NCBI GenBank assembly: GCA_035546615.1 | Contig: DASZWM010000007.1 | Coordinates: 1 to 64,000, forward strand | From: Minisyncoccota bacterium | GTDB lineage: Bacteria; Patescibacteriota; Minisyncoccia; Phycocordibacterales; SBAW01 | Length of the DNA stretch: 64,000 nucleotides | Reading direction: 5' to 3' | The notes under the pieces: generated by a model | Told to the model about the DNA's origin: nothing | Databases searched by the model: none | The model's input: the letters and a program-made list of their open reading frames with translations, nothing else | Part shown: in pieces, positions 1 through 64,000 of the stretch | Layout of the letters: every line of letters starts with the position of its first letter | Position numbering within the stretch: the stretch's first letter is position 1 | Program-made: the position numbers and the translations under genes

Positions 1-3000
1 GTTAATGGTCGAGATGGCGGTAATGCCGCTGGTCCTTGCAGCCTGGAGCGCCTCGGCCGGAACGTTCGTGCCGATACCGACATTACCCGCGATATATGCA
101 TTGCCGGTGGTCGTTGCGCCTCCATATATAGTGAGTCCCCCAGCCTGCGTTCCGTTGCCGATGGTTGAGGAAGCGTTTACTTGGATGCCGATGGTCGTGG
201 TCGGCGTAAGCGCGCCTGCCACGATCTTCCAGTCGCGGAACGCGTTGGCGTAGTAATTTTCTGAGGTAGTGCTGAAAGCAAGACCCTGCGACGCCCAGTA
301 GTTGGCGCTCGTGGTGGAGAAGAAGTTGTTTTGAGACTGCCAGTAGTTTGCAGAAGTGGTGCTGAAGGAATTCGCGAGGTAGAACGAGCCTTCGTTGCCG
401 TCGAGGGTGCCGGTCCAGTCGCCGGTGCGGTCCAGCGTGAGCGCGCCCCCGACGTTGGTGAGGCCGCTGCCGGTGAGGTCGGAGAAGTACTCGCTGTTGA
501 GGCCAAGGATGGACGTATATATAGAAGAGGAGGTGGCATTTGTGAGGGTAGTGTTGCCGTTAAAGCGGTTGGTGCCGCTGAAGGTGTTGTTGTCGGCAAG
601 GAGGGTCGACGAGGCGAACGTCCAGGTAGAGGTGGAGAAGGTGTAGAGCGTGCCGTTGGATGTGACGCCGAGGGCGCCATTTGCGTAGTTGGAGAGCTGC
701 ACCGTTCCGGTGGCAGTAAGGCTGCCGCCGAGGTACGTGTTGCCGCCGACCGAGAGCCGGGCGAACGGGCTGGTGGTGCCGATGCCGAGGTTGCCATTTC
801 CGTCCACGCGAGCGCGCTCAATGTTATTGGTACCGATCACGAACGGCTGCGCCGTAAGGGTGCCCACGTAGTAGCCGAGGTTCGAAGCGCCGTCGGCGAA
901 CATGAACAAGCGGTCCGCGCGCGGCGCGCCGAAGAGGCTGCCGAGGCTGCTTGAGGAACCGCCATAGAGGAAACCGCCGTACGATGCGAATGAACCGCGA
1001 TCGTTCTCAAGGTAGAACGACGCCTGATTGCTTGCGCTCGTGCCCTGGAAGTACGCGTTGTAATAGCCGGGATTCTTAACGCTGAGCGGGAATCCGGTCG
1101 TGGTATAAGAAGCCTGGATATCGAGCCGGGCGCTCGGCGACTGCGTGCCGATGCCGACGTTGCCCGCGATATACGCGTTCCCCGTCGTCGTCGCCGAGCC
1201 ATTTACCGTAAGGCCGAGCGTGCCGTTGCCGATGGTCGAGCTTGCATTAACGATGATGCCGAGCGTCGTGGTCGGCACGAGCGCGCCGTTGACTATCTTC
1301 CAGTCGCGGAAGGCATTGGCGTAGTAATTCTCAGACGTGGTCGAGAAGGCGAGGCCCTGAGATGAGAAGTAGGAAGCGGACGTGGTCGAGAAGAAGTTGT
1401 TCTGCGTCTTCCAGTAGTCGGCGCTAGTCGTGGAGAAGAAGTAGCCCTTATCGAAGAGGCTAAGGAAGTAGGTAGCCGATGTGGTCGAGAACGCGTTGCC
1501 CTGGTTCTGGCTCAAGAAGTAGACGGCCGAGGTAGTACTGAAGCTGTTGGCAAGATAGTACGAGCCTTCCTGTCCATCGAAGGTACCGGTCCAGTCGCCG
1601 GTGCGGTCCAAAGTGAGAACGCCACCAACGTTGGACAAGCCCGAGCCAGTTAGGTCGGTAAAGGTCTCGTTGTTGATGCCGAAGGAAGTGGTGGTTGCGT
1701 TAGTGGAGAGCAGGTTCGGGAGGACGTTCTGTGCCGAGGTGGTGGCAATATAGTTTGCCGCAACTACCTGGCCGACTACCGAGAGCTTGCTGTACGGCGA
1801 GGTGGTGCCGATGCCGAAGTTGCCGGCAGGTGCGATGACGTTATTAGAAGAGCCGACGGCGAGGTAGAGGTCATTAAGGCCGCCCGGGGTATAGATACCG
1901 GCATCGCTTGAACCGTCGACGTTGGTAGTGACGTGCGCGTCGCGGTTAAGCGTGATGCCGGAGGTGAAGTAACCATATCCGCCGCTTACTTGCAGGGCGG
2001 CAAGCGGATTGCTGGTGCCGATGCCAACGTTGCCGCTAAAATATGCGCGGCCAGTTGTGGTCGCCGGGCCGTTGACCGTAAGGCCGAGCGTGCCGTTGCC
2101 GATGGTCGAAGAAGCATTTACCTGGATGCCGAGAGTTGTTGTAGGCGTGAGCGCGCCTGCAACTATCTTCCAGTCGCGGAACGTGTTGGCATAGTAGTTC
2201 TGTGAAGTAGTGCTGAACGCGTTGCCCTGGTTGACAGAGAGGAAGTATGCGGCCGAAGTAGTAGAGAACGCCTGGCCCTGATTTTGCGCGAGGAAGTACA
2301 AAGCGCTGGTGGTCGAGAAGAAGTAGCCCTTGTCGAAGAGGCCGAGCGTCGTGGTGGAGAGGCGCGAGTTGAACGAGTTCCAATCGCTTGATGAGAGGTA
2401 GCCGTCGGTAGAAGCGCCCGACTGGCTGATGGTAAACACGCCGGTCGACGGGTTGTACGAGAGCGGGCCGGTTGCCGAGAGCGAGGTCGAGGAGATCTTG
2501 TTGTTGAAGGTGGTCCAGTCAGTGCTTGAGAGATAGCCGTTCTGCGCGCCGTTGGCCTGCTGGATGGACAAGGTATTGCCGGAGAAGGAGAGCGGACTCG
2601 AGACCGTGGTCGAGATGACGGAACCGTTTGCATTTGTGGAGAGAAGAGTGTTCAGGAGGCTGGTGATGGCGAGATTGGTCGTTGTCGCCTGCTGGGTCGT
2701 AAAATTGCCGCTCGCGTCGATCCTGGTCAAGACCGTGCCGGCGTTATTGAGGAACTGCGCCAAGTCCGCGGTCTGGGCCGAAGCGCCCTGTACCGTAAAG
2801 ACCTTCTTCGCGGCGCTTGAGTTAATGAGGCCGAAGAGCGATATAGGCACCGTCGTATTGGTCCAATTGAGGTCGGTTATCTGGGTCGAAGACGCATTGA
2901 ACTGCAGGCGGTTGAGCTGGGTGTCCGCGCCGTAGGTGCCGCCCATGAAGGTCGCGTTATTGTTGCTCGCGTTCGTTATCTGGAAGTACGTGGTCGAGGT

Positions 3001-6000
3001 CGCCGTGGCGCCGCCGCCCGTCCAGCCCCCGCTGTTATACACAACGCGCAGTTGGCCGCCGCCGCCCACGACATTGTCGCCCTTGAGGATGACGCCGTTG
3101 CCGGAGGTCTGGTTGTAGATGGTCGGGTTCGCGCCGACGGAGTTAAGCGTAAGCGTGTTGTTTGTAGAGTCGAATGCAAAGTCGGAATCATCGGTTATCT
3201 GGCTGCCTGCGCCGATAAAAGGCACGCGGCCGGCAGTGAGGCTCGTAACCCGCAGATTAGTGGTTGTCGCGGTGCCGTTTACCGTTAGGCCGCCGCCCGC
3301 CGCGCCGTTGCCAATCGTTGAGCTTCCGAAGACGCCGATGGATTGCACCGTCGAGCTTGGCGTGAGGAAGGCTGTAGCGCCGGAACCAACGATCTTCCAG
3401 TCACGGAACGCGTTGGCGTAGTAGTCCTGGGATGTGGTCGAGAATGCGCCGCCGGTCGAGGCCCAGTAATTTGCGGATGTGGTCGAGAAGAAGTAGCCCT
3501 TGTCGAAGAGAGCGAGCGTCGAAGTGGAGAGGCGCGAGTTGAAGGTGTTCCAGTCGGTCGACGAGAGATAGCCGTCGGTCGAGCCGCCGGACTGGCTGAT
3601 AGAGAACACGCCGGTTGAGACATTGTACGAAAGCGGGCCGGTCGCGGAGATAGAGGTGGAGCCGAGCAGGCCCAGCGTGTTGGTTGCAGTAAGGCTGTAG
3701 CCGCCGGTGCTGTTGCCTACCAGAATATTTCCGTACGAAGGAGCGGCCGAAAGTCCGGTGCCGCCGTACATGACGCCGAGCGATGAGGTTGCAACCACCG
3801 AGCCCTGCGCGTTGGTGGTAAGGAGCGCGGAGCGCACGCCGAGGATAGCCAGGCCGGTGGTCGTGGCGGTCGTCGTGGTGGAGTAGCGGCCGACGAAGTC
3901 GGTGAGCGTCGTGGTGCCCAAGACCGCGAGGCCGCCGCGGGAGAAGATGCCCGAGATGCCGACATTAATGCCCCCCTGCGCGTATATGTCGCCGCCGACA
4001 TTGAGGTTGTCGGCAATGTTCGCAACGCCGACCTCAAGCGAGCCGATGTTGGCGGCCGGGAGCTTCGCGCCGTTTATATCGACCACCTTCACCGTACTGC
4101 TGTTGCTGGTGACGTAGGCGTATTTGCCCGAGAGGCTCAGGCCGCGCGGGTTGCCGCCGGTCGCGAACGTGCCGACCGAAGTGATGCTCGCGAGGTTGTG
4201 CACGTCGAGCACGACGAGGTTGCCGGACGTGTCGGTAACGTACGCGTAGTCGCCGGCCGCCTCAACCGTGTAGTAGCCGGTGCCGGTCTTGGAGCCCGCC
4301 AGGCTGATGGAGGCCGGGTTGCTTATGTCGAGCACGTAGAGGCCGCCGGAAGCGTCCGCAACATAGAGGTAGCGGCCGGACGCGTACAAGGTCGCCGGAA
4401 CGCTCAGGCCGGTGTAGCTGTATACGGCCGTCGGGCTTGCCGGGTTGCTGATGTCGACGGAAGTGACGGAGCCGTTGTAGATGGAGCCCACGTACAGGTA
4501 CTTGCCCTGCACCGCGACCGAAGACCCCGAGCCGATAGGCGTGCCGGGGGACGAGTACTGGCCCACGATAACGGGCGCCGCCGGGTTGGCGATGTCGACG
4601 ATGTTGACCATGCCGGTGTCGAGGTTCGGCGCGTAGAGGTAGCGGCCGGAGAGCGCGAGCGAAATAGGATGGCCCGCGCCGGAGAGCGTGGAAACGAGGG
4701 TCGGTACCGCCGGGTTGGAGACGTCGATGATAACGAGACCCGCGGACGCGTCGCCGACGTACGCGTACTTGCCGGAGACTACGATGCTCTGCGCTTGGGT
4801 GGTGCCCGTGTAGGAGCCGACGAGCTTGGGGTTGCCCGGCTGGGTGATGTCGAGGATGCGCACGTTTCCGGCGGCAACGTAGGAGTAATGGCCGGAAGTG
4901 TTGATGCCGTATGAAGTCCCGCCGACTAAGGTCGAGGTCGCCAGGGTCGGCGTGCCGCTTGCCACCTGGAGTATATTGCCGCCCGCGACGGTGAGCTTCT
5001 GGGAAGGCGACGTGGTGCCGAAGCCGGCGAGACCGCCGAAGGACGCGATGCCCGAGTTGTAGAAGCCGGTCGTGGTGGCGTTGTCGATGGTCGCGCCTCC
5101 GACCACTTCGAGCTTGGAGAGCGTCGAGGTCGAGGTAAAGCCGATGAGCACCTGGTCGGTCGCGGTCGTCAGGCGGATGCCCGAGCCGTTGAAGTGGGTC
5201 CAGTTGACGTCCGAGCCGGACGCGCCCGCGTCGGTGCCGCACTGGAATTGTCCGGTCGCGGAGTTCCATAGGAGCTTGTCGACCGAGCCGGAGCAGGAAG
5301 AGAGGTTGGCGCCGGTTATCCTGCCGTTTATGTACAGGTTCGTCGTGGTCGAAGTGCCGCTCGTAATGACATCGCCCGGGAAGGTATACACGCTCGAGGA
5401 ATTGCCGCCGAAGGTTCCCGCCTGCGTGGTGATGACGCCGGTGGATGAGGTGTACGAGATGACCGACTGGCCCGAGAGGCTGGTCGAGGAGATCTTGTTG
5501 TTGAAGACGCTCCAGTCGGTATTTGTCAGGAAGCCCGGCTGGGAAGCGTTGGCCTTTTGAGCGCCGGCGTAGTCGATGGAGATAAGGCCGGCGCCGTTAT
5601 CGTTGAAGTCGGACGAAGCGAAGGATGCGGCGCCCTTAGTGCTGCCGTCTGCCTTCGCGTCCTGAATGGAGAACGTGCCGGAGCTTGGGTTGTAGAACAG
5701 CGGCGCGGTGGCGTTGAGCGAGCCGGTCGTAACGAGGCCGAGGCTCGAGGTCGAGGTAAGCGTGTACGTACCATTGCTGTTGCCCACCAAAAGGTTTCCG
5801 TAGCTCGGAGGGGTCGAGAGTCCCGTGCCGCCGTAGATGACCGAGAGCGTCGACGTTGCCGACACGGCGCCGTTAATGGCCTGCAGGGGTCCGGTGATGT
5901 TGGAGATGGTTACGCCGCCGTTGAATGTGTTGCTGTTCGTAAACGTATTGCTGGAGTAGGTCTTCGGAATCGTGCTTGATGCGTCGACGAAATGGATAGC

Positions 6001-9000
6001 CGACGTGGTTGAGAAGAAATTGTTCTGCGTCTTCCAGTAGTCGGCCGAACTGGTCGAGAAGCCGACGAGCGTCTGCTGGGAGAGGAAGTAAAGGGCTGAT
6101 GTCGTGGAGAACGCCTGACCCTGATTGACAGAGAGGAAATATGAAGCAGAAGTCGTGGAGAAGAAATTATTCTGCGTCTTCCAGTAATCGGCCGAGGTGG
6201 TGGAGAACGAGTTCGCGAGGTAGTACGAGCCTTCCTGGCCGTCCAGCGTGCCCGTCCAGTCGCCCGCGCGGTCGAGCGTCAATGCGCCGCCGACATTCAG
6301 GAGGCCGGAGCCGGTGAGGTCGGTGAAGTACTCGGAGTTGAGACCCAGTATCGCGGAGTACAGCGAGGTAGAGGTCGCGTTGGTGGTGGTGCCGAAGGTA
6401 ACGGTGAGAGCGGAAATGGTCGACGACGAGTATGCGGTGAGGCCTGCGCCGAACTGCTGCAAGGCGGCCCAGGTATTCGAGTTCGAGAGGTTAAGGCCCC
6501 AATCGCTTATCCCCGCGCTGCCGTCATAGCTTGAGCCGGCGAGCGTCGCGTTGTGGGAAAGCGCGCTGAGGCTGGTGCCGAGCTGCTTGCCGCTGATGGT
6601 CGAGTTAGTAAGTCCCGCGTTATCGAGCGTGCCGGAAAGCGTAGGGGCGAACGTGAATGCGCCGCCCGTGTTCGTTATCCTGATGCCGAGAGTCTGCCCG
6701 TTCTGCGTGAGCGTCGAGGTGGAAAGCGTAAGCGCGCCCGTCTGCGCCGTGCCGCCGCCGGTCTGCGAAAGCGACAGGACGCCGGTGTTTGAGATGACGC
6801 CCGTTGCGGGAACATAGCTGATGCCCGTACCCGCCGAGAGAGAAGTGGAGCCGAGCAGGCCCAGTGTGTTCGTGGCGGAGAGCGCGTAGCCGCCGGTGCC
6901 GTTCCCTACCAGAATGTTTCCGTACGACGGCGCTGCGGTCAGCCCCGTGCCTCCGTACAGGACGCCGACGGAAGAGGTTGCGGAAACTACGCCATTGATC
7001 GCCTGGAGCGGGCCGGTGAGGTTGGAGATAGTTACGCCGCCGTTGAAGGTATTGGAATTCGTGAACGTGTTGGCGGTGTAGGTCTTCGGGATGGTCGTGG
7101 AAGACGTAACGAACCACATAGCGGAAGTGGTGGAGAAGAAGTTATTCTGCGTCTTCCAATAGTCTGCAGAGGTAGTCGAGAACGCAAGATTCTGGTTATT
7201 TGCTAGGAAGTAGAGGGCGGAGGTGGTGCTGAAGGCATTGCCCTGGTTCTGCGAGAGGAAGTATGCGGCGCTGGTGGTCGAGAAGAAATAGCCCTTGTCG
7301 AAGAGGCCGAGGGTGGAGGTGGAAAGGCGGCTGTTGAAGGAATTCCAGTCCGTGCTTGAGAGATAGCCGTCGGTCGAGCCGCCGGACTGGCTGATAGTGA
7401 AAATACCGGTCGAAGAGTTATAGGCGAGCGGCGCAAGTGCCGAGAGGCTGGCCGGGGTAAGGAAGCCGAGGCTGGATGTCGGCGCAAGGTCGTAGCCGCC
7501 TGCGCTGTTGCCCAGGAGCACCTGGCCGTAGGCCGGAGCGAGCGTGAGGCCGGTGCCGCCGTACACGACACCGATGCTCGTAGTTGCCGACACGAGGCCG
7601 TTAATAGCCTGCAGCGGCCCGGTGAGATTGGAAACGTACAGCGAGTCGATGGTTGCGAGCGTTGTCGACGAAGTAAGGACGCGCGTGCTGGTGGCGAAGA
7701 AGCTGCTTGAGGTCGCGTTGGTAAACTTTGCCGTTGAGGGGGTCGTGGCGCCGATAGGCGTGCTGTTTATCGTGCCGTTCGAAATAGTGAGGTTGTCGGC
7801 TACGTACGCGTCGGCTACGATGCTGCCGTGCCAAACGCCGGTCGAGACGGTTCCGACGTTGGAGGAGCCGAGCACCGTCAGCGTGGTGAAGACCGCGCCC
7901 GGCGCGTTGAGCGTCGTGCCGTCGAAGGTGAAGGTATTGTCCCCGACGACCGCGTCTTCCGCCTGGTTGGTGAAGAATATCTGTCCTGCAACGTACGTAT
8001 CCGGCGCATCAGTGAGCCCGAGGAACGTGGTTGAGCCGCCTCCGCCGCCGGTGCCGCAGTCGCTGCCGGTGCCCGACACCACGCCCGCCGCGTTGACGCG
8101 CAAGCACTGCGTCGTACCGGTAATGGAGCCGAGCGTAAGTCCGCCCCCGAGCGTGAGCGCGCCGGTCGATGAGAACGTCGAGGTCGCCGTCGCGCCGAAG
8201 GAGGCCGACTGGTAGACCGAGAGCTTCGACGTGGAAGCCGCGTTGAACTGCTGGAGCTGGGACCAGGCGTTTGCGGTAGTGGTGCCGAAGGCGAGGCTGA
8301 ACTGTCCGGTGGTCTGGTTGTACTGGACCGGGTACGAACCGGAGATGCTGGTGGTGCCGAGCTTGCCGTTGAAAAGGGTCCAATCGCTCGAGGAAAGATA
8401 TCCGTTCGTTGAGCCGTTAGCCTGCGCGATGGAGAACACGCCGGTGTTCCCGTCGTACGAAAGCGGCGCGAGCGCGGAAAGCGACGATGTGGAGAGCAGG
8501 CCGTTGGCGGCGGCAAAGTAGCTTGCGGAAGTCGTGGAGAAGAAATTGCTGACCGACTTCCAGTACTCCGCGGAGGTGGTGCTGAAGGCATTGCCCTGGT
8601 TCTGCGAGAGGAAATACGCGGCCGAAGTTGTCGAGAACGCGTTGCCCTGGTTCTGGGCGAGGAAGTATGCGACGCTGGTGGTTGAGAAGAAATTATTCTG
8701 CGTCTTCCAGTAGTCAGTCGAGGTGGTCGAGAAGAAATTGCTGACAGACTTCCAGTACTCAGCGGATGTCGTGGAGAAGCCGGTCGAGGTGCCGCCGAAC
8801 ATGATGCCGAGGCTGGAGGTCGAGACGAGGTCGTAGCCGCCGGTTGCGTTTCCGACAAGCACCTGGCCGTAGGCCGGCGCGGTCGTCGTGCCGGTGCCGC
8901 CGTTTGCAACGCCGAGCGTGCCGCCGAGCACCAAAGTACCCGAGGACGTGATGGGGCCGCCCGTGAAGGAGAGCCCGGTGGTGCCGCCGTTGGCTGCAAC

Positions 9001-10629
9001 CGATGTTACCGAGCCGCCGCCCGAGCCGCCCAGGCCCAGAGTCGAGGTTGAGGTTACAGCCCACTTCACGCCGTCCCACACCAGCACGTCGCCGAACGCG
9101 CCGCCGCCGATGTGCGGCACCGTTGAGGAAGCGGAGATGTACGCGCCGACAGCATAGTTGCTGGAAGTGGTGGAGAAGAAGTCGCGAGCCGTCTTCCAGT
9201 AGTCGGCGGAGGTGGTGGAAAATCCGCTAAGGCTCTGAAGCGAGAGGAAGTATGCCGCTGAGGTTGTAGAAAATGCCTGGCCCTGATTTTGGCTGAGGAA
9301 GTACGCGGCGGAGCTGGTCGAGAAGAAGTAGCCCTTGCCGATGGAGTCGAGATACGCCTGCGCGTTCTGCGGCGTGAAGTACAGGTTGGTGGCGCCTTCG
9401 TCGAGGCCGTCGGTCGTGGTCGCGTACCACGCGGAGAGCGACAGCTTCGAGTCAAGCGCGTTCTGGAGATCGGTTTGGTTGGAAAGCGTGCCGACGATAT
9501 TGCCCCACGACGGATTGCCGCCCGCGGCGATGCCGAGCGTCGAGGTGGAAACCAGGTCGTAGCCGCCCATGGAATTGCCGAGAAGGAGCTGGCCGTAGGT
9601 CGGGGCAGTGGAAGTGCCGGTGCCGCCGTTTATCGCATTGAGCACGCCGGAGAGCGTGAACGTGCCGGTCGACGTGATAGGCCCGCCGAGGAAGGAGAGG
9701 CCGGTCGTGCCGCCGCTTGCGTCAACCGACGTTACCGAGCCGTTCCCGCCGCCCGAATTGCCGCCGCCGTTGTGGCTGTGCGAAGGGTTCGGCGAAAGCG
9801 CCGCGGCCTCTATTTTCGGGAGAAGGAAATTCTGCAGCGCGAGCAGGCGGAGGTTGAGTATGTCTTCGGTGACGCCGGAACCCTGCACCAGACGCTCGGT
9901 AACCGGATAGGTGTTGTAGACCGGGTACGAGTTCTGGACGATCGTCGTGGTCGCGGTGCCTGCGGCGACCGGAGCAGACGGGCCGTACGCCGGCGAGGTC
10001 TGCGTGCCCGCCGCATACTGCGCGGGAACGCGCGGGCCGAAGAGGAACGAAAATACCTGCGAGAAGACATCGGACGCGACAGACGGCGATGACTTCGCCG
10101 GAAGGGAGAATCCGAACTGGAGCGGATGCGCCCCGAAGAACGGCGACTCCACCTGCGCGAGCGACGCCGCAAGCGTGGTCTGGTTCTGCATCGCGACCTC
10201 GCGCTGGTGCATCGCGCCGGCGTACGCTACGGCGCCGAAGAGCAGCATGCCCCCCAGCGCCATCACCGCGTTGCGCGCCAGAAGCGAAGAGAAGCGCGAG
10301 GCGACGCCGTTCGCGGAAGGAACGGCGTCGGCCTCAACCGCCTTCTTCGCAGGCAGGCCGTTTGCCTTGCGGTACGTCTCGTTCTCAAGCTTGCGCTCCT
10401 TCGCTAACGCAGACGCGCGCTCAAGCTTTGCCTGAGCGCGCGCCGCCTCGAATTCTCCAAGGGACTTCTCCTCGACGAACCATGCGCCGTTTATCTGCGA
10501 GCCGCGCAGCTTGCCGTCGCGCAAAAGGCGGCCGACATAGTCCTGAGCGCAGTTCATCCGCTTGGCGGCAGAACGGGCCGAGAGCATCGGTTCGCCTGAA
10601 TTTGAGATGATTTGTTTAGCGGGTGACAT
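1..10629 (-). CDS. Giant repetitive cell-surface protein, 3' partial (at least 3543 aa in window; stop lies beyond window start). N-terminal HTH_17-like domain, coiled segment, single TM helix, then Gly/Ser/Thr-rich repeats, FSTTSA-type 16-aa tandem repeats and a 7-blade LVIVD beta-propeller. Alternative start ATG 10587.
   Basis: Revcomp of 1-60 gives ...GIGTNVPAEALQAARTSGITAISTIN, revcomp of 4981-5040 gives ...SFGGLAGFGTTSPSQKLTVAGG, and the ATG at 10629 is in frame with the codon ending at nt 1 (10629 = 3 x 3543). No listed ORF on either strand in 1-10600 carries the FSTTSA repeats, so the true frame is uninterrupted and lacks an in-window stop. All listed ORFs here are Ser/Thr/Pro/Arg-rich alternative-frame artefacts. 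Confidence 0.8.
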   Translation of the reverse strand, partial: MSPAKQIISNSGEPMLSARSAAKRMNCAQDYVGRLLRDGKLRGSQINGAWFVEEKSLGEFEAARAQAKLERASALAKERKLENETYRKANGLPAKKAVEADAVPSANGVASRFSSLLARNAVMALGGMLLFGAVAYAGAMHQREVAMQNQTTLAASLAQVESPFFGAHPLQFGFSLPAKSSPSVASDVFSQVFSFLFGPRVPAQYAAGTQTSPAYGPSAPVAAGTATTTIVQNSYPVYNTYPVTERLVQGSGVTEDILNLRLLALQNFLLPKIEAAALSPNPSHSHNGGGNSGGGNGSVTSVDASGGTTGLSFLGGPITSTGTFTLSGVLNAINGGTGTSTAPTYGQLLLGNSMGGYDLVSTSTLGIAAGGNPSWGNIVGTLSNQTDLQNALDSKLSLSAWYATTTDGLDEGATNLYFTPQNAQAYLDSIGKGYFFSTSSAAYFLSQNQGQAFSTTSAAYFLSLQSLSGFSTTSADYWKTARDFFSTTSSNYAVGAYISASSTVPHIGGGAFGDVLVWDGVKWAVTSTSTLGLGGSGGGSVTSVAANGGTTGLSFTGGPITSSGTLVLGGTLGVANGGTGTTTAPAYGQVLVGNATGGYDLVSTSSLGIMFGGTSTGFSTTSAEYWKSVSNFFSTTSTDYWKTQNNFFSTTSVAYFLAQNQGNAFSTTSAAYFLSQNQGNAFSTTSAEYWKSVSNFFSTTSASYFAAANGLLSTSSLSALAPLSYDGNTGVFSIAQANGSTNGYLSSSDWTLFNGKLGTTSISGSYPVQYNQTTGQFSLAFGTTTANAWSQLQQFNAASTSKLSVYQSASFGATATSTFSSTGALTLGGGLTLGSITGTTQCLRVNAAGVVSGTGSDCGTGGGGGSTTFLGLTDAPDTYVAGQIFFTNQAEDAVVGDNTFTFDGTTLNAPGAVFTTLTVLGSSNVGTVSTGVWHGSIVADAYVADNLTISNGTINSTPIGATTPSTAKFTNATSSSFFATSTRVLTSSTTLATIDSLYVSNLTGPLQAINGLVSATTSIGVVYGGTGLTLAPAYGQVLLGNSAGGYDLAPTSSLGFLTPASLSALAPLAYNSSTGIFTISQSGGSTDGYLSSTDWNSFNSRLSTSTLGLFDKGYFFSTTSAAYFLSQNQGNAFSTTSALYFLANNQNLAFSTTSADYWKTQNNFFSTTSAMWFVTSSTTIPKTYTANTFTNSNTFNGGVTISNLTGPLQAINGVVSATSSVGVLYGGTGLTAAPSYGNILVGNGTGGYALSATNTLGLLGSTSLSAGTGISYVPATGVISNTGVLSLSQTGGGTAQTGALTLSTSTLTQNGQTLGIRITNTGGAFTFAPTLSGTLDNAGLTNSTISGKQLGTSLSALSHNATLAGSSYDGSAGISDWGLNLSNSNTWAALQQFGAGLTAYSSSTISALTVTFGTTTNATSTSLYSAILGLNSEYFTDLTGSGLLNVGGALTLDRAGDWTGTLDGQEGSYYLANSFSTTSADYWKTQNNFFSTTSASYFLSVNQGQAFSTTSALYFLSQQTLVGFSTSSADYWKTQNNFFSTTSAIHFVDASSTIPKTYSSNTFTNSNTFNGGVTISNITGPLQAINGAVSATSTLSVIYGGTGLSTPPSYGNLLVGNSNGTYTLTSTSSLGLVTTGSLNATAPLFYNPSSGTFSIQDAKADGSTKGAASFASSDFNDNGAGLISIDYAGAQKANASQPGFLTNTDWSVFNNKISSTSLSGQSVISYTSSTGVITTQAGTFGGNSSSVYTFPGDVITSGTSTTTNLYINGRITGANLSSCSGSVDKLLWNSATGQFQCGTDAGASGSDVNWTHFNGSGIRLTTATDQVLIGFTSTSTLSKLEVVGGATIDNATTTGFYNSGIASFGGLAGFGTTSPSQKLTVAGGNILQVASGTPTLATSTLVGGTSYGINTSGHYSYVAAGNVRILDITQPGNPKLVGSYTGTTQAQSIVVSGKYAYVGDASAGLVIIDVSNPAVPTLVSTLSGAGHPISLALSGRYLYAPNLDTGMVNIVDIANPAAPVIVGQYSSPGTPIGSGSSVAVQGKYLYVGSIYNGSVTSVDISNPASPTAVYSYTGLSVPATLYASGRYLYVADASGGLYVLDISNPASISLAGSKTGTGYYTVEAAGDYAYVTDTSGNLVVLDVHNLASITSVGTFATGGNPRGLSLSGKYAYVTSNSSTVKVVDINGAKLPAANIGSLEVGVANIADNLNVGGDIYAQGGINVGISGIFSRGGLAVLGTTTLTDFVGRYSTTTTATTTGLAILGVRSALLTTNAQGSVVATSSLGVMYGGTGLSAAPSYGNILVGNSTGGYSLTATNTLGLLGSTSISATGPLSYNVSTGVFSISQSGGSTDGYLSSTDWNTFNSRLSTSTLALFDKGYFFSTTSANYWASTGGAFSTTSQDYYANAFRDWKIVGSGATAFLTPSSTVQSIGVFGSSTIGNGAAGGGLTVNGTATTTNLRVTSLTAGRVPFIGAGSQITDDSDFAFDSTNNTLTLNSVGANPTIYNQTSGNGVILKGDNVVGGGGQLRVVYNSGGWTGGGATATSTTYFQITNASNNNATFMGGTYGADTQLNRLQFNASSTQITDLNWTNTTVPISLFGLINSSAAKKVFTVQGASAQTADLAQFLNNAGTVLTRIDASGNFTTQQATTTNLAITSLLNTLLSTNANGSVISTTVSSPLSFSGNTLSIQQANGAQNGYLSSTDWTTFNNKISSTSLSATGPLSYNPSTGVFTISQSGASTDGYLSSSDWNSFNSRLSTTTLGLFDKGYFFSTTSALYFLAQNQGQAFSTTSAAYFLSVNQGNAFSTTSQNYYANTFRDWKIVAGALTPTTTLGIQVNASSTIGNGTLGLTVNGPATTTGRAYFSGNVGIGTSNPLAALQVSGGYGYFTSGITLNRDAHVTTNVDGSSDAGIYTPGGLNDLYLAVGSSNNVIAPAGNFGIGTTSPYSKLSVVGQVVAANYIATTSAQNVLPNLLSTNATTTSFGINNETFTDLTGSGLSNVGGVLTLDRTGDWTGTFDGQEGSYYLANSFSTTSAVYFLSQNQGNAFSTTSATYFLSLFDKGYFFSTTSADYWKTQNNFFSTTSASYFSSQGLAFSTTSENYYANAFRDWKIVNGALVPTTTLGIIVNASSTIGNGTLGLTVNGSATTTGNAYIAGNVGIGTQSPSARLDIQASYTTTGFPLSVKNPGYYNAYFQGTSASNQASFYLENDRGSFASYGGFLYGGSSSSLGSLFGAPRADRLFMFADGASNLGYYVGTLTAQPFVIGTNNIERARVDGNGNLGIGTTSPFARLSVGGNTYLGGSLTATGTVQLSNYANGALGVTSNGTLYTFSTSTWTFASSTLLADNNTFSGTNRFNGNTTLTNATSSSIYTSILGLNSEYFSDLTGSGLTNVGGALTLDRTGDWTGTLDGNEGSFYLANSFSTTSANYWQSQNNFFSTTSANYWASQGLAFSTTSENYYANAFRDWKIVAGALTPTTTIGIQVNASSTIGNGTQAGGLTIYGGATTTGNAYIAGNVGIGTNVPAEALQAARTSGITAISTIN

Positions 10630-10966
10630 GTTGCCGAAAAAACTTTTGTTTGTGCGGAGAGTTCGGGTATTTCGTGTTTCAACAGAAGAGGTAGCGACCC
10701 GCCGATGTGCCGCTACCCTGTTACTAATTATTTTACGCGAGTGTCGCGCTTTTTCCGTCTATAATATGCGAAGAAAAATGTGGATATCTTATTGCACTGC
10801 AACGGAATTTTGAAAATTTATTTTCAAAAAATAATCAGCTTAAAATGAGTTTGCTGTTTAAAATTCCATGAAAAAATATTCGGCTTACATACCCTTTTCT
10901 CGTCTTAAAAATTGTATAGGAGAGATATGTTGTAATCAAAAGCTACATCGGCTCTCCCATACGATA

Positions 10967-10997
10967 TCTCGGATAACTTCTCGGCTAATCTCGGATA
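10967..10997 (-). promoter_or_regulatory. Three direct repeats TCTCGG(A/C)TA spaced 12 and 10 bp (one helical turn), in the AT-rich region upstream of the giant gene; candidate transcription-factor binding sites
   Basis: tctcggata (10967), tctcggcta (10979), tctcggata (10989), read directly from sequence; sits in the 500-bp low-GC intergenic region 10630-11138. Confidence 0.3.
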
Positions 10998-11065
10998 GCT
11001 TCATAATGCTATTTTACCTCCTAAGTATGCCGGAGGGGCAAAAAACCAAGTTCTAGTATTAAAAA

Positions 11066-11099
11066 CGGCGTCTTTTGACAAGTTGTCAAACTGACGCCG
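11066..11099 (-). terminator. Rho-independent terminator of the 11139-11978 gene. Imperfect 16/17-bp stem cggcgtcttttgacaa / ttgtcaaactgacgccg with a TTGACAA-G-TTGTCAA core, followed on the minus strand by TTTTT
   Basis: Inverted repeat read from sequence; T-run is the revcomp of aaaaa at 11061-11065; located 40 nt after the stop at 11139. Confidence 0.55.
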
Positions 11100-11138
11100 A
11101 ATACTAAATAAAATATGAATTCGAAAATCTGACGCGAT

Positions 11139-11978
11139 CTAATGCAAAGAGTAGCCGACGCTTGCGGTCTTCCCCGCTTCTATGACCGTCGTTGAATTGA
11201 CGAGCAGTGAGCTCAGCGCGACGACCGCGAACACGACGGCGCCGAGCGTCATGATGCTGAATGCCGGCATGAGCATGCCGACGGAATATTTTTTTGACGG
11301 CGCGTATTCCGTTATTGTCACTTCCTCGTCCGCGTCCTCTTCTGCCGCTTTCGGCATGACCGACGCTTTCGCTTTTTTGCTTGCGGGCTTCTGTATTTCC
11401 GGCAGCGAAGGCGCCGCGTCTTCTATATAGCGCAGGCCCGTCTTTTTCTTTGTCTCCGCAAGGCGTATCGGGATATGTATAGATTCGCGCGCCGCTTCGG
11501 GCTCTATCTCCACAAAAACTTTTTCTTCCGCCTCTTCAACTTTTATTTCTTCAGGCGCGAAGTCTGCTATCAGCTCTTCCACTTGGATCGGGCGGCGGAA
11601 ACTTTGTATCGGTTCCGGAATGACGGGAGCAGTCGCCTCAGCTTCGGTCTCCTCTTCTTCAGCTGTCTCTTCTTCTTTTTCCGCAGCCGGCTCCGGCTTC
11701 TCTTCCTCGGTCTCAGCGGGTTCCGGAACTTCTTCAGCCGCTTCGGCACGCACGACGGGCGCTACCGAAAGTATCTTCTTCGGCTCCTCCGCCGGCTTCG
11801 GGTTCTTGAGGTAGTCAGCCAGAAACTCGGCATCCACATACCAGGAGCGGCCCACTTTCTGGCCCACTATCTTTTTGGCGCGTATGAGCTGGCCGATATA
11901 GTCGGCATGGTATTTATACTGCTTTGCGGCAAGCCGAGTCGAGATATACCGCTTGCCCGAGATTTCCAGTTCGTCCAT
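11139..11978 (-). CDS. Membrane-tethered HTH_17 (excisionase/MerR-like) domain protein, 279 aa. N-terminal HTH, about 170-aa Glu-rich acidic linker, C-terminal TM helix
   Basis: N-term ISTRLAAKQYKYHADYIGQLIRAKKIVGQKVGRSWYVDAEFL fits the HTH_17 pattern (AAxxLxVSxxTVYRLIxxGxLPAxRIGRxWRI). C-term MLMPAFSIMTLGAVVFAVVALSSLLV is hydrophobic. N-term is paralogous to the giant gene N-term LSARSAAKRMNCAQDYVGRLLRDGKLRGSQINGAWFVEEKSL. Confidence 0.7.
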   Translation of the reverse strand: MDELEISGKRYISTRLAAKQYKYHADYIGQLIRAKKIVGQKVGRSWYVDAEFLADYLKNPKPAEEPKKILSVAPVVRAEAAEEVPEPAETEEEKPEPAAEKEEETAEEEETEAEATAPVIPEPIQSFRRPIQVEELIADFAPEEIKVEEAEEKVFVEIEPEAARESIHIPIRLAETKKKTGLRYIEDAAPSLPEIQKPASKKAKASVMPKAAEEDADEEVTITEYAPSKKYSVGMLMPAFSIMTLGAVVFAVVALSSLLVNSTTVIEAGKTASVGYSLH

Positions 11979-12032
11979 GCACTTAGAATATACCTCTGGC
12001 CGAGGTACGCAAGCAAGGGGCGGAAAATGAGC

Positions 12033-13442
12033 CTAGCCGAGAATCTTTATGAAAACCTCGCGAAGGACGCCGGGATTGCCTGCGCCCTTTGTTTCCTTCA
12101 TTCCCTGCCCTATCAGGAATTGGAGCGATGCGGTCTTCCCCGCTTTGTAGTCGGCCGCAACCTGTGGATAAGCGTCGATGATCTTCTGAGCGACGGCCTC
12201 AAGCGCGCCGGCATCAGACTGCTGAATATATTTCTTTGAAACCTCCGCAAGATCGCCGCCGTTCGCGAACACGTCCGCAATAGCGTCTTTGGCGCCGCGC
12301 GAAGATATGTCATTTTTTGAAAGCATGGCCATGAGCGCGCTCAGGCCTTCCGGCGTTATGTGCGCGAGCCCTGCCTCCCCCGCTTTCGCCGCGAGCCCGA
12401 CAATGTCGGAGCCGATATAATTCGCCAGCAGTTTTTTAGCTTCCGGCGCAAGCGCGGACGCTTTTTCAAAAAGGTTTCCCAGCCGCTCGTCGGCGACGAA
12501 CATTTCCGCATATTCCGGATTGATGCCTTCAGCAACGTACCTTTCACGCTTGGCCCACGGCAGCTCCGGCAGCTCTCTTTTCAGCGTCTCAAGCGAGTAT
12601 TCGGGGAGTTCCGAGAGCTTGAGCTTCGGCAGGTCCGGGTCCGGGAAGTAACGGTAGTCGTGGGAGGACTCCTTCTTGCGCTGGGAAAATGTTTCCTGCT
12701 TCGCCTCGTCCCAGCCGCGGGTTTCCTGCACCACCTTCTCTCCCCTTTCGAGGAGCTGGGCTTGGCGCTTGGCCTCAAAAGCGATGGCTCGCTCGACCGA
12801 GCGGAACGAGTTGAGGTTCTTTACCTCTACCTTCGTGCCGAGATTCTCGTCAGAACTTATGGAAATGTTGGCTTCAACACGCATCTCCCCCTTCTCCATA
12901 TTCGCCTCCCCTGCCCCGAGCGTGCGAAGAAGGAGCTGCAATTCCCGGGCAAAGCGGCCGGCCGTCTCGGCATCATGGATGACCGGCTCGGTAACGAGCT
13001 CCATAAGGGGCACCCCGGCGCGGTTATAGTCCACTAGGCTTTTCTCGCCTTCGTGCTGGGAGCGGGCGGTGTCTTCCTCAAGGTGTATGCGGGTAAGCTC
13101 CACCCCGGCGAGATTCCCCCCCGAGACGAGCGGATACTGGTATTGGCTTATCTGGTAGCCCTTGGGAATGTCGGGGTAGAAGTAATTCTTGCGGTCGAAC
13201 TCGGTAAAGTCGGCGAGATTGCCGCCAACAGCGGTGCCCATAAGCAGTACCTTATGCACGGCGTCCTTGTTTATGACCGGCAAAGTTCCCGGATGCGCCA
13301 TGCACACCGGGCAGATATTGAGGTTGGGCGTCTTCTCGTCAGGATCGTTGAGGCACGCGCAGAACATCTTGGTCTGGGTCTTGAGCTCTGCGTGCACCTC
13401 GAGCCCTACGGTCAGTCGATACTCGGCCATATATAGAGGCAA
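12033..13442 (-). CDS. gatB: Aspartyl/glutamyl-tRNA(Asn/Gln) amidotransferase subunit B (likely true start MAEYRLT at 13430)
   Basis: MAEYRLTVGLEVHAELKTQTKMFCAC...FDRKNYFYPDIPKGYQISQYQYP, canonical GatB N-terminal and core motifs. Confidence 0.9.
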   Translation of the reverse strand: MPLYMAEYRLTVGLEVHAELKTQTKMFCACLNDPDEKTPNLNICPVCMAHPGTLPVINKDAVHKVLLMGTAVGGNLADFTEFDRKNYFYPDIPKGYQISQYQYPLVSGGNLAGVELTRIHLEEDTARSQHEGEKSLVDYNRAGVPLMELVTEPVIHDAETAGRFARELQLLLRTLGAGEANMEKGEMRVEANISISSDENLGTKVEVKNLNSFRSVERAIAFEAKRQAQLLERGEKVVQETRGWDEAKQETFSQRKKESSHDYRYFPDPDLPKLKLSELPEYSLETLKRELPELPWAKRERYVAEGINPEYAEMFVADERLGNLFEKASALAPEAKKLLANYIGSDIVGLAAKAGEAGLAHITPEGLSALMAMLSKNDISSRGAKDAIADVFANGGDLAEVSKKYIQQSDAGALEAVAQKIIDAYPQVAADYKAGKTASLQFLIGQGMKETKGAGNPGVLREVFIKILG

Positions 13443-13501
13443 ATATAGCAGAAGCGGCCTCTTTATAGAAGCTACCTATTCTGGACTTCGTAAGTCCAGA
13501 A

Positions 13502-15601
13502 TTACTGCCCCAGCAGATAGAGCTGCCTGACCTCCGCAGCCGGGAGCGCGCGGTTGTAGACGCGCACATCGTCGAGCTTGCCGTTGAAGGTATACATAGC
13601 CCCGCTTCCGTTTCCCATGCTGCCGATATATGTATTAAAAGAAGCGGGCGTACCGGGATCGGTGGTCTGCGCGGAGGAAGCATCGAGGGAGCCGTTGATG
13701 TATATTTTCTTTGTCGCCCCGTCGTAGGTAAAGACGACATGCGTCCATGTAGAAGTCGCTATCGTAGCGGCGGATACGATCTGGCTCAGCGAACTGTTCC
13801 AAATGCCTCCCGAGACCTTTCCTGCTTGTATGTACATATCTATGCCTTTGTACGTGCCGCAGCAGTCCCGGGCGTTGCTGTACACGTAGTTGTATAGATA
13901 GGTCTGAGGAGTATTGTCGTATATCCATGCGGAAATAGTAAATCGGCTCGGGGTCAGCGAATTGCTGCTGCCCACATTTATTCCGCCGGTATTCATCCCG
14001 CTAAAACTGAACCCCTGTCCCATCCTGCCTATCGTCTTGCGGCTCGAAGTGGCGTTGTTGGTACCGACTAAGTATCCATTAAAACCACTCCCCGAACGGT
14101 CGTACACCTTGTCGGTTACGTCCGGCCCGTCGAAGGTCCAGAGGCCGACCAGCCCGCTTGAGAGGCTGCTGTCGGAAGACAAGTCGGGTGAAGGCGTATT
14201 TATCTGTGCGGTACCCTGCCTATATAAGGCCGCTATTTCCGCCGCCGAGAGCGCGCGGTCGTAGATGCGCACATCGTCCATGAGGCCGCCGAAGAACGAG
14301 GCGGAAGGATTGATATTGGCGTCCTTGCCGATAAAGAGGACGCTCGGTGCTGTGAGCGACTGGGTCCCCCCGGTACCCGTGTTGTCAAGAACCCCGTTCA
14401 CGTACACTGTCATGGCGCCGGTCGATTTGACGCGGGTCGCGGTTACGAGCACCCAATTGCCTGTGTTAACATCGGCATTCGAGAATACGGTCGTATCAGA
14501 GTTACCGACGCCGAAAGCAAGTTTGCCGTTATAAACCGTCATGCCGAAGTCGTTCGTTACGCCCCCGACTTCGCCGTCTACTATCCCCTGCCCGCAGTAC
14601 CATTGCCCTGCGCAGCCCGCGGTATTCTGCGTCGTCTTTATCCATGCGGAGAGCGTGAAGTCGTCCGATACGGTGCGATTGACGGGTATATAGCTGGTGC
14701 TCCCGTCGAACAAGAGCGCCTTGCCGTGCTTTCCGCTTGCCCAGGCCGGAAGCGTCGAGCCGGAGAGCGTCCCGTCGTTGCTATTGCCGCTTGAGTCCCC
14801 CGCAATAGTACCCGTACCCTCGTTGAAGTCCCACGAGCCGACGAGGCCGACGTTGTTAGGCGCGCGCACCTGCGCCGCCCCGCCCCTGTACAGAGCGACG
14901 ATTTCCGCATCCGACAACGCGCGATTGTAGAAACGGAAATCATCAATCGTCCCGACGGTAGGCTCGCCGCCCGAATACTTTCCCAATATCCAGGAAGACT
15001 TCGCAATGCTGGTGGTGTCTGTCTGGGCGCTTCCCAGTGACGCGCCATTCACAAAAACGGACACATTCGAGCCGCTTCTCTTTGCAACAATGTTGTACCA
15101 AACGCCTGCCGCGGGGGTAAACGGCCAGCTGAGCGTATGAGGCCCGGAAGGCGTTCCCCGTATGTATAGCATCACCACATGCGCCGTATTATCGAACTCG
15201 ATCAATACTCCGGCGGTTCCCGCATATCCGCCGTCAAATGTCGTCTGGTAGCGCGCGGGGAAGCCGTCGAACCTGATCCAATGAGAAATAGTAAAATCTC
15301 CCGTTCCTATCTGGAATGCGTCGCTGACCGGGATGCTTACGTAATTGTCGCTGTTCGTGAATGAAAGGCCCTTGCTGAACCTGCCCGTAACCCATGTTGG
15401 CAGCGTGGTGCCCGAGAGCGTGCCTATGTGGCCGTTCCCGCTCAAATCGCCCAGCTTAGTTCCCGAGGCGTCGTTGAAGCTCCAGTACGCTATGAGCCCT
15501 AAATTATTCGCGGGTTTGGCAAGCGCGGCGGCCTGCGCGGCGGCGGGCAGAAAAAATGCCGCGAATATGAAACATATCGCGATGCCGGGAAATACCCTCA
15601 T
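13502..15601 (-). CDS. Secreted protein with signal peptide and three tandem LamG-like (concanavalin A-like lectin/glucanase, Laminin_G_3) domains
   Basis: Signal peptide MRVFPGIAICFIFAAFFLPAAAQAAA. Three repeats begin with LxxxWxFxxxxGxxxxDxSGxGxxGTL and end with IDDFRFYNRALSDAEIVALY / MDDVRIYDRALSAAEIAALY / LDDVRVYNRALPAAEVRQLY. Confidence 0.7.
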   Translation of the reverse strand: MRVFPGIAICFIFAAFFLPAAAQAAALAKPANNLGLIAYWSFNDASGTKLGDLSGNGHIGTLSGTTLPTWVTGRFSKGLSFTNSDNYVSIPVSDAFQIGTGDFTISHWIRFDGFPARYQTTFDGGYAGTAGVLIEFDNTAHVVMLYIRGTPSGPHTLSWPFTPAAGVWYNIVAKRSGSNVSVFVNGASLGSAQTDTTSIAKSSWILGKYSGGEPTVGTIDDFRFYNRALSDAEIVALYRGGAAQVRAPNNVGLVGSWDFNEGTGTIAGDSSGNSNDGTLSGSTLPAWASGKHGKALLFDGSTSYIPVNRTVSDDFTLSAWIKTTQNTAGCAGQWYCGQGIVDGEVGGVTNDFGMTVYNGKLAFGVGNSDTTVFSNADVNTGNWVLVTATRVKSTGAMTVYVNGVLDNTGTGGTQSLTAPSVLFIGKDANINPSASFFGGLMDDVRIYDRALSAAEIAALYRQGTAQINTPSPDLSSDSSLSSGLVGLWTFDGPDVTDKVYDRSGSGFNGYLVGTNNATSSRKTIGRMGQGFSFSGMNTGGINVGSSNSLTPSRFTISAWIYDNTPQTYLYNYVYSNARDCCGTYKGIDMYIQAGKVSGGIWNSSLSQIVSAATIATSTWTHVVFTYDGATKKIYINGSLDASSAQTTDPGTPASFNTYIGSMGNGSGAMYTFNGKLDDVRVYNRALPAAEVRQLYLLGQ

Positions 15602-15610
15602 GCCTCTATA

Positions 15611-16582
15611 TTAGCGCAAGTGCGAGACAAGCCTCTGCCTGAGCGTTTCCACGGCCGCGTCGTCCAAAACCGAAACGACGGCCGTTTCTTTCTTGAATTC
15701 CTTGGTGAAAGACTTTCGCACCTTCTCTATATATGCCGTGTCGCGGGTGTCGGACTTGGTAAACAGCACCAGCTCGGGCTTGCCCGCAAGCGCGCCGCCT
15801 TCGAATGCGTCTATTTCCCCCCGTACCGCGCGATAGTCCGCTACCGGGTCTTCGGATTCCAGCGACACGCAATGTATGAGCAATTTTGTCCGGGCGATAT
15901 GGCGCAGGAATTTGGAGCCGAGGCCCTTTCCGCCCGACGCGCCCTCGATAAGTCCCGGGATATCCGCCAGCACGTAGCCGTAGAGCATGCCGAGGTTGGG
16001 GTCGAGCGTCGTGAACGCGTACGAGCCGACCTTGGCCGCCGCGCCTGTGAGAGCATTGAGAAGCGACGATTTCCCCGCGTTGGGCAAGCCGATAAGCCCC
16101 GCGTCGGCAATGAGCCTGAGCTCGATCTTCAGCTGAGCCTCCTCGCCCGGCGCCCCCGGCGTGCTTTCCTCCGGCGTCTGGTTGACCGACGATTTGAAGA
16201 CCGCGTTCCCCGCGCCGCCGCGCCCGCCCTTGAGTATCAGGATGCGCTGGCCTTCCTCCATAAGCTCGTGCACTTCGCGCGTCTCCTTGTTCGTCACGAC
16301 CGAGCCTATCGGAAGGTCGACGACCATGTCCTTGCCGCTCTTGCCCGCCTTGTTCTGGTTTTCCCCGTCGTTGCCCGCCTCCGCTTCGAAGCGCTTCTCG
16401 CCGCGGTAGCGCGACAGCAGGTTCACGTCGCGCACGCCGCGTATGTACACGTTGCCGCCGTTGCCGCCGTTGCCGCCGGCCGCGCCTGAATATTCCTTGC
16501 CCTTGAGGTGCAGCCAGCGCACGACGCCGTCGCCCCCCTTCCCCGCGCGGGCGAGTATCGTAAGTTCATCAACGAATGCCAT
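15611..16582 (-). CDS. obg: GTPase Obg/CgtA
   Basis: Obg fold N-term (GGNGGNGGNV glycine-rich) plus G domain GLIGLPNAGKSSLLNALT ... DIPGLIEGAS ... FTKSD. Confidence 0.9.
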   Translation of the reverse strand: MAFVDELTILARAGKGGDGVVRWLHLKGKEYSGAAGGNGGNGGNVYIRGVRDVNLLSRYRGEKRFEAEAGNDGENQNKAGKSGKDMVVDLPIGSVVTNKETREVHELMEEGQRILILKGGRGGAGNAVFKSSVNQTPEESTPGAPGEEAQLKIELRLIADAGLIGLPNAGKSSLLNALTGAAAKVGSYAFTTLDPNLGMLYGYVLADIPGLIEGASGGKGLGSKFLRHIARTKLLIHCVSLESEDPVADYRAVRGEIDAFEGGALAGKPELVLFTKSDTRDTAYIEKVRKSFTKEFKKETAVVSVLDDAAVETLRQRLVSHLR

Positions 16583-16584
16583 GT

Positions 16585-16920
16585 CTAAAGTGCGGCGTTG
16601 AGCGCCCAGGCGACTATCGTGAGTATGACCGAGCCTTCAAGCGCGGGAATGAATCCGGCCACGCTGAAGCCCGGCACGAATGCCGCAAGCAGCCAGAACA
16701 TCAAGGCGTTCAGGATGAAAGAGAACAGCCCGAACGTAATGAGGTTTATAGGAAGGGTCAGGAGCCCCAGTATCGGGCGGATAGTGAGCCCCATAAGGCC
16801 CCATACTATCGCCGCGATAAGCGCGGTCGTGAAGCTCGCCACCGCGATGCCGGGGATGAAATTAGCGATAAGGAGTATGGCCGCCGCCGTTGCAAGCACC
16901 TTGAGCAGGATTTTTATCAT
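16585..16920 (-). CDS. Small 4-TM membrane protein, DUF360 / phage holin family IV-like
   Basis: 111 aa, entirely hydrophobic helices; pattern GLFSFILNALMFWLLAAFVPGFSV typical of DUF360; 3 nt after obg stop. Confidence 0.55.
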   Translation of the reverse strand: MIKILLKVLATAAAILLIANFIPGIAVASFTTALIAAIVWGLMGLTIRPILGLLTLPINLITFGLFSFILNALMFWLLAAFVPGFSVAGFIPALEGSVILTIVAWALNAAL

Positions 16921-16937
16921 ATGCCTATAGTAGTTGA

Positions 16938-17663
16938 TTACAGGTGCTCAAGCAATCGCCCGTAGCCGAGGCCTCCGAAGAGGCCGTAGCCCCATTGTAT
17001 GAGAAGCCCCATGTCGCCGAGCAGCATCAGGACCCCGATCGCTATGAGAATCGCGCCGCCTATCTTTGAAAGAACGCTCACGAACCCGCTCCAGTGCCCG
17101 AATGTCTCATGGAGCTTCTCAAGAAATATCGCCGTCAGCAGGAACGGGATGCCGAGCCCCAGCGAAAAGGCCGCGAGCAGAAGTGCTCCCACCGCCGCGG
17201 TCGAAGAGGTCGAGGCGATGAGCAGGACAGTGCCGAGAATAGGCCCGATGCACGGGCTCCAGCCCAGCGCGAACAGGGCGCCTATCAAAAACGAGCTTTG
17301 CGGATGCCCGACCGCAAGGAATTTCGGCAGTCGTATATGGTGCTCGCCGCCGAGCCCCGGTACGCGAAGAAGCCCTAGCATCGTGAGGCCGAACAATATG
17401 ATAACTGCGCCGGCGAGCCTGCCCAGAAGATCTTTCCAGGGAGCGAGAAACTCGCCGAAGAATCCGGCGAACGTGCCGAGCAGGATGAAAACGACGGAAA
17501 AGCCCAGCACGAACGCGATAGCGTTGCGCACCACGCGCCCGCGGCCTCCGGCGATGAACGCTAAATACCCGGGCACTATGGGAAGCGTGCAGGGCGCCAG
17601 GAACATCAGAACGCCCGCCAGAAATGCTGCAGGCAGGAGCACAAGCGGGTCAAGCGGCGTCAT
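16938..17663 (-). CDS. ccdA: Cytochrome c-type biogenesis / thiol-disulfide transporter CcdA (DsbD transmembrane domain family)
   Basis: Six-plus TM helices, MFLAPCTLPIVPGYLAFIAGG and WSPCIGPILG motifs (paired Cys in TM1 and TM4). Confidence 0.8.
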   Translation of the reverse strand: MTPLDPLVLLPAAFLAGVLMFLAPCTLPIVPGYLAFIAGGRGRVVRNAIAFVLGFSVVFILLGTFAGFFGEFLAPWKDLLGRLAGAVIILFGLTMLGLLRVPGLGGEHHIRLPKFLAVGHPQSSFLIGALFALGWSPCIGPILGTVLLIASTSSTAAVGALLLAAFSLGLGIPFLLTAIFLEKLHETFGHWSGFVSVLSKIGGAILIAIGVLMLLGDMGLLIQWGYGLFGGLGYGRLLEHL

Positions 17664-17687
17664 TTCGCTATTGTAGCGTATCTAAGC

Positions 17688-18173
17688 CTAATGCCTTCCC
17701 CACTCCGTCTTTATTCCCTTCCTCTGGTTGTCGGCCATGACAAGCTCGTCGTAGATGCCGTCGATAAGCTGGTAGTTCTTCGCTTCCTCCAGGCTCACCC
17801 ACGCGAATTCGTCGCACTCTTCCTTCTGGAGCGTTACCTCGCCGCTCTTGTAATCTGCCAGGCAGGAGATGACGAGCGACGGGTCCTTGCCTTCGTGCAC
17901 GGCGGCCAGGCTTGTGACGTATGCGATGTTCTCTATCTCAAGCCCCACTTCTTCCCGTACTTCGCGGCGGAGCACTTTCTCAAGCACGTTGTACCAGTAA
18001 TCGGTCGTGTCTTTCGGCAGGCTTATATAGTCGTCGGTCTCGAGCTTGCCGCCCGGCACCGTCCACATGTTGGGAAAGCGCTTCTTCTGGGCCGAGCGCT
18101 TCGTTATCAAATACTTCCCGTCCCTGATGATAATGGCGGTGATGGCGACCTCATGGAGATACTTGTTTTCCAT
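17688..18173 (-). CDS. NUDIX hydrolase (161 aa). The ORF-track entry 17688-18590 is an Arg-rich 5' over-extension
   Basis: MENKYLHEVAITAIIIRDGKYLITKRS...GGKLETDD...REVREEVGLEIE Nudix box; ATG at 18173 verified in sequence. Confidence 0.75.
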   Translation of the reverse strand: MENKYLHEVAITAIIIRDGKYLITKRSAQKKRFPNMWTVPGGKLETDDYISLPKDTTDYWYNVLEKVLRREVREEVGLEIENIAYVTSLAAVHEGKDPSLVISCLADYKSGEVTLQKEECDEFAWVSLEEAKNYQLIDGIYDELVMADNQRKGIKTEWGRH

Positions 18174-18592
18174 GCTGTTAATACTACAATACAAACGCTG
18201 TTTGAGCCGCTTGTCCTCATAAGACACCGGCGAAAGGACGGTCAGGTGCCGGCCCCGCGCACATGTGTGCGCCCTCGGCAAGTATCTGAAGTAGCGGAGT
18301 TTTCGGGAGGTTTTTGAGGCTTCACTGAAAAATCTCTCCCTGGGTCTCATCTGGGATACAAAATGAGCGCGGACTTGTTGACCTGCGATAGTGGTCGAGA
18401 TAAGACCCCGGATAGGTGGACCGGCTCCCGACCTCGAGGCGGAACAACTCGTTAAAAAGCCTTTCGGGACTGTGCATGGCAGTATATCCCGTAAAGACTG
18501 CCTAGGGTGTAAGCGGGACCACCGACCAAAGAAAAGCCCGCGACGTATCCAAGAAAAGAGATATAGCTTGAGGCTCGAATGCCTCCACACTG

Positions 18593-18622
18593 CCCGGCCT
18601 CATGGTCGGGTATTTTTTATTT
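18593..18622 (+). terminator. Plus-strand intrinsic terminator-like hairpin CCCGGCC-TCAT-GGTCGGG followed by TATTTTTTATTT; overlaps the secA stop codon
   Basis: Stem/loop/T-run read from sequence. Both flanking genes are minus-strand, so it implies a plus-strand transcript (candidate ncRNA 18360-18620), or it is a fortuitous structure. Confidence 0.4.
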
Positions 18623-21115
18623 CTTCGCTGCCATCAAGCGCTGATGTTCTTCCGTGTTCTTCATGCCGCAGTTCTTCCACTTCTTGCCTGAGCCGCAGGG
18701 GCATAGGTCATTGCGCCCGATGCCCTCCTCCGCGGCCATGGCCGCAAGATTAATGGTGGGCGTGGCCGCGGTCGGTGTTGCGGCGAGCGAAGAAGAATTC
18801 TGCGCGGCCTGCGGGGTCACCTTTTCGAGCATCTCGAACACCTGGTTCTTGAGCACCATTTCCATCTCCTTGTACATCTGGGTGCCTTCCCTGCGGTATT
18901 CGACAAGCGGGTCGCGCTGGCCGTAGGCGCGCAGGTTCACGGAGCCGCGCAGGTATTCCATGCTCTCCAAGTGCTCTACCCATAGCATGTCGAGCGTCTG
19001 AAGCACGATGTTGCGCGCGCTGGTAAGCAGCGCTTCGCGGCCGAGCTCCTCTTCTTTCTTCTTCAAAAGCTCCTGCGCTTCCGGGCTTCCCTCGGACAGC
19101 TCCGCAAGCACCGCGGCGACCTCCTCCGGCGTGCCTACGAGCACCGCGCGGCGCTTCTGGTATACGGCGCGGCGCTGGCGGTCGAGCACGTTGTCGAACT
19201 CAAGCACGTGCTTGCGGGCGTCGAAGTTGAATCCTTCTATCTTGGTCTGCGCGCTCTCAAGAGCGCGTGACACGAGCCTGTTCTGTATGGGCTCGTCCTC
19301 GGGAATGCCGAAGCGGCCCATCATCGTCTTGATGGTATCGGAGGCGAAAACGCGCATAAGGGTGTCCTCGAGCGACACGAGGAACTGCGTCTCGCCCGGG
19401 TCGCCCTGGCGGCCGGAGCGGCCGCGCAGCTGGTTGTCGATGCGGCGCGCCTCGTGGCGCTCGGTACCCACGACAAAGAGCCCGCCGAGCGAGCGCACTT
19501 CGTCGGCCTCTTCGGGGCTGGCCATGGCGCCGCCCAACTTGATGTCGACGCCGCGGCCCGCCATGTTGGTGGCGACGGTAACGCGGCCCTTCTTGCCGGC
19601 TTCGGCGACTATCTCGCCTTCGCGCTCGTGGTTCTTGGCGTTGAGTACTTCGTGCGGAATGCCTTCGCGCTTGAGGTACGCCGACAGAAGCTCGTTCTTT
19701 TCTATTGATACGGTGCCCACCAGGACCGGCTGGCCCTTTTCGTGCATGAGCTTTATCTGCTTGGAGAGCGCGCTGAACTTGCCGTTCTCGGTCTGAAAGA
19801 TGAGGTCGTTGTGGTCTTTGCGCACGACCGGCTGGTTGGTCGGCACTTCGGCGACCTCAAGGCCGTATACCTTATAGAATTCCTCGCTCGACGTGGCGGC
19901 GGTGCCGGTCATGCCCGCGAGCTTCCCGTACAGCTTGAAATAGTTCTGATAGGTTATCGAGGCGAACGTGCGCGATTCCTTCTGCACGACCACTCCTTCC
20001 TTGGCCTCTATGGCCTGGTGCAGGCCCTCGCTCCAGCGGCGGCCCGGCTGCATGCGGCCGGTCGACTCGTCTACGATGATGACCTCGCCGTCCTTCACGA
20101 CATACGCGATATCACGCTTGTAGAGGGCGCGTGCGCGCACGGCGGTCTCCAGGTGATGCACGTACTTGATGCCCTTTTCGGTGTAGAGGTCGTCGATGCC
20201 CAGGAGCTTCTCCGCATGGGTGATGCCTTCGTCCGTCATCTGTATCGCCTTGCGCTTCTCGTCCACGGTGTAGTCGGTCTCCGGAGAAAGCGCCGCGGAG
20301 ATGCGCGCGAAGGTGCGGTACAGGTCCTCCGAATCCGCGCCGGGGGCGGAGATGATGAGCGGCGTGCGCGCCTCGTCGATGAGGATGGAGTCAATCTCGT
20401 CCACTATCGCGAAGCTGTGGCCGCGCTGGCGCAGGTCGGACGCCTTGTACGCGATGTTGTCGCGCAGATAATCGAACCCGAATTCGGAATTGGTGCCGTA
20501 CGTGATGTCGGCGGCGTACGCCTGCGCGCGCGAGCACGGGCGCAGAAAATCATGAAAGACGCGGAAGCTCCCTTCCTGGTCGCGCATCGCGTCCTCTTCC
20601 TTCTTCACGTGCGAAGAATCGTACAGGTAGGAGGAGTCGTGATTGATGACGCCGACGGAAAGCCCGAGCGCCGCGTACACCTGGCCCATCCATACGGCGT
20701 CGCGGCGGGCGAGATAGTCGTTGACGGTGATGACATGCACGCCCTTGTTCTCAAGCGCGTTCAAGTACGCGGGCAGGGTGGCGACCAGTGTCTTGCCTTC
20801 GCCGGTCTTCATCTCGGCGATGCCGCCGCGGTGGAGCACCAGGCCGCCGATGAGCTGCACGTCGAAGTGCCGCAGCTTCATTGTGCGCTTTGCCGCCTCG
20901 CGCACGGCGGCGAACGCCTCCGGCAGGATGTCGTCCAGCGTGGCGCCGGCGGCGAGCCGGTTGCGGAAGGCATGCGTCTTTTCCCTCAGCGCCTCCGGGG
21001 AAAGCGCCTGCATATCGGCCTCCAGGCCGTTTACGGCCTCTACCGCCGCCGAAGCTCCTTTCAGGGCCTGGGCGGGGGCGGAGCCGAAGAGATTCTTGAG
21101 CGAAAACATGAGCAA
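18617..21115 (-). CDS. secA: Preprotein translocase ATPase SecA (TTG start per track at 21115; in-frame ATG at 21109 more likely)
   Basis: MFSLKNLFGS..., DEAD-like motor motifs, C-terminal zinc-binding CPCGSGKKWKNCG. Confidence 0.95.
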   Translation of the reverse strand: MLMFSLKNLFGSAPAQALKGASAAVEAVNGLEADMQALSPEALREKTHAFRNRLAAGATLDDILPEAFAAVREAAKRTMKLRHFDVQLIGGLVLHRGGIAEMKTGEGKTLVATLPAYLNALENKGVHVITVNDYLARRDAVWMGQVYAALGLSVGVINHDSSYLYDSSHVKKEEDAMRDQEGSFRVFHDFLRPCSRAQAYAADITYGTNSEFGFDYLRDNIAYKASDLRQRGHSFAIVDEIDSILIDEARTPLIISAPGADSEDLYRTFARISAALSPETDYTVDEKRKAIQMTDEGITHAEKLLGIDDLYTEKGIKYVHHLETAVRARALYKRDIAYVVKDGEVIIVDESTGRMQPGRRWSEGLHQAIEAKEGVVVQKESRTFASITYQNYFKLYGKLAGMTGTAATSSEEFYKVYGLEVAEVPTNQPVVRKDHNDLIFQTENGKFSALSKQIKLMHEKGQPVLVGTVSIEKNELLSAYLKREGIPHEVLNAKNHEREGEIVAEAGKKGRVTVATNMAGRGVDIKLGGAMASPEEADEVRSLGGLFVVGTERHEARRIDNQLRGRSGRQGDPGETQFLVSLEDTLMRVFASDTIKTMMGRFGIPEDEPIQNRLVSRALESAQTKIEGFNFDARKHVLEFDNVLDRQRRAVYQKRRAVLVGTPEEVAAVLAELSEGSPEAQELLKKKEEELGREALLTSARNIVLQTLDMLWVEHLESMEYLRGSVNLRAYGQRDPLVEYRREGTQMYKEMEMVLKNQVFEMLEKVTPQAAQNSSSLAATPTAATPTINLAAMAAEEGIGRNDLCPCGSGKKWKNCGMKNTEEHQRLMAAKK

Positions 21116-21182
21116 ATACTATACCACGAAAGGCTTCATACCGTCAGGGAGCGCTTTGCCGGGCGGCATAGGAAACGGAAAA

Positions 21183-21205
21183 GGCGTCTGCCCAGGACAG
21201 ACGCC
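21183..21205. terminator. Bidirectional intrinsic terminator: perfect hairpin aaaaGGCGTCTG-cccagga-CAGACGCCtttt
   Basis: 12-bp stem including A/T extensions, T-runs on both strands; between murB and the secA promoter region. Confidence 0.55.
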
Positions 21206-21472
21206 TTTTCCTTCGAGAGGATATTCTCGCTCTTCTACAGGAAGAAGAGCGAGTCGCGCATTATCTGCGCTTCTTTGCGGCCTTCTTTGCCTTCTTTTTC
21301 TTTGCCATAATTTTTGTGCGATACGTATCGCAAATTTAAGTGTTGCACCGATCGACCTTGTTTTTTGCGCGCTCGCGAGGGACGTCGCAAGAACAATGCT
21401 CGATGCCCTACATACCAGTATTGTTCATTGCGTATCGATGCACAATGAAAAAAAGATTTCTAGTGTGGATAA

Positions 21473-22471
21473 CTATACGATGCGAACTTCGGGTTCTATT
21501 TCAATCTTAAATGATCGCCGTATTTTTTCTTGCACAAATTCGGCGAGGGTGCGGACATCTTCAGCGGTAGCGCCGCGATCCGCGACAATAACAAGCGGCT
21601 GCCGTTCGAACAGGCGAGCTGTTCCCATGCGGTAACCGCGCAGGTTAAGCGCATGATCTAGAAGCCACGCGAGAGGCACCTTCACTTCTTTTGACTCCGG
21701 CAGATCAAACAGGGGCATTCCCGGGTGGTGCGCCTGGAGTTTAAGAGCGTCTTCCCGAGGCAAAAGCGGGTTCTTGAAGAACGAGCCGGCAGTTCCCTCT
21801 TTGCTGATGTCAGGAAACTTCGCCGCACGTATCTTGAGCACCGCGCTGCGTATCGCGGGCAGAGCCGGCTCCCTGCCGGCGAACCGCTGTGCAAGGTCTT
21901 TGTATGAAATGTTCGGCGAGGGCGCGTCCGAAAGCGCGAAAGCCGCGCGCAAAATGGCGTACCGGCCTTCGTGATGCTTGAAAATGCTCTCGCGGTAGCC
22001 GGATGCGTATTCTTCTTTGCTTATTCTCTTTACCCGCGCGTCTGTCGTATCAAACACTTCGGCCCACTGAAATGTCTGCGACAGCGCCGCGCCGTACGCG
22101 CCGATATTCTGCACGACCGCGCCGCCGACGGTTCCCGGAATGCCGGAAAGATTCTCGATGCCCCACAGCTTACTTTCCACTGCTTGCCCGACAAGCGCGT
22201 CCCAGTTCTCCCCCGCCCCGACGATGAACGCAGTCCTATCGCGCTCGACGCCTTCTATCGCGACCTGCACGACGAGCCCGTCGAAGCCCGCATCATCGAA
22301 CAGCACGTTCGAGCCGCCGCCCAATATAAAAATCTTCCGTTCCTTTTCTTTCGCGAACGCCAACGCCTTGCGCACATCCTCCACGGTCCGCGCAAGCGCG
22401 AGATACCGCGCGGGCCCGCCTATCTTAAAAGTCGTCAGCGGCGCGAGCGAGACGTTTTCCCGTATATCCAT
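21473..22471 (-). CDS. murB: UDP-N-acetylenolpyruvoylglucosamine reductase MurB
   Basis: FAD-binding PCMH domain LAPLTTFKIGGPARY...ILGGGSNVLF and MurB C-terminal domain. Confidence 0.9.
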   Translation of the reverse strand: MDIRENVSLAPLTTFKIGGPARYLALARTVEDVRKALAFAKEKERKIFILGGGSNVLFDDAGFDGLVVQVAIEGVERDRTAFIVGAGENWDALVGQAVESKLWGIENLSGIPGTVGGAVVQNIGAYGAALSQTFQWAEVFDTTDARVKRISKEEYASGYRESIFKHHEGRYAILRAAFALSDAPSPNISYKDLAQRFAGREPALPAIRSAVLKIRAAKFPDISKEGTAGSFFKNPLLPREDALKLQAHHPGMPLFDLPESKEVKVPLAWLLDHALNLRGYRMGTARLFERQPLVIVADRGATAEDVRTLAEFVQEKIRRSFKIEIEPEVRIV

Positions 22472-22591
22472 CGTCGTAAGGTGTGCTCTGTGTGGGAAGC
22501 GGATGCGAGCTCCAAAACATTGTCATGATGTGAGTGCAGACGCTCCCCACGCAAAGCGCACTCCTTGAGTATAACAGGTGTGAGAGGCTCG

Positions 22592-22740
22592 TCAGATTCA
22601 CTAGGCCGGATGGAGCGCGAGGCGTCGAGGAGCGAAAAAGTGAGGCATAGGTTGCTATGGCGAGCTTTTTCGCGACAAAGGCAACGATGCGATACGCCGG
22701 CCTAGTGAATCTGAAAACGAAAATCCCCCATTGCTGGGGG
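22592..22740. repeat. 18-bp perfect inverted repeat (tcagattcactaggccgg / ccggcctagtgaatctga) flanking 87 nt that contain a nested 9-bp IR (gcgaaaaag / ctttttcgc). Followed by hairpin CCCCCA-ttgc-TGGGGG 22725-22740 with a minus-strand T-run
   Basis: Repeats read directly; arms at 22592-22609 and 22697-22714. Confidence 0.45.
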
Positions 22741-23039
22741 CTTTCGTTGACAATGTTTCTGAAGAGCCGGCGCATCCCGGCACTCACATATAATAAGTAT
22801 AGCAAAACTCACTACTATGTCCATAAATGCGCGGGACGTCGATGAGATGCGAGGCGCAGATGAGGATCGGACTGAGCAATAGGCCGCCTATTGTGAAGGT
22901 GAGAACGTGCGGGGCACGTTCGCAAGACCTTTTGAGATAGTTTGTTCCTTTCTGAAGGGATCGAACTATCCAAAAGGTGTACTGCTCCTGTAAGGAGAAC
23001 CGGAATCCGCAACAAAGCAGATCGCGGCGTCCAGCGCGT

Positions 23040-25319
23040 TTATTGTCCAGGTTTTAGAGTGCCGTTCTTTATATTCGTGATAAGCCCCTGCACCTGTCCC
23101 GCCGCCGCGGGATTGAGCCTGATGACCTCTTCGAGCTCGGCGATGGTCTCGGCGGTCTTCCCTGCGGTGAAGTACGCGGAGGCGAGCTGCACGTGCATAT
23201 TGGCGTCGTTCGGATTCTTCGCGACCCGAGCCTGCCAGACGGCGACGATGCGGCCGTACTGCTTGGTGTCGGTATATATCTGGAGGAGCTGGTCGTTATC
23301 GACCGCCGTGGTGCCGTACGCCTGCATAAGCAGCGCATCGGCTGCGGCGTTCTGGCCGGCGTAGTACAGGGCGCCGGCGTAGGCGATGCGCGCCTGCTCG
23401 TAATCGGGCGATAGGTCGAAGGCTTTCTTGAAGGCGGCCAGGCCGTTGCTCAAATCGCCCTTCTGTATATAGGTCTGGCCCTCTTGGAAGAGGATCTGCT
23501 GCTTGCCCGGCGAGAGCTTCGCGGCCGTAGCCAAATGCTTAAGCGCATCGTCGTACTGGCCGTACTGGGTCAGGAACAGGCTGTCGAACAACTCAAGGCG
23601 CGCGTCATTCTTACGCTGAGCAAGCATCGCGTCTCCCGCGGCGCGCGTATAGGCGTATACGGTTTGGGTCAGCTCCGGGCTCGCGCCGGAAGAAGCCTGC
23701 CGCAGGCCGTTTGCGAACTGGAAGAGCTGTTCCGTGGTTTCCTGCCGGCCGAGCTCGGCCCCGTCGTCGAGTGCCGCCTTGAAGGAGGCGAACCGCTTGT
23801 CCGGCGTGCGCGGCGCGCCCGTGGGCTCGTTCGTCTGCAGGCCGTCGATAATGGTCTGCGCGCGCGCCATGCCGCCGGCGTTGAGCATCCACGCTCCGCC
23901 GAGCACCAGCACGGCCACAAGCGGCGCGACTATGGCGACCGTATGGTCATTAACGGGCCTGAGCCAGAACATCCACCGCGGCAGCGCCTTCCACGAAAGC
24001 ACGTGGAGGTACGCCAGCAGCAGGAAGAAGTACGCGATGCTCAAAAGGTTGTCGAACACGAACAGGTTGTTGAAGGCGTAGGCCGCCAGAAGGCCCAGCA
24101 ATACGGCCTGCTCGGGGCTGGTAAGCTCAGCCGAGCGGAGTATCGCCCACACGCCAAGCCCGAACAGCGATATGTACAAAAGGAGCGCCGGAACGCCGCC
24201 GGCGACGAACCAGTCGAGAAATTCGTTGTGCGCGCGGTCGAACCACTGCTCCTGCGCCCACATGGCCGGATTGTAATGCTCGTTGAATATGTAGCTGAAG
24301 TTCTCCTGGCCCCAGCCGGTAACCGGCTTCTCGAGCGCGCCCTGCACGGCCATAGGCCATATATAGAAGAGGCGGGCCTTGGTCGTGCCGTCCTCAAGCG
24401 ATATAGACGCGAGGCGTCCGAGGCCGGGAGAGTTGCGGACGAAGTCCGTATCCTTCACCGCGATGAAGAGCGCCGCGCATATCGCGATGACGCCAAGCGC
24501 TCCCCATGACGCGCGGCGAAGCGTCCTGTACTGCTCTTCCCTGGCGCGCAGCGCCACGTATACGGCGGCCACGATAAGCCCGCCCACAAAGCCCAAAAGC
24601 GCGCCGCGGGTCTCGGTAAAGTAGAGCGCCGGCAACTCGAGCAGGAGCGCGATGCCGTAGAGCGTCAATGCGGTCGGCGACCTGCGGTCGCGCACCATCA
24701 TATAGAGCGTCAGGAAGAGGTTGAGCAGCATGAACACGGCCAGGTACGTCGCGTTGCCGAAGCTGGTATCGGCGCGCACGCCGGACTGGGTCGAGGGCGA
24801 CAGGCCGAACAGGTGGAACACCTGGAAAAGCGCGTAGATGCCTTGCGTTGCTGCTACCGCTATAGAGATGCGGAAGAACGCGTCCCACCAGCGCGACGCG
24901 TTGAATACTGCGCCGGCCACCACGAACAGCGCGAACAGGTGTATGACGGTAATGTAGCCGTCCATGCGCTCGAAGTTGCTCCAGAAGCTCTTTATCGGGT
25001 CGACGCTCAGCGCGGTCGCAAGAGCCATCCACAGCACGAACGCGCCGGCGGCCCACATAAGGTACGAGGCCTTGGGGCGGTATGCCGGCTCCTTTATCGC
25101 GAGTATGGCGTACAGCAGGACGATAAGCTCGACGAGCAGGCGGAACACGAAGTTCTTGCCCGTAATGTACGGGAAGTACATGGCCGGCACCCAGCCGCTG
25201 CCGGCGACGATAAAGGAGATGCACGGGACGGCGCACAGCCCGCCGATAATAGCCCAGCGCAGATAGGTGGTATACGACATACGCGACACTATACCACAAC
25301 ACAGGCCGCCGATCCCCAA
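23040..25319 (-). CDS. O-antigen ligase family (Wzy_C-like) polytopic membrane protein with C-terminal TPR repeats
   Basis: About 12 TM helices in the first 450 aa, then TPR-like repeats (LAAFKKAFDLSPDYEQARIAYAGALYYAGQ...). Start may be internal (MSYTTYL). Confidence 0.7.
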   Translation of the reverse strand: MGIGGLCCGIVSRMSYTTYLRWAIIGGLCAVPCISFIVAGSGWVPAMYFPYITGKNFVFRLLVELIVLLYAILAIKEPAYRPKASYLMWAAGAFVLWMALATALSVDPIKSFWSNFERMDGYITVIHLFALFVVAGAVFNASRWWDAFFRISIAVAATQGIYALFQVFHLFGLSPSTQSGVRADTSFGNATYLAVFMLLNLFLTLYMMVRDRRSPTALTLYGIALLLELPALYFTETRGALLGFVGGLIVAAVYVALRAREEQYRTLRRASWGALGVIAICAALFIAVKDTDFVRNSPGLGRLASISLEDGTTKARLFYIWPMAVQGALEKPVTGWGQENFSYIFNEHYNPAMWAQEQWFDRAHNEFLDWFVAGGVPALLLYISLFGLGVWAILRSAELTSPEQAVLLGLLAAYAFNNLFVFDNLLSIAYFFLLLAYLHVLSWKALPRWMFWLRPVNDHTVAIVAPLVAVLVLGGAWMLNAGGMARAQTIIDGLQTNEPTGAPRTPDKRFASFKAALDDGAELGRQETTEQLFQFANGLRQASSGASPELTQTVYAYTRAAGDAMLAQRKNDARLELFDSLFLTQYGQYDDALKHLATAAKLSPGKQQILFQEGQTYIQKGDLSNGLAAFKKAFDLSPDYEQARIAYAGALYYAGQNAAADALLMQAYGTTAVDNDQLLQIYTDTKQYGRIVAVWQARVAKNPNDANMHVQLASAYFTAGKTAETIAELEEVIRLNPAAAGQVQGLITNIKNGTLKPGQ

Positions 25320-25323
25320 GGCG

Positions 25324-25647
25324 CTAGCTAACCGTGCCCCACGACGGCGTCATAAGGTCGCCTATCTGCCAATCCGCTATCTCGCGCAATATCTCGTTGT
25401 GCTCCCGGTGCTTGGGATGGTTGCGATATGTCTGCAGGGCCTCGTTGTCCCGGAATAGCCCGATGACGACGAGATGCACATTCTTGCGCATGTCGAGATT
25501 GTGCCCCGCCTGGAAGTACAAAATGCCCGCCTCCTTGCCGCCGCATTCCTCGGCGAGCGTCTGGAACCGGTCGTACACCTCCTTCTTCTTTTCCTCCGGA
25601 GCACTGTCGTAGAACGATATCAATACGATGTGCGAGAGGTATTCCAT
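25324..25647 (-). CDS. Stress-responsive alpha/beta-barrel (Dabb) domain protein
   Basis: 107 aa, HIVLISFYDSAPEEKKKEVYDRFQTL...HLVVIGLFRDNEALQTYRNHPKH. Confidence 0.65.
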   Translation of the reverse strand: MEYLSHIVLISFYDSAPEEKKKEVYDRFQTLAEECGGKEAGILYFQAGHNLDMRKNVHLVVIGLFRDNEALQTYRNHPKHREHNEILREIADWQIGDLMTPSWGTVS

Positions 25648-25667
25648 ATGAAAAATATACTACGGCT

Positions 25668-27032
25668 TCACTGCCGCAGTTTAGCGGCCGCCGCCCGGCG
25701 GCCATGCGCCACGTACATCACGTGCTTCGGGAGCGCACGCGCGTCGAACATTCCCCACGGGTCTATGACGACCGTGCGCTTCTTCGCCTTTGCAAGCAGC
25801 GCGGGAAGTTCGCTGAAAAGCGGATCGGGATTGGATACGAATATGACTGAGCTCTGGCGCGCCAAGTCAGCAAGCGTCGGCACATGCAGAACCGACGTGC
25901 CCAGCAGGGTTTGTGCTTCCGCGCTGCCTAAAGGCTCGAACACCGCGACGCGGTAGCGATTGCGCAGCATGCGCTCCACGAGCGCCAGCGCCTGCGAGGC
26001 TTCGCCGTGCGTGGTCTTGGGCTTGTAGGAAATGCCGAGGAATCCGACGACGTCGCGCTTGCTCCCGGCATGCTCCTCCAAAAGCGCATACATGCTCTCT
26101 TCCATCGTTTGGTTGAGGATGTCGGTGGAGCGCGCCAGGTGCGCGGTGAAACCGCGCCGCTTTGCCATCGCATAGAACGCGCGGTTGTCGCGCGGGAAGC
26201 AGGGGCCGCCGAAGCCGAGCCCAGCCTTCAGGAACTTGCGCCCGATGCGCGAGTCCTTCCCTATCGCATTGGTTATCTCGTCGACATCGGCGTTCGGGAT
26301 GCGCGAGGCGATGGCGGCCAGGCCGTTGGCGAACGATATCTTCATCGTCAAGAACGAATTGAGCGCAATCTTGGCAAGCTCCGCGCTCTCCACGCTCATG
26401 CGCTCTATGGCCTGCGACCCCGGATACAGGGTCGTAAAGATCCCCTCCACCGCGTCGCCCGCGCGCCCGTCGTGCGCGCCGAGGAACACGAAGTCGGGGC
26501 GCTCGAGGTTGTTAAGAATGTCGCCGATGGCGATGAGGCTCGGGCTGTAGACGTAGCCGAAGTCGCGGCCGCAGACCTTGCCCGACGCGCGTTCGAATTC
26601 GGGTATGATGCGCTCGCGCGAGTCCCCCGGCAATACGGTGCTCACCAGCACGAACGTGTGCCATCCCTTCTTGCGCCTGAGCGCCGGGCCCATCGTGCGC
26701 GCCGCGGCGGCCACGTAGTCGACCGAGAACAGCCCGCTCTTTTCGCTCGGCGTGGGCACGATGATAAACGTGATGTCGGTCTCGGCTATGAGCCGGTCCA
26801 TGTCGGTTGTTGCCGAAAGGCGGCCCCTCGCCGCGGTTATGTAGTCCTGGAGGCCCGGCTCGGGCACGGGCGCCTTGCCCGCCTCGATGCTCGCGACCTT
26901 ATGCTCATCAACGTCGAACCCGAGCACCTCGAATCCGGAGCGCGTAAGGAACGCCGCATAGCACGCGCCGAGCTTCCCGAGCCCCACCACCGAAAGGCGC
27001 GGGAGTTTTTTCTTTGTGGTTTTTGTTTTCAT
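25668..27032 (-). CDS. Nucleotide-sugar dehydrogenase (UDP-glucose/GDP-mannose dehydrogenase family)
   Basis: N-terminal Rossmann VVGLGKLGACYAAFL, catalytic GFGGPCFPRD, C-terminal UDPG_MGDP_dh domain. Confidence 0.85.
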   Translation of the reverse strand: MKTKTTKKKLPRLSVVGLGKLGACYAAFLTRSGFEVLGFDVDEHKVASIEAGKAPVPEPGLQDYITAARGRLSATTDMDRLIAETDITFIIVPTPSEKSGLFSVDYVAAAARTMGPALRRKKGWHTFVLVSTVLPGDSRERIIPEFERASGKVCGRDFGYVYSPSLIAIGDILNNLERPDFVFLGAHDGRAGDAVEGIFTTLYPGSQAIERMSVESAELAKIALNSFLTMKISFANGLAAIASRIPNADVDEITNAIGKDSRIGRKFLKAGLGFGGPCFPRDNRAFYAMAKRRGFTAHLARSTDILNQTMEESMYALLEEHAGSKRDVVGFLGISYKPKTTHGEASQALALVERMLRNRYRVAVFEPLGSAEAQTLLGTSVLHVPTLADLARQSSVIFVSNPDPLFSELPALLAKAKKRTVVIDPWGMFDARALPKHVMYVAHGRRAAAAKLRQ

Positions 27033-27134
27033 GACAGCAGACGGTCGCTGGTATTCGCCTAATCCTACAGAACGCTTACTGATAAATCAATTTCAAAGGT
27101 GTTACGGCGGGGATACGCGAAGCGCAATAAAGAT

Positions 27135-27163
27135 ATTGACAAAAAGTCATAAGGTGATACAAT
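27135..27163 (+). promoter_or_regulatory. Sigma70-like promoter TTGACA-17-TACAAT for the NUDIX gene
   Basis: ttgacaaaaagtcataaggtgatacaat read from sequence; 29 nt upstream of ATG 27192. Confidence 0.5.
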
Positions 27164-27191
27164 TATAAAGAACGTACCGACGCGCAACAGT

Positions 27192-27692
27192 ATGGAAAGG
27201 AAACGTTACGTGGGAAGACTGACCAATGAAGACTACGCACGGATATTCGACCGGACGACGGGACTCGGCATTGTCCGCGCCGCATGGGACCTCCTCATTC
27301 TCGACGAGGACAAGCGGGTCGCGCTCGTGCAGCGGGACATCCCGCCGGAGCTGGGCACCTGGCATTTGCCGGGCGGCAAGATAAACGGCGGCGAAAGCTT
27401 CCAGGAGTTTGCTTCGCGGGTCGCGAAGCACGATCTCGGCATCGGCGTCGAGTTCGTTGACGCGGTAGGCGGCCTCAACTTCCCTGCAGAGGTATCGACG
27501 ATGGAAGTAGAGGGCGAAGAGCGCGAGCTCACCATCCATACCGTCTCGACTATCCTGCTGTGCAAGCCGCTGTCAGCCGGTTTGCGCGGCAGCGCCGAAG
27601 GCAAGAATGTCGGATGGTTCGCAACGGCGCCGAAGCCTGCGCACAGCGTCCATATTCCGTGGCTCCTGAAGCACGGCTACCTGCAGGCCTAA
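27192..27692 (+). CDS. NUDIX hydrolase
   Basis: GGKINGGESFQEFASRVAKHDLGIGVE Nudix box-like; 166 aa. Confidence 0.75.
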   Translation: MERKRYVGRLTNEDYARIFDRTTGLGIVRAAWDLLILDEDKRVALVQRDIPPELGTWHLPGGKINGGESFQEFASRVAKHDLGIGVEFVDAVGGLNFPAEVSTMEVEGEERELTIHTVSTILLCKPLSAGLRGSAEGKNVGWFATAPKPAHSVHIPWLLKHGYLQA

Positions 27693-27715
27693 CGGCCGGC
27701 GGAACAACAGAAAAG

Positions 27716-27744
27716 AGGGCGGGGAAATATCCCCGCCCTTTTTA
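27716..27744 (+). terminator. Intrinsic terminator AGGGCGGGG-aaatat-CCCCGCCCT + TTTTT
   Basis: Read from sequence directly after NUDIX stop. Confidence 0.6.
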
Positions 27745-27787
27745 TATAAAAAAGATATAGAAGTTACCGTGCGAGCCTTATAGTGAT

Positions 27788-27816
27788 ATTGACATATAGT
27801 ATCAAAAGTGCTATAA
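27788..27816 (+). promoter_or_regulatory. Consensus sigma70-like promoter TTGACA-17-TATAAT
   Basis: ttgacatatagtatcaaaagtgctataat. The -10 ends 10 nt before the annotated GTG start at 27827. Confidence 0.55.
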
Positions 27817-27826
27817 TAGAGAATAG

Positions 27827-28669
27827 GTGACCGGATGCATTTCTGCAACCAGCACGAACACGGAGGTCATTGATTTGTCTACGTTCAAAACGTATTTGGA
27901 GACGCTGCAGGCGCAGCTCATCCCCTCTTACACGCCGCCGGCCACACCCGGCGGCTACGACGTCAACCACGTCCTCGAGATGGCGGCCCTGGGTCCGAGC
28001 ATCAAGGCGCTTCCGCGCTATAAGACCCTCGACATGGAGGAGTTCGTCACGGCGGTCTGGCTGCACAACAGCGACCGACCCGACAGCATGGTGAACTTCC
28101 TGCACAACAAGGACTACCCGCGCGGGGACGACGGCTGGAAGAACGACAACTGGAAGCCATACCTCCAGAAGCTGCTCGCCGACAGCCCCTTCGACGATGA
28201 GGCACGGAACCGCATCATTGACGCTGTGCTCGAGCACTCCAAGAAGGACGATGAGGAAGGCGATTCAGTCCTTCTCACCGCGCTGCGCATCGCCGACAAG
28301 GTGGTTCGCTTCGGGCCGCTTGGCATGATGGGCCAGCCCGCCAATCGCGGGCGCACCCAGATGTTCTACGACCCCGAGGAACCGTTCGTCTACGGCTCGA
28401 CGGCGGAGGACAAGCTGCGCGCGGTATGGAACGACTACTTCCGCGTGCTCGAGTGGCTTACGATGCTTCTCAAGCGCGCGCTGACCGAAGACGAGCTGTG
28501 GTCGCTGGTGGACAAGGCGGACATCGCCGACGAAGTCCACTACATCCGCGGCGTCGGCCGGCAGATCGCCCGCGTCACCGGGGGCGAGAACAAGGTCGAA
28601 GAGTGCGTGCAGAAGGCGCTCGGCGATCTCTACAAGCAGTTCCCGCCGATGCAGCTCGTGCCCGCCTAG
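27827..28669 (+). CDS. Hypothetical protein, possibly HD-superfamily phosphohydrolase-like. GTG start per track; alternative TTG at 27875 preceded by GGAGGT
   Basis: 280 aa; weak HD-like motifs (VNHVLEMAAL, WLHNSDRPD, LLTALRIADKV); own promoter and terminator. Confidence 0.5.
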   Translation: MTGCISATSTNTEVIDLSTFKTYLETLQAQLIPSYTPPATPGGYDVNHVLEMAALGPSIKALPRYKTLDMEEFVTAVWLHNSDRPDSMVNFLHNKDYPRGDDGWKNDNWKPYLQKLLADSPFDDEARNRIIDAVLEHSKKDDEEGDSVLLTALRIADKVVRFGPLGMMGQPANRGRTQMFYDPEEPFVYGSTAEDKLRAVWNDYFRVLEWLTMLLKRALTEDELWSLVDKADIADEVHYIRGVGRQIARVTGGENKVEECVQKALGDLYKQFPPMQLVPA

Positions 28670-28698
28670 CGGACACCGGCTAAGGCCGAAAAAGTAAA

Positions 28699-28726
28699 GG
28701 GCGGACCCGGTGGGTCCGCCCTTTTT
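28699..28726 (+). terminator. Intrinsic terminator GGGCGGACCC-ggt-GGGTCCGCCC + TTTTT
   Basis: Read from sequence after stop at 28669. Confidence 0.6.
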
Positions 28727-28847
28727 ATATGTTTAGTGTGCCATTAGGAAACTTTTCTGCCACACGAGGTGTTTACAAAGGATCCGCAGCGGGCGGTCCG
28801 TTTTTTATTTGCGGGCATAAGGGAAAAATGCTACCACTATCCTACCT

Positions 28848-29843
28848 ATGTACCAGAATCGGGAGATAAAAACGGCCCTTGTCCTGGGCGCCGGCGGCTT
28901 TATCGGCAGCCACCTGGTTCGCCGCCTCAAGAAAGAGGGCTTCTGGGTCCGCGGCGTCGACCTCAAATACCCTCAGTTCAGCATCCCCGAGGCCGACGAG
29001 TTCGTCCTGGGCGACCTGCGCGACCAGGCGGTGTGCCTCGGCGTGTTCGACCGGCCGTTTGATGAGGTGTATCAGCTGGCAGCGGACATGGGCGGCGCCG
29101 GCTATATCTTTACCGGCGAGCATGATGCCGACGTCATGCACAATTCCGCGACCATCAACCTCAACGCGGCGTACTACGGCCGCCAGGCGGGCGTGAAGAA
29201 GTTCTTCTACTCGTCCTCCGCATGCATGTACCCCGCCTACAACCAGGTGGACCCGGACAACCCCAATTGCGCGGAAGACTCCGCGTATCCGGCAGCCCCC
29301 GACAGCGAGTACGGCTGGGAGAAGCTTTTCAGCGAGCGCCTGTACCTCGCCTTCAAGCGCAACTACGGCCTCAACGTGCGCATCGCCCGCTTCCACAATA
29401 TCTTCGGCCCCGAAGGCACCTGGCAGGGCGGCAAGGAAAAGGCGCCGGCCGCGATATGCCGCAAGGTCGCTGAAGCGCCTCAGGGCAGCAGCATAGAGAT
29501 ATGGGGCGACGGCGAGCAGACCCGCTCCTTCCTATATATAGATGAGTGCCTCGAGGGCATGCGTCGCCTCATGGACTCCGAGTTCGAGGGCCCGGTCAAC
29601 ATCGGCTCCGACGAAATGGTAACCATCAACCAGCTGGCGCAGATGGCCATGGATGCCGCCGGAAAACAGCTTTCCATAAAGCACATTGACGGTCCGCTCG
29701 GCGTGCGCGGCCGCAACTCGGACAACACGCTCATACGGCAAATGCTCGGCTGGGCACCGTCTGCACCGCTGCGTGAGGGTGTCGAGAAGACGTATCGCTG
29801 GATAGAACAGCAGCGCCTGCTCAATTCGATACGTCCCCGGTAA
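28848..29843 (+). CDS. NAD-dependent epimerase/dehydratase (extended SDR) family sugar-nucleotide enzyme
   Basis: ALVLGAGGFIGSHLVRRL Rossmann motif, YSSSACMYP catalytic region, YxxxK. Confidence 0.85.
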   Translation: MYQNREIKTALVLGAGGFIGSHLVRRLKKEGFWVRGVDLKYPQFSIPEADEFVLGDLRDQAVCLGVFDRPFDEVYQLAADMGGAGYIFTGEHDADVMHNSATINLNAAYYGRQAGVKKFFYSSSACMYPAYNQVDPDNPNCAEDSAYPAAPDSEYGWEKLFSERLYLAFKRNYGLNVRIARFHNIFGPEGTWQGGKEKAPAAICRKVAEAPQGSSIEIWGDGEQTRSFLYIDECLEGMRRLMDSEFEGPVNIGSDEMVTINQLAQMAMDAAGKQLSIKHIDGPLGVRGRNSDNTLIRQMLGWAPSAPLREGVEKTYRWIEQQRLLNSIRPR

Positions 29844-29866
29844 GCGCGGGCGGTATACTAAAGGGA

Positions 29867-30688
29867 ATGCAAACCACGACCATCATCCAGCCCCGCAAGA
29901 AGCTGGGGCTCGCCGACCTGGCAGAGCTCTGGCGCTACCGCGAGCTGCTTTTTTTCTTTTCCTGGCGCGACCTTAAGGTGCGCTACAAGCAGACCGCTAT
30001 CGGGGTGGCGTGGGCGGTGTTCCAGCCGCTGGCTACTATGCTTATCTTTACCCTGTTCTTCGGGACGCTCCTCAAGGTCCCGTCCGACGGCATTCCCTAC
30101 CCGATCTTCGTCTATACCGGCCTTCTGTTCTGGCAATTCTTTTCCTCGTCGCTTGGCGACGTCAGCGGCAGTCTGGTGTCCAACCAGTCCATCATCACCA
30201 AGGTCTACTTTCCCCGCCTCATACTGCCGCTTGCGGTCGTGGCGACCAACTTCATCGACTTCTGCGTCGCCTCGGGCGTCCTGGTCGCGCTGATGGTCTA
30301 TTACGGGTTCCTGCCCAACCTCATGGGCCTCTTCATACTGCCCGTCTTGCTGCTTATGACCTACTTCGCGGCGCTCGGCGGCGGCCTATTCCTTTCCGCG
30401 CTCAACGTGAAATACCGCGACGTGCGCTATATCCTTCCCTACTTCATGCAGATGCTCCTCTTCATCACGCCGGTCATCTACCCGGCCAGCATCGCGGGAA
30501 AGTACTCCTGGCTACTCGCCATAAACCCGATGACCGGCATCATCAAGGCCGCGCGCGGCGCTTTGCTCGGCACGGAGCCGGTCAACTGGGCGCTTTTGGG
30601 AATTTCTTCGCTCGCCATCCTCGTGCTCTTTGCCGTGGGACTTGTCGTGTTCAAGAAGACCGAGCGTTACTTTGCCGATATCGTATAA
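29867..30688 (+). CDS. wzm: ABC-2 type polysaccharide/O-antigen export permease
   Basis: 273 aa, 6 TM helices, ABC2_membrane signature LWRYRELLFFFSWRDLKVRYKQTAIGVAWAVFQP. Confidence 0.85.
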   Translation: MQTTTIIQPRKKLGLADLAELWRYRELLFFFSWRDLKVRYKQTAIGVAWAVFQPLATMLIFTLFFGTLLKVPSDGIPYPIFVYTGLLFWQFFSSSLGDVSGSLVSNQSIITKVYFPRLILPLAVVATNFIDFCVASGVLVALMVYYGFLPNLMGLFILPVLLLMTYFAALGGGLFLSALNVKYRDVRYILPYFMQMLLFITPVIYPASIAGKYSWLLAINPMTGIIKAARGALLGTEPVNWALLGISSLAILVLFAVGLVVFKKTERYFADIV

Positions 30689-30759
30689 ACAAAAAGTTGA
30701 AAGTCAATTATGTCCATAAAGTCAAAAGTCTTTAATGCCTGTACAGTGAGAGAAGGGAT

Positions 30760-31104
30760 ATGACCATAGAACGATTCGAGGACATACTTGCATGGCAGAA
30801 AGCAAAAGAGTTGACGCTTTTGGTATATGCGGCATTCAAGGATAATAAGGATTACGGCTTCAGGGACCAGATACAAAGGGCCTGCGTTTCAATAATGAAT
30901 AATATCGCTGAAGGTTTTGAAAGAAAGGGCGATAAGGAATTCAAACAATTCTTATACATTGCCAAAGGGTCCTGCGGAGAAGTCAGATCTATGTTGGACA
31001 TCGCCCTGGGCTTGGCGTATGTAGATCAAGAGCACTATACGCGCTACCGCGATCTATCCGTCGACACTTCTAAATTGCTGTCGGGATTCATCAAGACGCT
31101 TTAG
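30760..31104 (+). CDS. Four-helix-bundle protein (23S rRNA intervening-sequence protein family), inserted between wzm and wzt
   Basis: AWQKAKELTLLVYAAFKD...IAEGFERKGDKEFKQFLYIAKGSCGEVRSML signature; local GC clearly lower than flanks. Confidence 0.85.
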   Translation: MTIERFEDILAWQKAKELTLLVYAAFKDNKDYGFRDQIQRACVSIMNNIAEGFERKGDKEFKQFLYIAKGSCGEVRSMLDIALGLAYVDQEHYTRYRDLSVDTSKLLSGFIKTL

Positions 31105-31124
31105 ACATTCAACATTCTGACTTT

Positions 31125-32381
31125 ATGGACAATTTACCCATCATCGAGATACAGGGCATCGGAAAGAAGTATGACATCAACCACCAGCGCGGCGGCTATA
31201 TCGCCCTGCGCGATGTGCTTGCGTACATGCTCAAGCGGCCGTTCAGCTTCTTCAAGGCAAAGGCCAAGCGCGCCGTCGGGTTCGATAAAAAGGAGGAGTT
31301 CTGGGCCCTGCGCGACGTATCGTTCTCGGTCGGAAAAGGCGAGGTAGTGGGCGTCATCGGCCGCAACGGCGCGGGCAAGTCGACGCTTCTCAAGATCCTG
31401 ACCGGCATCACGCCGCCCACCGAAGGCCGGGCCGTCATGCGCGGACGCGTGGCGTCGCTGCTTGAGGTCGGGACCGGCTTTCATCCGGAGCTGACCGGCC
31501 GCGAGAACATCTTCCTCAACGGAGCCATCATCGGCATGACGCGCCGCGAGATAGCGCGCAAGTTCGACGATATCGTCGCGTTCTCCGGCATCGAAAAGTT
31601 TCTCGATACGCCGGTGAAGCATTACTCAAGCGGCATGTACGTGCGGCTCGCCTTTTCGGTGGCCGCGCATATGGAGCCGGACGTCCTTATCGTGGACGAA
31701 GTGCTCGCGGTCGGCGACGCGGAGTTCCAGAAAAAGTGCCTCGGCAAGATGGAGGAGGTGACCCGCTCCGATGGCCGCACGATACTCTTCGTGAGCCACA
31801 ACATGGCGGCGGTCGCGGCCCTATGCAAGAAGGTTGTCGTACTCGAGCACGGTACGGTAGCTTTTTACGGGCCGACGCACGAGGCTATAGACTTTTATAT
31901 GAATCGGTTTACATCCGCCGCCGGCGGCGCTCCTGCCAGCTTCTCGCTCGGACCCGTACGCTTGGACAATTTTACCCTCAACGGCGCTCCGGCGAACGCA
32001 ATACCGCAGATTGCCTCCGGCGAGCCTCTTTCGATAGGTGTCCGCGTTGAGAGCACGGATCCCACTGGCAGGCTCAATATCGGCTATGGCATCCGCCGGC
32101 GCAGCGACGCATCGCTCATGGTGTTCTCGCACGCAGACCTCGAAAGTGCTAAATTACCTTCTGCCTCCGGCATCATAGAAGCCCGGTTCGATATGCCGCG
32201 GCTCGCGCCCGGCGACTACATCGTGGAATTCCAGGCCAAATACAATGACGCGGCGGGCATCCCGGAAAAAGAGATAGGCGGGTTCACGGTGCCTGAAACG
32301 CGGGCCTTCAAGGCCGAGCAGACGTTTAGGGACTTTCCCTCCGCCGTATTGGCCAACTCGAACTGGAACCATATTCGATAA
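31125..32381 (+). CDS. wzt: ABC transporter ATP-binding protein Wzt/TagH-like with C-terminal glycan-binding (Wzt_C-like) domain
   Basis: Walker A GRNGAGKST, signature YSSGMYVRL, Walker B LIVDEVLAVGD; about 170-aa C-terminal beta-rich extension. Confidence 0.85.
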   Translation: MDNLPIIEIQGIGKKYDINHQRGGYIALRDVLAYMLKRPFSFFKAKAKRAVGFDKKEEFWALRDVSFSVGKGEVVGVIGRNGAGKSTLLKILTGITPPTEGRAVMRGRVASLLEVGTGFHPELTGRENIFLNGAIIGMTRREIARKFDDIVAFSGIEKFLDTPVKHYSSGMYVRLAFSVAAHMEPDVLIVDEVLAVGDAEFQKKCLGKMEEVTRSDGRTILFVSHNMAAVAALCKKVVVLEHGTVAFYGPTHEAIDFYMNRFTSAAGGAPASFSLGPVRLDNFTLNGAPANAIPQIASGEPLSIGVRVESTDPTGRLNIGYGIRRRSDASLMVFSHADLESAKLPSASGIIEARFDMPRLAPGDYIVEFQAKYNDAAGIPEKEIGGFTVPETRAFKAEQTFRDFPSAVLANSNWNHIR

Positions 32382-32440
32382 ACAATGATGAAGAAAAAAC
32401 TTGTTACAGGTTCAGGTGTCATGCTGAGCCCACTAGAAAA

Positions 32441-34969
32441 ATGAAAAAGGCTCTTCTTTCTTTCTCGAAAAAGCATTTCGATCCTTCTGGTGAGGAGCAA
32501 GTCTTTTATGCTTCGAGCATGAGCATTATGATTGAGGGATTATACAATGCTCTCCGGAAAGCCGATTATGCGGTCGACTACATAGACTCCTGTGAAAATC
32601 CCAAGGGTCCGGGTCCCTATGATTTGTTTGTCGGTAATCTTACACGATGGATGGATATCGCTTCGCAAAGCGAGGCGACTGTAAAGATCATCTTTATGGA
32701 AACCAGCCATCCGGTTAATCGCAACGAGCGCATGAAAGCATTGCGTGCAAGGTGGAACGTGCCACGAGACGAGGAATTGCTCGACACATCGTATACCGCA
32801 CTACGCGCGTTCGAGCTTGCGGATTACGTTATACAGGTGGGCAACGGAGTCAATATGGACGCTCTTGTTGCTAATGGAGTGCCCCGGGACAAAATTATCC
32901 CTCTCCACTATGGTCTTCCGTTAGCATGGAACAAACACGACATTCTTGCGCGCGGCGCGCTGAATAGATATGTTCATACGGCTGCGGAAATGGGATTACG
33001 CAAGGGGCTTCAGGAACTGATAGGGGCGTTCGGCTCCCCTACGTTCAAGAATATGTATCTGACTCTTATCGGGAACGTACGCAAAAAGGAGAACTACGCT
33101 TTTTGGAACTCTCGACTGGAGACTCTTAAGAAGGAAAATCCTGGTGTTGTGCACCTAGGATTTATCGACGCATCGTCGAGAAGATACTCCGAAATTTTGG
33201 CCGAACACGCATGGTATCTGTTCCCGTCGGCAGAAGAAGGCGAACCGGGAACCGTACTGGAAGCGATGACTCTTGGTTTAGTGCCAATCCTGACGCGAGA
33301 TAGTGGGATAGATTTCGCGCTCGATGGGAACTTTGAGGCTACGTTCAAGGAATCTCTTGATAAAACGCTTGCCATATCGAAAGAACAGTGGAGCATTCTC
33401 TCAGAAAAGGCCCGGCACTATATAATATTATTCCACGATCACGCCCTTTTTGAGAATCGGCTGGCCGAATTGTTCGGCAAGATAGCCGGTGGCGCGCGCG
33501 ATTTGCGTCCTACCGCGAGCATTATACTGACTGTCCACGACAAAGAAAAACATATCGTACGGCTGCTACAGACCCTTCTTACGAATACTCGCTCCTATCC
33601 TCACTGGGACCTACATATTATCTATGATGGCTGCAGCGACGCGTCGCGGCAAGTAGCGCAGGAAACCCTGAAGGACTTCCCTGTTACGGTATACGAGTAT
33701 GAAACGCCTGACGTATGGGAAGTAAAAGCAAACAATTACGGTCTCAAGCGGGCGCAAGGTAAATATTGCGTCATTCTACAGGACGACAACTTCATATATG
33801 AAGAAGGGTGGCTCGAAAAGATGCTCTCTTGGCTCGAGGAGCACCCGAAGGTCGGCATATTAGGAGGCTTGGCAGGCGTAAACTTCTTCCATCTCGACTC
33901 CTCCGATCCGAAGGGCCCGGGGGTGAACCGCTCCGCATTCGAGCTTCACCAGCGACTCGACCCAGCAGTACAGATTGAACTGCGGGATTTCATCTTCGAA
34001 GTTGACGCGGTCATGCGCGGGCCAATCATCCTTCGGAAAGCTCTGCTTGAGAAGCACGGTTACTTCGACGAAACGTACGCCCCGCTCTACAACGACGACA
34101 TGGACTACTGCTTCCGAATGCGGAGCCTTGGCTATGGGGTATTCTGCTACCCCATCAATGTGGTGAACGAGAGCCTTACGGTGGCACAGTATAAGAACCC
34201 GGTAAAGGACAAATTCTGGAAAGATACGGCGGAAAAGAACCAGAAACTATTATATAGGCGCTGGAGCGGAGATATAGAGAAATATCATGCGATCCAGATA
34301 AAAGTACCGAAACCCACCCTTGCAGCAGTCGGGGCTTTCCGGAAACAGCATACGGCGCGTCTGCCCAGGCTCAACATGTATGATATTCGCGTGCGGTCCC
34401 GCGCCGCAGCCCGCGCGATGTTCCTGCGCCTGCCCGCTTCTTTGGTGCGCGGCCTGATTCAAACGCTAAGATACGCGGGAGGTCGCGGAATCGCGGAGAA
34501 GCTCCGCGTGCACTATTTCGAGGGTAAGACTATTCCGTGGCGGCTCGCAAACGGCGATGCGAACCTGCGGGTCGAGTACCCACTCGCTTCCTCCTCGCTC
34601 ATATACAGCATCGGCGAGAAAAACGCGCAATGGGCGGAAGTTATGCGGCGCCGGTACGGATGTATGGTGCGTACACTTGCCTCCTGGCCTGCCGTGACGG
34701 ATGTGGGAAAAGACCTCGAAGCGCGCATACGAGGGCAGGGGGATATAGATCTGCTGAGTCTCTACATGGATGGTGGAGAATACGAGCTCCTGGAAATGCT
34801 GCTTGATAGCGGCACGGTGCAGAGTATTAGGAATATCCAGATAAAATTCGACGACAGCGCCCCCGACGCCATATCGCGCGTGCGTGCTATCCGCAAGCGG
34901 CTACGCGAGACGCACGCACCGACCTACCAATATGATTTCGTGTGGGAGAATTGGGAAAGAAAGAAGTAA
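32441..34969 (+). CDS. Tri-domain glycosyltransferase: GT4-like, GT2 (DxD QDD), and a C-terminal FkbM-methyltransferase-like region
   Basis: GT4 E-x7-E EEGEPGTVLEAM; GT2 ILTVHDKEKHIVRLL...IYDGCSDAS...ILQDDNF; C-term DLLSLYMDGGEYELL resembles the FkbM IDLLKxDIEGAE motif. Confidence 0.75.
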   Translation: MKKALLSFSKKHFDPSGEEQVFYASSMSIMIEGLYNALRKADYAVDYIDSCENPKGPGPYDLFVGNLTRWMDIASQSEATVKIIFMETSHPVNRNERMKALRARWNVPRDEELLDTSYTALRAFELADYVIQVGNGVNMDALVANGVPRDKIIPLHYGLPLAWNKHDILARGALNRYVHTAAEMGLRKGLQELIGAFGSPTFKNMYLTLIGNVRKKENYAFWNSRLETLKKENPGVVHLGFIDASSRRYSEILAEHAWYLFPSAEEGEPGTVLEAMTLGLVPILTRDSGIDFALDGNFEATFKESLDKTLAISKEQWSILSEKARHYIILFHDHALFENRLAELFGKIAGGARDLRPTASIILTVHDKEKHIVRLLQTLLTNTRSYPHWDLHIIYDGCSDASRQVAQETLKDFPVTVYEYETPDVWEVKANNYGLKRAQGKYCVILQDDNFIYEEGWLEKMLSWLEEHPKVGILGGLAGVNFFHLDSSDPKGPGVNRSAFELHQRLDPAVQIELRDFIFEVDAVMRGPIILRKALLEKHGYFDETYAPLYNDDMDYCFRMRSLGYGVFCYPINVVNESLTVAQYKNPVKDKFWKDTAEKNQKLLYRRWSGDIEKYHAIQIKVPKPTLAAVGAFRKQHTARLPRLNMYDIRVRSRAAARAMFLRLPASLVRGLIQTLRYAGGRGIAEKLRVHYFEGKTIPWRLANGDANLRVEYPLASSSLIYSIGEKNAQWAEVMRRRYGCMVRTLASWPAVTDVGKDLEARIRGQGDIDLLSLYMDGGEYELLEMLLDSGTVQSIRNIQIKFDDSAPDAISRVRAIRKRLRETHAPTYQYDFVWENWERKK

Positions 34970-34990
34970 TGCAATACAGAATTATCCTGG

Positions 34991-36500
34991 TATGCGCAAA
35001 TATCTATCTCCAAAAACATATCTACGCTTTATACGATACAAAATTCGCAAACTGAAAAAGGAACCCCTGCCTTCCTCGTCACGGCCCGTGTTCTGGATAG
35101 GTATCGGCGCTTGCGGTTTCTTGCGCACCTACAACTTGCTCACGTACAGCGGACAAACATCGGTATATTTTAAAAGCCGCAATAAACTTCAGAACCATAA
35201 CGTGCATCTGCATCCCGAGCGGGAACTCATGTGGGAGCGCGGCGAGGACGAGGGCGAACGGGTGCGCGCGTATTTCAAGCACGAAGGCGTATACGACCAC
35301 CACATAGCGCCCTACACCATCCGGTACGCCGAAGAAATACTCGCACACTTCAGCGGCGAGGCCGTGTTCCTCTGCCTTCGCTCGCGGAAGTCCGTCCGCT
35401 CGCTCTGGCTGCAGTGGGGATACCGCAACCCGCTCATGGCCGACCGCGCGCGCAAGAACCGCTATCCGGTCGAGTTCTATCCGGACTTGTCCGGTACCGC
35501 CAAAGACGGCAGGGAGGCGGTCGAGCGGTACAATGCTATTTATGACGAGCTTGCGGACTCGCTCGCAGCGGCTCACCCCGATACTTTTTACGTCGTAGAT
35601 GCGGACCGGTTCTTTAGCGATGAGGAATATTTCAACTCGATCAACGGGCGGTTCGGCTTGAGGCTGGCGTTCAAAGCCCAGGCGCCGGATTGCGATAGCG
35701 GCGGCGTAACGACAACGCTCGACGGAGGGCTGGGCAACAACCTGTTCCAAATGGCGGAGCCGGTTGCCTTCTGCGCCGAGCACGGCCTCCCCGCCCCGCA
35801 ATTTTCAACATGGCAGATGCCGGACTTTCCGCCCTCCTACCGCAGTGATCGTTTTTTGGGCGGGCATACGGGGTCGCAGGAAGAACTGAAGCGCACCTTC
35901 CCGGGAGTTGCATGGCTTCCGCCTTCCATAGCCTCTTTCGACCATAAATTCATGGTAACGGATATGTTCTCCTTCGAGGATGCGCATCCGCAGCGCGAAG
36001 CCATACTCAAGCATCTCGGCCCCTCTGAAGAGATGAGGCAGGAACTCGCGCAAAAGTATCCCGCTCTGGTCAAAGAAAATACGGTTTCCCTCCACTACCG
36101 GACCGGAGGCCTCAAGGCGGATACGCGCTCTTTCAGCGGGCTGAGTACCGAGTGGTATAAAAAGGTATTCGCTGACTATTTCCCGAAAGGGTACGACTGT
36201 TTCGTGTTCTCCGACAATAACGAGGCCGCCAAGAAGCTTATTGCGGAACTGGCAGGCAACAGCGAGAATACGTACCACCTTATAGAAGAAGGCGTCTTTC
36301 CGTCGCTCATTATGATGAGCATGTGCAGGAACCACATACTCAGCAACTCAACGCTCAGCTTTTGGGGAGCATATCTCGACCCCCGCCAGCCTGCCGGTAA
36401 GACCATCCTCCATCCCAGCTTTGAGACCTACCATTCCGAGCCCCATATCGAGTGCCGCATGATTCCGTATCCGGAATGGATACGGTACGATACGGCGTAA
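34991..36500 (+). CDS. Fusion protein: uncharacterised N-terminal domain plus C-terminal GT11-like (alpha-1,2-fucosyltransferase family) domain. The track ORF 34884 start is a 5' over-extension overlapping the upstream gene
   Basis: C-term HYRTGGLKAD ... HILSNSTLSFWGAYL matches GT11 HxRRGD and SNSTFSWW motifs; ATG at 34991 follows the upstream stop. Confidence 0.65.
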
Positions 36501-36503
36501 GCT

Positions 36504-37223
36504 ATGGAGCGCTTCAAAAAATATTTGGTTCCGAGAAACTACCTGCACCGCCTGCGGCTTATACTGGGGATGGATTACAAGGCAAGCTATGCGCAAAATG
36601 GCGAGGACCTGCTTATAGACTTTATCTTCCGCGCTCTCAAGATAGACTGCCCTTCATATATTGATATCGGCGCACACGATCCCCTACATAAGAGCAATAC
36701 TGTTCGCCTGTATAAACAAGGGTCCAGGGGCATCAACATCGAGGCAAATCCCGTCTTGTATAAGTGCTTCCCGCGCAAACGCCCAGGAGACATTAATCTC
36801 AATATCGGCATTGCTCCTCATGCCGGCACGCTGGATTTTTACGTCATGAACAATCCCGGATTAAGCACCTTTTCAAAAGAAGAGGCCGAACGCCTGGTCC
36901 GGGACCATGGGTTTGCGATCGCCAGCGTGTATCCGGTCCGGGTGCGGACGGTTGCGGACGTGATAGAGGAATATTGCGGCGGCACGTGCCTGGACCTGCT
37001 CACTATAGACACGGAAGGGCTGGACGAGGATATTCTGCGATCCGTCGATTTCTCCAAATATCGGCCCAAGGTCATATGCGTTGAAACGATATCCTTTTCC
37101 AAAACGCGCGGCGGCGTTAAGGACGAAAGACTTATAAGCTTCCTGAAAGAACAGGGATACCTGCTGTTGGCGGATACGTATATAAATTCCCTTTTCGTCG
37201 ATGCAAGCGTATGGAAAGAATAG
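36504..37223 (+). CDS. FkbM family methyltransferase
   Basis: YIDIGAHDPLHKSNTVRLYKQGSRGINIEANP ... LDLLTIDTEGLDEDIL. Confidence 0.8.
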   Translation: MERFKKYLVPRNYLHRLRLILGMDYKASYAQNGEDLLIDFIFRALKIDCPSYIDIGAHDPLHKSNTVRLYKQGSRGINIEANPVLYKCFPRKRPGDINLNIGIAPHAGTLDFYVMNNPGLSTFSKEEAERLVRDHGFAIASVYPVRVRTVADVIEEYCGGTCLDLLTIDTEGLDEDILRSVDFSKYRPKVICVETISFSKTRGGVKDERLISFLKEQGYLLLADTYINSLFVDASVWKE

Positions 37224-38209
37224 ACGCGCGCTACGAAGCTCAGGTATATCGCGGGCCGCGCATCGCGGGGCTTTTGCACGCCATGCTCGGGAATGCGCCA
37301 TTCGCATGGTACCGCCGCGCGCGCAACGCGGCGATCGCCCCGTTCCTTAGGAAGCCGGCCCTTGCCACGGCCGTGTACAAGAACGGCCTGCGCTTCTGGG
37401 ACGCCCGCTCCTACCGAAAGGCCCTGGCCTACTATCTCGCCAAACGCCAGACGTTTGAGGAATACAGCGAGGACCGGTCGAATGAGCCGAAGGAATATCT
37501 CGATCTCGATTTCTGCGCGTACTTCCAATGCTACAAGAACAGACGCGCCACCCGCGAAGCGCTGCGTTCGTTCCGGCGGCAGTACCCTGCAGTACCCGTG
37601 CTGCTCCTCTCCGACGGCGGCGACGACTTCAGCGAACTGGCGCGCGAATTCGGCTGCGAATACGAGCACGACCCTAAAAATATCGGTTACTGGCCGTGCA
37701 AGGACATGCTGCTATGGTTCAAGCGGCTTGCGCTCGCCTGCGAGCGGTTCGGCAAAGAGTGGGTGCTTATTCTTGAGGACGACGTGCGTACGCGCGACAG
37801 GATAAGCAAGTACCCGCACGCGCACCTTTCCGGCCAAGGCGGCAGCCGGGGCGCGCGGATAACGAAACAGCTGTCGCCTGCGGCGGTGGCGTATATACAA
37901 GAGAAATATCCGGATGCCGGAGCATTCGGCATCTCGGGCTGCGGCGGCTCCATATTCCATCGCGCGTCTTTTATGGACTGCTACGCAAAGCTGACGCCGG
38001 AGGATCTTGCGCGATGGTCCATGCTCGATCCCGGCTCTGAAGGAGCCACTGATATCGCGCTTACATTCCTGTTCCTCGCGAACGGATACACGGTGCGCCG
38101 CTGGCTGGACTTAAGCCACGACAGTATCGGCAATTGGGGGCCGGGCAGCGCGTTCGATCATCAGTTCAAGGAGTTTTACGGGCCAAAATCGGAGGGATCG
38201 CCGGTATGA
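37211..38209 (+). CDS. Hypothetical protein (putative glycosyltransferase-associated); overlaps neighbours by 13 nt and by ATGA
   Basis: 332 aa, no motif recognised with confidence; operonic overlaps support it being coding. Confidence 0.5.
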   Translation: MERIDARYEAQVYRGPRIAGLLHAMLGNAPFAWYRRARNAAIAPFLRKPALATAVYKNGLRFWDARSYRKALAYYLAKRQTFEEYSEDRSNEPKEYLDLDFCAYFQCYKNRRATREALRSFRRQYPAVPVLLLSDGGDDFSELAREFGCEYEHDPKNIGYWPCKDMLLWFKRLALACERFGKEWVLILEDDVRTRDRISKYPHAHLSGQGGSRGARITKQLSPAAVAYIQEKYPDAGAFGISGCGGSIFHRASFMDCYAKLTPEDLARWSMLDPGSEGATDIALTFLFLANGYTVRRWLDLSHDSIGNWGPGSAFDHQFKEFYGPKSEGSPV

Positions 38210-39108
38210 TCATCGTCAAGATACACGGCGGCCTCGGCAATCAGCTGTTCCAATACGCGCTTGGAAAGGCGGTGGCGGATCGCAACAATATGCCGCTCAT
38301 GCTCGACATCTCGGGCTACGGCCGCGTGGCCGACCGCTCCTACGGACTCTCCCCATTTTCCGTTTCCGCCGCAATCGCGTCGCCCGGTGATATTGCCACC
38401 CTCCTGCCGCCCGCGGATGGGAGCTTTCTCTCCCGCGTACGCAGAAAAGCATTCTACGGGGTGCAGCAGCTCCTGCCGATTGAGAAGCGGGCATACGTGC
38501 GAGAGCCGCATTTCCATTTTGCGCCGGAGATATTGCGCGCCGGCAAGAATGCCTATCTGGACGGCTATTGGCAGTCGCAAAAGTACTTCGCGGACATCGG
38601 GCCCGAGATCCGCAAACAGTTCGCTCTGGCTGCGCCGTTTGGCCCCGCCGCGGCAGCCATCGCTAGCGATATCGCAAAAGACGCACGGCTGGGCCGCGCC
38701 GTGTCGGTGCATGTGCGGCGCGGCGATTACGTGACGAATCCCAACGTAACCGCAATGAACGGCGTGTGTCCGCCGGAATATTACCGCGCTGCGGCGCACG
38801 CCATGGCGAACCGCCTGGGGCAGCCGCCCGTATATTACGTATTTTCCGACGACATCGAGTGGGTGCGCGAGCATATGCCCTTTCTCTCGCCGGCCGTGTT
38901 CGTATCCCGCCCCGGCATAGCTCCGCACGAGGACATTGCGCTCATGAGCCGCTGCTCGGCGCATATCCTTGCCAACAGCACCTTCAGCTGGTGGGGCGCG
39001 TGGCTTGATCCGAATCCTGCTAAGATAGTCATTGCGCCCAAAGAATGGTTCCGGGACCGGAGCGTCAATACCAAGGACGTGCTGCCGCCTGAGTGGATAC
39101 AGCTATAG
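38206..39108 (+). CDS. GT11 family alpha-1,2-fucosyltransferase-like glycosyltransferase (paralog 1)
   Basis: MIIVKIHGGLGNQLFQYALGK ... VHVRRGDYV ... ANSTFSWWGAWL. Confidence 0.8.
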   Translation: MIIVKIHGGLGNQLFQYALGKAVADRNNMPLMLDISGYGRVADRSYGLSPFSVSAAIASPGDIATLLPPADGSFLSRVRRKAFYGVQQLLPIEKRAYVREPHFHFAPEILRAGKNAYLDGYWQSQKYFADIGPEIRKQFALAAPFGPAAAAIASDIAKDARLGRAVSVHVRRGDYVTNPNVTAMNGVCPPEYYRAAAHAMANRLGQPPVYYVFSDDIEWVREHMPFLSPAVFVSRPGIAPHEDIALMSRCSAHILANSTFSWWGAWLDPNPAKIVIAPKEWFRDRSVNTKDVLPPEWIQL

Positions 39109-39119
39109 GCGCAAACGAC

Positions 39120-40019
39120 ATGATAATCATCAAATTACAGCACGGCCTCGGCAATCAGCTGTTCCAGTATGCGCTCGGCAAAAAGCTCGCGCTTCTGCAC
39201 GGCACCGAACTGAAGCTCGACATATCGACCTACACGCAGCGCATCGGCTATCGCCATTTCGGGCTCGAGCCTTTTGCGATTACCGCGCCCGTCGCGGCAC
39301 CGGAGGACTTCAGGCGCATACGCGTGCCCCCTCCTACCCAGGACCTGCTGTCGCGCATCAGGCGCAAGGCGCTGCGCATGCGGGAGCAGGGCACACCACT
39401 CAATGAGAGGCGTTTTATTACGGAACCCCGGCCGACATTCATCCCCGAAGTGCTTCAGGCGCGCGATAATGCATACCTCGTAGGCGATTGGCAGAGCGAA
39501 AAGTACTTCAAGGACATCGCGCCCGTCATACGCCGCGAATTCGCGCTTAAAGAGCCCTTGCAGGGCGCCGCTCTGCGCGTGGCCGAGCAGATCAGGCAAT
39601 CGCACGGCACGCCGGTGTCGCTTCATGTGCGGCGCGGTGACAGCGTGAGCAACCCGAAGTCCATACAGAAGTTCGGCACGATGCCGCTCTCCTATTATCT
39701 TGAGGCGGCGCGGATGATGCGGCAGAAGGTGCCCGACGCCGTGTTTTTCGTATTCTCGGACGACATTCTCTGGGCGCACGAACATCTGGCAGAGCTTGCC
39801 CCCATAGTGTTCGCGTCAGATCCCGAGATAAAGGATTACGAGGACCTGACGCTCATGAGCCTATGCGCCCACCATATCCTTCCCAACAGCACGTTCAGCT
39901 GGTGGAGCGCCTGGCTCAATCCCAGCCCTCATAAGCTGGTTATCGCTCCCAAGAAGTATTTCCAAGACCCGTCCATGGACACCAGCGACCTTATGCCGCC
40001 TGAGTGGATACGGCTGTAA
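39120..40019 (+). CDS. GT11 family alpha-1,2-fucosyltransferase-like glycosyltransferase (paralog 2, tandem duplicate)
   Basis: MIIIKLQHGLGNQLFQYALGK ... LHVRRGDSV ... PNSTFSWWSAWL. Confidence 0.8.
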   Translation: MIIIKLQHGLGNQLFQYALGKKLALLHGTELKLDISTYTQRIGYRHFGLEPFAITAPVAAPEDFRRIRVPPPTQDLLSRIRRKALRMREQGTPLNERRFITEPRPTFIPEVLQARDNAYLVGDWQSEKYFKDIAPVIRREFALKEPLQGAALRVAEQIRQSHGTPVSLHVRRGDSVSNPKSIQKFGTMPLSYYLEAARMMRQKVPDAVFFVFSDDILWAHEHLAELAPIVFASDPEIKDYEDLTLMSLCAHHILPNSTFSWWSAWLNPSPHKLVIAPKKYFQDPSMDTSDLMPPEWIRL

Positions 40020-40049
40020 CAGCGCGGGCGGATATGCTACTGTAATCGA

Positions 40050-40847
40050 ATGCAATCATCATTTGCCCAAGTCCCCGTCGATGCCGTCCGCGATTTCTGG
40101 AACCGCCGTCCGTGCAACATCCGCCACTCCCCCAGCCCCGTCGGTACAAAAGCCTATTTTGACGAGGTGGAGGCACGCAAATACAAAGTCGAGCCGCACA
40201 TTCCCGGTTTTGCGGACTTTCCGCGCTGGAAGGGGAAAAAAGTGCTCGAAATAGGGGGCGGCATCGGGACCGACTCCGTCAATTTCGCGCGAGCCGGAGC
40301 GAAGCTTACCGTGACCGAGCTGTCGGAGGAAAGCCTCAAGATATGCCAGGAGCGCTTCAAGGTATTCGGCCTGCAGGCATCGTTCTATACCGGCGACGCG
40401 GAGCGCCTTTCGGACATTGTCCCGGTCGAGAAGTACGACCTCGTATACTCCTTCGGCGTCATTCATCACTCGCCGCATCCGGAGCGCATCATCGAGGAAA
40501 TAAAGAAGTACATGGGTCCGGACTCGGAGCTGCGCATCATGCTCTACGCCAAATACTCCACCAAGAACCTGCTTATTCTCCTAGGCCTGATGCAGCCGGA
40601 GGCCCAGACGGGGTGCCCAATCGCCTACACCTACAGCGGCCGCGACGTGCGCAAGCTTCTGAAGGGCTTCGACGTCGTCTCCATCAAGAAAGACCATATA
40701 TTCTCCTACCAGATAGAGCCGTACAAGCGCTACGAGTACAAGAAGTCGTTCCCCTGGAACCTCACTCCTGAGCCGATATTCCACATGTTCGAGCGGCTCT
40801 TCGGCTGGCACCTTCTCATCACCGCGAAGCTGCCGAAGCATGGCTAA
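40050..40847 (+). CDS. Class I SAM-dependent methyltransferase
   Basis: [31 protein letters not shown] ... [12 protein letters not shown]. Confidence 0.8.
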
Positions 40848-41760
40848 GAAGAGAGGCTGTATCGTATATCTCGTACGCACATCGCAGGAGGATCTGGACA
40901 TGCTCAATAAGTCCCTTGGACTCGTTGAGCGCAACCTCCTGCCCTCAATGCAGGAGAAGCCGGACATACTTCTTTTCCATGAACCGTCGTTCGGTCCGGA
41001 ATTCAAGAGCAAGGTCCGTCCGGTGACGGCGGGCGCCGTCCTGTTTCAGGAGATCGAGTTCCGCCTCCCTCCGTATCCGCCGCGCATAGCGGACGCCATA
41101 CCGGAGTACGTTCCCCACCCCACACACGGTAACGGTCCGCTTGGATGGGGGCACCCGGGATTCGGCATGGGATACCGGTTCATGTGCGACTTTTTCGCCG
41201 GCTCCATGTACGACCAGGCCGTCTTGCAGGGCTACGAATACTATTTGCGCCTCGATACCGACTCGTTCATCCTATCGCCCGTCAGGTACGACATGTTCGA
41301 GCGCATGCAGTCATCCGGATGCGAATACGGCTTCATAGAAACGGCCCTGCAGCAGGACGAGCCTGCGGTCATTGAAGGCCTTTGGAGCGAGACGAAGCGC
41401 TGGATCGACAGCAACGCAATACGCACGCAGGTGCCGATAGCGGCGCTGCCGGAGGGCCGGATGTTCTATACCAATTTCGAGCTTGGGAAGGTCGCTTCGT
41501 TCTCGCCGGGTTCCGACTATTACCGCTTCTATTCGTTCATACGGGAAACCGGCAATATATTCATCCGCCGCTGGGGCGACGCGCCCATCAAGTATCTCGG
41601 CGTGAACCTGTTCATACGGCCCGAAGCCGTACAGGGCGCGCGCGGCTTCCGATACCAGCACGGCGCCATATTCGATCTGCCCGGCTACCACAAGCCGTTT
41701 CCCTGGAAAGATCCAAGGCCCCGGCGCATCGCGGGCTGGCTCAAGAGCCTGCTCTCGTAG
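40840..41760 (+). CDS. Putative glycosyltransferase (nucleotide-diphospho-sugar transferase fold, GT15/Kre2-like [10 protein letters not shown] motif)
   Basis: 306 aa; DxD-like LDTDS; operonic overlap with upstream methyltransferase. Confidence 0.45.
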
Positions 41761-41773
41761 CTACGCAAAGCGC

Positions 41774-42400
41774 TTACTTCTTTAAAAAAACAAAGTAGCC
41801 GCTCGTTTGCTTGGAGGAGTGTTTTTTGAAAAGCAGGTCGAGCAGAAAGCCGAGGTCTTCGAACACGCGCCAGCGTCCCAATGGGCTCAGCCGCACCAGC
41901 GTTTCCAAAGGGCCTCGTACCGGCTGCATGGCAATGCTGCCGAACGGCTTGAAGATATGCCTTAGCGAATCTTCGGTAAAGCGCCAATAATCGCCGTAGT
42001 ACCCCTTCTCGGCATGATAATAGTAGAGAAAAGGAACGTAGACGAAGCAGTATCCCCCGGGCTTCAGCACGCGGTGCATTTCGCTCGCCGCCTTGATCGG
42101 GTTCTCGACGTGTTCAAGCACGGCATTGCATACGACAGCCTCCTGCGTGTCGCTGCCGAACGGCAGGTCCTGAACGTCACCCACGATATCCGGATTGAAG
42201 TCCGGCACGTAATCCAATATCTTATACGATGTCTTTTGCTCCTCCATCAGCGCGCGTATCCACTTATGCGATGCATCAAGGCGGTTGGAACGGTCGCGCG
42301 CGATGCGCAGGCCTCCGCCGATATCGACGACTTCATGTTTCTCCCGAAGGATGCGCCCTATGCTTTCCTTATAAAAGACGTCCCAAGGGCGTGTAAGCAT
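41774..42400 (-). CDS. Class I SAM-dependent methyltransferase (start at MLTRPWDV; the track 42637 start is an over-extension)
   Basis: VVDIGGGLRIARD ... AVVCNAVLEHVENP ... LKPGGYCFV; ATG 42400 abuts upstream stop as TAAcATG. Confidence 0.75.
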   Translation of the reverse strand: MLTRPWDVFYKESIGRILREKHEVVDIGGGLRIARDRSNRLDASHKWIRALMEEQKTSYKILDYVPDFNPDIVGDVQDLPFGSDTQEAVVCNAVLEHVENPIKAASEMHRVLKPGGYCFVYVPFLYYYHAEKGYYGDYWRFTEDSLRHIFKPFGSIAMQPVRGPLETLVRLSPLGRWRVFEDLGFLLDLLFKKHSSKQTSGYFVFLKK

Positions 42401-42401
42401 G

Positions 42402-43109
42402 TTACTTTTGTAGCACGTATACCTTCTCGTGCGCCAGGCCGGGCGCAACAGGCAGCATACACGCCTCAGCGAGCCGTTGAAGAACGCGCGCCAGGGCCGG
42501 GAATCTCCATATGAACGGGACGAAAAATCCGCACGGTACCGTTTGCACGATCGTGAACAAGGAGCGCATATACTCTTCATACTCCCGGTACGAAAGCATG
42601 TTCTCAAATCCTTCCTCCCCACCCCGCATCCGCGCATGGAGCGATCCCTGCCCGGCTATGGAACAGATGTACACGCCGCCCGGCCGCAAGGCGCCGTGCG
42701 CAGCCTTGAGGTCTTCCTGCCACGGCGCATAGTTGAGCACGCCCACCTCAAGCACCACGTCAAAGCCCCCGTGCAGAAGGGCGCCTTCGCGCACGAAGTA
42801 CGCAATGGGGCGGGCGCCGTTTGCCGCCTTCGCCGCCGCAACCATGTCGGGCGCGATGTCGTTCCCTTCCACCCGGCCGAGCTTCGCGCTAAAAGCGTCA
42901 TATGCCGCCCGGAGAACGACCCCATCAGCGATCCCCACTTCCAGAAGCGCCGCAGGCGCGGGGCGATTCTTGAGAAATCTTCCAAGCATGCCGAGGACGA
43001 GCTTCAGGCGGCGTTTGAAGAAATACTGCACGTAATCGGTCTCCCGTTCGGGATACCGCTTGCGCGAGTAATTGACGCTTTCTTGGTTGTAATAGTCGGT
43101 GTCTTTCAT
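42402..43109 (-). CDS. Class I SAM-dependent methyltransferase (start MKDTDYY; ATGA overlap with upstream GT4 stop)
   Basis: LEVGIADGVVLRAAY ... FDVVLEVGVLNYAP ... LRPGGVYICS; tcat at 43106-43109 verified. Confidence 0.75.
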   Translation of the reverse strand: MKDTDYYNQESVNYSRKRYPERETDYVQYFFKRRLKLVLGMLGRFLKNRPAPAALLEVGIADGVVLRAAYDAFSAKLGRVEGNDIAPDMVAAAKAANGARPIAYFVREGALLHGGFDVVLEVGVLNYAPWQEDLKAAHGALRPGGVYICSIAGQGSLHARMRGGEEGFENMLSYREYEEYMRSLFTIVQTVPCGFFVPFIWRFPALARVLQRLAEACMLPVAPGLAHEKVYVLQK

Positions 43110-44209
43110 ACTGCTTTGAGTACTGAGGCCGCCCTTTCCGCCCATGAAAATCCTTTCGCTTTTTCCTGCGCCGCCGAGGCGCGTTCGCGCGCGCCGGCGC
43201 GATCCGCAAGCGCCCTTGCTATCGCCTCCGCCAGCGCCTCCGGGTCGTCGGGCGCGGCAAAGTACGCCGTCTCGCCGTCAAGCACTTCGCGGATGCTCGG
43301 GAGATCAGAAGCCACTATCGGCTTCCCCGCCGCCATGTATTCGAACATCTTGAGCGGCGACGTATACAATCGCGAAATATCCTCCTGGGCGCTATTGGGC
43401 AGTACAAGAACGTCAGCCGTGCTCAAATGCCCGGGCAACTCCGCATGCGGCCGCCAGCCCACGATACGCACGTTCTTTTGCGCGCCGTAGGCGGCCTTGA
43501 ATCGTCCCAGCTCCTGGTCCGTACCTCCTATGAATACGAAAAATGCGTCGGGCAGATACGAGGCCGCTTGCGCCAGCGCGTTGGCGCCCTTCCATGCATA
43601 CAAATGGCCCGTATACATGATGAGCGGCACGTCCGCATGGATGCCGAGCTCCTGCCTGAGCATGCTCGGCGGAGCCCCCGCAAACAGGGCGTAATCGGCC
43701 GCATCAGGAAGAAGCAGGAGCTTGTTCTCCGGAACGCCCCGCTCCCTGAAAAAGTCCGCCAGCCCCTGTGAAATAACAGCCAGGAACCGGCAGACGCGGG
43801 AGGCCCGCCGAACGGCGAAATTCCAGCGACCCTCATGCGCTTCGAAAACCATAGGCAGTCTCAGGAAGAAGCTCAAAAGCCAGATTGCCAGCTCATCGCG
43901 GCTGTACAGCAGTCCCTCCTTTTCGTGGCGCAAGCGCCATGCGCATGCAACGCTGAAGGTCAGGCGGTGCAGCCAGAAGCCCGCCTTTCCCTGCACGCTC
44001 GTATCAAGCGATGGAAGCGCTTGTATCCTGAAACTCGGTTCGACTCCGTAATACGCGAAGGGGTCTGCCGTAATGCTGTTCGGGCGCCTGGGGACCAGCA
44101 GTTCTACGTCCGCGCCCTGCGCGGCGAGCGCCTCGCACATCTTCATGACCTGGAGCCCGTGGGCTTTTTCCGTCGGCAGGCGGATGGCGGCGATATAGAA
44201 GAGTTTCAT
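43106..44209 (-). CDS. Glycosyltransferase family 4
   Basis: MKLFYIAAIRLPTEKAHG ... GKPIVASDLPSIREVL (GT4 E-x7-E region). Confidence 0.8.
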   Translation of the reverse strand: MKLFYIAAIRLPTEKAHGLQVMKMCEALAAQGADVELLVPRRPNSITADPFAYYGVEPSFRIQALPSLDTSVQGKAGFWLHRLTFSVACAWRLRHEKEGLLYSRDELAIWLLSFFLRLPMVFEAHEGRWNFAVRRASRVCRFLAVISQGLADFFRERGVPENKLLLLPDAADYALFAGAPPSMLRQELGIHADVPLIMYTGHLYAWKGANALAQAASYLPDAFFVFIGGTDQELGRFKAAYGAQKNVRIVGWRPHAELPGHLSTADVLVLPNSAQEDISRLYTSPLKMFEYMAAGKPIVASDLPSIREVLDGETAYFAAPDDPEALAEAIARALADRAGARERASAAQEKAKGFSWAERAASVLKAV

Positions 44210-44272
44210 ACGGCAGTAACAGGACCCCAACTCATCGGACGCGCGGTCATGGCCAGAATATAGCACGGAAGG

Positions 44273-45340
44273 CTACATCAGCGCCTTCCACAGCGCGATA
44301 TGCTTTTGCGCGGCGCTCTCCCACGTATGCGGGGCTATGGAGGCCGCTACGGCCTCCTGAGACGGCACGGGCAAGCCGGGAAGCGCCCGCAGCAAGGCAC
44401 CAAGATCCTGCACGTCCCTGAAGACGTATCCGTTGCGCCCGTGGCGGACCTGCTCCGCGCCCGGAATATCGCGCGCAATGACCGGAAGCCCGAGCGAAAG
44501 GGAAAGCTGTATCGAGCCGGACGTCAATTCCGAATCATCGAAATAAAAGACGGCGTAGTCGGCGCACGCCGCGTACGAAGCCATGCGGTCGTCGGGAATG
44601 AAGGCGTCGCCGAACACGGTGCCCGGCACATCGGCCGCCAGGGCCTTGAGCTTTTGCAGATATCCTTCATCCCCACCCCCCGCAATCCACAGCCTGATTC
44701 GGGGATCCAGATCCGCGCCGGCCGCGCGCATGGCTTCAAAGATGCGCTCTATCTTTTTATACGGCCGTACCGCGCCAAGCGCCGCAAGCACGATGTCCCC
44801 GGACGCGAAGCCGAGCCGCTCGCGCAGTGCCGGGTCCCGCTGCGCGAGCGGTCCGAAGAAAGAGCCGTAATTGCTGTGCGGTATATATGCTACCTTTTTG
44901 CGGGGATACAGGATTTCGCAAGTCTTTGCGGTAGATGCCTGCTGCGCGACCAGGCCGTCGGCCGCAAGCGCGACGAGGAAGCGGCCCAGCCGGTCTATGC
45001 GCGGATGCGGGTAGTCATGCTCGCGCGCGTTATGGAGCACCCACACTATCTTGAAGCCGAACAGCGCCTTAAGCGCGAAGAGCGTCGGAATATTCACGCA
45101 CAGCCGGAGGATGGAGCGCAGGGCGTACCTGCTGCCATAGAGCACGGTCGGCCAGTGGATGCACAGGATGCGCCGAGGGCTTGTCCAGGGGTGCTGTAAG
45201 AGAAGGAGGAACACGCTCTGCCGCGGCACCTCCCGGAGGACGGCTTCGCCTCTATGCGCCTCAAGCGCGCGGCGCCACAGCAGGAAATACGGGTTCCCGC
45301 GGGCGTTATAGGGCATGGAAAACACCTCGATCTCAGCCAT
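44273..45340 (-). CDS. Glycosyltransferase (GT4/GT1-like)
   Basis: C-terminal GT-B domain LSLGLPVIARDIPGAEQVRHGRNGYVF. Confidence 0.7.
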   Translation of the reverse strand: MAEIEVFSMPYNARGNPYFLLWRRALEAHRGEAVLREVPRQSVFLLLLQHPWTSPRRILCIHWPTVLYGSRYALRSILRLCVNIPTLFALKALFGFKIVWVLHNAREHDYPHPRIDRLGRFLVALAADGLVAQQASTAKTCEILYPRKKVAYIPHSNYGSFFGPLAQRDPALRERLGFASGDIVLAALGAVRPYKKIERIFEAMRAAGADLDPRIRLWIAGGGDEGYLQKLKALAADVPGTVFGDAFIPDDRMASYAACADYAVFYFDDSELTSGSIQLSLSLGLPVIARDIPGAEQVRHGRNGYVFRDVQDLGALLRALPGLPVPSQEAVAASIAPHTWESAAQKHIALWKALM

Positions 45341-46094
45341 GCGGAGTGAAGATGAAATTATTCACGTACGAAGGGCTCTTGAAATCCTCCGGACGCTGGT
45401 TGTGACCCGCGCTGAAATCCGACAGCGGCCGGAGCACCTGCGAGGCGCGGTCCCAGAAGGATCCTTCGTACCCGCGCGCGAGTATCCACGCGAAGATATC
45501 CTCTATCGGCTCGGTGTGGTGGCGCTGCTCTATCTCGACGATAAGAGCGGGACGATCTTCGGCGAGGGTCTTCTGCGCGCCAAGCAGTACGTCTTTCTCA
45601 TGGCCCTCGACATCTATCTTGATGCACCCGACCGGCCCGCAATGGGCGGCGGCTTTTGCCTCATCGAGCGTCAGGGTGGCAACCGTCTCTACCTGCGCGG
45701 CCTCCTCCCCGTCCTCTTTAAAATCTTCAAGGGTCCCGCGCGTCGGGTATTCCCGCCCGCGTATCGTGGGCACCTTGAACCGCGCCTCTCCGGCGCGCGA
45801 GGAAAGGGCCGCCTGCGCGATATGCGCGCCCGGAAACAGCTGCTTGAGTTGGGAAACGTACTGCGCCTGCGGCTCGAAGGCGTATATGCGGGAAAGGGGC
45901 AGGTGCGCGCTTGCCGCGTATACGTACGCTCCTACGTTGGCGCCTACGTCGAAGAACGCTTTATTCGGATCGATCAGGTCCCCGAGCAGGAACAGCTCGG
46001 GTTCCGCGCTCGTGCGCGCGATATCGCCGGGGCGCATAGGGCCGAGGTGGCGGAATTGCCGGTACCGCAGGATGGCCGCTATAAGGGTGTTCAT
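45333..46094 (-). CDS. FkbM family methyltransferase
   Basis: FFDVGANVGAYVYAASAHLP ... IYAFEPQ ... IKIDVEGHEKDVL. Confidence 0.8.
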   Translation of the reverse strand: MNTLIAAILRYRQFRHLGPMRPGDIARTSAEPELFLLGDLIDPNKAFFDVGANVGAYVYAASAHLPLSRIYAFEPQAQYVSQLKQLFPGAHIAQAALSSRAGEARFKVPTIRGREYPTRGTLEDFKEDGEEAAQVETVATLTLDEAKAAAHCGPVGCIKIDVEGHEKDVLLGAQKTLAEDRPALIVEIEQRHHTEPIEDIFAWILARGYEGSFWDRASQVLRPLSDFSAGHNQRPEDFKSPSYVNNFIFTPHG

Positions 46095-46119
46095 ACTACG
46101 GATCAGGATGCCTGCGAGG

Positions 46120-47184
46120 CTACGAGGACAGGATGTCGTAGAAGCGCTCGATGAGGCGGTCGAGATTGTGCGACTTCACTACGACGTCCCGAAGCTCCCG
46201 GTTCTTCCCCCGCACATCCATGAAGGAGAGGATGCCGCGCGCTATGACATCGGGCTCGTTGCTCTCCAGAAAGTGGTTGGGAGGCAGCAGCTCCTTGAAC
46301 GTCCGGTTGCTGGTCAGTATGTTGAGGCCGCAGGCCATGGCTTCGAGCCCCGCCTTGTCGAGGCCCGTATTGCCCGCAAGATTGAGAAAGAGGTCGTGCG
46401 CGTTGTATACGGCTGGCATATCCTGGTTCTCCGCCCGTCCGCCGAAGCGCACGTATCCCTCAAGCTTTTCCCGGGCGATATAGTCTTCGATCTCCTTGTA
46501 GTACGCTTTGTCGCTCTCGAGGAACGGCTGGCCGTATATGTCGAGCTGAAGCTTGGTATGGCCCTGCCCCACCAGCAGGCTGACCGCCCGGCACATCAGG
46601 AGCTGGTTCTTGGTCGGCGTAATGCGCCCTGTCGACAACAGGCGCAGTTTCGGGGACGGGCTTCCTTCGGGCTCCGGACTGTAGAAATCGGTGTCTATTC
46701 CGTGCCCGGTATATATCCGCTTCGCCGTCTCGTATGGAAATGTCGTAGGCGAGGCGGTGACGACAGCGTTGACCAGCGCGACGGCAAGCTTTACGTCCCA
46801 CGTTATCGTCCGATGGTTGTACCAAAGAACGCGCTTTTTGCCGAACAGCGCATACAAGGGCCATCCAAGGATGGCGTATATCTGGTTCATGTGGATGAAC
46901 ACGCCGCCTACGCGAGGAACGAACTTCCACAGGTAGTAGTACAGATTCAGAGCCTCCCGAAGGCGCGAGTAGCCCTTTTCCTTGCCCAGGCTCACCACTT
47001 CCACATTCCCAGGAAGCGGCGCGTACGTGCCTTCAAAAAGGCATACCACTTTTACCTCGTCGAAGTGCTTTGCGAACGTGCGTATCCAGTTGGTGAAGAA
47101 CCACAGGTCAAAGTCGGTCTCGTCGACCTTCTGGGTCAGGATAAGTATCGAGCGCGGCTGGTCGGAATGGTTCATGCGATACAA
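46120..47184 (-). CDS. Glycosyltransferase family 4
   Basis: GRITPTKNQ ... GLDKAGLEAMACGLNILTSN. Confidence 0.8.
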   Translation of the reverse strand: MYRMNHSDQPRSILILTQKVDETDFDLWFFTNWIRTFAKHFDEVKVVCLFEGTYAPLPGNVEVVSLGKEKGYSRLREALNLYYYLWKFVPRVGGVFIHMNQIYAILGWPLYALFGKKRVLWYNHRTITWDVKLAVALVNAVVTASPTTFPYETAKRIYTGHGIDTDFYSPEPEGSPSPKLRLLSTGRITPTKNQLLMCRAVSLLVGQGHTKLQLDIYGQPFLESDKAYYKEIEDYIAREKLEGYVRFGGRAENQDMPAVYNAHDLFLNLAGNTGLDKAGLEAMACGLNILTSNRTFKELLPPNHFLESNEPDVIARGILSFMDVRGKNRELRDVVVKSHNLDRLIERFYDILSS

Positions 47185-47245
47185 TAAACTATTTCATTAA
47201 AAGGGCGTCCGGGCAAATCGTTTCTACAAAGACGTTGGAACGGAT

Positions 47246-48163
47246 TCACAGCGTCTGTTGCCATGCCTCTGCCCATGCTACTTCTGATAGAACCGGGATC
47301 TTCAATTCCCCTCGCGCTCCGGTCTGGAATACCTCAACGACCGCATCAGCGAGCCTGCCGCGGGAGGCGATGCGCGCGCCGGCCTCGCGCGCAATGCCGA
47401 CATCATACGATACTACCGGAACGCCCGCGGCAAGCGCCTCCACGATGGAGGCGCCGTAGCTTTCGTGGGGCGAAGTAGACAGCACCACATCCGCCATAGC
47501 CAGATAGGGAGCCGGATCCTGCCAGCCGGCGAACTCCACATATCCCCCAAGCGGCTTGGCCTGCGCGCGCAAGGGCGCTTCCAGGCTGCCGCTTCCGAGG
47601 AATATAAGCCCCGCATCCGCGCCGCGCTTTCGTGCCTGCTCCAGCACCCCAAGCGCCTGCGCGGGGTCCTTCTCGCGCTCGAGCCGCCCTATCCAAAGAA
47701 TGGTTTTTGCGAATTTCGGGTGCCGTTTCTTCTCCAAGTTCCTGAACTTCGAAACATCAATAAAGACCGGCAGTACGTGAACGGGGGCAGAAATCCGCAT
47801 CCGTTCGATTTGTTTTTTTATTTTTTCCGATACCGCGCGTATCGAATCCGCCTGGCCAAGCACCATCTGCGCCAGCGCGTAACGAATGAATCCCTGCCCC
47901 ATCAGGTCCGCGTGCACCTGAATGTTGAGCCGGGCCTTCAGCCTGCGCGCCACAACCCAGGCGACAAGACCCCGCCAGAAGGGATCCTGCGCGGTAATGA
48001 CGTCATAGCTGCCTTCCGTAAGCAAAGGAGAAAAGATGGCGCCGCGGCCCCAGTATACGACATCAAGCGCCTCTATCTGTTTCTTCTGCAATTCCATGCG
48101 CGCATGCGCCGCCGTGCCCCGCTTAAGCACATTCCTGTCGCCGGTTACCATCAATACTTTCAT
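47246..48163 (-). CDS. Glycosyltransferase family 4-like
   Basis: ILWIGRLEREKDPAQALG ... HESYGASIVEALAAGVPVVSYDVG. Confidence 0.75.
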   Translation of the reverse strand: MKVLMVTGDRNVLKRGTAAHARMELQKKQIEALDVVYWGRGAIFSPLLTEGSYDVITAQDPFWRGLVAWVVARRLKARLNIQVHADLMGQGFIRYALAQMVLGQADSIRAVSEKIKKQIERMRISAPVHVLPVFIDVSKFRNLEKKRHPKFAKTILWIGRLEREKDPAQALGVLEQARKRGADAGLIFLGSGSLEAPLRAQAKPLGGYVEFAGWQDPAPYLAMADVVLSTSPHESYGASIVEALAAGVPVVSYDVGIAREAGARIASRGRLADAVVEVFQTGARGELKIPVLSEVAWAEAWQQTL

Positions 48164-49173
48164 GCAATGCTGTTTGCCGTGTCCAATACTTCGTCGGCTA
48201 TCTGCGCCCAGGAGTGCGTATAGGAGAACGCCCGGATGCGCCCGACGTACTGCTTATACTTCTCCGCATCAAGCAGTTCTTCCAGTCCCGCTTCCATCGC
48301 CTTTTTGTCGAGGGTATCCGCGAACACGCCAAGGCCCTGCAGCTTTTCGAACATGCCGCTGTCGCGGGGCGCCATGAACGGTTTTCCGTACTTGAGCGCT
48401 TCGATAATGTTGTTGGAGTTTACCTCGCTCACCGACGGCACGACGTATGCGTATATGCCGGCCAGGCGGGCCAAGTGCTCTTCCCGCGGAAGCGGCCGCG
48501 TATCAAGCTCGATATCGGGATGCCGTTTCGCCGCTTCGCTGAAAGCTTCCTCAAATCCGGCGATATTCTTATACGCGATGCCGCGGCCGGCGGCGAGAAA
48601 TATTTTCTTGCCGCGGGGTGCGGGCGTTTCATGCCGCTCGCCTGAATACTCGTTCTCAAGCAGGCGCATCCGGCCTATGTCGATGTTATAGGCTTTCCGC
48701 CATATCTCCATCTGCCAGAGCGTATTGAAAAGGAGCATACCGGCGTGCCGCGCCAAAAAGCCGGTCACCCCGTATATAACGCGCTCCTTAAGCGTAAAGT
48801 TGCGCTTTGTGGCGTAAAAGCCCGACAGCGGGACCATCTCTCCGGTGCGCTCTATATACCCTTCCCACAGAATGTCCCCGCCCACGCGCGCCAGGAACTT
48901 TTCCCCGCATAGCTTCGCCGCGCATAGCGCCGGGAAGCCGACGCTCCAGGTATCGAGCGCAAGCACCGCATCCGAACCTATAACGCGCGGCAGCAGCCTG
49001 AAGAAATACCATAGGTGCCGCGCGCCCCACGGCAGCAGCCGCTCGGCCCGGCCCCATACGACCAGCCGGGGCTTGAGCCCGCGGCGGTTCAGCTCGTCAA
49101 AAAGCTCTTTTGCGTACTTCGCCGGGCCGCCGATCTGCGGCGGAAAAAGAGGCGCCGCTATTGTTAATCTCAT
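48160..49173 (-). CDS. Glycosyltransferase (GT4-like)
   Basis: MRLTIAAPLFPPQIGGPAKYAKEL; GT-B C-terminal domain; 4-nt overlap with downstream gene. Confidence 0.7.
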   Translation of the reverse strand: MRLTIAAPLFPPQIGGPAKYAKELFDELNRRGLKPRLVVWGRAERLLPWGARHLWYFFRLLPRVIGSDAVLALDTWSVGFPALCAAKLCGEKFLARVGGDILWEGYIERTGEMVPLSGFYATKRNFTLKERVIYGVTGFLARHAGMLLFNTLWQMEIWRKAYNIDIGRMRLLENEYSGERHETPAPRGKKIFLAAGRGIAYKNIAGFEEAFSEAAKRHPDIELDTRPLPREEHLARLAGIYAYVVPSVSEVNSNNIIEALKYGKPFMAPRDSGMFEKLQGLGVFADTLDKKAMEAGLEELLDAEKYKQYVGRIRAFSYTHSWAQIADEVLDTANSIA

Positions 49174-49174
49174 A

Positions 49175-50182
49175 TCACTGCCACAGGGAGCGCTTGCGGG
49201 TCCCCCGCTCGCGTATCCATTTCGCTACCGGCTCAAGCCCTTCCTCGAGCCCGACCTTCGGCGACCAGCCAAGCTTCTCGCGTATCTTCGCGATATCGAC
49301 CTCGCGGCGCAGGGCCGTATCGGCTTGCGTATCGACGACCGCGTATTTAAAGGGCCGGTCGCCGCCGTATTTCTCCCAGATACGCTTGCCGAGCTCGAGA
49401 ATGGTGTAATGGGTGTCGTTTCCTATATTAAAGTCCTCGTTCTTCACCATATCTTCTGCCCGGGCGGCGCGCATCACCACCGCAACCGTCGCCTCAACGG
49501 CGTCGTCGATATATACGAACGGCCGGGTGGCTTCCGGGTTTCCGAGGAACTCAAGCGGATACTGGCCGCCCAGTACTTTCTGAAGGAGTGCCGGGATGAC
49601 ATGGATATCGCCCGGGGTGGAGCCTTTGGAATCCTCGCCGGGGCCGTAAATATTGTGATAACGGATGATCGTATACTCCAGGCCGAACTGGGCCGCATAC
49701 GAGCGGCAGAAGTATTCTCCCCCGAGCTTTGCGAAGCCGTACACGTTGGACGGCGGCCGGATGTCGCGGATATCCTTCTCGGTGTACGGAAATTGCGGCG
49801 GATATTGGAATACCGCCGAGCTTGAGGAATAGATGACCCACGGGATCTTGTTCGCGACAAGCGCCGGGTAGACGGCGGCGTCTATGGCCGAGTTGTTGGT
49901 GAGTATCTCGGCCTGGTGATCGTGCATGTACGTGAGCGAACCGATATCCGCCGCCAAGTGGAGCACGAGATCGGCGCCGGCAAGACCCTTCAGCGCCTCG
50001 CCCGGGATGCGCAGGTCGTGCCGGCGGAACTCGATGCCCGGCGAGAAGGTGATGCCGCGCTCCTCGGGGGTTGCGATGTCGACCACGAGAACCTTTTCTC
50101 CCGCCTTATTGAGCGCCTCGGCCACGCGGCTGCCGACGTAGCCGGTGCCGCCGGTGATGAGAATGGTTTTGCCCGTAGCCAT
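49175..50182 (-). CDS. NAD-dependent epimerase/dehydratase (SDR). Start MATGKTILITGG at 50182; the track start 50209 is a short over-extension
   Basis: ILITGGTGYVGSRV ... YSSSSAVF ... YGFAKLGGEY (YxxxK). Confidence 0.85.
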   Translation of the reverse strand: MATGKTILITGGTGYVGSRVAEALNKAGEKVLVVDIATPEERGITFSPGIEFRRHDLRIPGEALKGLAGADLVLHLAADIGSLTYMHDHQAEILTNNSAIDAAVYPALVANKIPWVIYSSSSAVFQYPPQFPYTEKDIRDIRPPSNVYGFAKLGGEYFCRSYAAQFGLEYTIIRYHNIYGPGEDSKGSTPGDIHVIPALLQKVLGGQYPLEFLGNPEATRPFVYIDDAVEATVAVVMRAARAEDMVKNEDFNIGNDTHYTILELGKRIWEKYGGDRPFKYAVVDTQADTALRREVDIAKIREKLGWSPKVGLEEGLEPVAKWIRERGTRKRSLWQ

Positions 50183-50225
50183 ATAGCCTATAACTATGCA
50201 TAATGGCATAAAATTGCAAAAAGAA

Positions 50226-50250
50226 AAGGGCGGCCCGTGGGGCCGCCCTT
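50226..50250 (-). terminator. Intrinsic terminator AAGGGCGGCCC-gtg-GGGCCGCCCTT with a minus-strand U-run (TTTCTTTTTGC)
   Basis: Perfect 11-bp stem read from sequence, 10 nt after stop of 50261-50743. Confidence 0.6.
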
Positions 50251-50260
50251 TCTGCGTCTT

Positions 50261-50743
50261 CTAGTCGTCTGTGTAGTACGAGCTACCGTTCCCGGAAAAG
50301 GAATTCCTTGGATGCTCGGATTGGAGGCGGAGATGGATCTTTACATGGAACTCCTGCGCGAGCAATTCCGCCAACTTCTTGAAAGACTCAAGACGTTCGC
50401 GCCCGTAGAGCTCCATCACCCACTCCTTGGGATTCGCGCCGTGTTCCTTGCTTGCGAACCACAGCATTGCAATAAGGGAGCGGGGCTTCTCGCCAAAAGC
50501 GTGCCGCAGGTACCATTTATTCCACCTGCGGCTCTTCTCGTTTTCCGCCACAAACCCGTACTGGTTTGTTTCGCGGGGACCGGAGTGACCCCAGCTTTCG
50601 TTAAGGGTTAACAATACCTCTGGGTGCGTGCCAGCGAGATACTTCTCGATGGATTCGCCGATGCTTTTGCTCTTTACTTGGAACGATTCCGCGAACGAGA
50701 CAGATTCCTTTTCGCTCTGCAATGAAGACATGAGATTCTCCAA
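50261..50743 (-). CDS. Hypothetical protein (160 aa), orphan with its own promoter and terminator inside the glycan locus
   Basis: ORF with AT-rich TATAAT-containing upstream region (50790-50830) and downstream terminator; no recognisable family. Confidence 0.45.
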   Translation of the reverse strand: MENLMSSLQSEKESVSFAESFQVKSKSIGESIEKYLAGTHPEVLLTLNESWGHSGPRETNQYGFVAENEKSRRWNKWYLRHAFGEKPRSLIAMLWFASKEHGANPKEWVMELYGRERLESFKKLAELLAQEFHVKIHLRLQSEHPRNSFSGNGSSYYTDD

Positions 50744-50874
50744 TGTGCTGCGTCATGGATCTCCCATGACGGTTGGCGGATCTCCGCTCAACAAATTATA
50801 TTATATACTATACAAGTAAACTTGTCAATAGAAGCCGACCGAGGCGTGGTTGAAGTGAGTGGTTCTCTAAAAGC

Positions 50875-51891
50875 TTAAAAGGCCAGGAGAAGAATAGCAT
50901 CGATAACGACTATGGCCGCCGCAAGCACCAAAAACGGCCGCCAGTAGCGCGCAAGAAACTCGCGCGGGTCGGAGATATTCTTATACAAAGAGAACCACAG
51001 CTCGCGCCATGCGACGAAGCCCGACATGTGCGGCGTCTGCCATGCGGAGAACCACTCCGGCAGCGCCGGATGCCGCACCGAAAGCGCCTCATGCGCCGCG
51101 TTGGACGCGTACACGCCGCGAAGAAGGTCGACGTTCTTCCCCTGCTCGCCGAACCACTTCACGAACGCCCGCGTATCCTTGGGAAGGCAGTGTCCACCGA
51201 ACGCGCGCCCGTAGCGGGTGTACCCTTCCCCGCCGAGCACGAAGTTAAGAACGCGGCTGATGGAATCGACATCCTGGGGAGTCGAGGGTTCCGCTATCGC
51301 GTCGCCGAACTCGTTGACGAAGGCGATGCGCGTCGCGTTCCAGAGATTTGAAAGATATTTCACGAAAGCGGCCTCCCGCGGAGTGCCGCCGAACTGGAGC
51401 GGCGTCGCGCGCTGCCACGCGTCGAAGAACGCCGGCCGCGAGGTTTTCGTGTCGCGGATACCGAGCACGAAGAAGTGCGGCGAGAGGCATTCCTCGACTG
51501 CCGTTTTCTCGTGCAGGAATTCCGGCATGTAGAAATCAAAGTTGAGGCTTTCGAGCAGGTCGGGGATGACCGTGGAGCGCAGCACCACAGCGCCCTTCGC
51601 ATCTTTCAGCGATTCAAGCGCCGCGCGTATGGCGCTTATGTCCTGCGTGCCGTCCTCCGCCACCTTGTCGCCGACGCATACGATGTACGCCGTGTCCGCC
51701 GCATCGCGCTCAAGAACACCCGAAAGCCGCGTAATGCGCCCGTACGCATCCGCGTACGTATCTGTATAGTGCAGCGACGGATTGCCCGGGTCAAAATAGG
51801 AAACATGGAATCCCATGCGCGAAAGCGCCAGGGCGTTCGCCTGCCCTACCCATCCGAAGCCCACTATCACAACCGTGCCGCCCGTTTGCAT
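50875..51891 (-). CDS. Divergent nucleotide-sugar dehydrogenase-like protein (UDPG/MGDP dehydrogenase N-terminal and catalytic region) with C-terminal TM helix
   Basis: VVIVGFGWVGQANALAL Rossmann, GGHCLPKD catalytic Cys motif, C-term FLVLAAAIVVIDAILLLAF hydrophobic. Confidence 0.65.
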   Translation of the reverse strand: MQTGGTVVIVGFGWVGQANALALSRMGFHVSYFDPGNPSLHYTDTYADAYGRITRLSGVLERDAADTAYIVCVGDKVAEDGTQDISAIRAALESLKDAKGAVVLRSTVIPDLLESLNFDFYMPEFLHEKTAVEECLSPHFFVLGIRDTKTSRPAFFDAWQRATPLQFGGTPREAAFVKYLSNLWNATRIAFVNEFGDAIAEPSTPQDVDSISRVLNFVLGGEGYTRYGRAFGGHCLPKDTRAFVKWFGEQGKNVDLLRGVYASNAAHEALSVRHPALPEWFSAWQTPHMSGFVAWRELWFSLYKNISDPREFLARYWRPFLVLAAAIVVIDAILLLAF

Positions 51892-51925
51892 AGGAGTTAC
51901 CGTACCATTTCGGGAAAATAAGTAA

Positions 51926-53038
51926 ATGCTATATGCTTGCAGTATGGATAACCGCGCTCCGTTGATATACGTTTCCCCCTATTACGACCCCAAGGTGCCT
52001 TCGGGAGCTAACCGCCGGTTCGACGAGATATGCCGGCGATACAGCCGCGACTACGGCGACCGCTTTACGCTCATTGTCGCCAAAGGAAAGGTCCCCCTAT
52101 GGTGGAACGGCAAGAACCTGGTCGAAGTCGACTACAAGTTCGACCACCCCAGCAAATTCACCGCGGCGCGGCAGATAGCGAAAGTGCTCGACGCCTTGCC
52201 CCCGTCCATCGTCGTTATCGAGTCGGTCCCGGTCCCCTACCGCGCGCTCAGGCGCCACATGCAGGTCCAGGTAGTGTACGATTTCCGCTACTTCACCGGC
52301 GACAGCAAAAGCTTCCTCTACCGCCTCATATTTACGCCGTACCTTAAGTGGCAATGGGGCCGCTCGCAATTCCTCCTTACCTGCAGCGACTTTTCGGTGG
52401 CTGAAGCGCGCAAGTACCTGCGCTACGACCCGGCCCGCGTCATAAAGAGCTACTTCGGCATCGACGAGAAAGTGCTCGACCTGGCGAACACGCCCGCGCC
52501 CGCCAAGGACGTCGACATCATATACGTCGCCCATTTCGAGAAGCGCAAGAATCACGAGCCGCTCATCCGCGCTATCGCGCGGCTTAATAAGGATTTGCGC
52601 GTGGTATTTAACGGCCGCGACAACGGCATGCAGGCGGAGCTCGAAGCCTTGTGCCGCGAGCTCGGGCTTACGAACGTTACCTTCAGCGGGGGCAAGTCTG
52701 ACGCGGAGCTGTGGAACATGTATCGCAGGAGCCGCGTCTTCGCCTACCCTTCTTTGTACGAAGGCTTCGGCATCCCGCTTATCGAGGGTCTGGCGCTCGG
52801 CGTGCCGGTAGCCGTCGCGGACACGGAAGTGTTCCATGAGGTCGGTAGCGATCTGGTATCGTATTTCGACGGCCGCGACCCAGAGGATATTGCCCGCGTA
52901 CTTAAAGGAATTCTGGATAACCCGCAGGTGCCGTCTCCCGAGAAGGTCCGCGCGCACTTGGAAAAATTCTTCTGGGAGAATATCTACAAAAAGATGGTGG
53001 AGGATACGGAGGCCGAGGCCGGGCCGCTTTTGCGCTAA
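51926..53038 (+). CDS. Glycosyltransferase family 4
   Basis: FEKRKNHEPLIRA ... YPSLYEGFGIPLIEGLALGVPVAVAD. Confidence 0.8.
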   Translation: MLYACSMDNRAPLIYVSPYYDPKVPSGANRRFDEICRRYSRDYGDRFTLIVAKGKVPLWWNGKNLVEVDYKFDHPSKFTAARQIAKVLDALPPSIVVIESVPVPYRALRRHMQVQVVYDFRYFTGDSKSFLYRLIFTPYLKWQWGRSQFLLTCSDFSVAEARKYLRYDPARVIKSYFGIDEKVLDLANTPAPAKDVDIIYVAHFEKRKNHEPLIRAIARLNKDLRVVFNGRDNGMQAELEALCRELGLTNVTFSGGKSDAELWNMYRRSRVFAYPSLYEGFGIPLIEGLALGVPVAVADTEVFHEVGSDLVSYFDGRDPEDIARVLKGILDNPQVPSPEKVRAHLEKFFWENIYKKMVEDTEAEAGPLLR

Positions 53039-53748
53039 GGCACTATCTCGAATTCGTCGCCGGGCTGCGGCTTTTGCGGCGTGAGCGCGCGCTTTTGCAT
53101 GCGGGCCCACAGCGCTCCGGCGGTACCCAGCGCCATGACAGCCGCCGCGCCCGCGCCCCACACCAGCAGGGGCGGAAGCTGCGCCGATCCGGCCGCGGCC
53201 GCAAGCTCTTCCGGTTCGGTATAGGAAAGCTCGCCCGGATTCGCTGCAGAACCGGCCGCTGGCGTCTTCGCTTTTGCGGTGGAAGTTTTTGAAGCGGCCG
53301 GCTTTTTTGCGGCAGGCGCGGGCTTCGGCTTGGGTGCTGCGGTATACGACATGGAGTACTCAGTTTTCCCGGAGGCATTCACAAGGGCGAGCGTCTCCCC
53401 TTCGTTTGAAAGCGAGAACGAGCTCTTGAATACGCTGCGGGTCTCCCCGGGATGCTCGCTCAAGTAGGTCGTCGGATCTTCCGCGATTACCGCCGACGCC
53501 CCGGGCGAGAGCGTGGCGCTTCCGGCAGCCGCGGTCAGCTTGTGATTGACGCCTCCTTCGAGGAACTTGTATTTTGAAATATCGACGCTGTCCTTCCCTT
53601 TGTTGGCTATCTCGACCCACTCGCGCCCGTCGTCGCTGCCCGGCAGGTCGTACTCGACATGCGTGATTTCAACGGCCGCAAAGGCGCTCGCAGGGAGCGC
53701 TAGAAATGCGAATAGAAGAAAAAGGCGGAGGCTAGTGTTTGCGCGCAT
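53035..53748 (-). CDS. Lamin-tail-domain (LTD) surface protein: signal peptide, LTD, Ala/Pro/Lys-rich linker, C-terminal TM anchor
   Basis: MRANTSLRLFLLFAFLALPASAFA; VEITHVEYDLPGSDDGREWVEIANKG...GETLALVNASG (LTD); C-term LPPLLVWGAGAAAVMALGTAGALWA. Confidence 0.7.
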   Translation of the reverse strand: MRANTSLRLFLLFAFLALPASAFAAVEITHVEYDLPGSDDGREWVEIANKGKDSVDISKYKFLEGGVNHKLTAAAGSATLSPGASAVIAEDPTTYLSEHPGETRSVFKSSFSLSNEGETLALVNASGKTEYSMSYTAAPKPKPAPAAKKPAASKTSTAKAKTPAAGSAANPGELSYTEPEELAAAAGSAQLPPLLVWGAGAAAVMALGTAGALWARMQKRALTPQKPQPGDEFEIVP

Positions 53749-55663
53749 CGGGGTCGTCTGACCCGTAGTCGGCGTCCGGCGCGAGGTCGGGGTCGACGGA
53801 AAGCATAGACCGCAACACGTCTTCTGGCAACCCGGCCGGCTCCTGCGCGGGCGTCGCCTGCGGTTTTGGCTTCGGAAGCTCTTCTGCGGCGGCGGGAGCC
53901 ACCTTCTTGAGAGCGTCTTTAAGAGCCGTACCGTATCCCTGGTCCTGGCGCGGCGGGGGTGCCGGAGGAGCGTCCGCCTTTCGCGCTACCACCTCGGCAA
54001 GCGCTTCCCGCAGGCTCTTGGCGCCGCTTAAAGGCGGGGTTTCAGGGACGGGCGGCGGAGTGGGGCGCGGGCGTTCAGCTCGCCTTTCGGGCTCGCGGCG
54101 AGGCTCGGGCGCCTTTGGCCGGGGCGGGCGGGGCGCTTCTTCGACGCGGGCCGCGGGTTCCGGAGCGGGAGCGGGCCTTTCAGCCGGCGGCGCAGGGCGT
54201 TCGGGAGCGCGCTCAGGAGCCGCTATCTCCACAAAAACGGGCGTTGGGGCCGGAGGCTGAGGTTTTGGCTCTGCCCTGGGCGCCGCCGGAGCAGGGCGCG
54301 GACGGGGCGCTGAAGATGCGGCAGGCTTGCGGTCCGGAACGAACTTCGGCTTCTGAAGCGGCTCCATTGGGTCCTCCTCGTGCCACTTGCGAATCGTTTC
54401 CTCGACTTCCGCGCGCGGCCGGCTGAACACCCGGCGGGAATTCTCGATGACCTGGTCGACGTACTTCTGGGGCGGCGGGTCAAACGGCGGCAGGGTCGTG
54501 GCGGAGAAGGGCGTCGAGCCTACGCCGTCTATCATGAGCGTCAGGTATATCTGCGCGAAGCCAAGGTTTACGAGGTCGGTCGCCTCGAACTGCGGGCTGA
54601 ACACGGTCTCGAGCACCTCGGCGTCGAACGGCCCCACGCGGAAGGTCACGGTCGTGCCTACGTTGCCGAACACGGCGTCCCGCACCTCCTCCTCCATCTG
54701 TTCTATATATTGGTGCGCGATGATGAGGTTCAGCTTATATTTGCGGGCCTCCGAGAGGATATCGGCGAAGGATTGGTTGGAAAAGCTCTGGAATTCGTCC
54801 ACGTAAAAGTAGAACTGCGGCAGGGTCGCCAGCACGTCGGCAGAAACATCGGCGCGCGACATCGCCGCCAGGTATATCTTCGTGACCAGCATGGAGCCGA
54901 GCAGCGTCGCGTTTACTTCCCCCACGCGGCCCTTGGAGAGGTTGATAATGAGTATCTTCTTGTCGTCCATCGCCTGCCGGAAGTCGAACGACGACTTCGC
55001 CTGCCCGACGATATTGCGAATGAGCGGGTTGCTGGTGAATTGCCCTATCTTGTTCTGAATAGCCGGTGTGGCCTCCTGCGTGTAGCGGTCGCTGTAGGCG
55101 GCGAACTCGTCCGCCCAGAAACTCTTCACGATTGGGTCGGTCACGTTGTCCACTACCTTCGCGCGGAACTTCTTGTTGACGAGCATCCGGTTGACGTCCA
55201 GGAGCGTCGAGCCCTCGTACTCCAGGAGGGCCAACAGGGTATTGGCGAGGATGTACTCCATGCGGGCGCTCCACGCGTCCACCCATATCTTGCGGAAGGC
55301 TGAGAGCAGCCCGGACACCACGAGATGCCGCTTGTCGTAGCCCACGTCCTCCATAACGTTGAAGGCGATGGGGTGCTCCATGTCGAACGGCGCGAAGTAC
55401 ACCACGTCCTTGATGCGGTGCTCGGGCACGTACTCCATGATGCGGTCGGCCGTGCCGCCGTGCGGGTCGATAAAGGCCATCCCCTCGCCGTTGCGGATAT
55501 CCTGTATCGCCATGTTCTCCAGCAGGGTCGATTTGCCCATACCGGTCTTGCCGATGATGTACATGTGGCGCACGCGGTCGCGGCGCTTTATCCCGAAAGC
55601 CTGGTCCTTGCCGCGGGAGTTCGTCTGGGCGAAATAGGTTATCTTCTGATCGTCGTCAGCCAT
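53732..55663 (-). CDS. FtsK/HerA/TraG-VirD4 superfamily P-loop ATPase (type IV coupling protein-like) with about 220-aa Pro/Ala/Arg/Glu-rich disordered C-terminal tail. Probable start MADDDQK at 55663; track start 55687
   Basis: HMYIIGKTGMGKSTLLENMAIQDIRNGEGMAFIDPHG (Walker A plus the DPKGE-like motif of TraG/VirD4), FYVDEFQSF (Walker B), KYKLNLIIAHQYIEQM (GIRLxLIxQS-like). No N-terminal TM. Confidence 0.6.
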   Translation of the reverse strand: MADDDQKITYFAQTNSRGKDQAFGIKRRDRVRHMYIIGKTGMGKSTLLENMAIQDIRNGEGMAFIDPHGGTADRIMEYVPEHRIKDVVYFAPFDMEHPIAFNVMEDVGYDKRHLVVSGLLSAFRKIWVDAWSARMEYILANTLLALLEYEGSTLLDVNRMLVNKKFRAKVVDNVTDPIVKSFWADEFAAYSDRYTQEATPAIQNKIGQFTSNPLIRNIVGQAKSSFDFRQAMDDKKILIINLSKGRVGEVNATLLGSMLVTKIYLAAMSRADVSADVLATLPQFYFYVDEFQSFSNQSFADILSEARKYKLNLIIAHQYIEQMEEEVRDAVFGNVGTTVTFRVGPFDAEVLETVFSPQFEATDLVNLGFAQIYLTLMIDGVGSTPFSATTLPPFDPPPQKYVDQVIENSRRVFSRPRAEVEETIRKWHEEDPMEPLQKPKFVPDRKPAASSAPRPRPAPAAPRAEPKPQPPAPTPVFVEIAAPERAPERPAPPAERPAPAPEPAARVEEAPRPPRPKAPEPRREPERRAERPRPTPPPVPETPPLSGAKSLREALAEVVARKADAPPAPPPRQDQGYGTALKDALKKVAPAAAEELPKPKPQATPAQEPAGLPEDVLRSMLSVDPDLAPDADYGSDDPDARKH

Positions 55664-55676
55664 TGGATAAAGTATA

Positions 55677-56714
55677 TCACTTGGCAAGTTCGAAAGAGCC
55701 CGTCGTGAGTATCGACTCCGATATATCCGCCGGCAGGTCGGGCGCTATAAGGTCCGCTAGCACCGCTTTTGTAGTCGTTGCATTCGCAATCGAAGCTTCT
55801 TTGAATGTATTCACGCCTGTAAGGCTGAAACGGATTTTATCGCTTGAGAACTCTATGCCGACGGCCAGCCCTCGCCGCACTTCGGGCTTCCACCCCTGAT
55901 CGAAGATAAAGTTGCCGAGCGAGTAAAATATTGCCTTGTTTTTGTAGATCTCCACAGGCTCCACGATATGCGGATGCGCGCCGATAACGACATCGACTCC
56001 CGCATCTATGAACATATGCGCCGCATTGCGCTGCGCCTGCGTGGGCTCATGCTGGTATTCTTCGCCCCAGTGCGCTACAAGCACTATGTGCGAACATTCC
56101 GGACGAATTCGCGCTATTTCCTCAAGCATCGAGGAGGGGTTCGGATCGTACAACTGATGAAAGCCGACCAGGCATAGTGTCTTGCCGTTTACCTGAAGTG
56201 CGGCCGAAATATTCTCGTTGTTAAGCGGCGACCCAAAGAAAGAAATTCCCTGCCCGCTCAGATATTGAGTAGTCTGCGCATAGCCGGACTTTCCGAAGTC
56301 AAGCGCGTGGTTATTCGCCAGGGAAACCGCATCGAATCCGGCGTCCTTCAGCACAGCCGCGTACTTCGGGTCGAACGTGAAGCGCAAAACAGTCGAGCTT
56401 GCCTGCGATAGGGAAGGGTTTGTCGTAATAGAACCTTCTAAATTCCCCACTCGCAGATCGTAGCCCTGAAACAATTCTCGAACGCCTGCAAAGAGCGCCT
56501 CGTCCCCCGCGGCTCGCGCATGCGTCGCCACCGTTCGGTCGAGCATGATGTCCCCCACGAAAAGAGCAGTGAAAGAAGGCTCGGGCAGCGATATATACGC
56601 AGTGCGGACTATCTGTACAAGCGCGTCATGCAGCCGCTCGGGCCATAACACAGCGGCGGCGCCTAATATGACGAGTACCGTCAAAAAGCATCGGAGAAGC
56701 CATGCATTCTTCAT
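55677..56714 (-). CDS. CapA/PGA_cap family metallophosphatase (poly-gamma-glutamate capsule biosynthesis protein CapA-like)
   Basis: N-terminal TM, FVGDIMLDR ... GNLEGSIT ... ANNHALDFG ... VAHWGEEY ... GAHPHIVEPVE. Confidence 0.8.
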   Translation of the reverse strand: MKNAWLLRCFLTVLVILGAAAVLWPERLHDALVQIVRTAYISLPEPSFTALFVGDIMLDRTVATHARAAGDEALFAGVRELFQGYDLRVGNLEGSITTNPSLSQASSTVLRFTFDPKYAAVLKDAGFDAVSLANNHALDFGKSGYAQTTQYLSGQGISFFGSPLNNENISAALQVNGKTLCLVGFHQLYDPNPSSMLEEIARIRPECSHIVLVAHWGEEYQHEPTQAQRNAAHMFIDAGVDVVIGAHPHIVEPVEIYKNKAIFYSLGNFIFDQGWKPEVRRGLAVGIEFSSDKIRFSLTGVNTFKEASIANATTTKAVLADLIAPDLPADISESILTTGSFELAK

Positions 56715-57865
56715 TATTGATACTGAATGTATATCGGCGCGGGCGTCAGCTCAAGCACCTGCGGCGGGGTCAGCATCGTCGTGCCGTCCAACACGTCGTT
56801 CTTGTAGAACAGCTTGAAGCCGGTGAATTGCACGGGCTCGGGAGCGATAACGTTGTTATATGTTCCCTGCTTCTTGGCCTGCCCGCCCCAGCCGTCCATA
56901 TCCACCACCACCTGCACTTCGGGTGTGGGCTTGATGCGCTGGTAGCCCGTGAGCATATCGTGCGTGAAGCGGTGGATAACCAGGATTTTCGGCGGCAGGT
57001 CATATTGCCGTACCAGCGCGGAGAGATACTGTATCGCCCAGTTGATGTCGTCAGCATCAAGCGAACCGATAACTTTGCCTGGCGGCGTGCCGTTGTGCAT
57101 TGCGAACTCGGGGTCCAGTCCCAGGTGCACGTTCGGGAGCTTCCAGAAATTCTCCAGCATCGGCACCTCCGTCTGCACGTCGGACAACGCCACCTGAATA
57201 TCGAGGAATACGACGCCGTCCACTTCCTTCGCGAGCGCGAGGGCCTGCTCCACTTGGCTGTCGGGCATGCGCGTACGGTATTTGCCGTCCTTGCCCGCGC
57301 TCCCCTGCGCCACGACCGCGATGTAGTGGATAGCGGGGATGACCGGCGTCGACGGGTCCGCAGTGCGCCACTGCGCCGCGGCGTTCTTCAGGCGGGTAAC
57401 CATCTCCTCCGGCGGATACTGGCCGAGCACCCCCATGCCCTTTGCGTAAAAATTGCCGTAGTACGCGACGATGCGGTTGAACGGCAGGAGCGCGCGGCTG
57501 TCGCGCGGATATGCGGCCGAGACGGGCCAGGGCTTTTTAGCCACATGCACCGAAGTGGTTGCGTTCGGAAGCGTTACGGTTGTCGTGCCCTGAAGGAACG
57601 CCGCGTACCACGGGCTCGAAGTCGCAACATGCGCGAGCGCGAGCAGCTTCAAGTTGTACGCGGTTGTATCAAGCGGCGGCGGAGGCGGCGGGCCCTTGGG
57701 TACGGCAGCCTGGGTCGAAGTCGCAGCGGTGCGCGAGTAGGACACCGACATAAGCTCCGGAAGCGCGCCGTATGCCAAGACGAAAGCGGCGCCCGCGACA
57801 AGTGCGGCCGCGCCGATCATGACGAATGCGTTCTTAGTTGAGGGAGTTGATGCCTTCTTGGTCAT
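56714..57865 (-). CDS. Membrane-anchored hypothetical protein (N-terminal TM, Pro-rich linker, about 300-aa extracytoplasmic domain, possibly glycosyl-hydrolase-like). Start MTKKAST at 57865; the track 58081 start is an Arg/Ser-rich over-extension
   Basis: VMIGAAALVAGAAFVLAYG TM; PPPPPP linker; 1-nt TAATG overlap with capA. Confidence 0.5.
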   Translation of the reverse strand: MTKKASTPSTKNAFVMIGAAALVAGAAFVLAYGALPELMSVSYSRTAATSTQAAVPKGPPPPPPLDTTAYNLKLLALAHVATSSPWYAAFLQGTTTVTLPNATTSVHVAKKPWPVSAAYPRDSRALLPFNRIVAYYGNFYAKGMGVLGQYPPEEMVTRLKNAAAQWRTADPSTPVIPAIHYIAVVAQGSAGKDGKYRTRMPDSQVEQALALAKEVDGVVFLDIQVALSDVQTEVPMLENFWKLPNVHLGLDPEFAMHNGTPPGKVIGSLDADDINWAIQYLSALVRQYDLPPKILVIHRFTHDMLTGYQRIKPTPEVQVVVDMDGWGGQAKKQGTYNNVIAPEPVQFTGFKLFYKNDVLDGTTMLTPPQVLELTPAPIYIQYQ

Positions 57866-58109
57866 AGCGTCTGTCCTGCGGGTGCCAAGGCATCTCGCGC
57901 TCCTCCTCCGGCATATTCTCGACGAACGGATGGTGGACCGAGCGCTTGCCGCTGCGGGCAAGGGACTCTGCGCGCAGCACGAATCCGAGCAGGGCGATCG
58001 CGAGGCCGGAAAAAATGAGAATGGTCGTGCGCCATGAGCCGGGGATGCCGAGGTATGGCACCGCCAGTATCCAGACGCCAAGGGCTATGACCGTCATCTC
58101 TTTGGACAT
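57834..58109 (-). CDS. Small membrane protein (91 aa, 2 TM)
   Basis: MTVIALGVWILAVPYLGIPGSWRTTILIFSGLAIALLGFVL; overlaps start of downstream gene by 32 nt. Confidence 0.4.
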   Translation of the reverse strand: MSKEMTVIALGVWILAVPYLGIPGSWRTTILIFSGLAIALLGFVLRAESLARSGKRSVHHPFVENMPEEEREMPWHPQDRRYDQEGINSLN

Positions 58110-58134
58110 GACCCGAGTGTATCACACGAGGCGT

Positions 58135-58190
58135 CACCCTGTTAACTCGCCGCCTTGCGGCGACTGTGCGGAGCACAGAGTTAACAGGGT
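58135..58190. repeat. 56-nt compound stem-loop: 13-bp perfect IR accctgttaactc / gagttaacagggt enclosing inner hairpin tcgccgc-cttg-cggcga
   Basis: Read from sequence between rsmI stop (58199) and small-membrane-protein start (58109). Confidence 0.4.
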
Positions 58191-58198
58191 TTCGGTCG

Positions 58199-58900
58199 CT
58201 ACGCTCCCTCCACTATCACTACGAATTCGCCGCGCTGTTTCTGCGGATCGCCCATAAGGCGGGCCCGGACTTCGCTGGCCGAGCCGATTATGGACTCTTC
58301 ATACATCTTGGTGAGCTCGCGAAAGATGCCGACGCGGCGCGCAGGCGGCAGGACCTTATTCAGCGCCTCAAGCGCCTTCATAATGCGATGCGGGGATTCG
58401 TAAAAAACGCTCGCGCGCTTGCTCTCGGCAATTTCCTTAAACAAAGTCTCGCGACCTTTCTTGAGAGGCAAGAAACCGTAGAAGGTGAATGACGCTGCGC
58501 GCAGGCCTGCGATAGAAAGTGCGGCGGCCAGCGCCGAAGCGCCCGGTATCGCTTCTATTGTGATATCCGCAATGCGCTCGCGAACAACCGAGACAAGTTC
58601 CAGCCCCGGATCTGACACGCCCGGCGTGCCGGCGTCGGAAACGAGCACGAGATGCTTGCCCTCCTCAAGCAGCTGGATTATTTTCTCAAATCCCTTGGCG
58701 CCGCTATTTGCGTGGAAGGCAACGGTAGGCGTATGAATGTCGTAGTGGCTGAGAAGCTTCTTCGTAACACGCGTATCCTCGCAGGCAATAACGTCCGCTT
58801 CCTTGAATACCTCAAGAGCCCGCAAGGTGATGTCCTTCAGGTTCCCGATAGGCGTGGCGACGACCGAAAGCTTTTGCATAACGTCTGTACCGTACCACAA
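58199..58900 (-). CDS. rsmI: 16S rRNA (cytidine1402-2'-O)-methyltransferase RsmI
   Basis: SVVATPIGNLKDITLRALEVFKEADVIACEDTRVTKKLL ... LVSDAGTPGVSDPG. Confidence 0.85.
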   Translation of the reverse strand: MWYGTDVMQKLSVVATPIGNLKDITLRALEVFKEADVIACEDTRVTKKLLSHYDIHTPTVAFHANSGAKGFEKIIQLLEEGKHLVLVSDAGTPGVSDPGLELVSVVRERIADITIEAIPGASALAAALSIAGLRAASFTFYGFLPLKKGRETLFKEIAESKRASVFYESPHRIMKALEALNKVLPPARRVGIFRELTKMYEESIIGSASEVRARLMGDPQKQRGEFVVIVEGA

Positions 58901-58904
58901 AATA

Positions 58905-58933
58905 TTGACTTTTTCAAGTAAGCCCAGTAGTAT
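58905..58933 (+). promoter_or_regulatory. Sigma70-like promoter TTGACT-17-TAGTAT. The -10 ends 2 nt before the track ATG 58936, implying the real start is downstream
   Basis: ttgactttttcaagtaagcccagtagtat read from sequence. Confidence 0.5.
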
Positions 58934-58974
58934 CCATGCGGATACGGACTTCTACACGCACCAGCGAGGTATTG

Positions 58975-59754
58975 ATGAGCAAGCATGTGAACCCCCGGAT
59001 GCAGGGCGTTACCTATAACCTGCTCCATAACGGGGTGAGCCTGACATACTACGGCGGCGAAGGGCTGATTCTACCGTCGGACTTCCATGACAACATGGCG
59101 GCGCATGAATCGGTGCTCCGCCAGATAACGAAAAACCATCGCATTACCCAAGCGGTTGTGCCTGACTTCCGCGGCGCGACTCGAAGAGCGACACTGGAAA
59201 AGGATCTGCGACCATTCGGGCCGAGTTCGACTTTCTTCGGCACGTCGCCGACTGACGCGGTAGTAACCGACTTGCCCGTGATATCAATCACTGCTGATTG
59301 CCACACCTTGGTCGTCAAAAACGCCAGGAACGGCATGCGCGCGGTAGTGCACGGCTCGCGTGACGCTCAGCATCCGATTGCCCGCGACGGGAAGACCAAA
59401 TCGGGAAATACCAACGTCTTCGAGGCGCTTAATCCGGCCCTGTTCGGCTCCGAAACCTACGCGTTCATCGCGTGCGGCATCGGCTCAAGCCACTTCGACA
59501 ACCGTACGGATTATGACGAGTTCCATGGAAGCCTCATCCGCTATCTTGTAAGGAAATGGGGCGGGGATATCGTGGACGGCGGCATCGAGATGGGGAGGCT
59601 CAATGTTCCTCTTCTCTTGCGAAGGCAACTTGAGGCCCGTGGCGTTCCCGGAGATAACATCGCCTGGGACGGCATCGACACCTATACTGACCCGCGGTTT
59701 AACAGTCGCCGGGCGGGCAGCAAGGCTAGCAACTGCCTAGTGATCGAGTGGTAA
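58975..59754 (+). CDS. pgeF: YfiH/PgeF (DUF152, purine-nucleoside phosphorylase / peptidoglycan editing factor) family protein. Start MSKHV preceded by GAGGT; the track 58936 start overlaps the promoter
   Basis: ADCHTLVVKNARNGMRAVVHGSRD and SHFDNR resemble the YfiH ADCxPVLL...AxVHAGWRG and His/Cys motifs. Confidence 0.6.
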   Translation: MSKHVNPRMQGVTYNLLHNGVSLTYYGGEGLILPSDFHDNMAAHESVLRQITKNHRITQAVVPDFRGATRRATLEKDLRPFGPSSTFFGTSPTDAVVTDLPVISITADCHTLVVKNARNGMRAVVHGSRDAQHPIARDGKTKSGNTNVFEALNPALFGSETYAFIACGIGSSHFDNRTDYDEFHGSLIRYLVRKWGGDIVDGGIEMGRLNVPLLLRRQLEARGVPGDNIAWDGIDTYTDPRFNSRRAGSKASNCLVIEW

Positions 59755-59825
59755 CCTTTCTACCTACAATGGGCGAGGCCGCGGATTCCCGCGGCCTCTT
59801 CGCTTTCATACAACAAGGCTGCTAT

Positions 59826-61118
59826 TTAATTGGTTTCAACCGCCTTCTCCCCCGCTTTGTAAATGTCTCCCGCGCCCATAGTAACCACTATATCGCCTTG
59901 TTTTGCCTCGTTTTTTATATAGTCCGTCACTTCGTCCAAAGATGCTGCCGCTCGCGCCGTCCTGCCCTCCTTTTCGATACGCTCGGCCAAGACAGCGCTT
60001 GATACGCTCGGATCAGGCTCTTCTCGTGCGGCAAATATGGGAGCCACGACGACTTCATCGGCATCCATGAAGGCTTTCGCAAATTCATCCATGAATATCC
60101 TGGTGCGGCTGTAGAGATGCGGGTGGAACGCAACCAAGATGCGTTTGTCGGGGAATTGCTGCCGCACGCTCTTAAGAGTGGTTGCTATTTCGGTCGGATG
60201 ATGTCCGTAATCGTCATATACCGCCGCTCCCCGTGCGGTCAGTCCCTTATATTCGAACCTGCGCCACGTTCCCGCAAAGTCTGCGAGCGCCTGCCTGGCG
60301 ACTACAAGGTCGATCTTCAGGATATCTGCAACAGCAAGTACCGCGGCCGCGTTTATGCGATGGAGCGGCAGTACCTTGAGCGCGAGCGCCGGATCAAAAT
60401 AGTTCCTATAATCGACGACCGTGCACGCGACACCTTCCACGACCGGACGCACGGTAACACTTTCCGTATCGCATACCACGAATCCATCAGCAGGGATCTT
60501 TTGTATCAGCTCGCGGAACGCTGATTGTATGTCAGCCAGGTCTTTGTAGTAATCGAGATGGTCCGCTTCGATGTTGGTAATAACAAGGATATGCGGCGCG
60601 AAGTTGAGGAAATGCCGGCGATATTCGTCTGCTTCAACGACAAAATACTCGCCCTTGCCCGCCCTGAAGTTGCTTTTGGTCTTCGCGCGAAGCGAGCCGA
60701 CTATGCCGGTCGGGTCCAGCCGTCCGGCTTCCGCGACATCTATCATCATCGCGGTCGTGGTCGTCTTGCCGTGGGCGCCCGAGATCGCAATAACCTTCTT
60801 GCCTTCGGTTACCTTGCCCAATGCCTCGAAATACGAAAGCTCCGGTATGCCGAGTTCGCGGGCGCGCAGGCGCTCGACATAGCCGTCGGAGCCTTCCAAT
60901 ATGGCGTCGCTGTATACGAGCAGATCCGCACCGGCAGGCACATGCGCCGCATCGTGTCCTATAAATATTTCTATTCCTTTTGACCGCAGAAGGTCGGTCG
61001 TTGGCGAATCTCCTCTGTCGGAACCTGAGACGGATGCGCCTTCATGCAGGTACAATTGCGCCAAAGCGGAAAGCCCGATACCGCCGATGCCGACTATATA
61101 TATCTTTTTTTCCTGCAT
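59826..61118 (-). CDS. murC: UDP-N-acetylmuramate--L-alanine ligase MurC (start MQEKKIYIVGIGGIG at 61118; track start 61169 overlaps murD)
   Basis: IVGIGGIGLSALA ... ISGAHGKTTTTAMM Mur ligase motifs. Confidence 0.9.
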   Translation of the reverse strand: MQEKKIYIVGIGGIGLSALAQLYLHEGASVSGSDRGDSPTTDLLRSKGIEIFIGHDAAHVPAGADLLVYSDAILEGSDGYVERLRARELGIPELSYFEALGKVTEGKKVIAISGAHGKTTTTAMMIDVAEAGRLDPTGIVGSLRAKTKSNFRAGKGEYFVVEADEYRRHFLNFAPHILVITNIEADHLDYYKDLADIQSAFRELIQKIPADGFVVCDTESVTVRPVVEGVACTVVDYRNYFDPALALKVLPLHRINAAAVLAVADILKIDLVVARQALADFAGTWRRFEYKGLTARGAAVYDDYGHHPTEIATTLKSVRQQFPDKRILVAFHPHLYSRTRIFMDEFAKAFMDADEVVVAPIFAAREEPDPSVSSAVLAERIEKEGRTARAAASLDEVTDYIKNEAKQGDIVVTMGAGDIYKAGEKAVETN

Positions 61119-61122
61119 AGGT

Positions 61123-62451
61123 TTATGTAACCTTCTCTGCGGCTTTATTGAACTGATCCCCGCGGTCATACTCGTTCTTGAACATGCCGAACGAGGCGAA
61201 AGCAGGGCTCATAAGCACAATGTCGCCATCCTCCGCGCCCTCTATGGCAAAGCCAACTGCTTCAGCCATAGTTCCATATATAGGACTGCCTGGTAACTCG
61301 CTTTTTACCCTCTCCGTACCGGTCCCCGCGAGCAGTAATACTTTCTTGCAGTACTTCGGGATCTCCGCAAGGAGCCCTTTCATTTCAAGGCCCTTATCCG
61401 CGCCGCCCATGATAAGCACGATGTTCTTTTTTGATTCATCTCCCAGCGCATACAGGGCGGCAATAGTAGCCTCCGGTACCGTTGCCGTCGTGTCGTTGTA
61501 GATCTTCACTCCTTTTATTTCCCGCAGGAACTGAAGCCGCCCCGGAACCCCGTCGAACGACTCAATCGCCTTCTGTATAACATTCTCTTCAACTCCAAGC
61601 GCGCGGACAGCTGCGGCAGCAAGAGCCGCGTCATAGCGATTATGCTCGCCGGGAATCTTCAAACGCCATTCGGCGGGGATATCTTGCGTCCGCGCAATAA
61701 CGGTACGAGCAAGGATCTGATCCTTAAACCCGTATTTTTTTGCATCCGGCATTACTTGCTCGCCGAGAATAAGCACATCCTCCGGCTTTTGGAACAAAAA
61801 GATATTCGCCTTATCGGCGAAGTAGGCCGCCATATCGTTCTTGTAATAGTTCATATGGTCGGGCATGAAGGTGGTAAATACCGCCACATGGGGGCTTATC
61901 TTCGCCTCCCCGAGGCCCTGGCACTGCCACGAATCGAGTTCGAGTACGGCAGCGCTATCCGCTTGTACCTGCGGTAAAAGCGCGAGCGTCGAGACACCCT
62001 GCACGTTTCCGCCCAGAAGTACGCTCTTCCCTGCCTCCTTCAGGATATGGGCGATAAGATGCGTGGTTGTCGATTTACCGCGCGTGCCGGTAATGCCTAC
62101 TGACGCGACACCCGAGAATTCCATAAAAAGGTCGGCGCTCATGCGCACGGGTACGCCGTTTTTCTTCGCCTCGGCGATAAACGGAGAATCGAGCGGCACG
62201 CCCGCCGCCTTGATAATAAGGTCGCGGTCTTTAAAATCTTCGAGACTGTGTCCGCCAAGGCGGAACGTTATGTTCGAAAACTGCTTCAGTTGCGCTAAAG
62301 AATCGGCAAGGTCCTCTTCTGATTTTAAATCGGTAACTACCAACTCCACCCCCTGTTCCGCTAGAAATCGCGCATCCCCCACCCCGCGGCCCAAAAGGCC
62401 GAGCCCCATGAGGGTTACCCGCTTGCCTTTGAAATAGTCTTTCCAATCCAT
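61123..62451 (-). CDS. murD: UDP-N-acetylmuramoylalanine--D-glutamate ligase MurD
   Basis: VTLMGLGLLGRG ... GITGTRGKSTTTHL. Confidence 0.9.
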   Translation of the reverse strand: MDWKDYFKGKRVTLMGLGLLGRGVGDARFLAEQGVELVVTDLKSEEDLADSLAQLKQFSNITFRLGGHSLEDFKDRDLIIKAAGVPLDSPFIAEAKKNGVPVRMSADLFMEFSGVASVGITGTRGKSTTTHLIAHILKEAGKSVLLGGNVQGVSTLALLPQVQADSAAVLELDSWQCQGLGEAKISPHVAVFTTFMPDHMNYYKNDMAAYFADKANIFLFQKPEDVLILGEQVMPDAKKYGFKDQILARTVIARTQDIPAEWRLKIPGEHNRYDAALAAAAVRALGVEENVIQKAIESFDGVPGRLQFLREIKGVKIYNDTTATVPEATIAALYALGDESKKNIVLIMGGADKGLEMKGLLAEIPKYCKKVLLLAGTGTERVKSELPGSPIYGTMAEAVGFAIEGAEDGDIVLMSPAFASFGMFKNEYDRGDQFNKAAEKVT

Positions 62452-62457
62452 ACTATT

Positions 62458-62543
62458 GGTGCCCAGGAGAGGACTTGAACCTCCATTCCCTTGCGGGAAC
62501 TACGACCTGAACGTAGCGCGTCTACCAATTTCGCCACCTGGGC
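62458..62543 (-). tRNA. tRNA-Leu(CAG), class II with long variable arm, CCA encoded
   Basis: Minus-strand cloverleaf folded by hand: acceptor GCCCAGG/CCTGGGC; D arm GCG-AAATTGGTAGA-CGC; anticodon stem CTACG/CGTAG with loop TTCAGGT; variable arm TCCC-GCAA-GGGA; T arm GGAGG-TTCAAGT-CCTCT; discriminator A + CCA. Confidence 0.85.
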
Positions 62544-63195
62544 ATGACCTGATTATACGCAAGGAATTCCTGATCTTGAGGTACTTCCTGCGCAAGTGAG
62601 GCAGTGGTGTAGTGTAATACATGCCCTGTGCGAGCACAATCGCTTCTTTCTTCGCGTACCTCAGTTGTACGTACGACTTGCCCGTATACCCTCCGACCGA
62701 ACCACGTATACGCAACAGTCGCGTTATCTTTGCGCGGAACCAATCGACGAAGATCGGGCTTGCCGAGGTAAATGATATGTAAAACCGATAACTGTTCTTA
62801 AAGACAGGATCGTAATAGGAATAACTGCATCCGTCCCCGTCGAAGTATCCTCGCGCAAAGTCCATAAAGTACACATCGGGCACCGCTACTGATTCAAGCG
62901 TTTTCGACTTTGCCGGCGTCAGGCCTATGCCCAGAAGGAACCGATACAAAAGCACATCGCCGAATTGGGTACAATACGCCATATCGCCGCTGCCCGAGTA
63001 CTTTTTCGCGGTCTTTGTCTTGATACCCAGGCATTTTTTAAAAAGAGAGATCTGTGCCTTGTCGGTCGAGGTCAGGCTGATATGCCGGCCGTCTTTTGAT
63101 AAGCAGCCGTCGGCGGTTAGCAAGCCTACCGCATATGCAAAATCTGAAGACCATCTGCGTTTTGCTTTGCCTACCGGCTTAGGACCCCTTTTCAT
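62500..63195 (-). CDS. LAGLIDADG-family homing endonuclease (two-motif, single-chain), lower-GC. Its 3' 44 nt overlap the 5' half of tRNA-Leu
   Basis: Motifs LLTADGCLS and YFDGDGCSY; C-terminal residues CPGGEIGRRATFRS are encoded by tRNA nucleotides. Confidence 0.75.
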   Translation of the reverse strand: MKRGPKPVGKAKRRWSSDFAYAVGLLTADGCLSKDGRHISLTSTDKAQISLFKKCLGIKTKTAKKYSGSGDMAYCTQFGDVLLYRFLLGIGLTPAKSKTLESVAVPDVYFMDFARGYFDGDGCSYSYYDPVFKNSYRFYISFTSASPIFVDWFRAKITRLLRIRGSVGGYTGKSYVQLRYAKKEAIVLAQGMYYTTPLPHLRRKYLKIRNSLRIIRSCPGGEIGRRATFRS

Positions 63196-63429
63196 GTATA
63201 CTCCCGCGAGTTCTTACTATACTGAAGCAATAATGTATACCATATCATTTTGCCAAAAATCGGGTATTTTTACAAAAAACATGGGGGAGCCGGCTGGGCT
63301 GCCGGACTCCCCCAATTCCGTCGCCCGGCCCCGGGCTACGGAAAAACTTTCTCGAATATCCACCTGAATGGCTTCGAGTAAAAACACTGTACAAGCAAAG
63401 CTTAGAAAATAAAAGATGTGGATAAAAAG

Positions 63430-63453
63430 GGGCCGGTCGTTTCCAACCGGCCC
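63430..63453 (-). terminator. Intrinsic terminator GGGCCGG-tcgtttccaa-CCGGCCC with minus-strand T-run (TTTTTATCCACATCTTTTATTTTC)
   Basis: Read from sequence 40 nt after the cold-shock gene stop. Confidence 0.5.
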
Positions 63454-63493
63454 TCATCCCAGTGATCCGCCCGCGTGGCGCCGGCGTGTTCCT

Positions 63494-64000
63494 TCACGCA
63501 CTGTCCAAGCGGACTTCCGCGGCCATAAGGCCCTTCGGACCGCTGCCGTAGCGCACAAGCACTGCCTGCCCGGTCTTGAGCTCGAGGAGCCCGAACCGGC
63601 GCAGCGTCTCCATGTGAACGAAGATGTCTCCGTCACCGCCGTCGCAGGTGAGAAAGCCGTAGCCGCGCACGCGGTTGAACCACTTCACCATTCCCCGCTT
63701 GGGGTCACCGACGTTCGAGATCTTGAAAGATCCCTGAATAACAGTAGAGCTGTCCATGCTGATAATGCGATGGGCGCTGAGACCCTTGTCGCGCTTCAGC
63801 ACTTCAACGACGACCCGCGCGCCTTCGTAGGCGGTCTCGAAGCCGCAGCGCCGAAGGCACTCCAGGTGCAGCATCACGTCCGACAGGCCGTTATCAGACA
63901 CGATAAAGCCGTAGCCCTTGCTTGGATTGAACCACTTTATGACGCCGGCGATCTCAACGATACCCTCGAGTGGCGCGGCATCCGGCTCCTCCCGAGAGAC
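63494..64000 (-). CDS. Two-domain cold-shock-domain protein, 5' partial (N-terminus beyond window end). The track start 63901 is internal
   Basis: Revcomp of 63902-64000 continues in frame: ...[25 protein letters not shown]. Second CSD is [27 protein letters not shown]. Confidence 0.8.

Follow-up and report, generated by a model that had tools for sequence, protein, structure and literature searches.

A coupling-protein-like ATPase with two predicted membrane partners is conserved across Paceibacteria

Comparison of 80 species-level loci revealed a conserved three-part module across Paceibacteria (Parcubacteria), comprising a small protein with two transmembrane (TM) segments, a soluble ATPase, and a receptor whose gene is translationally coupled to that of the ATPase. 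The locus described here lies in a 64,000-nucleotide window of a Minisyncoccota contig and is a composite, in which two further genes, gene 1 and CapA, are not obligate parts. Our preferred explanation, held tentatively, is that the ATPase is an exapted coupling protein docked to two membrane partners and probably moving DNA. A limited literature search returned no published description of this module; orphan type IV coupling proteins (T4CPs) of Patescibacteria are already known from the literature.

A composite locus around a conserved module

The genes and features of the locus are collected in Table 1, with the ATPase start placed as in public record P0001. The sequence-only reading of this DNA described four tightly packed genes, and the junctions read from the sequence bear this out, with a 1-nt overlap between gene 1 and CapA (TAATG), a 13-nt gap between CapA and the ATPase, and a 17-nt overlap between the ATPase stop and the start of the lamin-tail-domain (LTD) protein. 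The start of gene 1 is itself overlapped by 32 nt by the small two-TM gene, which is a fifth member of the unit. Transcription of all five genes as one unit may begin at a promoter-like site in the 89 nt that separate rsmI from the small TM gene; the consensus scan returned five such sites across the region against 1.9 expected. The locus has neighbours concerned with peptidoglycan and glycans (MurD, MurC, PgeF-like, and GTs). That the locus is not a recognised T4SS, capsule, or pilus operon was also confirmed, since none of the VirB4, VirB6, relaxase, pilus, ComEC, and CapB/C families occurred among the ~33 window ORFs scanned. DprA was also missing from the scanned window ORFs, and the annotated relatives yielded no ComEC, DprA, VirB4, or relaxase.

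Table 1 Features of the locus, all on the reverse strand.
Feature	Position	Residues	Strand	Remarks
Promoter-like site TTAACA-18-TACACT with TG	58116..58145		(-)	consensus scan, pattern match only
Small two-TM protein	57834-58109		(-)	ORF, 91 aa
PFVEN motif, small two-TM protein	57915-57929	61-65	(-)	conserved, cytoplasmic tail
Gene 1	56714-57865		(-)	ORF, 383 aa counted from ATG
CapA	55677-56714		(-)	ORF
ATPase	53732-55663		(-)	ORF, 643 aa counted from ATG
ATPase core	54374..55663	1-430	(-)	soluble VirD4/TrwB/TraD-type nucleotide-binding domain with helical insert (predicted)
Walker A GKTGMGKS	55529-55552	38-45	(-)	ATPase
Walker B YVDEF	54791-54805	287-291	(-)	ATPase
ATPase tail	53732..54373	431-643	(-)	P/A/E/R-rich low-complexity linker with three conserved amphipathic islets
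Tail islet SLREALAEV	54016-53990		(-)	
Tail islet ALKDALKKVAP	53926-53894		(-)	
Tail islet LPEDVLRSML	53830-53801		(-)	
LTD protein (receptor)	53035-53748		(-)	ORF
Receptor signal peptide		1-24	(-)	
Receptor LTD domain	53344-53691	20-135	(-)	followed by K/P/A-rich linker
Receptor TM helix	53110-53178	191-213	(-)	
Receptor tail motif DEFEIV	53041-53058	231-236	(-)	end of cytoplasmic tail

The ATPase was present in all 80 loci at 72–87% identity, and was better conserved than the adjacent RsmI in 57 of 57 loci and than MurC in 33 of 33. Its close homologues number more than 8,000, and the best 120 all share at least 83% identity. A homologous two-TM ORF precedes the ATPase in ~60 of the ~70 loci with sufficient upstream sequence, and stays beside it in five loci that lack RsmI (L009, L039, L043, L058, and L063). 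In 54 of 73 loci the ATPase is followed by a gene of receptor type; 34 of these genes overlap the ATPase stop, and 18 more lie no further than 25 nt from it (together 52/54). The reading of the four genes as one machine is supported for the link between the ATPase and the LTD protein, but not for CapA and gene 1, which adjoin the ATPase in only 2 and 12 of the 80 loci, respectively. The combination of a robustly FtsK-like ATPase with an unconserved gene order was not found. The earlier reading had missed the upstream two-TM protein, and had not recognised the downstream protein as a receptor with a TM anchor and tail motif.

Downstream of the small TM gene and upstream of the ATPase is a slot in which gene 1 is a variable passenger. 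Gene 1 carries one N-terminal TM segment (aa 13–31, hydropathy), has no Pfam family and no DUF4015 profile match, and is a predicted extracytoplasmic TIM-barrel protein resembling glycoside hydrolases, with Cwp19 as the best structural match. CapA, a predicted PGA_cap-family metallophosphoesterase (Pfam 1.9e-62, aa 51–273) with one N-terminal TM anchor (aa 5–23, hydropathy) and metallophosphatase-type motifs (GD, GNLE, NNH, HWG, and GAHPH), is a lineage-specific passenger. Two close metagenomic relatives add to its two species-level occurrences beside the ATPase, giving L005, L011, L081, and L082 only. In a 90%-identical relative CapA and the ATPase are separated by an extra YkuD/Peptidase_S11 gene. 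Other loci have DUF4015 glycosidase-like proteins or L,D-transpeptidase/carboxypeptidase fusions at this place, or an empty slot (at least 24 loci), with the small TM gene then no more than ~110 nt from the ATPase. Gene 1 and CapA, both predicted envelope enzymes acting outside the cytoplasm, are dispensable for the module.

The ATPase and its membrane partners

Assignment of the ATPase to the coupling proteins, as the sequence-only reading had proposed, is supported by Pfam matches above cut-off to TrwB_AAD_bind (8.9e-11, 41.7 bits against 20.5) and TraG-D_C (25 bits against 22), and by PDB sequence searches in which TrwB was the best match and the sole ATPase retrieved. Its IDPHGG aligned with VDPNGD of TrwB, and RKYKLNLIIAHQ with RKAGLRVVAGLQ. 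These matches point to a VirD4/TrwB/TraD-type P-loop protein. FtsK was rejected as an identity for the ATPase because FtsK_SpoIIIE was absent from its Pfam matches and no FtsK came from the PDB searches. In NCBIfam the P-loop region had a weak match to CedD, well under the cut-off (E 3.7e-5), and the AF2 model had a pLDDT of 45. Hydropathy found no hydrophobic segment (19-aa maximum 1.37), in agreement with the stated lack of an N-terminal TM region. The low-complexity tail, put earlier at about 220 aa, measures 213 aa with 63% P/A/E/R against 25% in the core. Its length varies from 98 to 381 aa between loci, while the three islets form near-invariant columns of alignment A3, and a C-terminal PExxLRxxL is found in most of the complete tails listed, a few lacking it (e.g., L036 and L055).

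The LTD protein (Pfam LTD 3.8e-14) had been taken for a secreted protein. It does bear a signal peptide, but its C-terminal TM helix and 24-aa cytoplasmic tail mean that it is not simply secreted, and the predicted topology is that of a type-I membrane receptor. Among 74 downstream proteins, Pfam detected LTD in 44, PKD in 36, and HHH_3 in 11; the ectodomain begins with LTD or HhH, usually followed by PKD. LTD is present in most orthologues, and ~10 of the 54 receptors have a ComEA-type HhH ectodomain, with HHH_3 scores of up to 8.8e-23 exactly at the LTD position. Apart from this N-terminal module the two kinds are orthologous, with E values of 3e-35 and 1e-52, and HHH_3 receptors accompany ATPases of both identity groups (≥78% and <78%). 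Bacterial LTDs recur alongside extracellular nucleases and ComEC-type and calcineurin-type hydrolases, though the LTD of ExeM is not needed for DNA degradation in vivo (PMC6085458). A motif [DE][DE][FYW][DETK][ILV] after the TM helix fell in the receptor gene in 25 of 25 cases across ~1 Mb of loci, and occurs once in the 64-kb window. This acidic-aromatic tail end is typical of receptors in the window's clade. Most receptors of a more distant clade lack it (present in 7 of 24), so docking through this tail would not be universal.

Hydropathy places the TM segments of the small protein at aa 5–23 and 29–47, separated by a loop of ~5 aa. The protein has no family in Pfam or NCBIfam, and its homologues share the pattern MSKEM..LG.P.SWRT..GFLLRGE..PFVEN. 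We regard it as a candidate membrane anchor for the ATPase.

Possible roles of the module

In the explanation that we favor, the tails of both membrane partners would keep the ATPase ring at the membrane, with the small two-TM protein substituting for the lost TM domain of a coupling protein. The receptor may bind extracellular DNA, and the ATPase would drive movement of nucleic acid across or at the membrane, making the module a putative unit for DNA uptake or transfer. It would thereby fill the roles of ComEA (receptor) and ComFA (motor), unrecognised in Patescibacteria, for which the com components listed are ComEC, DprA, and ComFC only (PMC10633639). It might feed ComEC or a distant VirB4 system, and the slot enzymes may remodel the wall locally or merely share an envelope-gene neighbourhood. 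Patescibacteria encode 5,713 VirD4-type homologues in 2,918 genomes, of which just 148 lie near virB4, and exaptation of such orphans was considered possible (PMC12102498). Several observations weigh against a DNA role. LTD and PKD are also typical of adhesins, and the HhH domain occurs in only ~10 of the 54 receptors. ComEC, DprA, VirB4, and relaxase were missing from the ORFs scanned in the window and from the annotated relatives. The peptidoglycan and glycan neighbours would suit a role in the envelope or in division no less well, and the extreme conservation of the ATPase is odd beside a Saccharibacteria homologue reported as non-essential (PMC12102498).

Less likely than DNA movement by an exapted ATPase is that the protein is the remotely encoded coupling protein of a Patescibacterial MPF-FATA-like VirB4 T4SS (near oriC in Paceibacteria), transferring protein or DNA to or from a host cell, with the receptor and wall hydrolase as accessory adhesin and peptidoglycan hydrolase, as in Gram-positive conjugation. 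Membership of T4CP families by Pfam is consistent with this, as are the hydrolase-like proteins of the slot, since T4SSs of monoderms depend on surface adhesins and a peptidoglycan hydrolase. Coupling proteins attach to the channel through a TM domain, however, which the ATPase lacks, and the ATPase outdoes MurC and RsmI in conservation, whereas conjugative coupling proteins tend to diverge fast. Genes for T4CPs are often far from virB4, and Paceibacteria virB4 loci lie near dnaA/dnaN, but the few homologues near virB4 (148 of 5,713) argue the other way; 2,474 virB4 genes against 2,918 genomes in which a T4CP homologue occurs, a comparison of gene with genome totals, hint that some of these genomes lack virB4 (PMC12102498). 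Moreover, T4SS genes are essential but the Saccharibacteria homologue is dispensable, and relaxases are nearly absent from the phylum (109 homologues; PMC12102498).

We consider it unlikelier still that the ATPase is a housekeeping DNA translocase or envelope ATPase of the division and wall machinery, FtsK-like with reversed domain order and anchored by the small TM protein, with the receptor and slot enzymes as wall-remodelling partners. The conserved location beside MurD-MurC-PgeF-RsmI, the peptidoglycan enzymes of the slot (DUF4015, YkuD with Peptidase_S11, and the Cwp19-like TIM barrel), and conservation at housekeeping level would suit such a role. The FtsK linker is proline-rich, and that of the ATPase is reminiscent of it. 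Against this stand the negative Pfam and PDB results for FtsK, the missing gamma domain, the general annotation of FtsK proper in CPR genomes, and the lack of an evident division role for a ComEA-type ectodomain in the partner. Least probable is the minimal export or surface-attachment machine of four genes (TM protein, CapA, ATPase, and LTD protein) that the close packing and overlaps in this genome had suggested. The pair of gene 1 and CapA does recur in the closest relatives (L005, L081, and L082), but synteny largely refutes the machine, given how rarely either gene adjoins the ATPase, how often the slot is empty, and that other enzymes substitute for these genes or intrude beside them. 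A dedicated exporter is probably not needed, since a hydrophobic N-terminal signal or anchor is present in CapA, in gene 1, and in the LTD protein alike.

Comparison with known systems

CapA is a clear PGA_cap member, yet has no CapB/C or poly-gamma-glutamate genes nearby. Among Cwp19/DUF4015 (GHL10) wall hydrolases, gene 1 is nearest Cwp19 in its TIM barrel, whereas the DUF4015 proteins, whose profile it does not match, fill the same slot elsewhere. With FtsK/SpoIIIE the ATPase shares the ASCE ring-ATPase superfamily, a proline-rich linker, and membrane association, but its domain order is reversed and it lacks an FtsK_SpoIIIE match, the gamma domain, and TM segments of its own. Helicobacter pylori ComB and archaeal Ced embody the same idea of a conjugation-type ATPase with small membrane proteins for DNA import; the likeness is conceptual, with no VirB4, VirB6, or CedA homologues here.

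A membrane-anchored extracellular HhH receptor encoded with a cytoplasmic ATPase, as in ~10 orthologues, recalls ComEA with ComFA/ComEC of monoderms, and the proposed working principle would be similar. The ATPase is of the T4CP/FtsK-HerA superfamily rather than DEAD-box as in ComFA, LTD replaces the HhH of ComEA in most receptors, and ComEC does not adjoin the module.

Like the window ATPase, the T4CPs (TrwB of R388, VirD4, and TraD/TraG) have a P-loop core with Walker A/B, DPxG, and RKxxLxLxxxxQ motifs and a helical insert between Walker A and B, and F TraD also has a C-terminal extension. Unlike them, the window ATPase has no N-terminal TM domain and is not accompanied by T4SS or relaxase genes; its gene belongs to the chromosomal core (72–87% identity class-wide), its family has a low-complexity tail of 98–381 aa that ends in a conserved helix, and it has fixed partners in the small two-TM protein and the LTD/HhH receptor. 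The ATPase core is shared, at 45–55% identity, with Patescibacterial orphan T4CP homologues, which are also far from virB4 and for which exaptation has been suggested (PMC12102498), and with a long form in Berkelbacteria-like genomes (L083–L085). The long form differs in its N-terminal TM anchor and DUF8128, and its two paralogues flank a Sigma70_r4/HARE-HTH gene beside SecDF. The neighbours of the window's short form are different, and the short form starts exactly where DUF8128 of the long form ends.

Organization and surroundings of the gene cluster

ORF calls place five genes in close packing on the minus strand at 53035-58109, encoding a small two-TM protein, gene 1, the metallophosphatase CapA, a VirD4/TrwB-like ATPase and a lamin-tail-domain (LTD) protein. 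Counting from the small TM gene, neighbouring genes overlap by 32 nt, meet at a TAATG, stand 13 nt apart and overlap by 17 nt, the last three junctions being exactly as the sequence-only reading had described them. Its proposal of a four-gene operon holds for the tight packing of all four genes, but it overlooked the fifth, the small upstream gene at 57834-58109. At 57834-57865 one stretch of DNA, read in two frames, encodes both the last residues of the small protein (..EGINSLN) and the first residues of gene 1. An ..EGI(G/T/N)SLN ending is found again at other loci, and gene 1 comes next in several of these (L005, L006, L014, L016, L036).

The small TM gene and rsmI are separated by 89 nt, in which a consensus scan found a single promoter-like match; a promoter upstream of the small TM gene is plausible. 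Terminator-like sites were below chance expectation in a terminator scan. At the far end of the cluster, the LTD gene and a convergent GT4 gene overlap in their stop codons (53035-53038), leaving no intergenic room for a terminator. In the window, MurD, MurC and a PgeF-like gene lie upstream of the cluster and a 30-kb glycan cluster lies downstream, so that the wider neighbourhood is envelope-related, as is the slot that separates the ATPase from the small TM gene.

The surface-glycan cluster encodes a Wzy_C protein with TPR, at least two UDP-glucose dehydrogenase-like genes, a Wzt/ABC-2 exporter pair, glycosyltransferases of families GT2, GT4 and GT11, and several epimerases. Glycan-type genes come right after the ATPase-receptor pair in many related loci. 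Further surface functions are predicted elsewhere in the window. A stop-free frame that runs off the window start, in a region where GC skew is strong (+0.15 to +0.21 across 1-10000), is probably a giant surface protein gene. A protein matching Laminin_G_3 (concanavalin-like lectin) in three stretches (3.3e-74), encoded between Obg and GatB, is likely another surface or adhesion protein. A LAGLIDADG_3 ORF overlaps the 5' part of a tRNA-Leu(CAG) gene.

Coordinates of features in the window and of ATPase relatives in other loci
Feature	Source	Position	Strand	Size
Two-TM protein	Window	57834-58109	minus	91 aa
Gene 1	Window	56714-57865	minus	383 aa
CapA	Window	55677-56714	minus	345 aa
ATPase	Window	53732-55663	minus	643 aa
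ATPase tail islets	Window	53801-54016		
LTD protein	Window	53035-53748	minus	237 aa
GT4 gene	Window	51926-53038	plus	
rsmI	Window	58199-58900		
Surface-glycan cluster	Window	~23000-53000		
Laminin_G_3 protein	Window	13502-15601		699 aa
Stop-free frame	Window	1-10758	minus	at least 3,586 codons
LAGLIDADG_3 ORF	Window	62500-63195	minus	
tRNA-Leu(CAG)	Window	62457-62543		
Paired long paralogues	L083	3636-11423		
Paired long paralogues	L084	3658-11087		
Paired long paralogues	L085	3373-11543		
Soluble relative	L086, Sulfitobacter plasmid NZ_CP081110	8001-9188		395 aa
DUF87 ATPase relative	L087, B. subtilis plasmid CP025942	5530-7620		

The ATPase and its relatives

By profile, the ATPase belongs to the VirD4/TrwB/TraD coupling-protein families. 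Pfam matched TrwB_AAD_bind (41.7 bits, cut-off 20.5; aa 35-351, E 8.9e-11) and TraG-D_C (25.0 bits, cut-off 22), and NCBIfam gave only sub-threshold matches (TraD, CD1115, CedD). TrwB is the top PDB sequence match and the only one found by a profile search of PDB sequences, with significance limited to the P-loop region. Walker A (GKTGMGKS, aa 38-45) and Walker B (YVDEF, aa 287-291) motifs are present, and IDPHGG and RKYKLNLIIAHQ align with TrwB motifs. The N-terminal two-helix TM domain of coupling proteins (T4CPs) has been lost; no hydrophobic segment occurs anywhere in the protein (maximum 19-aa hydropathy 1.37), and equivalence of the separate upstream two-TM protein to that domain is hypothetical. 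An AF2 model of the core reached a pLDDT of 45.4 because its alignment of 30 sequences (83-93% identity) was too shallow; a helical stretch at aa 103-233 of this low-confidence model and the profile alignment are the sole pointers to a hexameric ring/all-alpha fold. A public protein record (P0001) is 100% identical to the window ATPase; the source genome is a Candidatus Paceibacterota MAG. An anti-phage defence system was considered and rejected, PADLOC giving superfamily-level matches only for the ATPase (mad8 2.1e-13, HerA) and none for the four other cluster proteins.

The ATPase has over 8,000 matching proteins in the database, the best 120 all at 83% identity or above over 430 aa. It is 72-87% identical across 80 species-representative genomes, among them Adler-, Nomura-, Kaiser-, Taylor- and Zambryskibacteria; "uncultured Candidatus Saccharibacteria" titles in this set are probably placeholder names, because the gene order of those records matches Paceibacteria loci. 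Identity of the ATPase exceeded that of RsmI in 57 of 57 loci (medians 75% versus 62%) and that of MurC in 33 of 33 (MurC median 48%). Being more conserved than adjacent peptidoglycan and rRNA-modification genes, it must have a central role. Its C-terminal tail (213 aa, 63% P/A/E/R) varies from 98 to 381 aa across loci and keeps three similar amphipathic islets (SLREALAEV, ALKDALKKV, LPEDVLRSML/VLRSMLSV) between proline-rich spacers. The last islet, LPEDVLRSML here, is seen in most complete tails, and the three might act as repeated helices for docking or for binding the membrane.

An exhaustive homologue search yielded 5,926 clusters (50% identity) at E up to 1e-30. Among relatives at 45-55% identity, many have a long form in which an N-terminal TM anchor and a DUF8128 of ~330 aa precede the ATPase, and the window ATPase begins exactly where DUF8128 ends in these proteins. 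By tblastn, the DUF8128 extension was undetected in the window and likewise at the 80 loci. Distant homologues were checked for a fused N-terminus similar to the small TM protein; given this empty search and the position of the long-form anchor ahead of DUF8128, they do not support the small protein as a split-off T4CP TM domain. Berkelbacteria-like Patescibacteria carry two long paralogues (~840 aa and 1,030-1,180 aa) flanking a Sigma70_r4/HARE-HTH gene, next to SecDF and downstream of giant proteins and DUF5663. Outside the phylum, soluble homologues (28-38% identical) occur on Sulfitobacter and Bacillus plasmids in uninformative contexts. The Sulfitobacter protein (38% identity, E 1e-81) lies beside a recombinase and transposases, and DUF87 ATPase relatives are carried by hundreds of Bacillus plasmids, most of them non-mobilisable.

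Fixed membrane partners and a variable slot

Searching the window proteins by tblastn against the 80 loci matched RsmI in 57, MurC in 50, the small TM protein in 42, the LTD protein in 32, gene 1 in 12 and CapA in 2. Locus ORFs were simple calls, compared with independent gene calls in two loci (L081, L082). Two membrane proteins are fixed neighbours of the ATPase. A more sensitive analysis recovered the upstream two-TM homologue (consensus MSKEM..LG.P.SWRT...GFLLRGE...PFVEN) in ~60 loci; it abuts the ATPase directly in at least 24 of these and is retained beside it in five loci that lack RsmI. Neither the small TM protein nor gene 1 matched a family in Pfam or NCBIfam.

The second neighbour lies downstream. 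Pfam detects LTD in the window protein (53.4 bits, cut-off 34.3; aa 20-135, E 3.8e-14), and hydropathy indicates a signal peptide and a C-terminal TM helix, hence a membrane-anchored protein whose cytoplasmic tail is 24 aa long. In 54 of the 73 loci where the 3' end of the ATPase is complete, the gene that follows it is of receptor type (a signal peptide and a C-terminal TM), bearing out the pairing of ATPase and LTD protein in the sequence-only reading; the remaining loci have glycosyltransferase or epimerase genes in this position. The receptor is translationally coupled, its gene overlapping the ATPase stop in 34 loci and lying within 25 nt in 18. Among 74 downstream proteins, Pfam found LTD in 44, PKD in 36 and HHH_3 in 11, and scans of individual proteins gave the order signal peptide, LTD/HHH_3/unknown module, PKD, second Ig-like region and TM. 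LTD and HhH modules alternate. HHH_3 (ComEA-type) replaces LTD in the same position in orthologues from ~10-11 loci (L006, L014, L016, L064 and others), and the two kinds of receptor are orthologous outside the first module (32-41% identity; E 3e-35 and 1e-52). ComEA-like N-termini (xNINTA) are present in both close and distant ATPase clades; in the window receptor Pfam found LTD alone, without HHH_3.

At their cytoplasmic end, receptors of the window clade carry an acidic-aromatic motif (DEFEIV, EEFDIE, DEFEIE or similar). Every ORF of at least 80 aa in all six frames was searched, and this motif followed a TM helix 25 times in ~1 Mb of loci, always in the gene directly after the ATPase; its one occurrence in the window is in the LTD protein. 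The motif, unique to this gene, is common where ATPase identity is 78% or higher (25/30) and rare below (7/24). A highly expressed Ig-like/PKD protein reported in PMC10936435 might be an orthologue of the receptor.

The slot may be empty or hold gene-1 homologues, DUF4015, YkuD + Peptidase_S11 fusions or small unknown ORFs. DUF4015 ("putative glycosyl hydrolase") occupies it in ~18 loci (E ~1e-72 to 1e-85). In two metagenomic relatives with ATPases 90-93% identical to ours (L081, L082), the order is RsmI, small TM gene, gene 1, CapA, an extra gene (YkuD/S11 in L081, a 187-aa unknown in L082) and then the ATPase. Gene 1 and CapA each have one N-terminal TM segment by hydropathy. CapA matches PGA_cap strongly (Pfam, 211.5 bits, cut-off 27; E 1.9e-62) and keeps the metallophosphatase motifs (GD, GNLE, NNH, HWG, GAHPH). 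Neither CapB nor CapC was found beside it among the neighbours scanned, so it does not form a CapBCA operon; the Mur-ligase-fold genes nearby are MurC and MurD, each with its own N-terminal domain. Since its contents are interchangeable, the slot is a cassette of exported envelope enzymes and no fixed machine part, and CapA and gene 1 are passengers in it.

Possible roles at the membrane

Ring ATPases of this superfamily, such as TrwB, FtsK and HerA, move nucleic acids. As a ComEA-type domain can also replace the LTD, we tentatively propose a tail-recruited ATPase module that handles DNA at the membrane, a reading we consider the likeliest of those weighed, though possible rather than probable. 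The small protein and the receptor would draw the putative ATPase ring to the membrane through their cytoplasmic tails (PFVEN and DEFEIV, respectively), with the ATPase's own terminal helix perhaps adding to recruitment. Published context supports this reading. The com components recognised in CPR are ComEC, DprA and ComFC, while ComEA and ComFA are not listed (PMC10633639), a gap that a receptor-plus-motor role would fill. Bacterial LTDs recur with extracellular nucleases and ComEC-type or calcineurin-type hydrolases, although the LTD of ExeM is dispensable in vivo (PMC6085458).

The default reading of the annotation, a remote coupling protein serving the oriC-proximal Paceibacteria VirB4 system, seems to us rather unlikely. 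The ATPase lacks a TM domain, t4cp-virB4 linkage is rare (148/5,713), T4CP homologues occur in 2,918 genomes versus 2,474 virB4 genes, and the Saccharibacteria homologue is non-essential whereas the T4SS there is essential (PMC12102498). No VirB4, VirB6, relaxase, ComEC or pilus genes were found among the window ORFs scanned, and the annotated relatives L081 and L082 likewise showed no VirB4/T4SS or relaxase association. An FtsK-like or envelope-associated housekeeping role would suit the neighbourhood and the conservation level but is not favoured by the profiles, and we hold it improbable. FtsK_SpoIIIE is absent from the Pfam matches at E up to 0.01, PDB searches returned no FtsK chains at E up to 10, and the N-terminal motor without a TM segment is unlike the TM-linker-motor-gamma architecture of FtsK. 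The four-gene export or surface-attachment machine of the sequence-only reading is very improbable, given the scarcity of CapA and gene 1 across the 80 loci and the varying slot contents. Something else accounts for the remaining probability.

A more specific version of DNA handling at the membrane would see in the module the missing receptor and motor for DNA uptake in Patescibacteria, its coupling-protein ATPase having switched from export to import. Tethered by the tails of its two membrane partners, the ATPase would supply the power to capture DNA from the environment or a host and to translocate it, DNA being needed by nucleotide-auxotrophic ultrasmall bacteria. The long-form neighbourhoods (L083-L085) contain no LTD, ComEA or com genes and thus lend the uptake idea no independent support. 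We regard import as unlikely.

The ATPase family is already annotated, and the odd genomic position of patescibacterial T4CP homologues has been described in a publication that considers exaptation possible (PMC12102498). Within the limits of full-text searches, several elements appear to be new: the short TM-less Paceibacteria subfamily and its conservation level, the small TM protein and the LTD/HhH receptor as fixed partners, the cytoplasmic tail motif specific to one gene, the terminal helix conserved in the ATPase tail, and the recognition of CapA and gene 1 as slot passengers. Nothing specific was found in the literature on LTD or DUF8128 in Patescibacteria.

Paceibacteria, which are unable to make nucleotides, rank among the most abundant uncultured bacteria, and many of the genes they conserve are without assigned function. 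The ATPase is a very strongly conserved gene of this kind that now has testable partners. Defined partners, the separation of CapA and glycosidase passengers from the core, and a ComEA-type domain in a partner ectodomain open it to experiment. Should DNA import prove true, the module would represent a new way to build a DNA uptake machine, in which a component of conjugation is reused as a housekeeping device.

Follow-up and report, generated by a model that had tools for sequence, protein, structure and literature searches.

Near one end of the window, by which we mean the whole stretch of 64,000 nucleotides that was analyzed, a gene for a LAGLIDADG homing endonuclease reads into an intact tRNA-Leu(CAG) gene (table 1). 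Upstream, the intrinsic terminator of a gene encoding a cold-shock domain (CSD) sets the left limit of the transcription unit, and downstream murD, used here as a synteny anchor, follows the tRNA 3′ end at 5 nt, so that no space is left for a 3′ tRNA relic.

Table 1. Features of the endonuclease–tRNA locus in the window.
Feature	Position	Strand	Basis or remark
murD	61123..62451	minus	ORF list; synteny anchor
Intact tRNA-Leu(CAG), endonuclease-linked, "type B" allele	62457..62543	minus	ARAGORN + Rfam
LAGLIDADG homing-endonuclease open reading frame (ORF), 231 aa, ATG start	62500..63195	minus	ORF list + Pfam
ORF/tRNA overlap, 44 nt; ORF tail ..PGGEIGRRATFRS* = tRNA positions 1–44	62500..62543	minus	sequence
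TATAAT within the last endonuclease codons (..LRII..), 8 nt upstream of tRNA +1	62552..62557	minus	candidate tRNA promoter
LAGLIDADG motif 2, FARGYFDGDGCS (..GYFDGDGCS..)	62824..62859	minus	catalytic Asp121 codon 62833–62835
LAGLIDADG motif 1, YAVGLLTADGCL (AVGLLTADGCL)	63100..63135	minus	catalytic Asp29 codon 63109–63111
Shine-Dalgarno-like GGGAG, 5 nt ahead of ATG	63201..63205	minus	sequence
−10-like hexamer TATAGT, directly after the relic	63216..63221	minus	sequence reading
tRNA-Leu 5′-half relic GATATGGTATACATTATTGCTTCAG, 26 nt upstream of ATG	63222..63246	minus	family consensus
Intrinsic terminator of the upstream CSD gene	63430..63453	minus	left limit of transcription unit

The overlap between the ORF and the tRNA gene is real: the first 44 tRNA positions furnish the last 15 ORF codons, stop counted, and the 3′ strand of the anticodon stem ends with the three bases of the stop codon, TAG. 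The tRNA matches the Rfam tRNA model with 52.9 bits over model positions 1–71, i.e., the full model, and no group I intron was detected with Rfam at E ≤ 1 in positions 60000–64000. A weak match to RgsA (E 0.38) was dismissed, and no further RNA family was found at E ≤ 1 in the same interval. A sequence-only reading had described this arrangement as a two-motif LAGLIDADG ORF of lower GC content that takes its last 15 codons from an intact, intron-less tRNA-Leu(CAG), and all of these points were borne out, the drop in GC content being slight (0.48–0.50 in the ORF vs. 0.53–0.62 in the flanks).

The protein matches Pfam LAGLIDADG_3 (PF14528) with 32.5 bits against a cut-off of 22.5 bits (E 1e-7); no NCBIfam model matched it, and Pfam and NCBIfam revealed no extra DNA-binding or other domain. 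Its AlphaFold2 model (pLDDT 86, pTM 0.86) comprises a folded core of residues ~16–217, followed by the tRNA-encoded tail of residues ~218–231, within which residues 220–231 have a pLDDT of 31–44 and are predicted to be disordered. The best Foldseek match is I-Tsp061I (2dch; E 1.2e-11, TM 0.65/0.73), which was also retrieved by phmmer against the PDB (E 3e-5), and further structural neighbors include intein endonucleases, the bI3 maturase, I-AniI, I-SceI, and I-DmoI, with WhiA only a distant one. On the basis of this model, the protein is predicted to adopt the pseudo-dimeric alpha-beta-beta-alpha-beta-beta-alpha fold of a monomeric two-motif LAGLIDADG enzyme. In fold, number of motifs, size, and LAGLIDADG_3 membership, it resembles monomeric enzymes of the I-Tsp061I/I-DmoI type (2dch, 2vs7), but the latter belong to archaeal rRNA introns whereas the present gene is free-standing, and sequence identity amounts to only ~23%.

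Several observations bear on the integrity of this enzyme. Without exception (79 of 79 family sequences, covering all clades), the enzymes retain D29 and D121, the acidic residues with which the two LAGLIDADG helices end, along with K96; D29 is likewise invariant in the 31 sequences of a separate alignment. The ratio dN/dS was ~0.12 in the two pairs for which it could be computed (NG86), being undefined for 118 of 120 pairs due to saturation of synonymous sites, a saturation that also means that transfer events cannot be dated and that no recent transfer is documented. An internal stop or a frameshift affects 4 of 83 copies (L005, L043, L062, and L064), as expected for the life cycle of homing endonucleases. 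To judge from these sequences, the endonuclease of the window looks active. The initial description of the gene as "free-standing or degenerating" therefore has to be divided: a stand-alone ORF of 231 aa with no intron is indeed free-standing, but an intact ORF, catalytic Asp residues kept in 79 of 79 sequences and a dN/dS of ~0.1 do not fit degeneration.

Family size and linkage to tRNA genes

A protein search returned 628 homologues of the window endonuclease, the best 120 of which share 58–73% identity with it, are mostly 229–233 aa long, and come, where a source is named, from Kaiserbacteria, Paceibacteria, and Parcubacteria. When 1.84 billion cluster representatives were searched with a profile, 238 clusters (50% identity) passed a threshold of E ≤ 1e-30, and 3415 passed E ≤ 1e-10. 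With each GTDB species represented by a single genome, homologues were found in at least 477 species-level genomes, nearly all labeled as Patescibacteria or uncultured MAGs; at least 477 loci were confirmed in this way, and 80 were fetched for inspection.

The position of the ORF end, relative to the first base of a tRNA gene on the same strand, is between −25 and +53 nt in about 70 of these 80 loci. By our own rough estimate, a random gene would end so near a tRNA start in ~0.2% of cases, and the juxtaposition is therefore not a matter of chance. Both the architecture of the locus and the linkage to tRNA genes can be stated with high confidence. This recurrence also bears on the most trivial account of the window, in which a decaying endonuclease gene would merely abut a tRNA by accident or the ORF would be mis-called. 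The slightly lower GC content and the disordered tail would be compatible with such an account, but the same arrangement occurs in about 70 of 80 independent assemblies and the ORF is intact and conserved; we consider it refuted on these grounds and leave it a vanishingly small probability.

The remaining loci are of several kinds. The contig ends too early to judge the linkage in L018, L033, and L038, and in L008 a convergent tRNA-Leu(CAG) overlaps the ORF end. In L055, a tRNA-Phe begins under the ORF end and contains, downstream of the ORF, a group I intron at position 35/36 (Intron_gpI, 71 bits). In L074 and L077, a sequence resembling the 5′ half of tRNA-Asp lies ~100 nt downstream and is broken after the anticodon-loop bases CTGT; no intron was detected there at the Rfam gathering threshold, and the apparently interrupted tRNA-Asp fits a tRNA-Asp intron class described in Patescibacteria (PMC13011429). 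Finally, no tRNA was found at L069 and L075, which together form an outgroup in the endonuclease tree.

In this neighbor-joining tree, endonucleases group by tRNA partner, the partners being Leu-CAG, Leu-GAG, Leu-UAG, Leu-UAA, Cys(GCA), Asp(GUC), and Phe(GAA). The Leu(CAG) endonucleases, nearest to the window, are monophyletic and nested within a large Leu(GAG) group, and the Leu(UAG), Phe(GAA), Leu(UAA), Cys(GCA), and Asp(GUC) groups lie further away. Paralogues may coexist at one locus, each ahead of its own tRNA, as with Leu-CAG and Leu-GAG in L014, Leu-GAG and Phe in L040, and, in tandem, Cys and Leu-UAA in L065 and L067. In L067, an endonuclease fills the spacer from tRNA-Cys to tRNA-Leu(UAA), starting 17 nt after the first and ending 0 nt before the second. 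Similarly, the endonuclease of Asp-clade loci sits between tRNA-Met and tRNA-Asp, 7–78 nt after tRNA-Met in four of them and ~330 nt after it in two.

The overlap itself, which had been taken for a rare oddity, turns out to be common, as about three quarters of the 120 best homologues have the tRNA-encoded tail, while about a quarter end at ~216 aa, just before it. In most aligned homologues this tail reads RGGEIG(K/R)HA(S/T)FRS, which is the translated 5′ half of tRNA-Leu. It looks incidental, since its predicted pLDDT is below 50 and since a stop codon stands just ahead of the tRNA in L001, L010, and L084. The end of the ORF may also contain a promoter: the TATAAT found within the last endonuclease codons is suggested as a candidate promoter for the tRNA itself. 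An nATAAT occurs at the matching place in most loci of the Leu(CAG) clade, endonuclease-free relatives have TACAAT 9–10 nt ahead of their tRNA, and synonymous-site constraint is weakly raised over the putative internal promoter (0.47–0.50 vs. 0.40 overall).

An upstream copy of the tRNA 5′ half

When the 120 nt upstream of the start codons were compared across loci, a relic of the 5′ half of tRNA-Leu was found that spans tRNA positions ~14–38, anticodon loop included. In the window, it consists of the GG of the D-loop, the 3′ strand of the D-stem, the 5′ strand of the anticodon stem, and the CAG anticodon. The block reads (A)AATTGGTATACGCTAnnnnnTTCAG in the Leu(CAG) clade and AATTGGTAGACGCTAttaCCTTGAGG in the Leu(GAG) clade, and in both clades its anticodon is that of the downstream tRNA, a correspondence that argues for some sequence-specific role. 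Of 16 Leu(CAG) loci, 14 have the relic, which ends there 12–26 nt before the ATG, and a strict pattern recovers it from at least 22 of the 41 Leu(GAG) loci; local alignments between relic and cognate tRNA reach z scores of up to 10.6 against shuffles. The copy of the window is among the more diverged ones, too diverged to be detected by a repeat search in positions 62300–63700, and the local alignment of the window upstream region with its own tRNA was not significant (z 0.2), which is why the window relic can be recognized only via the family consensus.

The mean pairwise identity between relics is 0.80, compared with 0.85 for the same block in functional tRNAs and 0.61 (nucleotide) for the endonuclease ORF, and the identity of a relic to its own tRNA (0.70) is similar to its identity to other tRNAs (0.71). 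Furthermore, in both clades the relic is 1 nt longer than the real tRNA between G18 and the anticodon. As this length difference is common to the two clades, the relic has been inherited with the cassette instead of being re-made at insertion; it is a constrained component of the element and not a new mark left by every insertion event. Upstream of the Asp-clade genes that were examined, no tRNA-Asp relic was found, hence such a relic is not needed for tRNA linkage in general.

With regard to what the relic might be constrained for, related loci harbor a TATAAT or TATACT hexamer 17 nt after the TA(T/G)ACG of the relic and 6–8 nt ahead of the start codon. In many loci, the relic TA(G/T)ACG, the 17-nt spacer, and the TATAAT/TATACT hexamer would together make a sigma-70-like promoter. 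A DnaA-box-like 9-mer also recurs beside the relic. In L025, ~60 nt resembling the endonuclease C-terminus are followed by a full tRNA 5′ half with its acceptor stem and then by an intact endonuclease and tRNA, which looks like a nested or tandem event.

Group I intron-encoded endonucleases occur in bacterial tRNA anticodon loops, and the present elements share with them a tRNA gene as presumed target, a breakpoint near the anticodon loop, and a phylum, Patescibacteria; they differ by an absent ribozyme and an uninterrupted tRNA, on account of which a present-day intron-encoded endonuclease was rejected for the window. It could nonetheless be envisioned that a group I intron formerly resided in the anticodon loop of tRNA-Leu, that a duplicated 5′ exon freed the tRNA from splicing, and that the ribozyme was then lost, leaving an element that is now immobile. 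Such a history would be in line with the end of the relic homology at tRNA position ~37–45, a classic region of intron insertion, with the position of some family members upstream of intron-containing tRNAs (detected in L055, and by sequence reading in L074 and L077), and with the archaeal, intron-encoded nature of the enzyme of closest solved structure. Group I introns are moreover frequent in Patescibacteria tRNAs, although the endonucleases reported in them are of the HNH and not of the LAGLIDADG type, and LAGLIDADG genes upstream are not described there (PMC13011429). However, the window has no ribozyme match at E ≤ 1, and only 12–26 nt separate relic and ATG, and 0–10 nt ORF core and tRNA. 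In addition, the endonuclease gene is flanked by tRNA genes on both sides in L067 and in the Asp clade, inspection of Asp-clade loci revealed no relic, and an intron past would at most explain the origin of the element, not its patchy distribution or the co-variation of its tRNA described below. We thus hold this scenario to be improbable, and the proposal of a former tRNA-Leu intron, raised when the sequence was first read, survives only as a possible remote origin, there being neither a ribozyme nor room for one.

Empty sites and tRNA alleles

The closest relatives of the window by MurD are represented by loci L081–L083, and its best endonuclease homologue (P0003) is found on the contig of L084. 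L082 (MurD 75% and MurC 81% identical to those of the window), L081 (74% and 78%), and L083 (70% and 46%) have kept the neighborhood and the syntenic tRNA-Leu(CAG), with only 11–91 nt upstream of it and no endonuclease. L084, by comparison, is more distant (MurD 57%, MurC 48%) and carries, at the same syntenic tRNA, an endonuclease that is 72% identical. Presence and absence at one homologous locus are accordingly discordant with host relatedness, the window and L084 being occupied and L081–L083 empty. The insertion of the gene at a specific site with the tRNA as target, which had been one of the possibilities raised for the window, gains support from these empty syntenic sites and from the upstream relic with the same anticodon.

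The tRNA alleles follow the same partition. The three empty alleles have in common a "type A" tRNA, GGGCA(C/T)GTGGCGGAA..TGGTATACGCGTACGTCTCAGAAGCGTAT, and the window and L084 a "type B" tRNA, ..GTGGCGAAATTGGTAGACGC(G/A)CTACGTTCAGGTCGTAG. Over tRNA positions 8–44, the window differs from L084 by 1 nt and from L081–L083 by ~12 nt. Over the whole tRNA, the identity of the window is 0.85–0.87 to the endonuclease-linked L084, L003, and L010 and 0.71–0.78 to L081–L083, in a small sample in which phylogeny is not controlled. The split between type A and type B is not clean, given that L010 is linked to an endonuclease yet has GGTATAC, and that L031, L054, L056, and L058 are endonuclease-free yet type-B-like. 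As for the relic, it carries a type-A-like GGTATAC, and that of the window is closer to the L084 relic than to any tRNA. Since the window resembles L084, and not L081–L083, in tRNA, endonuclease, and relic alike, these three parts appear to behave as one unit whose history is unlike that of murC and murD; put differently, the linked tRNA seems, in the sequences compared here, to co-vary with the endonuclease and not with the host genome. That the endonucleases of the window and L084 are 72% identical when their MurD proteins are 57% identical could reflect a stronger constraint combined with losses.

This last possibility leads to the main rival of homing, domestication. The LAGLIDADG protein would then be a vertically inherited host factor, e.g., a sequence-specific regulator of the neighboring tRNA gene or, via the relic, of its own promoter. 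Co-transcription would have kept its gene near the tRNA, with losses in certain lineages. The deep conservation of the family, with purifying selection and saturated dS, the fact that the endonuclease is more conserved than MurC and MurD between the window and L084, the relic conserved like a functional site, the DnaA-box-like 9-mer recurring beside it, and the presence among structural neighbors of the LAGLIDADG-derived transcription factor WhiA and of the bI3 maturase would all be compatible with such a role. However, domesticated relatives such as WhiA have lost the catalytic Asp residues, whereas the 79 sequences compared here all have both of these and K96. Furthermore, the gene is patchily distributed among close relatives with clean empty sites, its tRNA co-varies with it and not with the host, pseudogenised copies exist, several paralogues per genome are each joined to a different tRNA, and neither Pfam nor NCBIfam reveals an additional DNA-binding domain. 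We therefore regard domestication as rather unlikely, and a WhiA-type regulator in particular was rejected, with the catalytic Asp residues kept and no C-terminal helix-turn-helix or other domain found.

A putative homing cassette and its analogues

The reading that we favor, and consider fairly probable, is that the ORF encodes the endonuclease of a compact free-standing homing cassette that resides on a tRNA gene and replaces resident tRNA alleles. The cassette would consist of the tRNA-Leu 5′-half relic lying over a promoter-like site, the intact endonuclease, and the complete tRNA-Leu(CAG) that abuts the ORF. It would measure ~0.8 kb and has the endonuclease as its sole ORF; blastn with the 190-nt stretch that separates the relic from the csp terminator gave no match in the other loci. 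This small size, the absence of any ORF other than that of the endonuclease, and the duplication of a 5′ half upstream, not of a 3′ part, led us to discard an integrase-driven tRNA-targeting element.

In the proposed mechanism, the enzyme would cut endonuclease-free tRNA-Leu(CAG) alleles somewhere in the region from the D-arm to the anticodon arm, presumably where the relic homology stops. Repair of the double-strand break from the cassette-bearing allele would then copy the relic, the endonuclease, and the linked tRNA together, thereby displacing the resident tRNA. As the presumed target region is also part of the intact tRNA of the cassette, an immunity against cleavage has to be assumed: the enzyme would act poorly on the linked type B tRNA (GGTAGAC..) and well on the relic-like type A (GGTATACGCG..). 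The relic, for its part, may be constrained as a promoter, as a homology arm, and/or as a non-cleavable operator. A relic of ~25 nt at ~75% identity would make a poor homology arm, an observation that speaks against homing.

The leader or spacer position of the cassette would keep its insertion harmless, since the tRNA would retain a promoter and be released by normal processing. As the endonuclease core ends 0–10 nt before tRNA +1, the 44-nt run into the tRNA could be a by-product: when no stop codon intervenes, the frame would continue to the first stop inside the tRNA. One may even speculate that, should the mRNA extend into the tRNA, cleavage by RNase P at +1 would deprive it of its stop codon and might limit expression.

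It is tempting to go one step further and to view these cassettes as tRNA-allele gene drives, in which the enzymes of a given LAGLIDADG clade would eliminate a susceptible isoacceptor gene and put a resistant allele of their own in its place, the relic serving as an enzyme-bound, non-cleavable operator and as a hybrid promoter. We offer this possibility tentatively and with more doubt than belief. If true, tRNA genes would be replaced horizontally throughout Patescibacteria under the action of an intron-less endonuclease family, for which the pre-tRNA leader or spacer would be a "safe haven", a role played by introns and inteins elsewhere.

In bacteria, LAGLIDADG endonucleases have been encountered chiefly in introns and inteins. 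A large family without introns, attached to the 5′ ends of specific tRNA genes, would illustrate a third mode of persistence, namely residence in the tRNA leader or spacer coupled with the carrying or conversion of the tRNA. Such a family would also account for conflicts among tRNA gene phylogenies in Patescibacteria, offer natural meganucleases with targets guessable from the adjoining tRNA, and give an annotation rule for proteins currently labeled "hypothetical" or "intein-containing", whose last ~14 residues are often tRNA sequence. The literature searched, which included work on tRNA introns and rRNA insertions, describes no LAGLIDADG genes upstream of tRNA genes in Patescibacteria, and the tRNA-linked cassette family is apparently both widespread and undescribed in that literature.

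We classify the window locus, with moderate confidence, as a variant of free-standing homing endonuclease, for which the nearest functional analogues would be free-standing phage endonucleases such as SegB and the endonuclease genes of fungal mitochondria. Phages encode several free-standing homing endonucleases that act on neighboring conserved genes, among which T4 SegB (in a tRNA gene cluster), SegG, and F-CphI (next to psbA). As in these systems ("intronless homing", reviewed in PMC2988022; for SegB, see PMC13096335), the endonuclease of the window lies outside any intron or intein and is tightly linked to a conserved gene presumed to be its target, a flanking marker (here the tRNA) would be co-inherited with it, and relatives differ in whether they carry it at the locus concerned; the setting in a tRNA gene region is shared with SegB specifically. 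Unlike the phage enzymes, which have GIY-YIG or other folds and reside in phage genomes, it is a LAGLIDADG protein of cellular Patescibacteria chromosomes, and it belongs to a large family with clade-to-tRNA specificity, ORF ends that abut or overlap tRNA +1, and a conserved tRNA 5′-half relic.

This relic is what brings the fungal systems to mind. The free-standing endonuclease genes of fungal mitochondria, on entering a gene, supply a second copy of the part that they displace. Likewise, in the putative tRNA-linked cassette, the host gene would be left intact through duplication of one of its parts, with a truncated copy lying beside the endonuclease. The geometry differs, however: in fungal mitochondria it is the 3′ end of a protein gene that is duplicated, with the endonuclease fused in frame, whereas here a tRNA 5′ half stands upstream. 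Unlike the truncated fungal copy, moreover, the relic is conserved instead of decaying and lies over a promoter-like site.

Candidate signals around the endonuclease and its tRNA

The last codons of the endonuclease (..YLKI..SLRII..) spell TTGAAA-N17-(C/T)ATAAT, 8 nt before the tRNA +1, and the first Ile codon of the ..SLRII.. pair is ATA in most loci. Judging from the sequence, the tRNA may use this element, which lies within the endonuclease coding sequence, as its own promoter; synonymous-site constraint over the element is only weakly raised.

On the other side of the endonuclease, a DnaA-box-like 9-mer, TTATCCACA or its complement TGTGGATAA, counted with at most one mismatch, adjoins the 5' side of the tRNA relic (the 5'-half remnant upstream of the endonuclease start). 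Of 83 loci, 20 carry it there, the background frequency being about 0.023 per 90 nt. It occurs in both orientations, at positions -47 to -69 relative to the endonuclease start (in L017, L024, L035 and L042, among others), and the window holds three exact copies when about 0.5 would be expected by our own estimate. Between the terminator of the upstream cold-shock-domain (csp) gene and the relic, the window also carries a second strong terminator-like hairpin, and the approximately 120 nt separating the two terminators had no match in the other fetched loci.

Features located in the window and in related loci
Feature	Location	Strand	Remarks
Conserved basic N-terminal motif KRGPKPKG of the endonuclease	window 63165-63192 (protein residues 2-11)	-	before the LAGLIDADG core
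Gene for an Asp/Glu racemase, located between murD and murC	L081:3114-3875; L082:5326-6087		closest relatives of the window
DnaA-box-like 9-mer, exact copy	window 63417-63425	-	after the csp terminator, ~175 nt upstream of the relic
Second strong terminator-like hairpin	window 63273-63303; T-run 63263-63270	-	GGGGGAGTCCGG..CCGGCTCCCCC, then T-run
(C/T)ATAAT in the last endonuclease codons	window 62552-62557	-	same place in L002, L004-L007, L012, L014, L084, L086

Apparently rearranged cassettes and interrupted tRNAs

Several homologous loci depart from the single cassette of relic, endonuclease and linked tRNA. At L025:640-745, a stretch of about 60 nt that resembles the C-terminus of an endonuclease (..LPALKI*YALFIIGE*) precedes a complete tRNA-Leu(GAG) 5' half, after which come an intact endonuclease and tRNA, an arrangement that looks, as read from the sequence, like a nested or tandem cassette. 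At L008:845-1602, the tRNA-Leu(CAG) points the opposite way, converging on the endonuclease ORF and overlapping its 3' end, which suggests a local inversion; the upstream relic is kept. Four loci (L014, L040, L065 and L067) hold two paralogous endonuclease–tRNA pairs each, organized in L065 and L067 as tandem endonuclease/tRNA-Cys/endonuclease/tRNA-Leu(UAA) arrays, in MAGs whose record labels, the sole source of their taxonomy, read Planctomycetia and Omnitrophota, respectively.

Family endonucleases also lie directly upstream of apparently interrupted tRNAs in L055, L074 and L077, none of which ARAGORN found. In the first, a tRNA-Phe, a group I intron was detected (L055:4637-4955; Intron_gpI, 71 bits). 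In the other two (both at ~4735-4800), the sequence reads as the 5' half of a tRNA-Asp that is interrupted after CTGT; no intron was detected there at the Rfam gathering threshold, and a partial GCGGTCGTA repeat lies at the ORF 3' end.

Endonuclease N-terminus and murD–murC neighbourhood

The KRGPKPKG motif of the endonuclease (pLDDT about 68 in the predicted structure) resembles an AT-hook and may extend the enzyme's DNA contacts. Between murD and murC, the window is devoid of the racemase gene present in its closest relatives, and the two genes overlap by 47 nt (61123-61169). Finally, the contig carrying the closest endonuclease homologue (L084) encodes a separate LAGLIDADG_1 protein at 1122-1688, about 3 kb upstream.
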